A DNA stretch of 34,456 bases, taken from positions 1-34,456 of the IMG/VR virus record IMGVR_UViG_3300048854_000098. One strand, given 5' to 3'. A program made the translations under genes and the position numbers. Positions 1-34,456 of this stretch are shown here, in pieces (position 1 is the first letter of the stretch; each line of letters starts with the position of its first letter). This DNA comes from a virus. Its lineage: Duplodnaviria > Caudoviricetes. Below the pieces are notes generated by a model. It was not told where the DNA came from. It made no database searches and was given only the letters and a program-made list of their open reading frames with translations.

Positions 1-399
1 GATTGCCGGGCCAGTGGTTGCCGTACCGAACGTCTGCCCGGTGACCTTGCCGGCAAAAGCATGGTGCTGCAGGTAGAAGAATCGGGCGGCGCGCTGGATG
101 TCGGTGAGGGTTTCGGGGCGGGTCATTTTCTGCCATTCGAACACCTGCCGCGAGCTGAGCGCCCATTTGAACTGGCGCACGAATTCTTCGAGGTGGTTCT
201 GCACCACGCGGTAAAGCGTGACCAGGTCGCCGTTGATGTCGTTGAGGACTTCGACCGGCGACGGCTGAGGCTTCATGAAGTACAGCGCGGCACCGCCGGC
301 AAAGACTTCAACGTAGCATTCGTGTGGCGGAAAAAGCGGGATGAGGCGGTCGGCCAGGCGGCGTTTGCCGCCCATCCATGGAATGATGGGTGTAGACAT
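1..399 (-). CDS. Dam-family (D12 class) DNA adenine methyltransferase, 5' part; runs off the window
   Basis: Manual translation from ATG 399: MSTPIIPWMGGKRRLADRLIPLFPPHECYVEVFAGGAALYF...VEVLNDIN. Contains Dam-type W-x-GGK, the motif I SAM-binding EVFAGG and the ND motif. Not in the ORF track. Confidence 0.93.
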   Translation of the reverse strand, partial: MSTPIIPWMGGKRRLADRLIPLFPPHECYVEVFAGGAALYFMKPQPSPVEVLNDINGDLVTLYRVVQNHLEEFVRQFKWALSSRQVFEWQKMTRPETLTDIQRAARFFYLQHHAFAGKVTGQTFGTATTGPAI

Positions 400-416
400 T
401 GTAAGCAAGACCTTTA

Positions 417-432
417 CTGTACGGATAAACAG
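417..432. promoter_or_regulatory. LexA (SOS) box upstream of the methyltransferase
   Basis: (TA)CTGTACGGATAAACAG matches CTGT-N8-ACAG. Confidence 0.75.
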
Positions 433-504
433 GTGCTAGGCTCGCCGCGCTTTGTGCACGGAGCAGAAGCCTTGGCTGGACTTGCAGGGACCATCTGCGG
501 GGAC

Positions 505-550
505 AGCGATCGGGAAGGATGTTGACGCATCTTTACCTGATCGCTTCTTT
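505..550 (+). terminator. Long hairpin with U-rich tail, probable intrinsic terminator on + strand
   Basis: agcgatcgggaaggatg-ttgacg-catcttt(a)cctgatcgct followed by tcttt; G-U pairs form only on the + strand. Confidence 0.55.
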
Positions 551-585
551 ATTAGAAGTATCTCAATTAACTATCATTAATAAAA

Positions 586-1125
586 ATGACAAAACACAGA
601 GACGGCTTTGCATCTGCATTCATTATTATTGCAAAAAAGATTCGTTATGAATTTTTCATATCATTCATCCTCGGGGCCATACCAGTTATTATTTACACAA
701 GAAACCCGAAGGAGCTTGACGACATGATTAGCGGGTTACTAGCAATAGGATCATTAATAGATTATGCGGGACTCTTGTTAATCCCTTACTGCATCGCAAC
801 TGCAATTCGATTCGGCATGCGTTTCATCTCAGAAAATGCACAGAAAAAACTTGTCACCATCCACAAAATGATGACAGAGGTCGGAACTAGTTTTTTGACC
901 ATTTTACGAACAGGGGGCGGAGCGATGATTGGAGTCCTTTGCCTGGGTTTATGCACTAGCATTATCACGCTGACAAAAGGTGATTACATAATGCTTACCG
1001 TAAGTGTTACATGCGTACTGATTGCTTGCACCTGCATGGCGTTCTTACATGAGTTCCTAGCTAAAGCTTCACGAACATCTCAATACGATAACCCTATAAA
1101 GCTCGACAGAGACCTACTCCGCTGA
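586..1125 (+). CDS. AT-rich accessory (moron) integral membrane protein, about 4 TM segments, unknown function
   Basis: 179-aa ORF, low GC, opposite strand to the late operon, four hydrophobic stretches. Confidence 0.8.
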   Translation: MTKHRDGFASAFIIIAKKIRYEFFISFILGAIPVIIYTRNPKELDDMISGLLAIGSLIDYAGLLLIPYCIATAIRFGMRFISENAQKKLVTIHKMMTEVGTSFLTILRTGGGAMIGVLCLGLCTSIITLTKGDYIMLTVSVTCVLIACTCMAFLHEFLAKASRTSQYDNPIKLDRDLLR

Positions 1126-1668
1126 GAAGTCCGCTCCAATAATAGTTTTCACATACGCCTGACAGGCCGCGAGGGCAATTAGCCCCCGGTCGCCTTCATC
1201 GGTGATGCCGATAATTCTTTGAGCATGCGCTGGGTCAAGTGCGGCTCTTGTGGGGCCATGAACCACGCCGCCGGTGGCGGTGGTGGCTGACACCGATCCG
1301 TTGCCGGCGCCGGTGGTGGCGTCGAGTAGGACTGACAAGCGCAGATCAGCAGTGGCAAGGCGGTCGCGCAGGCGACTTTGATCACGTTGGACATCGTTCA
1401 AGGCTCGATAATGGGTTTGCTCGCTGGTAGCCAGACGCTGTTCGAGCGCGAGGCGCCTGTCTTGTTCGGCACGCTGCTGTGCGACGGAGGCCAGGGCCAG
1501 TTTGTTGAGGGTTTCGGTATGGAGGCGCGCCTGCTCGGCGAGCTGTTTGCCGTAGCGCCAATCCTGCACCTGCCAGGCGATAGCTGCGGATCCACCGGCC
1601 AGCGTCGCCATCAGTACCGTGCTGAGCAGCAGCCGATACGGCGCCGGGATCAGTTCGCCGAGACGCAT
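1114..1668 (-). CDS. Rz-like i-spanin
   Basis: Start reassigned to ATG 1668 (MRLGELIP). N-terminal TM, WQVQDWRYG motif, coiled coil, ALAACQAYV end; directly after the endolysin. Confidence 0.88.
   Translation of the reverse strand: MRLGELIPAPYRLLLSTVLMATLAGGSAAIAWQVQDWRYGKQLAEQARLHTETLNKLALASVAQQRAEQDRRLALEQRLATSEQTHYRALNDVQRDQSRLRDRLATADLRLSVLLDATTGAGNGSVSATTATGGVVHGPTRAALDPAHAQRIIGITDEGDRGLIALAACQAYVKTIIGADFSAE
1179..1394 (-). CDS. Rz1-like o-spanin lipoprotein embedded in Rz in another frame
   Basis: Signal peptide with lipobox-like LICAC, proline-rich mature part, fully nested in Rz. Confidence 0.82.
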   Translation of the reverse strand: MSNVIKVACATALPLLICACQSYSTPPPAPATDRCQPPPPPAAWFMAPQEPHLTQRMLKELSASPMKATGG

Positions 1669-2213
1669 AGCACCGCCCTCGCCCGCTCCCAAAGTTCCAG
1701 CCGATCCTGCAGGCCATTGAGACCACCGTTGATCTTGCGGGTGATCGCATTGAATTCGTTTTGATCCGCGAGCGCGTTCAACCCATTCACCGACCAGAAC
1801 CATGCAGCCGACTCAGCAGCCCACTGCGGCAACTCCAGCAGCTCTGGGGTACGCAGCAATCGCTCGTCGCCGAACAGTGCCAGGCTGCAGCGCAGGTAGT
1901 TGTCGTGGCCGGTCACCTGAATCAGCCCACGACCGCGATAACGCTGGCCATCGCCGTCCGCTGCCGGGGTGTTGCCCAGTTTTGCGGCTAGGGCACCGGT
2001 GTCGTATTTGCTCAGGTATTGATCGCCGCCCAGCTCCCGGACGTACTGCAGCTGACCGGACTCGTGTCCGATTTGGGCCAGAAACGCAGCTTGGCGTTTC
2101 GGTGTGTTGATCTGCCAATGCGCCATGGCTGCGTTGAGAGCAGATACAAAAACGCCCGCTTGGCGGCGGGCGTTGGGCATGATGGATTGCAGTTGCTGTT
2201 CGGTCAGTGACAT
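1650..2213 (-). CDS. Endolysin, glycoside hydrolase family 19
   Basis: AAFLAQIGHESG, YRGRGLIQVTG..NY and ITRKINGG.NGL.DR motifs. Confidence 0.95.
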   Translation of the reverse strand: MSLTEQQLQSIMPNARRQAGVFVSALNAAMAHWQINTPKRQAAFLAQIGHESGQLQYVRELGGDQYLSKYDTGALAAKLGNTPAADGDGQRYRGRGLIQVTGHDNYLRCSLALFGDERLLRTPELLELPQWAAESAAWFWSVNGLNALADQNEFNAITRKINGGLNGLQDRLELWERARAVLCVSAN

Positions 2214-2244
2214 CGATGTCTCCTTGAGTTGTGAGAATGCGGCG

Positions 2245-3294
2245 CTATTGCTTGAGCTGAACGACCTTCAGCTCCTTCGCCGCTTTTTTCTTCTTGCCCT
2301 TGGCTTTGGCTTTACCCTTCTTGCCACCGTTGCACTCAACTGTCGTGCTCCAGCCCGCCTGGGTGTATACCTGCTCCACCGAGTCGACCAGGTACTCGCC
2401 GTCGAGTCCAAGCTTGAAGCCTTGGGCGTTGATTGATCGCTCGGCGAAGAGGTCAGTGCGCCCTGCCATCTCCAGCCGGACGCCGGCCGTGGAACGATTG
2501 AACGCGGTGAGACGTGCCTTGGCGGCGGCTTCGGCGGCGGACTTGTTCGGGTAGATGTGGCGGTCGGTATGCACCGGCGGTAAGCCGTCCGGCGATTCGT
2601 CGTTGTCCAAAGTGACCACCGCGAGCTTTCCGGTTTTCTTGTCCTGATGCTTGGTCGACACCGCCTTGTGCGTGTTGCGATCCCCGAGACGAAACTGAAA
2701 GCGACTGACGTCGCGCCGTTGGATCAGAACCACACCGAAAGACTTGCCCGAGGCGCTCTGCCCGCCCTGACGTGACATCACCAGCAGTCTTCCGTCGGCG
2801 ACCTTGGCAGTGCAGTCGTACTGCTTGGCCAGACGCGTGATGAAGTTGAAGTCCGATTCATTCAACTGATCGGCACGCGGCACCTTGGTTTGCACTGGGC
2901 ACACCGGCTGCCAGCCATTACGTGCAGCGATATCAGCCACGATCCGAGACAGCGGCACATTTTCCCAACTGCCGCTGCGGATCGTTTTGCCGCTGCCGCG
3001 CATGTCGCTGGCCTTGCCGGTGATCACCAGCGTATCCGGCGGGCCGGACAGCTCGATCTCATCGACGACGTAACGGCCGATCCGCGTCAGTTTAGTTTCT
3101 GCGTAGCCCAGGTAAATCTCGATGCTGGCACCGCGTGGAGGCAGCACCACCGCGCCATCACGGTCGTCGATGCGCAGTTCGAATTCGTCGGACTCCATTC
3201 CAGGCTTATCAGTGGTTTTGAGTTGCAGCAGTCGATCATTGATCAGCGCGGTAATGTCGGCGCCGTCGGCGACGATACGAAAGGCAGGAGTCAT
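2245..3294 (-). CDS. Phage late control D family baseplate hub protein (P2 gpD-like)
   Basis: MTPAFRIVADG..IT..I.DRL, DQ.NESD.NF.TRLA motifs; position after gpX. Confidence 0.9.
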   Translation of the reverse strand: MTPAFRIVADGADITALINDRLLQLKTTDKPGMESDEFELRIDDRDGAVVLPPRGASIEIYLGYAETKLTRIGRYVVDEIELSGPPDTLVITGKASDMRGSGKTIRSGSWENVPLSRIVADIAARNGWQPVCPVQTKVPRADQLNESDFNFITRLAKQYDCTAKVADGRLLVMSRQGGQSASGKSFGVVLIQRRDVSRFQFRLGDRNTHKAVSTKHQDKKTGKLAVVTLDNDESPDGLPPVHTDRHIYPNKSAAEAAAKARLTAFNRSTAGVRLEMAGRTDLFAERSINAQGFKLGLDGEYLVDSVEQVYTQAGWSTTVECNGGKKGKAKAKGKKKKAAKELKVVQLKQ

Positions 3295-3307
3295 TTATTT
3301 TTTCCAT

Positions 3308-3333
3308 AAAAAAACCCGCACGAGGCGGGTTTT
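3308..3333 (-). terminator. Intrinsic terminator (possibly bidirectional) inside the late operon
   Basis: aaaacccgc-acgag-gcgggtttt with A/T tails on both sides. Confidence 0.65.
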
Positions 3334-3384
3334 GAAGGGGTGTAGCTGCAGGTACAACAAGGGCTACGCTATGACTGTAGACCA

Positions 3385-3591
3385 TCAACTCCAAAGCGCT
3401 AGGCCTTCTTCAATGGGACCAGGCAGATCCGGCAGCTCGATCACGATGCCGGCGCGATACGGTTGCGGCTCGTCGGCCAAGCCCTGATTGGCATCCAGCA
3501 CCGCCTCGACCGTTCCGCTCAAATGCCCATAGGCGTGGTAGCACAGGGTGTCCAGCAGATCCCCGTCAGACGTTCTGCAGGTCATCGCCAT
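3385..3591 (-). CDS. Tail protein X (P2 gpX-like)
   Basis: Start ATG 3591; GDLLDTLC..YG....VEAVLDANQGLA motif, ends LWS. Confidence 0.9.
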   Translation of the reverse strand: MAMTCRTSDGDLLDTLCYHAYGHLSGTVEAVLDANQGLADEPQPYRAGIVIELPDLPGPIEEGLALWS

Positions 3592-4411
3592 AGCGTACAA
3601 ACTCCAAGGTAAACGATTGCTTGCGCGGGATACCACCCTGCAGCAACGCGCTCTGTTCTTCTTCAACGTTCTTCAAGCACCAAGTGCCGAGCACGTCGCC
3701 ATAGCCGGTGGTCAGGGTCAGAGGCAGAAGCTGGGCACCAAGACTACGTAGGGTGTCCAGCTGTTTGATCCCGCCCTTGAAGCCGGGAAAAATCGCGCCC
3801 TTGAGGGTGATTTTTTCCTCGCCGATGCCCACCGCTTGCTGCGCCGGACGGCGGGTCAACCGTTCTTGCGACGCCCAGCGGTACTCCGTCGAACGTCGCA
3901 GCTCGTCGAAGGCGGCGGTGTCCAGGTTGAAGTAATACGGAGCCGCCTTGGGATCCAGCGGCTGTACGATTAACAGGTGCGGAAACGGCTTCACCGCTTC
4001 CGGCATCGGTGTCGCGTCACCCGCCAGTGATCCGGTCGGCAGAATGTTCCCCAGTGATGGACTGACCTTGCCGGCGATCTTGTTGATCGCGGTGGACGCC
4101 CGGGCTGCCTGTTCCTTGAGTTCGCCCATCCGTTCATCAATCTGCGACACGGCGCGGGTGGCCTTGTTGTAGGTGGCCACCACCTGGCCGACCTTGGCCT
4201 GCGCAGCGTTGACGCTGCGCATAACACGTTGCAGCTTTGCCCCGACCGCCGGCCCCACGATAGGAATACCTTCCAGCTCCGAGGCCGCGCCGCTGATCTC
4301 GCTGATGGCACCGTTGACCGGCCCCATCATGCCGTCCAGGCTACGGCGTCCAGTCTCTCCCGCTGCCGCCAGATTCTTCAGACCGGACTGCAGCTTTTCC
4401 ATATAGGCCAT
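3566..4411 (-). CDS. Tail protein, P2 gpU family, with N-terminal helical extension
   Basis: C-terminal half YRWASQERL.RRPAQQAVG.GEE.ITL.G...G.WCL is gpU-like. Confidence 0.85.
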   Translation of the reverse strand: MAYMEKLQSGLKNLAAAGETGRRSLDGMMGPVNGAISEISGAASELEGIPIVGPAVGAKLQRVMRSVNAAQAKVGQVVATYNKATRAVSQIDERMGELKEQAARASTAINKIAGKVSPSLGNILPTGSLAGDATPMPEAVKPFPHLLIVQPLDPKAAPYYFNLDTAAFDELRRSTEYRWASQERLTRRPAQQAVGIGEEKITLKGAIFPGFKGGIKQLDTLRSLGAQLLPLTLTTGYGDVLGTWCLKNVEEEQSALLQGGIPRKQSFTLEFVRYGDDLQNV

Positions 4412-4420
4412 TAGCCCTCC

Positions 4421-6868
4421 TTACACATGCGGTTCGTCATACAGCTTGCGGTTCTGCAACTGCTGCGTGGCCTGCTGCATCTGCTGCGCGATAAAGGGCT
4501 GCAGCTCACGCGCCATTTGCGCCGGGTCCTTCGCATCGCCCTGGACGGTGATATGCAGCGGCGCCGAGATTTGGACCTGTTGCTCGATCTTAGGCGACTC
4601 GGCTTTCGCAGCCGGAACCGGTGCAGCCAGGAGAGCCGGTGGCACTGGCGTACTGGCAGGTGCGGCCAACGACCTGGCCACATCGCCCATTGCTGCAGCA
4701 GGTGCCAAAGGACCAACCGGCTTGGGTTCGAATGACCGGGCAATGTCGCCCATCACTGGCGACAGGTTTTTCCCGGCATCGGCCATCATCAACGGCCCGG
4801 CATCCGGTACTTTTTTCAGCGATTCATCGGCGCCGAACAGCTTTTTACCCATGACTCCACCGAGCGCATCGCCGCCCATGTAACCGAGATAGCCGCCAAT
4901 CAGGCCGCCGACGATATTGCCGATAATGGGCACTGCCGAACCGATGGCGGCTCCCGCAGCAGCGCCGGCCAGCGTACCTGCCAAACCGCCGGCCGCTTGC
5001 CCGTAGCCTTCCGCCTTTTCATCCTGGGTCTCGGCATTTTCGTATGTGTCGTAGGCTTTAAAGCCAGCATCGACCACCGCCAGCAACGCTGGACCTTTCA
5101 TGCCTCCGACTATCTTCGCGCTACGACCACCACCTCCTCTCCCGCCGCCTTTCCCCCCTTTGCCTTTCTTCCCCTCGCCGCCGGCATCGAGATCACCGCC
5201 ACTCAGCCCGCCACCAGCACCCGGAAGGTTGGTAACGATCACCTTTTGTGGGATGTTCGGATTGCCCATCAGCGTGCCGCGCCCGAGGTTCATCAGCCCC
5301 TTGCCAACCTTGAAGGCGCTGACGGCCCCCTTGAGCGCAACCAGTCCAGCCACGGCCGTGCCGATGCCGAGCGTGACCCGCGGGAACTCGTCGGCAAAGC
5401 CCGACAGCTTGCGACTAACGTTGTTGATGCCGTCGGCTACGGAGTCGGTGACCGGCCGGATCGCATCGCCGATGCTGCGCATGGCATCGTCCATCGACTG
5501 GGCCATTTCAGACCATTTCTGCGCCGAGGTTTGCCGGCGCTCGGCCAGGTTCTTGTCGAGGATTCCGGTCGCCCCGGCGGAATCCTTTTTCAGCTGCTCA
5601 TACAGATCCTTGTTCTGCATGTACGCGGTCAAGGCTGCCTTGACCTGCATATCAGCGAACAGGTCACCGGTACGCAAAGCCTCTTCCAGAGACTTCATCA
5701 TGGCTTTGGCTTTCTCGGGGTCAGCCTCTTTACTGATCGCCGCTGTGGCCTTGGCCATCTCGGCGGCTCGCTTCGGATCAGTCGCTTCGATGTACTTCTG
5801 GGCCAGGGCAAAACTGGATTCCAGTGTGGATTTGCCATTCTGCAAACCGGTCTGCATCGACCCCTTATAGTCGATCCCGGCCTTCTGGTAGGCCTTGACC
5901 GTCTCACCGGAGCCGATTTTCTCCATCCAGTTTTTGAGGTTGTTAGCCGCTTCGTCCGAACCCCCGGCCGTTTTCATTTGCACCTGCAGCATCGCGCCCA
6001 ACTGCGTCACCGAATCCATGCCGGTGATACCCAGTTTGCCCATGCCGGCCAGCAACTCAGGAAACCACTTAGCCATGTCGACCGCTTCAAAACTGCCCGC
6101 CTGGCCCTGGTAGGCGATGGCCTCCAGCGCCTGCTGCATCACTTTGGGATCGGTAATCTTGGCGTTCTGACCCAAGGCGTTGATCATCTTCGCCGTTTCA
6201 GTGCCTTCCGATCCTTGGCCCACCGCAAATTTGGCTGCGGTCGGTGCATAGGACAGCGCCTTGTCCAACTCCATACCGGCGCCGACCAGGGCGTTGACGA
6301 CTTCGGCCACCTGATTACGCGCCATGCCTGTATCGCGTGACGTGTCGATCACAGTCTTGGACAGTTGCACCTCTTCCGGCGTGTTGGCAATGTTGGCCTT
6401 GATCGCAATATCCCGGATGATCGCCCCATAGTCCGCACTTACCTTGGTCGGAATGGCAGCTGCGGCGGTCAGCGCCCCTGCTTGACCGAGGGTGCCTTTC
6501 AGTCCTGCCCGGCCCTCCTCGATCTGTCGATGACCGAGTGCCTTCAATTCGGCTCCAGCTGCCACGCGGCCCATCGTGGCGTAGGCCTTGCTCAGCCGCC
6601 CGACCTCAACGCCTTGTTTCTTCAGCAGTTCGAGGTTCTTCTCGTACTTGCTCAGTAGTTTGTCCGCGCCGGCGGCACCGGTCATGTGCGCCTTGCGCCA
6701 TTCATCGCGCAGACGCATGGTGTCGCCGATGGTGTTCTGCAACACGCGGGCCTTGCTACCCACGCTGTCTAAATGTTGGATCTTGCTTTCGACGTCCTTG
6801 AACGCTTTGCCTACCGTCGGATCGACGGCGCCGCCAATGACAAAGCCGAGCGCGAGGTTCTTCGCCAT
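4421..6868 (-). CDS. Tail tape measure protein
   Basis: 815 aa, Ala/Gly-rich helical, follows the tail chaperone. Confidence 0.93.
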   Translation of the reverse strand: MAKNLALGFVIGGAVDPTVGKAFKDVESKIQHLDSVGSKARVLQNTIGDTMRLRDEWRKAHMTGAAGADKLLSKYEKNLELLKKQGVEVGRLSKAYATMGRVAAGAELKALGHRQIEEGRAGLKGTLGQAGALTAAAAIPTKVSADYGAIIRDIAIKANIANTPEEVQLSKTVIDTSRDTGMARNQVAEVVNALVGAGMELDKALSYAPTAAKFAVGQGSEGTETAKMINALGQNAKITDPKVMQQALEAIAYQGQAGSFEAVDMAKWFPELLAGMGKLGITGMDSVTQLGAMLQVQMKTAGGSDEAANNLKNWMEKIGSGETVKAYQKAGIDYKGSMQTGLQNGKSTLESSFALAQKYIEATDPKRAAEMAKATAAISKEADPEKAKAMMKSLEEALRTGDLFADMQVKAALTAYMQNKDLYEQLKKDSAGATGILDKNLAERRQTSAQKWSEMAQSMDDAMRSIGDAIRPVTDSVADGINNVSRKLSGFADEFPRVTLGIGTAVAGLVALKGAVSAFKVGKGLMNLGRGTLMGNPNIPQKVIVTNLPGAGGGLSGGDLDAGGEGKKGKGGKGGGRGGGGRSAKIVGGMKGPALLAVVDAGFKAYDTYENAETQDEKAEGYGQAAGGLAGTLAGAAAGAAIGSAVPIIGNIVGGLIGGYLGYMGGDALGGVMGKKLFGADESLKKVPDAGPLMMADAGKNLSPVMGDIARSFEPKPVGPLAPAAAMGDVARSLAAPASTPVPPALLAAPVPAAKAESPKIEQQVQISAPLHITVQGDAKDPAQMARELQPFIAQQMQQATQQLQNRKLYDEPHV

Positions 6869-6905
6869 GTGCGTGCCTTATGCGTCGGGAGGGTTGCGCA
6901 GTGGC

Positions 6906-7046
6906 TCAATCGGAGAGCCACCACACCAGTTCGTTGAAGGGCATCGCCAGGATCTCGGCGGACGAGAACCCGGTCTCTTTGGCCATGCGTTTGGCCAGCA
7001 TCTTCAACGTGGCTCCGTCGCACTTAGTCGTCCGTGACCAGACGAA
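6906..7046 (-). CDS. GpE'-like C-terminal extension of the tail assembly chaperone, in the +1 frame (frameshift product, or a 31-aa ORF from ATG 7001)
   Basis: Frame reads ...LKMLAKRMAKETGFSSAEILAMPFNELVWWLSD*, resembling P2 GpE'-family peptides. Confidence 0.7.
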   Translation of the reverse strand, partial: FVWSRTTKCDGATLKMLAKRMAKETGFSSAEILAMPFNELVWWLSD

Positions 7047-7338
7047 AATACCCGGCCTGCAGACGCATGTAATCGACCATCTTGAGCGCGACCAGATCCT
7101 CCTCGGGGGTCTGGGTCAGCGAGGCAAACAGTGACAGTTCCCGCTGTTCGGCATCGCCGTTGGAGGCCGCTTGCGCGGCCCGCACATCCCGCACGCAAGG
7201 TGCGCGCATCGTCAGGCGGTCGACCTGCACACCATTGAGTTCGGTCGGGTATTTGAGGCTGATACGAAACCCTTCCTCGGTCAGTTCCATCCACTTAGGG
7301 AGCGACTGTTCGGGTGTAACTTGAATTGCTTGAGTCAT
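7024..7338 (-). CDS. Tail assembly chaperone (P2 gpE / Mu gp41-like)
   Basis: LTMRAPCVRDVRAAQ...DY.RLQAGY motif, between tube and tape measure. Confidence 0.9.
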   Translation of the reverse strand: MTQAIQVTPEQSLPKWMELTEEGFRISLKYPTELNGVQVDRLTMRAPCVRDVRAAQAASNGDAEQRELSLFASLTQTPEEDLVALKMVDYMRLQAGYFRLVTDD

Positions 7339-7349
7339 TGCGTATGTCC

Positions 7350-7853
7350 TTAAAGGCCCAGGGCCGAGCGTTCTTCTGCCAGTTGATCAACGCCGTCGAC
7401 CACCAGCACCATGCCGACCATGTCGATCTCGTAGATCAACCGGCCACCGACTTCGAGCTTGTAGTACGTCAACGCCATGTTGTGTTTGCTCTCGGCCTTT
7501 TCACCGGCCTTCCAGTCGCCCATGTCGACTTCCTTGAGACCGCCGCGCATGGTCACGATGACCGGGGTGACCTTGCCCTTGAGGCCTTTGAACGTCGCTC
7601 GGAACACCGCAGTACAAGCGGTACGGTCGGACAACCCGAACCATTTCAATGCCTCGCGGCGCACACCGTTGGTGGTAAACCCGGCTTCAAGTTTCTCGAC
7701 ACCGGTCGGGATCTCGATCTCGCCGGCCATGCCGCCGCCCCGGTAGGTTTCGGTTTTCAGCACGACCTTGGGCAGGGTCAGGCTCGGCATCTCGCCGGCA
7801 AAACTCACGCCGTCGATAAACCCCGCGCAGTTGGACAGAACTTCAGGAATCAT
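7350..7853 (-). CDS. Major tail tube protein (P2 FII-like)
   Basis: YRGGGMAG, YYKL..GG..IYEID, DGVDQL...R.ALGL motifs. Confidence 0.95.
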   Translation of the reverse strand: MIPEVLSNCAGFIDGVSFAGEMPSLTLPKVVLKTETYRGGGMAGEIEIPTGVEKLEAGFTTNGVRREALKWFGLSDRTACTAVFRATFKGLKGKVTPVIVTMRGGLKEVDMGDWKAGEKAESKHNMALTYYKLEVGGRLIYEIDMVGMVLVVDGVDQLAEERSALGL

Positions 7854-7865
7854 CAGGTGGCCTCC

Positions 7866-9032
7866 TTAGGCGGCTTCAAGCACTTCGGTCATCCACTCGT
7901 TGGTGACTTCGAAGAGGAAATTCGGGTTCTCGGCCGGCGGCACGTCGGTGAAGCGGATCCGCCAGTACACCTTGCCCTGCTCGATCTGGCTGGCCGTGTT
8001 CAGCTCCTGGTCGGCGTACACCTCGAAGTTGATCACCGCGCCCTGATTTTTCAGGTCGCGCATGAATGCTTCCAAGCCGTCGGTGACGTCCTTGACGTAG
8101 GTCTTGGTGATCGAGCGGTCGACCGCCCATTTGTGCCCGGCCTGCACCGCGTCCATGAGAATGAACAGCGTGCGCACGCGGGTGACGAACGCCCATTTCG
8201 GATCGCTCGACAGGGTACGGTTGCCCCAGAGGCGATAACCGTCGTCGCGAATGATCGTGGTGATGTTCGCGTTGTTGAGCAGGTTGGCCCGGCAGGTTTC
8301 ATCGCCGTCCAGGTACTCGACGGCGCGGGTGGTACCGGTGATGCCGGTGAGTTCCTTGTTCGAAGGCGAGGCCCAGAAACCGTAGGTGGCATCCGTCCAG
8401 GCAAACAGGCCCGCTGTCCATGCAGAACCAGGCGCATCGACCGTCTTGCTTTCACCGGCATCCCAGTACTGCACGCCCGGGTCGACCATGAACAGGTTGC
8501 GACTGCCGAAGTTTTTCGCGTAGGCCATAGCGGCCTCATCCGTGGTGCATGGCCCGTCGATGATGCCGATTGCCCGCAGCTTCTGCGCCAGGCTGTCCAT
8601 GGCCGTGGCCACCGCTTGGGTTGCAGAATGGCCGGGCGCGATCAGCAATCGCGGCTGAGCGTTGAACAGACTTTTGCCATCAAGGAGCGCCTGCAGGCCG
8701 GTACGCTGACCGGACGCCAGAACACCGCCGATGATGGCTGATGTCTGCAGCGCCGGGTCGTCCATCTTCGGCACACCGATGGCGACGATGACCGCCTTGG
8801 CTTTGGCGTAGATCGCCTGGCAGGCTTTGGTGATCGCCGACTCGGCGCCGAACGCGGCAATTGCTTCGCGTTCGGTGGTGATCAGTTTGAGTTCGCCGGC
8901 CTTGGCTTTACCGCCACCGAGCAGCCCGGGACTGAAGGTGTCGCACAAGCCGATGATCGACGAGGACGGCAACGAGATAGTGCGTGCGCCGGTATCGACC
9001 GCCGTGGTCGTGACGCCGTGAAAGAAACTCAT
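7866..9032 (-). CDS. Contractile tail sheath protein (P2 FI-like)
   Basis: FFHGVT, PRLLIAPG, FWASPSN, GYRLWGNRT, VRT motifs. Confidence 0.96.
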   Translation of the reverse strand: MSFFHGVTTTAVDTGARTISLPSSSIIGLCDTFSPGLLGGGKAKAGELKLITTEREAIAAFGAESAITKACQAIYAKAKAVIVAIGVPKMDDPALQTSAIIGGVLASGQRTGLQALLDGKSLFNAQPRLLIAPGHSATQAVATAMDSLAQKLRAIGIIDGPCTTDEAAMAYAKNFGSRNLFMVDPGVQYWDAGESKTVDAPGSAWTAGLFAWTDATYGFWASPSNKELTGITGTTRAVEYLDGDETCRANLLNNANITTIIRDDGYRLWGNRTLSSDPKWAFVTRVRTLFILMDAVQAGHKWAVDRSITKTYVKDVTDGLEAFMRDLKNQGAVINFEVYADQELNTASQIEQGKVYWRIRFTDVPPAENPNFLFEVTNEWMTEVLEAA

Positions 9033-9053
9033 AGAGGTTAATCTCCAGAAACG

Positions 9054-9133
9054 AAAAAGCCCCGCATAAGCGAGGCTGTGAGGGTGTTCGTGTTACGCGT
9101 AACGGAAAGAAAACGCCCCGTCAGTGCGGAGCG
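9054..9133 (-). terminator. Two tandem intrinsic terminators between the fibre chaperone and sheath genes
   Basis: Hairpins at 9058-9077 and 9114-9133, each preceded on + by an A-run (U-tail on -). Confidence 0.6.
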
Positions 9134-9134
9134 C

Positions 9135-9563
9135 TTATTGAAGCTGACCGAACAGCCACTGCGGTGCGACCGGGCGGTGATCGATCAGTGGGAATTGCCC
9201 CCCTTGCGGCCAGTCACGCAACAGCCGACGATAACCTTGCAGCTCGGTATATTGCTCAGGCGTGATCGAGGTCGACCCGCCTTCCTCGACCTCGTCGCGA
9301 TGGCGTGAAACCAGAGGGTCAGTAGCCGCCAATTGCCGATCACGCCAAACACGCTCAGCGGCGGCCAGCACCTCAGCGCTAGGCGCCGGCCGCTCGACAA
9401 GGATAGGGCCGCCGAACTCGTCAGCAGCGACAACCATTCCGACAGACTGACCCTCCAGAATCGCGCGACGCTGCTCATCGGAGACCTCGACCCCGTCATC
9501 AGGTACGCGGCTGTTGATGGTGTCGTCGTAGAAGCCGCACTCAGACGCACTAAAAAAAATCAT
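9135..9563 (-). CDS. Tail fibre assembly chaperone
   Basis: Start ATG 9563 (MIFFSASECGFYD); ERVWRD..L..TD, YR..LRDWP....FP....RP.AP.W motifs. Confidence 0.85.
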   Translation of the reverse strand: MIFFSASECGFYDDTINSRVPDDGVEVSDEQRRAILEGQSVGMVVAADEFGGPILVERPAPSAEVLAAAERVWRDRQLAATDPLVSRHRDEVEEGGSTSITPEQYTELQGYRRLLRDWPQGGQFPLIDHRPVAPQWLFGQLQ

Positions 9564-9565
9564 GA

Positions 9566-11104
9566 TCAATACCCCCACGCGCGCCAGGTTACGAGTTGAC
9601 TTACCGAGGTCTGAGGCCCCGTGTTTGCGTTGATAGCAATGGTGCTCAAGCTGGCACCGTTCTTTCTCGCACCGGCAATCGCGAACTCACCACCAGAGAT
9701 CGCCAATGAGTTGGACACTGACGCCATCGCCCCGAGAATTGCCGCAGGGAATGCGATGGGCAGCGTAATGTACGATTCAGTGTTGTCATTGATCGTTACG
9801 GTTCCCCACTGCTCGATCAAACCTGACGGATACCGTTGATAGCCATTGGCAAAAAGCCCGGCGAGTCCAGATCCGCCCACCGCGAGCCAGTTCACACCTG
9901 TTGCGATAAATTCTGTCGCAACGCCGTTACCCAGCACCACACTGTTCGAACCCACCTGATTGCCATTTGGCCCAGTGATTGCGCCGTTAATTGACCTTAC
10001 AGTACAGACGGTCATTGCTCCCGCCTGAATGTAAATACGACTTCCAAGGGGCAACAGCGTGACATCAGGCAGCGTTAGAGTGACAGTCGCCCCGCTTGCA
10101 TAGACGTACTTGCCGACATCTACCGCCGTTAAAACCGTATTTACCGCATAGGCGACGTACCCAGCCAAACTTCCCGCCGCGCGCTGCACAAACTCGGTCG
10201 TGGCAAGTTTCGATGAATTATCAAATTGCGGCTGTGTGTTGGCCGATGGGTTAACCAATGTCGGAGCATTGATTGGCGCAAAGCCTTGCGTCACGTTTTG
10301 GAATGTCAGCGCCGTTGTACCTAAGACAATCGCCCCGTCGGTAATCAACTGCCAACGGGTGTCGGCCAACGTGGTGCCCTGTTCGACCGATACCAACAGC
10401 GCCGATGTGACCTCTGTATTGAAGTCCGCATCCGACGCTCGCGACCAGCCCGCCGCTGCCGCGACCCATATTCCGTTGTCCTTGGCAGCAGTCTGGTTTT
10501 TCACCAGTACCCGATCACCGACAACCAGTGCCACGCCGTCGATGGACTGAAGCCCGGACAGCACGATGTTTGCCGTCGTCGCGAGCCGCACCGACTGCTT
10601 GTTGTCGAGCTTGTACAGCTCTTCCAGAATCTTCGCGTCGACGTATTCGCGTGTAGCCAGCACCACTGCCGGATCGATCTTGAGCTGAATATTGCCAGTG
10701 CTGGTGACGATGAAGTTCATGCGCACAATTTGCGTGCGGCCTGAACCCTGCGACAGCAGTGGCTTGAAGCTAGGCGCACAGTTGGCCACTGCCACCAGGT
10801 CACCGTCCGCGTCGTAAAGGCCGATCTCACGAATCCACTTGCCACCTTCGTCTGCCGGGATGACCTGTTCGGCGATTATGATCGCTGGATTGTTTGGATC
10901 GACCTTGAGCTGATTCAACGGCCGGCGCCGCCATTCGTTGATCAGTTTGGTTTGCAGCCGATCAGGAATGGGATCGGTGCCGTTAGCATCACCTACGCCC
11001 ATTTGGCTGATCAGCCAGGGAACACCGAGTGCATCGGCATTTGCTTGCTTCGCCTCTCCGACCTTGGTCAGGATGGCGAAAAACTGCGAGTTCGCATCAA
11101 TCAT
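9566..11104 (-). CDS. Tail fibre protein (P2 gpH-like N-terminus, variable receptor-binding C-terminus)
   Basis: IREIGLYD.DG.LVAVAN, LKIDPAVVLATR N-terminal collar; NGYQRYPSGLIEQWG C-terminal module. Confidence 0.93.
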   Translation of the reverse strand: MIDANSQFFAILTKVGEAKQANADALGVPWLISQMGVGDANGTDPIPDRLQTKLINEWRRRPLNQLKVDPNNPAIIIAEQVIPADEGGKWIREIGLYDADGDLVAVANCAPSFKPLLSQGSGRTQIVRMNFIVTSTGNIQLKIDPAVVLATREYVDAKILEELYKLDNKQSVRLATTANIVLSGLQSIDGVALVVGDRVLVKNQTAAKDNGIWVAAAAGWSRASDADFNTEVTSALLVSVEQGTTLADTRWQLITDGAIVLGTTALTFQNVTQGFAPINAPTLVNPSANTQPQFDNSSKLATTEFVQRAAGSLAGYVAYAVNTVLTAVDVGKYVYASGATVTLTLPDVTLLPLGSRIYIQAGAMTVCTVRSINGAITGPNGNQVGSNSVVLGNGVATEFIATGVNWLAVGGSGLAGLFANGYQRYPSGLIEQWGTVTINDNTESYITLPIAFPAAILGAMASVSNSLAISGGEFAIAGARKNGASLSTIAINANTGPQTSVSQLVTWRAWGY

Positions 11105-11706
11105 TGGTAAACGTCCAGAGTGTCTACGGAGTGTTCGCGCCCGACCACGCCAAAGCTGCCGGTGACTTCGATGTCACGCATCACTGGCGGGTAAACGTCG
11201 ATTACGTCGCCCTCGTACAGAGCGACACTGATGTTCAAGTTGCCTTGGGTTTCGAGGCTGATGGCAAGGCCGGTCAGTTGCCGGCTGACCGGTTTGGCGT
11301 CATCAATCAGACGTTCCAGTTCGAGGTACATCTCCTCGGTGATGCCGGTGTCGAGTACACCGACCTTCAGCGCGAACGTGCCCGGCACGCCTTCCGGTAC
11401 GCTTTGCCACCACTCCAGCACCTCGATCAGGTAACCCAGTGGCTCAACCACCCGACGCAGAGCGCCGATAGTGCCCTTGTGCTTGTGGATGTAAAACGAG
11501 GCCTTGATCGCGGCGCGTTTGACCGGTTCCGGCCAAGCAGGGTCCCAGCGGTCGACCGACCAAGCCCAGGCCAGATGCGGCAACAGATGAGCCGGACAGG
11601 TGTCGGGGTTGTACAGCGTGCGTAGCGGAATCAGCGTGGTCTCGGCAAAGGTCGCCTCGATAGCCCGTTCTAGGGGAGTGCTGTTGAGCGGTAGAAGACT
11701 ACGCAT
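11101..11706 (-). CDS. Baseplate/tail protein I (P2 gpI-like)
   Basis: LLP.N.T.LERA, CP.HLLP.LAWAWSVD.W, HKHKGT motifs. Confidence 0.94.
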   Translation of the reverse strand: MRSLLPLNSTPLERAIEATFAETTLIPLRTLYNPDTCPAHLLPHLAWAWSVDRWDPAWPEPVKRAAIKASFYIHKHKGTIGALRRVVEPLGYLIEVLEWWQSVPEGVPGTFALKVGVLDTGITEEMYLELERLIDDAKPVSRQLTGLAISLETQGNLNISVALYEGDVIDVYPPVMRDIEVTGSFGVVGREHSVDTLDVYQ

Positions 11707-11707
11707 A

Positions 11708-12592
11708 TCAGCCTCCCAATACGACGGTGTACCCAGTGCAGTACGCCGCCTGCGCCTTGGTTGGTTTCAGATCCTGCCAGTCCTTGAGTTCAACGCGGGC
11801 CACACCGGCGACGTGCAACTGCGCATCGACACCCGAGCGCGCTACCTCGACACCCAAGCGACGGCGCGGATTGATCCAGGCCTCAAGACGCTTGATCGCC
11901 TCGGCGAGCGCGGCGTCGTTTTCCGGTCCGGTACCTTTCATGTGCAGCACCGCATCAATCCGGTAACGCAGGATCTCGGCGCCGCGTACCGTGACCCGGT
12001 CACCGACCGGGCGCACGTCGTCATCATTCACAGCCTTGGCGACCAAGGCCAGCAGCTCAGGCCCAACTGCACCGTCCCCTTCGAGGCCCAGCACTGTCAC
12101 GTCGACGCAGGCCGGCGCCGGGCTTTCAGCCGTGGCATCGGCGACCAGTGCCGAGGCGTTACGGGCGTGCAAGATGTAGCTATTGCGTGGTCCCGCTGTG
12201 GTCAACCCTTCGTAAGCCATCTGCACACGCTCACGCAGAGCATCGTAGGATTCCAGCACCGCCTCAATCGGCGGCACCGCCTGCGGATCCGCCGCTTGAA
12301 TCACCAGGCGCTTGAGATTGACGTTGGCGGCCAGTTGCTCCAGATCAGCGCCGATGGCATACGCCAGCAGCTGCGCCTTGGCCGCGTCGTTAACCCGCGC
12401 CCGGTTGCCGAGTTTGATGTAACTGCCGACTTCCAGCAGCTTGGTCACCGGATCGCTCTCCAGCGCCGCTGTCCAGTTGCCGCCCATGTAACCGCGAAAA
12501 ACGTCCAGCGCTTCGCTGTACACCTCTTCGAAGTCCAGCGGCTCCAGCACATCCGGTGCGGGCAGTTCCGTCAGATCCACCAGCGTACTCAT
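11708..12592 (-). CDS. Baseplate assembly protein J
   Basis: Start ATG 12592; LPAPDV.E.LDFE, LESDP, TAGP..SY..HA, VRPVGDRV motifs. Confidence 0.94.
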   Translation of the reverse strand: MSTLVDLTELPAPDVLEPLDFEEVYSEALDVFRGYMGGNWTAALESDPVTKLLEVGSYIKLGNRARVNDAAKAQLLAYAIGADLEQLAANVNLKRLVIQAADPQAVPPIEAVLESYDALRERVQMAYEGLTTAGPRNSYILHARNASALVADATAESPAPACVDVTVLGLEGDGAVGPELLALVAKAVNDDDVRPVGDRVTVRGAEILRYRIDAVLHMKGTGPENDAALAEAIKRLEAWINPRRRLGVEVARSGVDAQLHVAGVARVELKDWQDLKPTKAQAAYCTGYTVVLGG

Positions 12593-12915
12593 ACCCACAC
12601 CTCCAACGTGCCGCGCTCACCGAGATACTCGCCGCTGATTCTGAAATTGATTTTCCCGCCCAACACCGAGATGGCGACGACGCGCTCAAGCTTCAGTCGC
12701 GGTTCCCACTGGCGCAGCGCCCGGGCCGCTTCCGCTTGAGCGGCGCTTTTCCAGCCTTCGTTGATGGGCAGGTCGACCATGCGCCGCAGCTTGCTGCCGT
12801 ACTCCTGACGCTCGCGGCGGCTCAGCAGCGGCGTGCCGAGGATGTCCGCCACCGACTGACGTAAATGCTCGATGCCGGAGATGGGTTGCCCGGTGTGGCG
12901 ATCCATTCCGATCAT
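12589..12915 (-). CDS. Baseplate protein W (gpW/gp25 family)
   Basis: Start ATG 12915; GMDR.TG..ISG.EHLRQS..DIL.TP, WEPRL motifs. Confidence 0.93.
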   Translation of the reverse strand: MIGMDRHTGQPISGIEHLRQSVADILGTPLLSRRERQEYGSKLRRMVDLPINEGWKSAAQAEAARALRQWEPRLKLERVVAISVLGGKINFRISGEYLGERGTLEVWV

Positions 12916-12920
12916 CGGTT

Positions 12921-13151
12921 TTACTCCTTGAGCTGCTCGAACTCGGCGTGGGCTTTGAGGCACTTCAGCGCCACATCGTCGGTGCCATCAACCGATACCT
13001 GGGCTTTCGCTACGGCCAAGGTGCGGCCGTCAGGCAAGATGACCGTGCGCGAGGTATAGAGGGTGTCGCGAAAGGTCACGGTCGAGGTCATCTGTACTGC
13101 GCTGATCGAGACAAGCTCAGGCGCAGCCAAATCATCTTGATGTTTGGCCAT
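12921..13151 (-). CDS. Small hypothetical protein between spike and gpW
   Basis: 76-aa ORF with GGAGA RBS, in operon orientation. Confidence 0.7.
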   Translation of the reverse strand: MAKHQDDLAAPELVSISAVQMTSTVTFRDTLYTSRTVILPDGRTLAVAKAQVSVDGTDDVALKCLKAHAEFEQLKE

Positions 13152-13167
13152 GATTTCTCCAGGCATG

Positions 13168-13190
13168 AAAAAGCCCGCACGCGGCGGGCT
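13168..13190 (-). terminator. Intrinsic terminator after the spike gene
   Basis: agcccgc-acgcg-gcgggct with A-run on +. Confidence 0.6.
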
Positions 13191-13204
13191 GAATGAGTGA
13201 TGAG

Positions 13205-13792
13205 TCAGTGCTTGTGGTGGTTGTCACTTTGGCCGGCGGCCAGAATGTCGGCATCGCTGGTGATGCTCTGTGTCGCGTGCAGCGGGCCGTCGATGGTGAC
13301 CGGCCCTTTGATGTTCACGGCGCCCTCCAGATCGATCGTTCCCGACTTCACGCTGACAGCGTTGTCGGTGACTTCGGCCAGTGTTGAACCGACCTTGATG
13401 GTGACCGTACCGCTCGGCAGAGTGATGGTGTAACTGTTGGCCTGCCAGTCGTAGACCAGTGAGCCTCCATCATCGAAACGCCAGACCTCGACGTGGTCGC
13501 GGTTGTCCGGTGGCGGGCCACCATTGCCGTAAAGACCAGGAATGAATGTGCCCTGTGCTACATCGCCGCTGGCACTGATCAAAGTGCCCTGCTCGTCGAT
13601 GCTCGGTGCCCGCCAGTGCCGCGCCTTGCCAGCTGCAACGCTATGCCAGCGCACCCAGCCGCTGACCCACTCCCCGTCCGAGACTCGACACACCGGAGGT
13701 GACGCGGCGAGATCCACCGCCACCACGTAGCAATCCTTGACCAGGCCGGCGAGCATGCGGTCGTGCTGAGCCGCGACGTAACCGGAACTCAT
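13205..13792 (-). CDS. Baseplate spike, P2 gpV family
   Basis: WRAPS..EQ, RFDDG...YD, beta-helix repeats, C-terminal H-x-H metal-binding tip. Confidence 0.94.
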   Translation of the reverse strand: MSSGYVAAQHDRMLAGLVKDCYVVAVDLAASPPVCRVSDGEWVSGWVRWHSVAAGKARHWRAPSIDEQGTLISASGDVAQGTFIPGLYGNGGPPPDNRDHVEVWRFDDGGSLVYDWQANSYTITLPSGTVTIKVGSTLAEVTDNAVSVKSGTIDLEGAVNIKGPVTIDGPLHATQSITSDADILAAGQSDNHHKH

Positions 13793-14310
13793 TGCACATC
13801 CTCCGGACGGAACGGGCCGTCGCCTGGCTCAATGTTCAGCAGCAGGGTGCCCGGTGGCTGATCCGGCCAAGGCCATTCGGCCTCACCGAGGTAGATCTGC
13901 TGCGTCCATTCCACGACCCAGACGGTGTAGCCGTCCAGTTCGGGTTTGGTCCAGTCCTGCATGGCCTGCACGAACTCGGCCGGCTCGACCTCCACGCCCC
14001 AGCACTGCATGCGCAGCAACGCGGCGAGGTGGCCCGCCAGGAACACCGCCTGTTGATGATCATCTGGCTGAATCGGATCGGTGATCACCCGAGCCTCGAA
14101 CTTGCAGGCTAAGCCGGTTTCACCAGTTCCCGGATCGAGACCCGGCTCCATCTCGGCCAATTCGATCAGCACCGCAGGCAGCGGTAAGCGATCCAAATCA
14201 TCCGGCCACATGCACACCGTCTGCAGGTACGGAAAGTGTTGCTGAATGCGCTGCTCGATGGCGCGATACAGCTGCTCAAGACTGAACGGCTCGTCGACTT
14301 GATCCGTCAC
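13789..14310 (-). CDS. Tail completion/terminator (collar) protein, PA0615-like
   Basis: PAVLIELAEMEPG.DPGTG, W.VEWTQ.IYLG motifs; position before the spike. Confidence 0.7.
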   Translation of the reverse strand: MTDQVDEPFSLEQLYRAIEQRIQQHFPYLQTVCMWPDDLDRLPLPAVLIELAEMEPGLDPGTGETGLACKFEARVITDPIQPDDHQQAVFLAGHLAALLRMQCWGVEVEPAEFVQAMQDWTKPELDGYTVWVVEWTQQIYLGEAEWPWPDQPPGTLLLNIEPGDGPFRPEDVQ

Positions 14311-14311
14311 G

Positions 14312-14968
14312 TCATTTCCCCTTCAAGTGCTTCTGCACTTCGAAATTGAGTTCCTGCTGCAGGACATGCATCAGGTGTTCGTCAGCCTTACGTACCCAGC
14401 TCTCGAAGTGCGGGCGGGCCTGCTCCAACGACACCTTGGCCTTGGCCAGCGGGAAGCGATTGTCGTGCTCGGCGATCCAACCCGAACTCGCGCCGACCGC
14501 ACCGCTGACATCGCTGTCGGGATAATCGCTCGCCCTGAAGTGCTTGCTGCCGGTACGAATCCAGACGTCTGCGCTGTTGCCGTAGACCTTTTTGAAGAAC
14601 GCGCCCTGAAAGCGCCGGCCGGCAACCGAGACACCGGAGCGACTCTGCCGAGGCCGGCCGATACGGCTGGCCTCCATGGCGTTGAGGCCGAACCACAATT
14701 TGCCGCTGTTGGCCCCGCCACTGACCGGGTAGGCCCGCAGGCGCTGACGTACAGCAGCGACCGCAATGCGTTCCTGCCGGCCGACGGCGCGGGCAATTTG
14801 TGTGGCAAGCCAGCGCAGGGTTTTGTTGATGGCCCGGCGCTGGGCGTTGGCCGCTGCTTTTGGCAGCACGGCAGCAAAGTCCTGAAAGGCTTTCAGGTCT
14901 GCCGCCGAGGTCTGCAACGAGATCATCCCGCCGCCAGCCGAGGGCTTGAAGTGACTGCCGACACTCAT
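14312..14968 (-). CDS. Neck/minor tail protein, lambda gpZ-like
   Basis: Basic protein, RRAINKT motif, GAFF; between head closure and tail terminator. Confidence 0.7.
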   Translation of the reverse strand: MSVGSHFKPSAGGGMISLQTSAADLKAFQDFAAVLPKAAANAQRRAINKTLRWLATQIARAVGRQERIAVAAVRQRLRAYPVSGGANSGKLWFGLNAMEASRIGRPRQSRSGVSVAGRRFQGAFFKKVYGNSADVWIRTGSKHFRASDYPDSDVSGAVGASSGWIAEHDNRFPLAKAKVSLEQARPHFESWVRKADEHLMHVLQQELNFEVQKHLKGK

Positions 14969-15285
14969 GGTCGCTTCCTTAGAATCAGGGCGACCAGACC
15001 GTCACCGGTGGGCTCAAGCTGCAGCAAGTCGTAGTCCCCGCCACCATCCAGGCCCGGTACGTCAACGCTTACCAGCAGCCCCTTGCTCAGACCATCGGCA
15101 TCAGCAACGCGGACCTCGAAGCGCGGCTCACGAATGGCGGTATTCATCCGCCCGATCCGCGGTTGCAACCAGGGCGCCGAGAACATGCCAAGTACCGGTT
15201 CACTACGCCCTTCGATCCGCGCACTGTCGCCCAAGGTTTCAAAGACGATGTCGTCGACATCGGCCATCAGCTCGCGAATGCCCAT
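14965..15285 (-). CDS. Head-tail joining (head closure) protein
   Basis: Start ATG 15285; 106 aa directly after the capsid gene. Confidence 0.7.
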   Translation of the reverse strand: MGIRELMADVDDIVFETLGDSARIEGRSEPVLGMFSAPWLQPRIGRMNTAIREPRFEVRVADADGLSKGLLVSVDVPGLDGGGDYDLLQLEPTGDGLVALILRKRP

Positions 15286-15287
15286 GA

Positions 15288-16283
15288 CTACATCTCCAAC
15301 AGGATCTGCGCCAGCGGCCGAGTGCACATGTGCAGTGGGTTGGACTGCGCCTCACCGGCCATGCCCTTGTTGAACGGTAACGGCTCTATCTTGCTGTAGT
15401 ACGGCACGCCTTCAGTGTTGACCGTTTCCATGTAGTCGGCCGGCGCAAACACCGAGATGTACAGATCAGGGACGCCTTCGGGAATCAGCAACGCTTTGTC
15501 GTCGTGCACGAAAGTGACGCCGGCAATTTTGCCGCGGTAGCGCTCCCAGGTGATGCCGCCGTAATCGAAACTTTCACGCGCATCACCGCGCAATGAGGCC
15601 GCCTGCTGCGTATTAAGGTAGGTGTCTTTCACCTCCTTCAGTTTTAGCATCGCGTTCCAGAAGTTCTTACCACAGAACGCGCGCGAACCACTGCGTGTAA
15701 CGCTCCCGAGAGCGTCTTCTTGCAAATCCAGCGCATCACCACACTTGATACGAAAGGCCTCGTCCGAGCCTCCAAAGCCCATCGACAAGCTTTTTCGCTT
15801 CACTCCGAAACGCTCATAAAGATCGAGCAATACCGTTTTGCCGTCGGCGTCGTAGATCTTGCCGTTCAGTGCGCCCAGTCGCTGGAACTCATGGGTGATG
15901 TCCAGCTGACGGCGCGCCTTGGCCAGACGTTTGTTGACCACGTCCTGCACCGACTGCAACTCCGAGCGCGTACCGAAGGCGCGAATACCCTGGATCTCGT
16001 CAGCCTTGATGGTGAAGCGCTCAGGCAAATGCACGGTGTTGAACGGGATCAGGTTGCGCTTGCTGCCCGACACCACCAGACCGGAGGTGCCGCGCTCACC
16101 GGCCGGTACCAGGGCGAGGGTGTCGCCATCTTTCTCGATCTGCACCGTCAGGGTGGTGATGCCTTCCTCCTGAAACAGACCCAGGCTACCAATACGCCCG
16201 GGAACGTATTCCTGTTCGTTGATGGCAGCGGTCAACGAGGACACCGAGAATGCCTCGTCGTTGAAGATTTGAATGTCAGCCAT
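15288..16283 (-). CDS. Major capsid protein, lambda gpE family
   Basis: Start ATG 16283 with GGAGA RBS; LGLF.E.GI, T.EF.RLGAL.G, EAQSNPL motifs. Confidence 0.93.
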   Translation of the reverse strand: MADIQIFNDEAFSVSSLTAAINEQEYVPGRIGSLGLFQEEGITTLTVQIEKDGDTLALVPAGERGTSGLVVSGSKRNLIPFNTVHLPERFTIKADEIQGIRAFGTRSELQSVQDVVNKRLAKARRQLDITHEFQRLGALNGKIYDADGKTVLLDLYERFGVKRKSLSMGFGGSDEAFRIKCGDALDLQEDALGSVTRSGSRAFCGKNFWNAMLKLKEVKDTYLNTQQAASLRGDARESFDYGGITWERYRGKIAGVTFVHDDKALLIPEGVPDLYISVFAPADYMETVNTEGVPYYSKIEPLPFNKGMAGEAQSNPLHMCTRPLAQILLEM

Positions 16284-16302
16284 GAAGCAGTCTCCAGAAA
16301 AC

Positions 16303-16325
16303 AAAAAACCCGCACAGGGCGGGCT
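16303..16325 (-). terminator. Intrinsic terminator between decoration and capsid genes
   Basis: acccgc-acagg-gcgggc with A-run on +. Confidence 0.55.
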
Positions 16326-16346
16326 GAAAATTTGAAGGCAATTGCC

Positions 16347-16691
16347 TTAACGGACGATCACGTTATGGGCAGCCAGCGCTTTTTCGGCCGCCAGATCCAG
16401 ACCGGTCAGGTGCGCTTCGCTGACCTCGGCGAGCCGCACCACGGCGCGCCCGCGACGGACGATGTCGGACGTGCTCAGCGGGCCGAAAAGAATCGCCTGC
16501 GCGTTCTCACTGCCGTCTTCAGCGGTCGGGTTATACGGTGCGAATTCGCCGGTGGCAGTGACTAGGCCGAGGATCTGTCCAGGCTCCAGCGCCGGGCCGG
16601 CGGCGACGTTGATTGCTTCGCGAGAAATGGTGCCAGCGCCCTCGGACAGGAGGAATTCCCCGGCGTGCATCGGTTCACGTTGAATGTTCAT
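16347..16691 (-). CDS. Head decoration protein (lambda gpD-like)
   Basis: GEFLLSE..G.ISRE, GQILG, DGSE.A.AIL motifs. Confidence 0.88.
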   Translation of the reverse strand: MNIQREPMHAGEFLLSEGAGTISREAINVAAGPALEPGQILGLVTATGEFAPYNPTAEDGSENAQAILFGPLSTSDIVRRGRAVVRLAEVSEAHLTGLDLAAEKALAAHNVIVR

Positions 16692-17857
16692 GCAGTAGCT
16701 CCAGTAAGTGAGGTTCGTTTGCCGGTCTGCGCCGCTTGGCGTGCGGACCAGATCGAGGGCTGGTCGATCTGCTTGGCCTGCACCTTCGGCGGCGGGTCAT
16801 CGGCCAGCGGCAGGCTGTTGTCGATTTCAAAACCCTTGCCGCTGCCTACCAGTTTGTCGAACAGCCGGGCACGTACCGCCGACGTATCCAGGCCGGCCGA
16901 AACGTACTCGGCACTGAATTCCGGCAACCGTGCCGCTACGCACAAGTCGTTGATGGCTTTGGCCTGGGTCAGCGCCGCCTGCACCACCGATTCGTTTTCC
17001 AGATTGGTGACAGCGAGCAGCGGCTCGATCAAGTTGCTGATGCCCGCCGCCGTGCAACGCTGGCTGATCAGCACCGCGAGTTGTGCAGCATTGGTCGCCG
17101 GTGCCGGCGGGTCATCCGGGATCGGCGGCGCAGGCTCCGGTGTGGGTTCGGGTTCCGGATCTGTCGGTTCATCCAGTTGAGCCAGCAGCACGGCCGGGGC
17201 ATGCTGGAAACGCTGCAGCACGGCGCCCTGCCCCAGGCACGCTTTGACCATGACGCCATCGCCGACCTCGTCGGCAAGTCCCAGCGCCACCGCCTCATTC
17301 GCCGTCAACCAGGTCTCAGCCGCAACCAGGCGGCGCAGTTCGGTTTCATCGACGTCCGGCGCCTTGGCCTTGTACGCCGCGATGATGGCTTCCATGGTCT
17401 GGTCCAACACATCGGCGACCTTGCGAAAGCTCTCGGCGTCGCCGGCGGCGTAGGTCCAGGGGTTGTGAATCATCAGCATGGCGTTAGACGCGATCACCAC
17501 CCGGTGCGCGCCACACACGGCCACGCTGGCTGCGCTTGCCGCCAGAGCATCGACCCGACCAGTGCAGCGCTCGCCCAACCGCGACAGCGCGTTATGCATT
17601 GCCAGCCCATCGAAAAGATCACCGCCGACGCTGTTGAAGGCCGCCACTACGGGCGACACGCCGTCGTCCATGGCGCGCAGATCCTGGACAAACTGATTGG
17701 CGGTGACGCCCCAGGTACCGATCTCGCCGTAGACGAACACTTCAATCGTGCGCTGCTCGGCTTCGCCGTTGGCCTGCATGGCGTACCAGCTCTTGTCCGA
17801 GACCTGCACCCGCTCGCCGGCCTTGTTGTAAATGCGCGGTCGCGCGTGTTTGCTCAT
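16688..17857 (-). CDS. ClpP-like head maturation protease with C-terminal scaffold region
   Basis: NS.GGD.FDG, DALAASAAS, MLMIHNPW, ETWLTA.EA...G.AD; Pro-rich linker. Confidence 0.93.
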   Translation of the reverse strand: MSKHARPRIYNKAGERVQVSDKSWYAMQANGEAEQRTIEVFVYGEIGTWGVTANQFVQDLRAMDDGVSPVVAAFNSVGGDLFDGLAMHNALSRLGERCTGRVDALAASAASVAVCGAHRVVIASNAMLMIHNPWTYAAGDAESFRKVADVLDQTMEAIIAAYKAKAPDVDETELRRLVAAETWLTANEAVALGLADEVGDGVMVKACLGQGAVLQRFQHAPAVLLAQLDEPTDPEPEPTPEPAPPIPDDPPAPATNAAQLAVLISQRCTAAGISNLIEPLLAVTNLENESVVQAALTQAKAINDLCVAARLPEFSAEYVSAGLDTSAVRARLFDKLVGSGKGFEIDNSLPLADDPPPKVQAKQIDQPSIWSARQAAQTGKRTSLTGATA

Positions 17858-19332
17858 GGTTGCTCCTTGTCGTCGAGTGGCTCGATGACGTCGAGGGTAT
17901 TGTAGTTGAGGCCCAGGCGAACGGCCCGGGCGAGATCAGCGGCGTTTTCCGCATCGACCGTTTCGGCGTCGTAGCCGGTGCGCAGCACCATCTCGCTGCG
18001 TGAGGCGAAACCAGCTTTCACTTCCATCGTGCGCGCCTGCACGTCCTGCACTGGCTGGATGTAGGCCCAGCCCTGCGGTACCCAGCGGGTGCGCAGATAT
18101 TCGCGTCGACGCTGGGCGTAATCCTCCAGCACCAGCGCACCGGACAGCACTGCCATGTCCATCCACGCAGCACGGACCGGGCGACACAGCTGATGCACGT
18201 AAACACTGAATTGCAGTTGCTCCAGCCGACGGCGAAACTCGTTGAGTACGACGCGCAACGCGCGGTCGTTGATCTCGCGCATGTCACCGGTGAGGATCTC
18301 GTAGGGCGTGCCGGTACCGGCGGCAGCGGCCATCAGCTGCTGCCGCATGAAGTCCGGGTAGTTGTTGCCGGCGTCGGGTGGTTTGGAGAATTCCACCTCC
18401 TCGCCCGGCCCGAGCTCCTGCATGGTGCCGGGCTCAAGCGCGACCATTGGCGTGAAGCCGTCGCGGTCGGTCACCAGTGGCTGACCGGTGACCGGGTCGC
18501 GCGGCATGGGACCGGAATCCGGCGGCGGTCGGGTGATGAAACCTGCGAACAGGTTGGCGACCTCTTGGCGAAACAGCACAGCGTCATCGTAGTTGTCGAG
18601 GCTGCGCAGGCGCTTGAGCACCGGCGACAAGCGCGGCACGCCCCGCAGCTGTCCGGGCTCCAGTGGCTCGAAGATGTGCAGCACCTGAGTGGCGGGCACC
18701 CGCACCAGCTGGTTGTAGCCAGTGTTCAATGCCGAGGGATCGCCCGGGTGCGAGCGGTACATCCAGTACGCCACGCGCTTGCCGACCGGGTTGAACTCGA
18801 TGCCGGCACGGATCACGTTGCCGTCGCGGGTAGTTTCGAATTTGTCGTGCGGCACGAACTCCGGTGCGAGCAACTGCAATTGCAGCGGCACCGCATGACC
18901 ATCGTCCAGACTGCGTGGTCGCAACCGAATGAAACATTCGCCGGAGGTTTCGACCGTGCGCGCAGCGAGCGCCTGCTGACCGTAGAAGTCGGTGAGGTCA
19001 TCGGCATCCGATTCATCGACCCAGTCTTCCCACAGTTCCTGCAGTTGCTTACGCAGGGCGTCATTGTCCGTCTTCGGCCGGGGGTTGATGCCGGTGCCGA
19101 TCAGGTTGCTGACGCGCTTTTCAATAACGTTGAAAGCATACGGGTCGTTGCGCACTGCGGCCCGCGAGCGTGAACGCAGATTGCGCAGCGCTGGCGTGTT
19201 GATGGTGTTCAAGCCATTGTCGGGCGCATCCCAGCCAGCGGAACGACGGCCCTCCCCGGCGCCTTCGTAACTGGCCTTGATGTTCGACGGCAGCAAGAAT
19301 CCGTTACGGGTTAGCGTCGGATAACGAGCCAT
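17854..19332 (-). CDS. Portal protein, lambda family
   Basis: LR.RSR..VRND, GIEF...G.RVAYW, GQ.RG.P motifs. Confidence 0.95.
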   Translation of the reverse strand: MARYPTLTRNGFLLPSNIKASYEGAGEGRRSAGWDAPDNGLNTINTPALRNLRSRSRAAVRNDPYAFNVIEKRVSNLIGTGINPRPKTDNDALRKQLQELWEDWVDESDADDLTDFYGQQALAARTVETSGECFIRLRPRSLDDGHAVPLQLQLLAPEFVPHDKFETTRDGNVIRAGIEFNPVGKRVAYWMYRSHPGDPSALNTGYNQLVRVPATQVLHIFEPLEPGQLRGVPRLSPVLKRLRSLDNYDDAVLFRQEVANLFAGFITRPPPDSGPMPRDPVTGQPLVTDRDGFTPMVALEPGTMQELGPGEEVEFSKPPDAGNNYPDFMRQQLMAAAAGTGTPYEILTGDMREINDRALRVVLNEFRRRLEQLQFSVYVHQLCRPVRAAWMDMAVLSGALVLEDYAQRRREYLRTRWVPQGWAYIQPVQDVQARTMEVKAGFASRSEMVLRTGYDAETVDAENAADLARAVRLGLNYNTLDVIEPLDDKEQP

Positions 19333-19538
19333 TACAGTCCCTTGCCTCCGTGGTAAAGCCGGACCACGCGCGAACGTGGCCCGGCAGCGTTGAGCAGCGA
19401 GGTGCGAATTTCGTCGCGGGCCTGCAACAGCTCGGTGATGGTGCGGTACTCGACGGTGCGGTCGCCGAAGCGAACGGTTTTTTCACCGCGCGCGATGGCC
19501 TTCTCGATTACGTCGAGGTGCTGTTGGGTAAAGGACAT
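19332..19538 (-). CDS. Head-tail adaptor, lambda gpW-like
   Basis: 68 aa, AIARG...V...DRTVEY; between terminase and portal. Confidence 0.88.
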   Translation of the reverse strand: MSFTQQHLDVIEKAIARGEKTVRFGDRTVEYRTITELLQARDEIRTSLLNAAGPRSRVVRLYHGGKGL

Positions 19539-19539
19539 A

Positions 19540-21576
19540 TCAGCGTCTCTTCAAATAACCGCTGGTAGAGCTGCGGCGTTGTGACGGCGATGCAGCAGGT
19601 CGCGGGGGTGCGACAGGTGCTGCCGGTGTAGGCGGTGCAAGCTGGGCTTGCCGGAAAACAGCCGGCAGCGCTGTTTCGGCAGTTTGGGCTTGTTCAACAC
19701 GCGGGGCCTGGACAGGCTGAACCGGTGCATCGTCGAACAGTCCGGATTGTGCCAAGGCTTGCCGCACCCGATCCCAGTCATGCTCCTGGTACCGATTAAT
19801 GCCCAAGTAATGCGCCATGGCCAGGCAATACACCATCAGGTCTAGTGCTTCGTTGCGCTCGGCTTTGCCCTTGATCCACTCGACACGTTTATGGCCGCGG
19901 ACGTAGCGAGCGACCTTTCGTTCTGCCACACATTGGGCGAAGAAGTCGTCCGGCAAATCGTTGGCAAAATGCAGCGAGCCGGGTCCATCCGGGAACGGGT
20001 AACGGTTGTAGATCCAGTCCTTGGCGGTGTCGGTACCGACGAACCACAGCTCGGCGCCGTGGCGCTCGGTCTGACCCTTCCAGGTCACGTCGACCATAGA
20101 GGGCCGCTGGGCAATCACCGGTCTGCCGGGCTTGCTCGCACCTTTGATGGCGAAGATGTTGCGCCAGCGCCGCATGCGGCAGAACTGGTAGACCTCATCG
20201 GTGTGATGGCCCCCGGAGTCGACAGCCGTGGCAAGAATCGCCAAGCCGACACCGCAAGGGTGCCGGTAGCGAGCTTTGAGCAAGTCATCAAGTACCGCCC
20301 AAGTTCGCTCATCAGCGGGATCGCCTGAGATCACCTTGTGATCAATCACCCAACGCTCCATACCAAATCCCCAGCCCATGACCATCAACTCCAGACGGTT
20401 AGCCTGAACGTCGACGGCGGCGGTAAGCATCAGCGAACCGGACGGCATTGAGCCGAGTCCGTAGCTTTCCAGACGCGCCCGGTCCATAAGAACATCGGCT
20501 TTGGTTTGCTCTTGAGCGCTGTCCCAAACCTTGGCCAGGCGGGTGTTGTAGAACACCTGCATCGGTTCAAGATCGCCTTTCGCCTGTGCCCGCTTGGCCT
20601 TCTCGTACTGCCTGGCCAGCGTACGCCAGTCCATCCAGCCTGGTGGCGAGTACAACGCGTTGAGATGAAAGCCAACCGTTTCGCCATCACCTTCGGCATG
20701 GGCTATCCACTCGCCATTGGCAAGCATCCAGCCCTTATGGTGCTCCTCGATCAACACGTCGCACTCAGGCCCAGCACACTGGTAGTGAATGAGCTGGTAA
20801 TCCTTGGAGTAGAGCAAACGTTCCCACTCCAGTACCTGCTTGTGCCCGCAAGTTGGACACGGCACGTAGAAGTAACGTTGATCGCTGGACTCGAACAGAT
20901 CACTGATACGCGAAGCACCTTTGATCGTTGGTGAGCTGGAGAAGTAGAACTTGGCATTCCGGCCAAAGGTACTGCCCCGAGTCTCTGCCAGCTCGATGGG
21001 ATCACCCTCCTCTCCGACGTCGACTTCCCAACGATCCACCTCATCGCCGTACACATAGCGCGCTGAGAGCTCGGCCAAGTTGGCCGCGGAACCCGCAGTG
21101 GTCACGTACAGCGAACCACCTTCAAACTCTTTGGTGTCCATCGTGTTACGGGAGTCACGAGACCGACTGGACGCCACTCGCTTACGCAGAACGGGCGTGG
21201 CCTTGATGGTCTTGCTGATCCTCGATGACACCCGCTTAGCCAGGCTAAGGCTCGGCAGCAGTGTCAGGATATTGGACGGTGCCATATGGATCAGGCCACC
21301 AATCCAATTTAAGGCGATTTGGGTTTTCATCAACTGCGAAGCCACCATCGTAACGACGCGCTTGCAGGGGTGAGCTGGCGATAAACAGCGCATCGGCTCA
21401 CGTGCGTAAGGGGTGCGAGAGGTGCGGTATTGGCCGGGCTCAGCGGCACCTGAATCACGCGGAATACGCATGTATTCGTCGGCCCACTCGTCCACCCACA
21501 CATCCGGGTCAGGTTGAAGCCCCCGGAAATAAGCCTCGCAGTACACCGTCGCTCCATCAGATCTGGTCAGGTTCAT
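19540..21576 (-). CDS. Terminase large subunit, lambda gpA family
   Basis: RTPY.RE.M, SQ..KT Walker A variant, DEVD Walker B, SSPT, CP.CG, DVQ and D-G nuclease motifs. Confidence 0.96.
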   Translation of the reverse strand: MNLTRSDGATVYCEAYFRGLQPDPDVWVDEWADEYMRIPRDSGAAEPGQYRTSRTPYAREPMRCLSPAHPCKRVVTMVASQLMKTQIALNWIGGLIHMAPSNILTLLPSLSLAKRVSSRISKTIKATPVLRKRVASSRSRDSRNTMDTKEFEGGSLYVTTAGSAANLAELSARYVYGDEVDRWEVDVGEEGDPIELAETRGSTFGRNAKFYFSSSPTIKGASRISDLFESSDQRYFYVPCPTCGHKQVLEWERLLYSKDYQLIHYQCAGPECDVLIEEHHKGWMLANGEWIAHAEGDGETVGFHLNALYSPPGWMDWRTLARQYEKAKRAQAKGDLEPMQVFYNTRLAKVWDSAQEQTKADVLMDRARLESYGLGSMPSGSLMLTAAVDVQANRLELMVMGWGFGMERWVIDHKVISGDPADERTWAVLDDLLKARYRHPCGVGLAILATAVDSGGHHTDEVYQFCRMRRWRNIFAIKGASKPGRPVIAQRPSMVDVTWKGQTERHGAELWFVGTDTAKDWIYNRYPFPDGPGSLHFANDLPDDFFAQCVAERKVARYVRGHKRVEWIKGKAERNEALDLMVYCLAMAHYLGINRYQEHDWDRVRQALAQSGLFDDAPVQPVQAPRVEQAQTAETALPAVFRQAQLAPPTPAAPVAPPRPAASPSQRRSSTSGYLKRR

Positions 21577-22189
21577 CTATCACCTCCCAGTTAGTATCCA
21601 GTGTGTGGCCGAATTCCTCAGAGGACATACGGCCGGCGTCCTCAAGCCGTTGTCTCAATGCTGCAGTCAGGTGTCGTTCGATCTCCCATGGATCCGACAT
21701 GGCCGCCAGTTCCGGAGCCAGCTGCGGTGGCATACCCAGCAACGTGTCGCGAAGCATGCGACCGGCGTTGTATGCCCCGGACTGAACTGCCGTAACCTCG
21801 ACTGTTGAGCCCTGTGCTTTGTGAAACTCCATCTCGGCCATCTGCGCCAAGTAGAACTCACGGTGCGCGCGTGCCTTCTGAAAATCCGGATGCTTGTCTG
21901 TCGTCGGAGCCGCCAGCGGCGGCGCAGCCATGGAAGTCGGCTCGGTTTGGGTCGACAGTTGGCTGTAAACGTTGCGCTGAATCCGATCTTGTTGATGGCG
22001 TTCAGCAACGGCGGCCTTGCTCGGGTCGGCGGTGTCGCGAATCAGCGCTTCGGTGGCATGTACATCAACCTGTTTGCCATTGGGCGAAAGCACCAAACGG
22101 TTGTTGTCTTTCAGCCAGGTGATGTAACTCGGCGACCTGCCGAGCCGGGCCGCGAAGGCGCTCTTCGACAGGTAGGTTGGTTCTGTCAT
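21557..22189 (-). CDS. Terminase small subunit
   Basis: Start ATG 22189 with AGGAGG RBS; N-terminal wHTH (SKSAFAARLGRSPSYI), coiled coil; between cos and TerL. Confidence 0.88.
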   Translation of the reverse strand: MTEPTYLSKSAFAARLGRSPSYITWLKDNNRLVLSPNGKQVDVHATEALIRDTADPSKAAVAERHQQDRIQRNVYSQLSTQTEPTSMAAPPLAAPTTDKHPDFQKARAHREFYLAQMAEMEFHKAQGSTVEVTAVQSGAYNAGRMLRDTLLGMPPQLAPELAAMSDPWEIERHLTAALRQRLEDAGRMSSEEFGHTLDTNWEVIDEPDQI

Positions 22190-22200
22190 GAGCCCTCCTT

Positions 22201-22327
22201 TTTCAACGTATTTCAATGAATCCTTTCAAGATTTCAATGATTGAAATTTCAGTAAGCTGGGAAGTCTGCGGCTAACAGTTTCCCGCGGGTTTCCGACCCC
22301 GTGTCCTTCAGATACCCCTAGGGTCCC
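22201..22327 (-). other. Lambda-like cos packaging site (cosQ-like 22321-22327, cosN 22288-22299, cosB-like repeats 22201-22252)
   Basis: Minus strand acacg-GGGTCGGAAACC-cgcggg aligns with lambda ttacg-GGGCGGCGACCT-cgcggg; GGGACCC upstream; six (T)TGAAA repeats before terS. Confidence 0.75.
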
Positions 22328-22357
22328 CGGCGGTTTTCGGCGCACCAGATCGGTGCA

Positions 22358-22702
22358 TCACCCCTGTTCACCCCCGGCTGGCGGGACTTCGCAGACGCCC
22401 AGCCGCTTGGCAGCCCATCGTTCGTACAACCCGATGGCTACGTCCGCACCGGCCATCGCCGTGAGGCACCCCAAGGCGCCCGCCGTCCAGATCGTCATGC
22501 CGGCGGCGATCATCAACATCATCGCCGACACCCCGCAGACAATGCAGGCGCCAGATCGAAGTGCCAGCCGGCGCAACAATGCCCAGCCCCGCGCCCCATC
22601 CTTATCGGCCCGCCACATTTCCCCCGATACGCCGCCGACCAGGGCCAGGACGATCACTAACCAGATTGGCATCTCTGCCAGCGCTTGTTGCTCGTTTGTC
22701 AT
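22358..22702 (-). CDS. Holin (Pseudomonas tailocin/phage family)
   Basis: MTNEQQALAEMPIW..GGVSGEMWRAD; 3 TM segments; first late gene. Confidence 0.88.
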   Translation of the reverse strand: MTNEQQALAEMPIWLVIVLALVGGVSGEMWRADKDGARGWALLRRLALRSGACIVCGVSAMMLMIAAGMTIWTAGALGCLTAMAGADVAIGLYERWAAKRLGVCEVPPAGGEQG

Positions 22703-22719
22703 CGCCAACCCCTAAACGC

Positions 22720-22745
22720 AAAAACCCGGCGCAATGGCCGGGTTT
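22720..22745 (-). terminator. Late-leader terminator before the holin
   Basis: aaacccggc-N6-gccgggttt with U-tail on -. Confidence 0.75.
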
Positions 22746-22796
22746 GGTGGTGGGTGCCTGCCGCTCTCTGCGGTCGCACCTATCGAAGATGACTAC

Positions 22797-22894
22797 TTTT
22801 TACAGGTCGATTCCGGTGGCAGCAACCCTGTTTTAATGCCACCCGGTGAATAAGTGGGTAACGCAGGGTGAACGCCTAGCGAATGTCCGTGAAT
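22797..22894 (-). promoter_or_regulatory. Late promoter (TTGCTG-N17-TAAAAA) with five helically phased upstream repeats
   Basis: -35 at 22825-22820, -10 at 22802-22797; GYGAAY-like repeats starting at 22846, 22857, 22868, 22879, 22889. Confidence 0.6.
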
Positions 22895-22925
22895 ACACCA
22901 CCACGGCATTCTGCTGTTTCAGCGG

Positions 22926-23203
22926 TGTCCCATTCGTCCCACCTCCTTGAATCGAAGTGGGACGCCTGAGAGCGCCAAAATTTGGGGCTTCGCCCCACTG
23001 TCCTACTTATCTTTCTCCTTTCTCGTGTAAAGGAAGAAATTTAAAGAACACGCGTTCGCGCGTAAGCGCGTACTGCTCGTCCGCTACGCTCACACGGGCG
23101 GGAGGCACTTCCAAGCGGGACGGTGGGACAACCCAACAAAGACAAGGCCCGCACCTGTCCCACTGCATCAAAACGCAGCGAGACAAGACGGGCCAGTGGG
23201 ACA
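22926..23203. repeat. Putative replication origin: GTCCCAC/GTGGGAC repeats in both orientations around an AT-rich core
   Basis: Exact or near copies at about 22926, 22936, 22957, 22992, 22999, 23115, 23123, 23156, 23196; AT-rich 23007-23050; downstream of the primase-helicase. Confidence 0.55.
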
Positions 23204-23228
23204 GCAACAGCGGGAGCGATGCTTGGGG

Positions 23229-23588
23229 TCACGCAGCCAGCCCCATCATCACGCCGAAGATCTGCAGATGCGCCTCATGCAAACGCTGGTAGTACGTGTC
23301 GCGGCCACAACCGCAATGGGCGTACCGCAAACGCATATCCACATCGTGCGTGCAGTAGTGCTCACGCACGACCGTCACCAGCTCGGGCGCGAGATGCTTG
23401 TTCACGATCAGCTCGATGTCCAGCGAACTCTCCAGCGGCGCACGAAAGGCACGTCGCCCCCGAATCAATTGACCATTGGTCTCCATCATCATGGCCACCA
23501 TATTCCCACCTGCGAGACCTCCGCTTGAGAGATCCGAATGCAGGTCCAGTGCCCACGACCGAAGAAGTGAATCGATCTCCTTAATCAT
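23229..23588 (-). CDS. Late-gene regulator, PA0613/AlpA-like (Q-type antiterminator candidate)
   Basis: Start ATG 23588; ID.LL..WA N-terminus and C-terminal HTH TYYQRLHEAH; Q position upstream of late promoter and terminator. Confidence 0.65.
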   Translation of the reverse strand: MIKEIDSLLRSWALDLHSDLSSGGLAGGNMVAMMMETNGQLIRGRRAFRAPLESSLDIELIVNKHLAPELVTVVREHYCTHDVDMRLRYAHCGCGRDTYYQRLHEAHLQIFGVMMGLAA

Positions 23589-25800
23589 CGAAACAAGGCT
23601 CCTCGAACGCTTCCCGCTGCAACGCCGAAGCACCGCCCCACCCTGCCGGCTTCTTGTAAGCCCACGGCCGCTGCCCACTCTTCACCAACGCAGCCAACCG
23701 CACTCGCCGCCACCCCAACCGATGCATGATCGCCCCGACACGCATCTGCTCCGGTTTACCCCAATGCCCGAAGTCCAGCTTCAGCGCATTGGCCAGCACC
23801 TCACTGCCCGTGGTGGTCTCGCCGATCTGCGACTCCTCGAGCCAGGTCAGAATCGGACCTTCCCACTCATCCACCACAAAGCGCTCGTCCTGCTCCTCAC
23901 CGAACATCGACGCCTCATCCAGCGTCACCCACCAAAGGTCGCCCGCGTCATAGCAGAACACCGCCTCGGCCCAGAGCTGTTCACGGATCGAACGCAACAA
24001 TTCCAGATCCACCTTGGTACACGCCACCGGCCAGTAACGCCGGTTACCGGTCGCGTCCTTCAGGTACTCGTCCTGGTTGGTCGTACCCACGAACACGCAC
24101 TGACGCGGCACGTCCATCGTGCGGCGGCCGTAGCTCTCGCGGTAGGTGTCCGTCGACGCGGAGAAAAACTGCTTGGCCTTGGTGCTCTCGGCCTTGTTGA
24201 AACTGTCCAGCTCACCCAGCTCGACGATCCACTTGCCCCGGATCGCCTGAAACCCGTCCTTGTCGCCCAGGGCAAACGGCGTATCCATGAACCACTCACC
24301 GCCGAGAATGCTCATCGCCGTCGACTTACCAGCGCCCTGCGCGCCCTCAAGGATCATCACCGAGTCAGCCTTGCAGCCCGGCTTCATCACCCGCGCCACG
24401 GCTGACAACATCCAGCGCTTGCCAACCTTGGACGAGTAGTCGGTCGCCTTGACGCCCATGACGTCCGTGAGCCAACTTTCCAGGCGCGGCACGCGATCCC
24501 ATTCGAGCTTGCGCAGGTACTGCCGCACCGGATGAAACGCATGGTCATGCGCAACCACACTCACCGCCTCGATCACATGCGAGGCCTTGACCCGCAAGTT
24601 GTACTGCTGCGCGAGCCACTTCATAACCCGCACATCATCAATGTCTGCCCAATCGCCGGTGCCGCCGCCATAAGGCGCCGCACGCAGCTTTACGATCTTC
24701 GAACTGAACGCGCTGTAACTGATGACCCCGGCCCAGCGTTCGTCATTGGCCAGGATCAACTCGACGTTCTGCATGTGCGCAATCAACGCCCCGCTTTCGC
24801 TACGTGCCAACAGATCCTTCCAACCACCAGCGGCCGGGGGCTTGACAACCGCCAACACCTGACGACGCACCGCTTCCAAACCTTCCGCGACATGCAGGTC
24901 GTTGAAGTCGGTCCACTTGTCCTCGCGTTCGCCAGAGAAGATCGGTGCAACGACCTGGCCACCGACGATCAACGCCGCGTTGTTGGCTTTTTCCTCACCG
25001 GGATTCCAGGCATCACCATTCGGCTTGGTGGTCTTCCAGTCATCATCCCTGCAGATGATCAGCGGGCAACCGGCGAAACGCTCGCGCATCGCTTTGCACA
25101 CCACCAGCAGGTTACCGGCATCAAAAGCGATGGCCACGGTCAGTGACGTGGCCATGTGCAGACTGGCGCCGGTGGCGTAGCCCTCGCAAACCAGCACTGG
25201 CTCTCCCGGATCAGGATGCGGCCCGATCAGGTGAAAAGCCCCCTCCTTCGACATCCCATAAGGCCAGTAGGATTTATCGCGACCGGTGTCTTGCTGCTTG
25301 GTCGGAAACACCACCTGCAGGCCGACAATCTCGTCGCGCACATTGCTCATCGGCACCAGAAACGCGCCGGTACGCGGCGCATACCGAACGCCGAAGCCGA
25401 CAATCTGCTTTCGATCCAGATAGTCGCTACGGCCCTTTTCCGGCATGCGCTTAAACATCCCCGACGCCCGGTTCGCCGCACGACGTGCCGCATTCGCCGA
25501 GATCTCGGCCGCCCGACGCTTTGCCTCTTCCTGCCGAGCGCGCATGACCTCACGCTCTTCCGGCGACATCCGTCCGGCCTTCACCTTGATCTTTTGCGAC
25601 TCACCCGAACGCCAATCACCAAATGCGCCGAAAATCAGCGTCTCGCCTTTCTCGGTGCGATGCTCATGGGCGATGTACCAACCGTTTTTTTCCTTGCCCT
25701 TATCCTGCGCCGTCTTGCACCGGGTTAGCTTGCCAAACACCAATGGCTGTGCAGGCTCAAGCCCGTAATCCGCGAATTGCCCCAACACCTCATCGAGCAT
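23581..25800 (-). CDS. Toprim primase fused to VapE-family helicase/ATPase
   Basis: CEGYATG and D-D-D Toprim motifs, TDFNDL; GAQGAGKST Walker A, WIVELGEL, GTTN, TGNRRYW. Confidence 0.92.
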   Translation of the reverse strand: MLDEVLGQFADYGLEPAQPLVFGKLTRCKTAQDKGKEKNGWYIAHEHRTEKGETLIFGAFGDWRSGESQKIKVKAGRMSPEEREVMRARQEEAKRRAAEISANAARRAANRASGMFKRMPEKGRSDYLDRKQIVGFGVRYAPRTGAFLVPMSNVRDEIVGLQVVFPTKQQDTGRDKSYWPYGMSKEGAFHLIGPHPDPGEPVLVCEGYATGASLHMATSLTVAIAFDAGNLLVVCKAMRERFAGCPLIICRDDDWKTTKPNGDAWNPGEEKANNAALIVGGQVVAPIFSGEREDKWTDFNDLHVAEGLEAVRRQVLAVVKPPAAGGWKDLLARSESGALIAHMQNVELILANDERWAGVISYSAFSSKIVKLRAAPYGGGTGDWADIDDVRVMKWLAQQYNLRVKASHVIEAVSVVAHDHAFHPVRQYLRKLEWDRVPRLESWLTDVMGVKATDYSSKVGKRWMLSAVARVMKPGCKADSVMILEGAQGAGKSTAMSILGGEWFMDTPFALGDKDGFQAIRGKWIVELGELDSFNKAESTKAKQFFSASTDTYRESYGRRTMDVPRQCVFVGTTNQDEYLKDATGNRRYWPVACTKVDLELLRSIREQLWAEAVFCYDAGDLWWVTLDEASMFGEEQDERFVVDEWEGPILTWLEESQIGETTTGSEVLANALKLDFGHWGKPEQMRVGAIMHRLGWRRVRLAALVKSGQRPWAYKKPAGWGGASALQREAFEEPCFDD

Positions 25801-26017
25801 GGTGTGCCCCCTTCAACTCCACGAGAGAAAGGCATCCCACACACTGCGTGCAGCCGGGCTGCGCCAAACGGCGAGCTTCAGGGATAGGATCATCACACGT
25901 TTCGCAGAACAGAAACGAATGCGCCACCAAGGCAGGCTTGGTGGCGTTGCGTGCAGCGAGCGCCTGATCGATACGTTCCTGCACCAGGTCATTTGCGAAG
26001 TCAGCAATGTCAGCCAC
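25790..26017 (-). CDS. TraR/DksA C4 zinc-finger protein (PtrB-like)
   Basis: GTG start 26017; MADIADFA (D-x-x-D-x-A), C..C...IPEARR...PGC..CV.C. Confidence 0.9.
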   Translation of the reverse strand: MADIADFANDLVQERIDQALAARNATKPALVAHSFLFCETCDDPIPEARRLAQPGCTQCVGCLSLVELKGAHHAR

Positions 26018-26528
26018 GATCAACACCCCGCGTCGTCTGGTTGACATACGTGGCGCGGTTGAACAATCCCAACAGCCCTTGAATCCCACGGAACACCTGC
26101 AGGCGAATCGCGGCGAGTTCCTCATCGGAAACCACCCCGTCGCCAATGCTCTTGGCCCAGGTATCCGCCAGATCCGCCACTTGCCGGAAGTACTCGGCAA
26201 TCCCGGTGGTCAGCGTCTCGGGCATGTCGTTGGTGTACGCCTCAGCCAGCTCCTGCCAAGTCGTGTCACCGACCAAGGCATGCACTGCATCCAGAATGCG
26301 GCGATCCTTGGTCAGCTCCAGAATCTCGCCGAACTCTTGAATATTGACTGTGTGGCTGGGATGGGTTGGGGACAGCTTGTGCTGCAGCGTGGTCGCATTG
26401 CGGCCGGTGGTGGCGGCGATGGCGGCGGCGCCACCGGGGTAGTCCCGGGCGGCATGGTAAAGCGCGAGATCGAGCGGCAAAACTTCCCGCTGCGCCCGCT
26501 CAACGGAGCTCAGAATGATACGGCTCAT
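26010..26528 (-). CDS. Phage regulatory protein, CII family
   Basis: DYPGG..A.A...G....TLQHKLSP..H, DG.V...E motifs. Confidence 0.82.
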   Translation of the reverse strand: MSRIILSSVERAQREVLPLDLALYHAARDYPGGAAAIAATTGRNATTLQHKLSPTHPSHTVNIQEFGEILELTKDRRILDAVHALVGDTTWQELAEAYTNDMPETLTTGIAEYFRQVADLADTWAKSIGDGVVSDEELAAIRLQVFRGIQGLLGLFNRATYVNQTTRGVDRG

Positions 26529-26587
26529 GGCATTAATCCTTGTAAGTTGCCAGTGCCGCGCGACATGCAGTGGTGATACATTTGCCG

Positions 26588-26856
26588 CGTGGCTTGAAAG
26601 GGCCCAAACGCCGGCTAGATCTACGGGATCGATACCGGCACCGTGCCGGGGCGAGCAATCCGTTGCTCACCCCAGGCGCAACAGCTGCCAAATCTGTGGT
26701 GGAAGAGGCAGCAACACCAAGGCTTCCGAGCCTTGGAAAAGCGCGATAAAGGGAGGTGGTTGCATGTGGTGTGCCCACCTATCTTTAGCGCGACCCGACA
26801 GCGCTGTGGTGGTGCGTGCCGGGAGGAACTGGGCGACCGTTGGGTCGCCTTTTTTC
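26588..26856 (+). ncRNA. Putative multi-hairpin antisense/regulatory RNA with three GUGGUG loops
   Basis: Extended -10 TGaTACATT (26574-26582); about 8 consecutive hairpins with GAAA/UCCG loops and + strand G-U pairs; intrinsic terminator 26832-26855. Confidence 0.65.
26832..26855 (+). terminator. Intrinsic terminator facing the cro stop codon
   Basis: ggcgacc-gttg-ggtcgcc-tttttt. Confidence 0.8.
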
Positions 26857-26859
26857 TTG

Positions 26860-27120
26860 CTATGCAGCAGCTTTATGAGGGGCCGAAGCGTTCAACAGCC
26901 AAGCTGCTTGGAAGGCGTTACCTTTTTGCTTAGCAGCCGTCGCCAGCAACTCAGCGTATTTGGTTTCACCGGTGTAATCCGTTCGCGGCAGGCAAGCGGC
27001 CTGACGCCATTTGTTCAACGCCTGATAGCTTCTATTGCATGCCTTCGCGGCGGCCCCGATGCCGCCTACGGCTTCAAACGCGAATGCAATTGCGCTCGGA
27101 AAATCTGCGGGGTCCAGCAT
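26860..27120 (-). CDS. Cro-like HTH regulator
   Basis: ATG 27120 with GGAGG RBS; GG..AAAKAC.RS.QAL.KW...LPRTDYTGET motif; divergent from the repressor. Confidence 0.85.
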   Translation of the reverse strand: MLDPADFPSAIAFAFEAVGGIGAAAKACNRSYQALNKWRQAACLPRTDYTGETKYAELLATAAKQKGNAFQAAWLLNASAPHKAAA

Positions 27121-27134
27121 GACAACCTCCATTT

Positions 27135-27208
27135 ATCAACTCGTGGTTGATGTTATAGATCAACTGACTATTGCGCAACCTTTATGAGACTCTCAACTCA
27201 TGGTTGAT
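27135..27208. promoter_or_regulatory. Switch-region operators: 17-bp ATCAAC-N5-GTTGAT sites
   Basis: 27135-27151 (perfect), 27192-27208 (over the repressor ATG), weaker 27159-27175; leftward promoter TTGCGC-N17-TAACAT at 27178-27150. Confidence 0.7.
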
Positions 27209-27937
27209 AAAAATACTCTCCGCGCAGCTTTCAGCGAGCGCCTACACGAAGCACTCGACGATGCCGGCGTACGTAGCCGCGGTCGTGGGGTCGATATCCA
27301 TCGTAAATTGAAAAGCTTGGGAGTAGATAAGACGACGCAGGCCATAAGCAAGTGGCTGAATGGGGAGGCGATAGCTGAAGCTGATAGCATGGCCGCACTT
27401 TGCACTTGGCTGGATGTGCGCAGAGAATGGTTGGAGTATGGGGTCGCCCCGAAAGAACTGCCCGGCAAAACTCATGGAAATGTGTACAGCGTGAGTAATT
27501 ACGGAGAGAGCAATGTCCGCGAAATCAACCAGCGCTTCGGTAAGGTTCCACTCATCTCTTGGGTTCAGGCCGGCGCTTGGTGTGAAGCTATCTCTAACTT
27601 CGAGTCATATGAGGCAGACGCATGGATATCTTGCCCGGTTCCGATCAGCAGTCACGGGTATGCATTGAGAGTGCTTGGCGACTCAATGACTAATCCCGGA
27701 TCCGGTCGCAGCTATCCAACTGGATGCATCATTTTCGTTGATCCCGACGCGGAGACCAAAACAGGGGACCGAGTGATTGCTAGGCTGCCACGAACCAATG
27801 AAGCCACATTTAAAATATTGGTTGAAGATGCCGGCAGGCAATACCTAAGACCAATAAATCCACAGTATCCAATTATTGAAATCACAGAGGAAACCCACAT
27901 CTGCGGGAAAGTAGTGGGCTCTTTTATCCCTGACTAA
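27200..27937 (+). CDS. CI/PrtR-like repressor: N-terminal HTH plus S24 autopeptidase
   Basis: QAISKWLNG HTH; VPLISWVQAG (Ala-Gly cleavage site), GDSM, ATFK. Confidence 0.95.
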   Translation: MVDKNTLRAAFSERLHEALDDAGVRSRGRGVDIHRKLKSLGVDKTTQAISKWLNGEAIAEADSMAALCTWLDVRREWLEYGVAPKELPGKTHGNVYSVSNYGESNVREINQRFGKVPLISWVQAGAWCEAISNFESYEADAWISCPVPISSHGYALRVLGDSMTNPGSGRSYPTGCIIFVDPDAETKTGDRVIARLPRTNEATFKILVEDAGRQYLRPINPQYPIIEITEETHICGKVVGSFIPD

Positions 27938-27961
27938 AACAATAAAAAATCAATTTATTAA

Positions 27962-28975
27962 CTACTTCACTTCAAAGGTATTATAGTAATTAATTGTGTC
28001 ATTTCCCCGCATATCGTAATCCGCAATATAAACGCGGGCACCTTGAGTTATTAGTTTCCTACCAAAATCCTTCAAGTATTCGACGTCTGATTTGAAGTTC
28101 CCCAAGCTCAGCATCTGATGGCCTAGGTTAGTCAGAATATAGCCAGATATAACTACTGAGGCGTTTTGTTGTGGATGATTTATAAGCAGACACTTGTTAT
28201 TTGCAAGAACGGTTCGCGACCACGGGGCGCCATCCTCGCTTGAAAACGTTCTGCGAACACCTCCTCCTGATACACCGCTGATAATGCCCAAGGTGTCAAG
28301 CTCTAGAAGTTGATTAAAAGACAGGTGACTATCGAGATTTTCGTCCAACAATACCAAGCCGTCGACTGTAAGCTGGCATGCAACCTCTATGAGTTTTGCT
28401 TCAGATTGTTCTAAATTTCTCAGAAACTCCATACACCTTAAGCTGTATGTGCCTGGGGCCTTTACCTCTCCAGCCAATAAACTTCCCCACAATCTTTGCA
28501 TATCCTCAGAGCTAACATCCCCAGCGTAGTCTCGCCATCTATAAACCCAGTCATCATTAACTTTTTCATCAGTTGCACTATCATCATTCTCAGTATGGAT
28601 TTTCTCTTCAGCATGAAGGATAGCTTTAGCAACGTTAATTTCTTTTCTTATCGAGTCGAGCGCTGTGCGATTATTCGATTGCTCTATAAGGTCCACAATA
28701 TCTAGCGTGGGTTCAACTCGTTCTGCGAGTCCAGTGAGTGACTTTGCAGACGAAAATTTTAATTGTAGATTGAAGTCTGATAAAGACTTTGTACCAGAAT
28801 TTATTTCTTCAACGTCTCGCGCAGCCTGAGCAAGAGTTAATAGCTCTGCTCTTTTTAGCTCTAATCCAACCAAGCCTTCACGTCTTTGCTGACCAGGTCG
28901 TAGCCAACCGCCTATGGCTTTCTCTGAAAGGGTTTCCCAGAGCTTTATCATCAGTTTTTCGCCAGGTAATTCCAT
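27962..28975 (-). CDS. DUF2806-like protein, AT-rich moron in the immunity region
   Basis: DDW..RW...A.DVS.EDMQ.LWG.LLAGEVK.PG.YSLR motif; low GC; convergent with the repressor. Confidence 0.75.
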   Translation of the reverse strand: MELPGEKLMIKLWETLSEKAIGGWLRPGQQRREGLVGLELKRAELLTLAQAARDVEEINSGTKSLSDFNLQLKFSSAKSLTGLAERVEPTLDIVDLIEQSNNRTALDSIRKEINVAKAILHAEEKIHTENDDSATDEKVNDDWVYRWRDYAGDVSSEDMQRLWGSLLAGEVKAPGTYSLRCMEFLRNLEQSEAKLIEVACQLTVDGLVLLDENLDSHLSFNQLLELDTLGIISGVSGGGVRRTFSSEDGAPWSRTVLANNKCLLINHPQQNASVVISGYILTNLGHQMLSLGNFKSDVEYLKDFGRKLITQGARVYIADYDMRGNDTINYYNTFEVK

Positions 28976-29073
28976 ATTTTTTACCCTGAATTTGCCGTCG
29001 GGCGCTTATCAGTCAAGCGCTTCCCTTTAGTCCATTCAGCAAAATTACAGGCCCAATGACATCAACACAAAAC

Positions 29074-29117
29074 ATCAACCTTTGGTTGTTGACAATTAGC
29101 AACTATCAGTTGATATT
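29074..29117 (+). promoter_or_regulatory. Early rightward promoter (TTGACA-N17-GATATT) overlapped by two repressor operators
   Basis: Operators ATCAAC-ctttg-GTTGTT (29074-29090) and AGCAAC-tatca-GTTGAT (29098-29114); -35 at 29089-29094. Confidence 0.75.
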
Positions 29118-29152
29118 TGCCTTACTCTTCCACCACAGAGCGAGGCAAAACC

Positions 29153-29329
29153 ATGCACACCGCAGCAACCCTGCACGTCCACCCGGCCGCTGCTGACCCT
29201 TCCCGTATCTTCGAGATCCGCCGCCTAGCACGTGAGAGCGGTTGCTCGTTTGTCACCAGCAAACCGAAGCAGCAAGCTCGCACCTCCCCCACCCCATTCG
29301 ATCCAAACGGCGGAGGGCACGCGGCATGA
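29153..29329 (+). CDS. Small early protein, 58 aa
   Basis: GAGG RBS, ATG 29153; ends GG.AA with ATGA coupling. Confidence 0.7.
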   Translation: MHTAATLHVHPAAADPSRIFEIRRLARESGCSFVTSKPKQQARTSPTPFDPNGGGHAA

Positions 29330-29916
29330 TCAAGTACAAAATCGACAACCGTACACTGCAGTTGCTCAATGCCCAGGTCAACCTGACCGAGACCTTCAAC
29401 CACGTCCTCAGGACAGCGCCCAAACGTGAGTTCCTGGCGTTCCGTCTCAAGGTCGACCGCGGTACTACGGAGAGCACTTTCGTCGTCGAGATGGGCAGCG
29501 AACGCCACACGCTGACCCTGCCAAACGACAAAAAAATGCACCTCAAGCTAGCCGACTTCATCGAAGAGATCGCCAACGGCCCCTTCGACGCAAGCAACAC
29601 AAGCGATCTGGTAAACCACCCGCACGCCAGCCGCGAATACGGCCGCTTCGAGGTCTCGGACAAACAACGCGTTCTGGAACTGGTAGGCAGCGGCGGCGTG
29701 TTAAGCCTCGACATGGGCTTCGACTACCCCCTACACGTTGCGCTGCACCGCACCCAATCGCGCTCGGGCGTCACCACCATCCTGAGCATCGGCAACACAA
29801 GCCCGCATACCCGGTGCTTCACCGTATACGGCACCGATGTCGAGATCTATGGCAAGGTCACCGAGTCCATCAACCACCTCGCTGCAGCGGCCACCCCAGC
29901 CGCGCACGCGGCATGA
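29326..29916 (+). CDS. Hypothetical early phage protein, 196 aa
   Basis: GGAGG RBS and ATGA overlap. Confidence 0.8.
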   Translation: MIKYKIDNRTLQLLNAQVNLTETFNHVLRTAPKREFLAFRLKVDRGTTESTFVVEMGSERHTLTLPNDKKMHLKLADFIEEIANGPFDASNTSDLVNHPHASREYGRFEVSDKQRVLELVGSGGVLSLDMGFDYPLHVALHRTQSRSGVTTILSIGNTSPHTRCFTVYGTDVEIYGKVTESINHLAAAATPAAHAA

Positions 29917-29926
29917 GGGGGACGCC

Positions 29927-30211
29927 ATGGAACGCACCCTCGCCCAGGCCGCAACCCAACTCGGCCTGACCCGGCCCAAGCTCATCGCTCGCATGCGGGA
30001 GAAAGGCCTGCTCACCGAACGGAACCTGCCGGCCTACCCCAACCGTGACCGCGACTACCTGCGAATCAAGGATGGCCAGTGGTACCACGACCAGCTCGGC
30101 ATGCAGTACAGCCAGTCGACCAAAGTGAAACAACCTGGCATCCGCTGGCTGGCGGAACATTTGGGGATCGACCTTCCTGCCATACCGGCAGACAACCGTG
30201 ACGTGGCCTAG
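29927..30211 (+). CDS. Antirepressor KilAC-domain protein
   Basis: AA..LG..R.KL...MRE.G.L...NLP...T.V...GI.WL pattern. Confidence 0.75.
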   Translation: MERTLAQAATQLGLTRPKLIARMREKGLLTERNLPAYPNRDRDYLRIKDGQWYHDQLGMQYSQSTKVKQPGIRWLAEHLGIDLPAIPADNRDVA

Positions 30212-30371
30212 GGAATACGCCCGCCAGATCATCGCCATGCGGACACGAGAGGAGCGCAACGCCGCGCTCCTTGAAGTGCCCGAACATCTGCGCGAGCTGA
30301 CAAAACGGCACTGCCTGAACGCCTGGAATCACCCAACAAGGAGAAAGAACCATGGACAACGACCTGATTGA
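30198..30371 (+). CDS. Small phage protein, 57 aa (below the ORF-track cutoff)
   Basis: GTG 30198: (M)TWPREYARQIIAMRTREERNAALLEVPEHLRELTKRHC...; fills the gap between neighbours. Confidence 0.6.
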   Translation: MTWPREYARQIIAMRTREERNAALLEVPEHLRELTKRHCLNAWNHPTRRKNHGQRPD

Positions 30372-30765
30372 TCAACAGATCCTCGAACTGCTGCGTACTC
30401 CGGTAACCAACCGAACCCAACTGCACGTCGCCTCGGCGTTGGCACGCATCGCCGAGGCAGCCCAACTGATCCAAGCGTCACGGCCTGACGACTTTGGCAC
30501 TCAACCCTACCTGTTCGAACTGCAACGCGAACAACTCAAATTGGCAGCAATTGCCGACTTTCTTGGAGAGGAACTGAACTTCAAACACTGTGACACGCAG
30601 CTCAATATCCGTGAGTCGGGCCTCACTTGGCATACCGCCCTGACCGTACTGTTCACCAACCCCAACTCTCAAGCAGGCGACCCTTTTCTAATCGGTCATG
30701 GAAATACTGCCGAAGAAGCCCTGCGCGACCTCCACACCATGATCAAGGGCGGTCGAGCGGCATGA
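30352..30765 (+). CDS. Hypothetical protein, 137 aa
   Basis: AAGGAG RBS, ATGA coupling to the next gene. Confidence 0.75.
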   Translation: MDNDLIDQQILELLRTPVTNRTQLHVASALARIAEAAQLIQASRPDDFGTQPYLFELQREQLKLAAIADFLGEELNFKHCDTQLNIRESGLTWHTALTVLFTNPNSQAGDPFLIGHGNTAEEALRDLHTMIKGGRAA

Positions 30766-31079
30766 AGGATTCCAGCCAAAACCCGCTCCGTCTGCACCTA
30801 GCCCCGGAATCAGCGACAGTCGAATTGCTCTACCGCATCTTCGGCGACGTCCTGATCCCGCTGGACAAGGTGCGCGAGCAGTACTTCCGCAACCTCAACG
30901 AGCAATCGTTCGTGGCCGAGATCAGCAGCGGCCGCATCCAGCTCCCCATCACCACGCTGGACACCAGCCGCAAGGCACCGAAATACGCCCACATCCGGCA
31001 CGTCGCCTCACTGATCGACATCCGCGCCTACAAGGCCGACGAAGATATGCAACGACAGCAGGACGACACCAACGAGTAA
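30762..31079 (+). CDS. prtN: Pyocin activator PrtN-family transcriptional activator
   Basis: TVELLYRIFGDVLIPL.KVRE.YFRNLN...F.....SGRI.LP.TTLD.S.KA closely resembles P. aeruginosa PrtN. Confidence 0.85.
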   Translation: MKDSSQNPLRLHLAPESATVELLYRIFGDVLIPLDKVREQYFRNLNEQSFVAEISSGRIQLPITTLDTSRKAPKYAHIRHVASLIDIRAYKADEDMQRQQDDTNE

Positions 31080-31136
31080 TACCCAATACCGAACGGCTGC
31101 CACCACCAGCCAATGACATCACCAGGAGCACACCAC

Positions 31137-31616
31137 ATGACTGCAGTTCAAATCTACGCGCTGATAGCAATCGTCCTCATGATGGCCGCCACCTATTGGC
31201 TCGCCTACCGGAATGGTTTCAGCAATGGCCACGCCGAAGGCCAATCAGAGGGTTACAGCGAAGGCTATGACGTCGGCGGCTGCGTAGGGTATCGAGATGG
31301 AATGGATGAGGGAAAAGCCATTCAGCGATCTGAAAGCTGGGAAGAGAATCGTAACTTGGAACTTGCCCTCTGCCAGGCCAATGACCAACGCGAGAAACTT
31401 TACGCTCATTACGAGCGCGCCCTCGCTGCGACGAAACTGGGTGAACAAGAACGACTGACCCTATTGGAAATCGCCGAAAAACTACGGATCGCATCTGAGA
31501 CGTTCAGCGCCTTCCGCACCGGCAAAAAACTGGAACGCGACACACGTGGTCTCCGTGATCAAGCGCTCGCCATTGCAGCCCTGCTGGAGCCGGCAAATCA
31601 GGAGAGCGCCGCATGA
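31137..31616 (+). CDS. Membrane-anchored protein with G-x-x-x repeats and coiled coil
   Basis: AGGAG RBS, ATG 31137; N-terminal TM then GFSNGHAEGQSEGYSEG. Confidence 0.8.
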   Translation: MTAVQIYALIAIVLMMAATYWLAYRNGFSNGHAEGQSEGYSEGYDVGGCVGYRDGMDEGKAIQRSESWEENRNLELALCQANDQREKLYAHYERALAATKLGEQERLTLLEIAEKLRIASETFSAFRTGKKLERDTRGLRDQALAIAALLEPANQESAA

Positions 31617-32224
31617 GCCAGATCTGCCCTCAATCGAATACCCACCGCAACACGGCTCACGCCCCTTCCGCGGCTGATGAACCAACGCGCACTCGAACCT
31701 CGGAGGAAAGCGGCATGCAAAAGGACCAGCACAACACCCAATCCACGACCGCTTTGCTCCGCAAGGAAACCAGCGTCGACACACCAGAAACAAACAGCCT
31801 CTGCTGCGCAGCAGCAGGCATTATCGCTCCTTCCAGCAGCACCACCGAGGCGCTTATACCCCACGAAAAGCTGCGCGAGGCAGCCACACCCAATGCAACG
31901 CTAATCGCTCAGAATTGCCCGCCCGCGCAGCCTGCTGTGGGGTATACGCACCCTGACAGCAACTCTGAAAGCCTTTCACAAGAAGCCGCCGACGAGATTC
32001 AGATCGACGAGCGCGCTGAGTTCGAGAAGGAGTTCCCAGTCCCCGAAGGCCTGCAGTACTGCACTCAGCGAGGCACGTACATCACCGCACCAGGTGCAAA
32101 GACATCCGACTCGTTCGCCCGTGAGCATTACGCATACCGGGCCGGCTTCGCCGCATGGAAGCGCAGAGCGTGGAAGCACGCCGTAATCGTTGCCCAACGA
32201 GCCAAGGGAGAGGTGTTGCAATGA
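31613..32224 (+). CDS. Hypothetical protein; low-complexity N-terminus, ERAEFEK-type C-terminal domain
   Basis: ATGA coupling at both ends; true start uncertain. Confidence 0.6.
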   Translation: MSQICPQSNTHRNTAHAPSAADEPTRTRTSEESGMQKDQHNTQSTTALLRKETSVDTPETNSLCCAAAGIIAPSSSTTEALIPHEKLREAATPNATLIAQNCPPAQPAVGYTHPDSNSESLSQEAADEIQIDERAEFEKEFPVPEGLQYCTQRGTYITAPGAKTSDSFAREHYAYRAGFAAWKRRAWKHAVIVAQRAKGEVLQ

Positions 32225-32490
32225 ATACCTTGTTTTTACTAATGGCTCAGTACGATGGGCAGGCAGTCATTCCGCTTGACAGGGTGTGCGCGGATTACAT
32301 GCATTTGACGGTGGAAAAATTCAAACGGAAACAGCTGGATGGTGAGATCGACATCGCAGTCGTGCGACTAGGCGCGAACTCCCAAAAAGCTGCGCTTGGA
32401 ATTCACCTGAAGGACCTAGCGGACTACATCGACCGGCAGCGCGAGAAAGCTATGAAAGAGCAGAATCAGTTGATGGGCAGAGCTGCATGA
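32221..32490 (+). CDS. Second PrtN-family wHTH protein, probable excisionase/directionality factor
   Basis: MNTLFLLMAQY.G.AVIPL..VC.DY..SQKA...HL.DLA.YID; last early gene, facing the integrase. Confidence 0.75.
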   Translation: MNTLFLLMAQYDGQAVIPLDRVCADYMHLTVEKFKRKQLDGEIDIAVVRLGANSQKAALGIHLKDLADYIDRQREKAMKEQNQLMGRAA

Positions 32491-32498
32491 GGGCCTGA

Positions 32499-32521
32499 TG
32501 CGGGGTCGAGACGACCCCGCA
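32499..32521. terminator. Perfect 10-bp hairpin between convergent genes
   Basis: tgcggggtcg-aga-cgaccccgca. Confidence 0.6.
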
Positions 32522-32523
32522 AT

Positions 32524-32937
32524 TCATTTAGACGAGAGCAGTTCAAGCACCGGCTGCTTGAGCCTTATCAGAAAATGCATAGCCCAAAACATTCCCGCCA
32601 CCAGACCAACAATCGCGAACAGAATCCCTCTATTCCCCCCCCAATGAATGCCAAGTAACAACGCGCAGCCAGCAAACAGATAACCCAGAAACACGATGCA
32701 CAAGATGCGTCGAATCTTTCTCCAGAGCGAAGAGTTTTCTTCGGTATATGGACAGGCTGCGAGTTCAGACATCACATGGTAAGCAAGGCCTCCACCAAAA
32801 AGGATGGTGCAGAAAATCAGGTATTGGAAAACACTGAACTCATTCTGCGAGATCATTACGAAGTACCAAAGAAACAGGCTGACTGCCACGCCCCACAACA
32901 CCAACACGTTTCGCTTAACATCTAATAGCCTTTTCAT
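32524..32937 (-). CDS. Accessory 4-TM membrane protein downstream of the integrase
   Basis: 137 aa, four hydrophobic segments, GGGGAG RBS right after the int stop. Confidence 0.75.
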   Translation of the reverse strand: MKRLLDVKRNVLVLWGVAVSLFLWYFVMISQNEFSVFQYLIFCTILFGGGLAYHVMSELAACPYTEENSSLWRKIRRILCIVFLGYLFAGCALLLGIHWGGNRGILFAIVGLVAGMFWAMHFLIRLKQPVLELLSSK

Positions 32938-32947
32938 ATACTCCCCT

Positions 32948-34048
32948 TCAAAGATGTTTAGCGCACACTTGGCTTAGCCATTTCCATTGTTTGAATCTGT
33001 CTCCCCGACCTTTCAGATGGGTATAGCGACGCATTGAATTCCAATCTCTGTGACCAGAGACGCCGGCCACCCGGGGAATGTCCCAGTCCATCTCAAACAG
33101 CCGGCTTACCCCTTCATGCCGTAAATCATGGAAATGCAGATCCTCAATGCCGAGCATCGGGCAGGCCCGAGTGAAAGAGGCCGACACCGACTTCGCGTTG
33201 TAAGGGAAGATCTCCCTCTCAACCTTGGGCATGCTCTGCAGAATTGCCCAAGCCTCATCAGGCAGATGACACCACACATCATTACCAATCTTCTGCCCAG
33301 GGTTTTTCATATCGCGCACGAGGACAGCCTGTCGCGAATCGTCAAGATCATCCCAGCGAATCCTTGTAATTTCTTCCTGCCGACGTGTCGAAAAGAGCGC
33401 AAAGGCGATAACCTTCGGCATGTCGATCTGTGCCTTGCGGCGCTCCTGCATTTCGAAGAAATGCGCCATGAGCTTGTCCAGCTCCTCCAATGACGGTCGC
33501 CGGCTTCGCTCCTTGCTCTTGCTCACCATGCCTAGCTTACGCAACACCCTACGCGCGTCCGGCATCGCTAACGCATCCACCTCATAGCCCCAAGCAGGCC
33601 GGGCCACAGACAACACCGCCCCCAGGTGCGACAGATCGTTGCCAACCGTCTGCGCCTGAACGCCGCCGCCCTCTTTACTCATCCGCCATTGTGCGAACTC
33701 CACCAGCTTCTGACTGGTCAGCGCCGAGTCGTCGAGATCACCCAACCAGGTGTCCTTGATCGCATTCAGTGTTGCGTTCTTTGTCTTACCCAGCGGCCGG
33801 ATTTTCTCGTACTCATCCAGGTACTGCTCGATCATCTTCCTGATCGTCACACCCTTGCGGTTCGCTCGATCGATTGCACCAGGCTCAGACAGCTCAGTCT
33901 CACGCCGCTTGATCCAAGCCTGGGCGACCTGCTTACGGTCGAATGTTTGGCTTTCCTGATAAACTGTGCGCCCGTCCCGATTGATCCGTATCTGCGCCGT
34001 GTAGGCCGTCGAGTTGTCCTTGCGCTTGCGTGATGTGATCGTGCCCAT
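32948..34048 (-). CDS. int: Tyrosine integrase, dusA-associated type
   Basis: Catalytic R (STRRQEEI), HDLRH, GH..W..MRRY; divergent from dusA. Confidence 0.95.
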   Translation of the reverse strand: MGTITSRKRKDNSTAYTAQIRINRDGRTVYQESQTFDRKQVAQAWIKRRETELSEPGAIDRANRKGVTIRKMIEQYLDEYEKIRPLGKTKNATLNAIKDTWLGDLDDSALTSQKLVEFAQWRMSKEGGGVQAQTVGNDLSHLGAVLSVARPAWGYEVDALAMPDARRVLRKLGMVSKSKERSRRPSLEELDKLMAHFFEMQERRKAQIDMPKVIAFALFSTRRQEEITRIRWDDLDDSRQAVLVRDMKNPGQKIGNDVWCHLPDEAWAILQSMPKVEREIFPYNAKSVSASFTRACPMLGIEDLHFHDLRHEGVSRLFEMDWDIPRVAGVSGHRDWNSMRRYTHLKGRGDRFKQWKWLSQVCAKHL

Positions 34049-34054
34049 TTCCAG

Positions 34055-34092
34055 TTGCTACATTGCCGAATTCGATTGCTACATTGTAGCAA
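34055..34092. repeat. Direct and inverted TTGCTACA(TTG) repeats, candidate integrase arm-type sites
   Basis: ttgctacattg at 34055 and 34076; palindrome ttgctaca-t-tgtagcaa 34076-34092. Confidence 0.6.
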
Positions 34093-34129
34093 CCGACTTC
34101 AGAAAACAAGGAAAAATGGGTAAAAACCG

Positions 34130-34145
34130 CTGTATAAAAGATCAG
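34130..34145. promoter_or_regulatory. Putative LexA box between int and dusA
   Basis: CTGTATAAAAGATCAG matches CTG-N10-CAG. Confidence 0.55.
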
Positions 34146-34150
34146 TATCA

Positions 34151-34456
34151 ATGAATTTCGAAAAACCTGAAGCGCCAGTAAACACTAGCCATGCCCGTTC
34201 CGAGCCGTCTCGCCGCTTCAGTGTGGCCCCGATGATGGACTGGACTGATAGGCATTGCAGATACTTCCTACGCCTCCTGTCGAAGAACGCCCTGCTCTAC
34301 ACCGAAATGGTCACCACCGGCGCTCTCCTCAACGGCGATCACGAACGTTTCCTCCGTCACAATGAAGCCGAGCATCCGCTGGCATTGCAGTTGGGTGGCA
34401 GCGTTCCTCTGGATCTGGCCGCCTGTGCGCGCATGGCGCAGGAGCATGGTTACGAC
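34151..34456 (+). CDS. dusA: tRNA-dihydrouridine(20/20a) synthase DusA, 5' part; N-terminus probably supplied by the prophage
   Basis: Manual translation: ...RRFSVAPMMDWTDRHCRYFLRLLSKNALLYTEMVTTGA...EHPLALQLGGS; runs off the window. Confidence 0.95.
   Translation, partial: MNFEKPEAPVNTSHARSEPSRRFSVAPMMDWTDRHCRYFLRLLSKNALLYTEMVTTGALLNGDHERFLRHNEAEHPLALQLGGSVPLDLAACARMAQEHGYD

What the first reader, a model, noticed from the sequence alone, without database searches (positions are those of the whole stretch)
26574..26856. Multi-loop antisense RNA whose three GUGGUG loops each match a different lytic leader of the same phage
Seen: the cII-cro gap contains a + strand unit with an extended -10 (TGaTACATT), a run of hairpins and a terminator. 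Structural hairpins with UCCG loops (26648-26673, 26717-26736) alternate with three hairpins exposing (U)GUGGUG. GAAA/UCCG loops, most G-U pairs and the U-tail favour the + strand. Loop 1 (26693-26707, tctgtggtggaagag) is the exact 15-nt complement of 29125-29139 at the start of the early rightward mRNA. Loop 2 (26763-26774) is the exact 12-nt complement of 31128-31139, covering the RBS spacer and ATG of gene 31137. Loop 3 (26807-26820) is complementary at 13/14 nt to the late leader at 22745-22758. The whole RNA is also antisense to the cro-cII leader. Known: P1 c4 and P4 CI are antisense immunity RNAs, but I do not recognise this sequence as either. Inference: a modular, possibly processed, multi-guide RNA (shared seed, target-specific flanks) controlling early and late expression as a second immunity or timing layer.
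Basis: partly seen in the sequence, partly recalled or inferred. Interest (0 to 1): 0.9.

Follow-up and report, generated by a model that had tools for sequence, protein, structure and literature searches.

The report
Multi-guide phage RNA behind CII promoter
A conserved, folded 270-base stretch between the cro and cII genes of many Pseudomonas and Halomonas prophages carries loops that match, and change in step with, the start regions of the phage's own early genes, so it likely encodes a small RNA, predicted to be switched on by the CII protein, that would silence those genes and favour dormancy.

Summary
All three matches are real; the third is to the minus-strand late leader. The unit is conserved and structured (32 of 86 pairs change on both sides), occurs in 64 of 401 sampled species genomes of the genus and has no Rfam match. 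A two-base variant of loop 2 is mirrored at its target in 9 of 9 loci against 0 of 182; P. aeruginosa, Halomonas and a blind-tested lineage show further matched variants. That favours pairing by a + strand RNA. Added here: the promoter carries an inverted repeat at about -59/-39, the geometry of phage 186's CII-activated pE; the 'UCCG' loops are better read as CsrA/RsmA-type GGA loops on the minus strand; loop 2 also targets the first early gene; RNA libraries hold the unit at high depth (contigs only, no strand). The loop 3/late-leader pairing shows no phage-specific fit. Best reading (0.7): a c4-like trans-antisense repressor of the early-left operon, not a c4-family member. The scan noted this RNA before on other DNA (seven notes). 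Function is untested.

The parts
26528..26552 (.). Inverted repeat TGGCA-N15-TGCCA, predicted CII binding site, half-sites centred at about -59 and -39
   Evidence: 237/241, 39/40 and 19/19 loci of three Pseudomonas groups by pattern; 13/13 Halomonas loci read by eye; spacer does not extend the pairing in 113/118 distinct units; 186 CII geometry -58/-38 from PMC6593788
26553..26582 (+). Sigma70-type promoter: -35 GTGCCG (26553-26558), extended -10 TG-a-TACATT (26574-26582); predicted +1 near 26589
   Evidence: TACATT in 233 of 236 fluorescens-group loci; TAnnnT variants in P. aeruginosa, Halomonas and other lineages; activity not tested
26589..26857 (+). Predicted small RNA, about 270 nt, a train of hairpins
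   Evidence: RNA-library contigs (no strand)
26643..26679 (-).
   Evidence: GGA in 253 of 254 loci; ANGGAN loop motif from PMC7652899
26684..26712 (+). Guide hairpin 1 (a-type loop); 26693-26707 complementary to the 5' end of the pL mRNA
   Evidence: rank 1 of 1890 sites by duplex energy; run of 10 or more in 191 of 220 loci
26717..26736 (-). Second GGA-loop hairpin on the minus strand (26729-26724)
   Evidence: GGA in 252 of 254 loci; 6 of 8 pairs with both-side changes
26742..26792 (+). Guide hairpin 2 (b-type loop); 26763-26774 complementary to the start regions of genes 31137 and 29153
   Evidence: ranks 9 and 8 of 1882
26794..26826 (+). Guide hairpin 3 (a-type loop); seed fits the hairpin at 31095-31111 and the late leader
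   Evidence: late leader rank 23 and 31095 hairpin rank 215 of 1896
26831..26857 (+). Intrinsic terminator
   Evidence: T run of 5 or more in 236 of 236 fluorescens-group loci, G-U 37 versus A-C 0
29089..29117 (+). pL-type early promoter (TTGACA-17-GATATT), predicted +1 near 29124
   Evidence: a -35-like hexamer 41-43 nt before the target loop in most relatives
29125..29139 (+). Target T1a: hairpin with CCACCAC loop at the 5' end of the pL mRNA
29153..29170 (+).
   Evidence: run of 8 or more in 178 of 220 loci
31095..31111 (+).
   Evidence: 165 of 218 loci; also in P. aeruginosa and Halomonas phages
31128..31139 (+). Target T2b: RBS spacer and ATG of gene 31137
   Evidence: run of 12 or more in 153 of 175 loci
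22745..22758 (-). Site T3 in the late leader, directly 5' of the terminator 22745-22722 and the holin gene; weak support as a specific target
26010..26528 (-). cII, family PF06892 (CP76)
   Evidence: weak best PDB hits are 'Regulatory protein CII', E 0.15
26860..27132 (-). cro-like repressor gene
27200..27937 (+). cI-like repressor (peptidase S24)
29153..30211 (+). First part of the early-left operon: 58-aa gene coupled by ATGA to 29326-29916, then an antirepressor KilAC-domain gene 29927-30211 with its own RBS
31137..32490 (+). Gene chain 31137, 31613, 32221 joined by ATGA overlaps; the last gene is a PrtN-family/excisionase-like gene beside the integrase

Best explanation
The cro-cII gap likely encodes a + strand small RNA of about 270 nt, predicted to be made from a promoter equivalent to phage 186's CII-activated pE and ended by a conserved terminator, whose GU-rich loops would pair with the phage's early-left mRNA and likely block translation of genes 29153 and 31137. 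Shown by sequence and comparison: the conserved fold, the promoter, box and terminator motifs, the loop-target complementarity and its coupled changes. Inferred: a-type loops (1 and 3) first kiss the CCACCAC hairpin loops that lie 15-30 nt before each start codon, and the b-type loop (2) then covers the RBS spacer or start codon, a two-site grip repeated twice in the operon. Inferred: both genes head ATGA-coupled chains, so the block would spread to gene 29326 and to the excisionase-like gene 32221, and by polarity perhaps to the antirepressor gene. Inferred: CII raises the RNA at the decision point, and basal synthesis or stability keeps it in the lysogen as a second, cI-independent brake. 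The same DNA read on the minus strand is the cro-cII leader, with two Rsm-type GGA loops, and is fully complementary to the RNA, so cII itself may be damped as by lambda OOP. An effect on the late leader is possible but poorly supported.
For: Coupled changes: loop 2 double variant mirrored at T2b in 9 of 9 loci versus 0 of 182 and at the 29153 start in 7 of 9 versus 1 of 228; the nine carry cI genes of at least two unrelated types (19-22% identity, six scored) and need 4 changes on a cII tree of 69 loci. Loop 1 variant mirrored in 7 of 14 versus 0 of 223. Three P. aeruginosa phages: 15-nt exact match to their own pL leader; Halomonas H4907: 13-nt matches to its own leader and first start codon; three Halomonas loop states each matched in codons 2-3. 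Blind test: a lineage found by protein profile only had the variant loop and both targets carried the matching variant. Across 14-17 lineage representatives cognate runs exceed non-cognate (12.65/10.51, 8.59/6.89, 9.50/7.98; 0, 0 and 4 of 20000 permutations). Strand: terminator G-U 37 versus A-C 0, loop 2 stem 144 versus 74; -10 keeps TAnnnT over all lineages. In the putida group a duplicated unit loses box and -10 together. RNA libraries: depth in the bin 26654-27014 is 8119, 2441 and 400 against 2-37 over the primase and holin bins in three of six runs laid.
Against: No strand-specific reads exist; only contigs, found through this very stretch, from relatives about 85-95% identical; one run shows little enrichment (12-32) and two are flat. 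Locus counts are not independent events and some contigs occur twice; the loop 2 variant may have arisen once. Cognate is best or tied for only 8 of 17, 4 of 17 and 5 of 14 targets, and many loop 1/T1a pairs carry mismatches outside the seed. Loop 3/late leader shows no cognate preference. Some stems favour the minus strand (26608-26641: A-C 35 versus G-U 2) and several are undecided. In the putida group the cII-proximal copy keeps its loops without a consensus -10 or T tail. P. aeruginosa phages lack a T tail after the last loop. In phage 186 basal pE is negligible (PMC6593788), which sits badly with an abundant RNA in lysogens. The direction of the effect (repression) is inferred from position only.
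Confidence: 0.7

Rival explanations
1. Nut-like cis elements: only the minus strand matters, and the CCACCAC hairpins in the pL, cro-cII and late leaders are direct repeats bound by a phage or host protein (antitermination or translational control).
For: Positions mirror lambda nutL and nutR (recalled); the CCACCAC loop is nearly invariant from Pseudomonas to Halomonas; a CACCA/CCAC site precedes the late terminator in 170 of 175 loci; GGA loops and one stem favour the minus strand; the putida duplicate keeps loops without a consensus promoter.
Against: Single-base loop changes are mirrored inside coding sequence and RBS spacers in close relatives, which a protein would have to track by changing specificity; a conserved + strand promoter, box and terminator would be unexplained; no N-like gene was identified (gene 29153 has only unnamed families).
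Confidence: 0.1
2. The RNA pairs as described but activates or antiterminates: a-type loops open the leader hairpins, which on longer transcripts hide the Shine-Dalgarno of gene 29153, or help read through the late terminator.
For: The T1a hairpin has a conserved lower stem of 4 or more pairs in 255 of 285 loci that takes in the SD side; T3 abuts a terminator stem.
Against: The predicted pL start lies above the lower stem, so it cannot form on pL mRNA; loop 2 covers the start codons themselves; a CII-type box points to a pro-lysogenic role (analogy).
Confidence: 0.1
3. The promoter's main job is 186-style establishment transcription of cI by read-through; the hairpin RNA is its leader or attenuated product and the pairing is secondary.
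For: Same protein family, box geometry and orientation as 186 pE; no T tail in P. aeruginosa phages and a weak one in some Halomonas loci.
Against: T tail in 236 of 236 fluorescens-group loci; loops are maintained and covary with distant sites. Not exclusive of the best explanation.
Confidence: 0.07
4. The abundant RNA is a processed minus-strand fragment acting as an RsmA/RsmE sponge, and the target matches are incidental.
For: Two invariant GGA loops; the deepest contigs lie on the second GGA hairpin (26707-26740).
Against: Does not explain covariation or the + strand signals; that hairpin is also the most conserved stretch, so depths of many phages add up there; no such loops are evident in Halomonas H4907.
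Confidence: 0.03

Closest known systems
c4 antisense RNA of P1/P7 (Rfam RF01695) and P4 CI RNA
   Same: Phage trans-acting antisense RNA with guide sequences in loops, aimed at RBS regions of an operon that holds an antirepressor (PMC12197685, passages); paired target sites (seqA/seqC in P4: PMC4825925, passages).
   Different: No Rfam match; about 270 nt with three to five guide hairpins instead of a roughly 85-nt unit (C4 alignment rows, PMC2864571 supplement); own promoter and terminator on the strand opposite to cro-cII rather than processed from the target transcript; targets lie kilobases away in another operon.
Phage 186 pE, the CII-activated establishment promoter
   Same: CII of family PF06892; inverted repeat two helical turns apart at about -58/-38; promoter convergent with pR just upstream of cII (PMC6593788 passages; PMC8538670 introduction).
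   Different: Here the transcript meets a conserved terminator before cro and carries guide loops; the -10 is close to consensus; half-site sequence differs from the one I recall for 186.
Lambda OOP and aQ RNAs, P22 sar RNA
   Same: Antisense control of the lysis-lysogeny switch; aQ comes from a CII-activated promoter (recalled), OOP is antisense to cII, sar to ant (PMC12197685).
   Different: Those are cis-encoded against one overlapping target; this one has several short trans guides that covary with their targets.
Lambda nutL/nutR boxB elements
   Same: Near-identical hairpins after pL and between cro and cII (recalled).
   Different: No boxA or N-like gene identified; matches extend to start codons.

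Membership tests
c4/CI antisense RNA (RF01695) | Scores above the Rfam gathering threshold | tested here: not met
   0 hits in the window, none near threshold in 26400-27250, 0 in six divergent loci
c4/CI antisense RNA (RF01695) | Short unit of about 85 nt encoded in the same transcript as its targets | tested here: not met
   about 270 nt, opposite strand to cro-cII, targets in the pL operon (versus 55, 81)
c4/CI antisense RNA (RF01695) | Loop sequences complementary to paired sites near an RBS | tested here: met
   T1a/T1b and T2a/T2b
c4/CI antisense RNA (RF01695) | Target operon includes an antirepressor | tested here: inconclusive
   KilAC-domain gene at 29927 is in the operon but has its own RBS without the target motif
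c4/CI antisense RNA (RF01695) | Processing to a mature RNA; immunity function | not testable with these tools
   contigs only
186 pE-type CII-activated promoter | CII of the CP76 family encoded downstream on the opposite strand | tested here: met
   PF06892 E 5.8e-21
186 pE-type CII-activated promoter | Inverted repeat two turns apart at about -38/-58 | tested here: met
   centres 26550 and 26530, -39/-59 from a predicted +1 at 26589; conserved
186 pE-type CII-activated promoter | CII binds and activates | not testable with these tools
   needs EMSA or reporter
186 pE-type CII-activated promoter | Transcript reaches cI | tested here: inconclusive
   terminator intervenes in 236/236 fluorescens-group loci, absent in P. 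aeruginosa phages; read-through unknown
nut/boxB cis element | Same-sense hairpins in pL and pR transcripts | tested here: met
   CCACCAC hairpins at 29125 (+) and 26707-26693 (minus)
nut/boxB cis element | N-like antiterminator as first pL gene, boxA beside the hairpin | tested here: inconclusive
   gene 29153 has only unnamed families; boxA not searched
CsrA/RsmA binding site | GGA in a hairpin loop, ANGGAN | tested here: met
   minus strand, 253/254 and 252/254 loci; commonest loops ACGGAU, and UCGGAA at the second hairpin, which departs at the first base (motif)
CsrA/RsmA binding site | Protein binding | not testable with these tools
   needs a binding assay

The most novel reading that the evidence does not exclude
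In this phage clade the CII-activated establishment promoter has been turned into the gene for a reprogrammable array of RNA guides: modules are added, lost, duplicated and re-specified between lineages, commitment to lysogeny works partly by RNA silencing of the early-left operon instead of by making cI, and because the a-type seed is shared by phages of at least 21 cI types the RNA gives cross-immunity that ignores repressor specificity, while the opposite strand puts cII under host Gac/Rsm control.
Probability: 0.3. Interest if true: 0.88.

Novelty: new variant of a known kind. Interest (0 to 1): 0.7.

Why it matters
It would add an RNA layer to the lysis-lysogeny switch of a very common group of Pseudomonas prophages (64 of 401 sampled species genomes of the genus) and link two known devices not found together in my searches: a 186-type CII promoter and c4-like trans-antisense guides. 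The natural compensatory alleles give ready-made allele-specific tests. A shared seed across many cI types predicts exclusion between heteroimmune phages, and GGA loops on the other strand predict host Rsm input to the decision.

Tried and rejected
Rfam at gathering and E-value thresholds: nothing. Folding z-scores and a consensus fold on both strands did not choose a strand. UCCG as + strand evidence: rejected. TTGCCA at 26547 as the -35: 24 nt from the -10, too far; it is the right half-site of the box. A coding role for the gap: its length varies over all three frames (110/75/51 loci). Loop 3/late leader as a covarying pair: two motif-based 2x2 tables were significant, but longest-run (99 of 2000) and duplex-energy (3362 of 5000) permutations were weak or null. 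One 2x2 table (loop 2 versus the 29153 start) was mis-specified, because the motif also matched the stem; it was redone. The lineage matrix has known flaws that lower the cognate score: L045 cut before loop 2, L331 one unit only, T2 anchors off for L103 and L334. The pattern scan returned chance hits in unrelated contigs (for example L412, L416, L420-L422, L437, L471, L472), which were not used. Ralstonia phage Dina (cII 36%) and one distant cII locus (L476) show no such unit. A class-wide profile search found 3 of 400 genomes (one genome not scored). Gene 29153 remains without a named family. Contig ends inside cII (26081-26318) were not used as transcript ends. Ten literature searches found no description of this RNA; the library lacks most subscription journals and bioRxiv supplements, where sRNA tables could list it.

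Full report
Setting. The window is a temperate Pseudomonas phage with a contractile tail and lambda-like head genes, an integrase at 32948-34048 and the start of a Dus-family gene at the right end, which suggests insertion at dusA. The switch region reads cI (27200-27937, +), cro (27132-26860, minus) and cII of family PF06892 (26528-26010, minus). The rightward early operon starts at a TTGACA-17-GATATT promoter (29089-29117) and holds a KilAC antirepressor-domain gene and two PrtN-family, excisionase-like genes.

The observation. All three matches are as stated. The third is a same-strand match on +, hence complementary to the minus-strand late mRNA, just 5' of a terminator. Alone the 12-nt match is chance level (1553 of 2000 shuffles) and the 15-nt match modest (60 of 2000), but their concentration at gene starts is not (9 complementary 10-mers versus 0.26 expected, 0 of 2000; regions chosen with hindsight). 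By duplex energy over the window, T1a ranks 1 of 1890 for loop 1, the starts of 29153 and 31137 rank 8 and 9 of 1882 for loop 2, and the late site 23 of 1896 for loop 3.

A conserved structured unit. I fetched loci through cII from viral contigs and genomes, five annotated phages and one pattern scan. Of 334 sequences held, 313 had enough flank and 254 fluorescens/putida-type units were aligned; loci were used only for single examples. Conservation runs from the cII start to the + strand T run and stops there, while cI falls into 21 clusters among 203 loci. On 26 chosen divergent rows, 93.6% of cells pair and 32 of 86 pairs change on both sides (shuffles 15.2; the structure came from the window's fold). 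The gap length varies over all three frames. The unit is found in 64 of 401 species genomes drawn from the genus of L081. Rfam has no match.

Loops follow targets. Each of two target regions has a CCACCAC hairpin followed by a second site at the start codon: 29125-29139 with 29153-29170, and 31095-31111 with 31128-31139. Perfect runs of 10 or more occur in 191 of 220 loci for loop 1/T1a, 159 of 175 for loop 2/T2b, 135 of 220 for loop 2/T1b and 35 of 175 for loop 3/T3. Nine loci with two G-to-T changes in loop 2 all have the mirrored changes at T2b, against 0 of 182 others, and 7 of 9 at the 29153 start, against 1 of 228. These nine lie on several cII backgrounds (4 changes on a 69-locus tree) with at least two unrelated cI types, so the match survives recombination, though the variant may have arisen once. 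A loop 1 variant is mirrored in 7 of 14 loci versus 0 of 223. Three P. aeruginosa phages and Halomonas H4907 have other flanks, each matching its own leader; Halomonas relatives show three loop states matched in codons 2-3 of the first gene, with imperfect cases too (L286, L287, L288, L292); L432 and L335 have different b-type seeds that match their own T2. In genome G038, found by protein profile with no DNA match, I read the loop first and then found the matching variant at both targets. Across lineages cognate beats non-cognate on average but is best or tied for under half of the targets: the seed is shared widely. Loop 3/late leader shows no cognate preference; the site is conserved as a seed match only, and by eye is absent from the putida and P. 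aeruginosa leaders.

Strand and promoter. The terminator is + strand (G-U 37, A-C 0; T run in 236 of 236). The loop 2 stem leans + (144:74), one 5' stem leans minus (2:35) and the others are undecided. The -10 keeps TAnnnT in every lineage. Upstream lies TGGCA-N15-TGCCA in 237 of 241, 39 of 40 and 19 of 19 loci by pattern (spacers of 14 in 31 units) and 13 of 13 Halomonas loci by eye. The spacer varies and does not pair; the box persists in the second, cro-proximal unit of putida-type phages where no cII ribosome site is needed, and decays together with the -10 in their first unit. Its centres are -59 and -39 from a predicted +1 at 26589. Phage 186 CII binds an inverted repeat two turns apart at -58 and -38 of pE (PMC6593788, passages). 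So this is probably the pE equivalent, but ended by a terminator before cro. An alternative reading of the box is a 5-6 bp RNA stem around the cII Shine-Dalgarno on the minus strand.

The other strand. The two 'UCCG' loops keep UCC and vary at the fourth base; on the minus strand they are GGA loops in 253 and 252 of 254 loci, like the ANGGAN loops bound by RsmE (PMC7652899, passages). The cro-cII leader is therefore likely a regulated RNA in its own right.

Expression. Seventeen runs on record as RNA hold 0.21-0.32 of the words of 26400-27200. Six were laid. In three soil runs the bin 26654-27014 has depth 8119, 2441 and 400 against 2-37 over the primase and holin bins; short contigs confined to the unit reach 17000-25000 (X3) and 463 (X11). 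One run shows little enrichment and two are flat. These are contigs of relatives, chosen by this stretch, summed over organisms and without strand: a hint of an abundant RNA in mostly quiet prophages, not proof.

Mechanism. Best reading (0.7): a trans-antisense repressor that grips each of two start regions at two sites. Genes 29153 and 31137 head ATGA-coupled chains ending in 29326 and in the excisionase-like 32221, so the block would spread; the antirepressor-domain gene has its own RBS and could be reached only by polarity. CII activation, repression, immunity and processing are inferred or untested. An abundant RNA in lysogens and a CII-dependent promoter are not yet reconciled. Rivals: nut-like cis hairpins (0.1), activation or antitermination (0.1), mainly cI establishment by read-through (0.07), Rsm sponge (0.03).

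Comparison and novelty. It works like P1 c4 and P4 CI (PMC12197685, PMC4825925, PMC3632133: passages) but fails membership on Rfam score, size and location (C4 rows in the PMC2864571 supplement; main-text passages). BTP1 STnc6030 is a long cis-antisense exclusion RNA (PMC7067206, passages). PMC8538670 (introduction) describes 186 CII and pE. Ten searches found no description of this RNA. This scan noted the same family on other DNA in seven earlier notes; my reading was stated before the first look-up, and those notes are not independent evidence. The pE-type box, the GGA reading and the RNA-library signal do not appear in the lines shown for those notes. Verdict: real, new variant of a known kind, interest 0.7.

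Noticed in passing
L157, L158, L164, L185, L188, L193 (putida-type), L331: Two tandem units between cII and cro; the cro-proximal one has the consensus -10 and terminator, the cII-proximal one has decayed signals but keeps its loops; L164 has a further duplication of the loop 2/loop 3 module.
   Followed up: partly
window 29116-29147: The T1a hairpin has a conserved lower stem (255 of 285 loci) that reaches upstream of the predicted pL start and takes in the SD side of gene 29153; it could form only on read-through RNA from cI.
   Followed up: partly
window 26553-26596: An inverted repeat with covarying arms flanks the -10 box in all lineages; it cannot form on the + strand RNA, so it belongs to the cII leader or to the DNA.
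   Followed up: partly
window 26635-26646: An invariant stretch with a palindrome (GGCAC-C-GTGCC) between two hairpins in all 26 aligned rows; unexplained.
   Followed up: no
window 27136-27207 and 29075-29113: Four CAAC-N5/6-GTTG repeats at pR and pL, probable CI operators.
   Followed up: no
window 27962-28975: A DUF2806 gene (PF10987) on the minus strand between cI and pL, in a slot whose length varies by kilobases among relatives; candidate accessory or defence gene.
   Followed up: no
window 30762-31079 and 32221-32490: Two PrtN-family (pyocin activator / excisionase-like) paralogues in one operon.
   Followed up: no
window 32524-32937: A small minus-strand gene of unknown function (phrog_17938) downstream of the integrase.
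   Followed up: no
window 34211-34456: Start of a Dus-family gene next to the integrase, consistent with integration at dusA.
   Followed up: partly
window 22896-22904 and loci at about -3620 from cII: A further CACCACCAC stretch on the + strand upstream of the late region matches loop 3 by 9 nt in many relatives; no known + strand transcript there.
   Followed up: no
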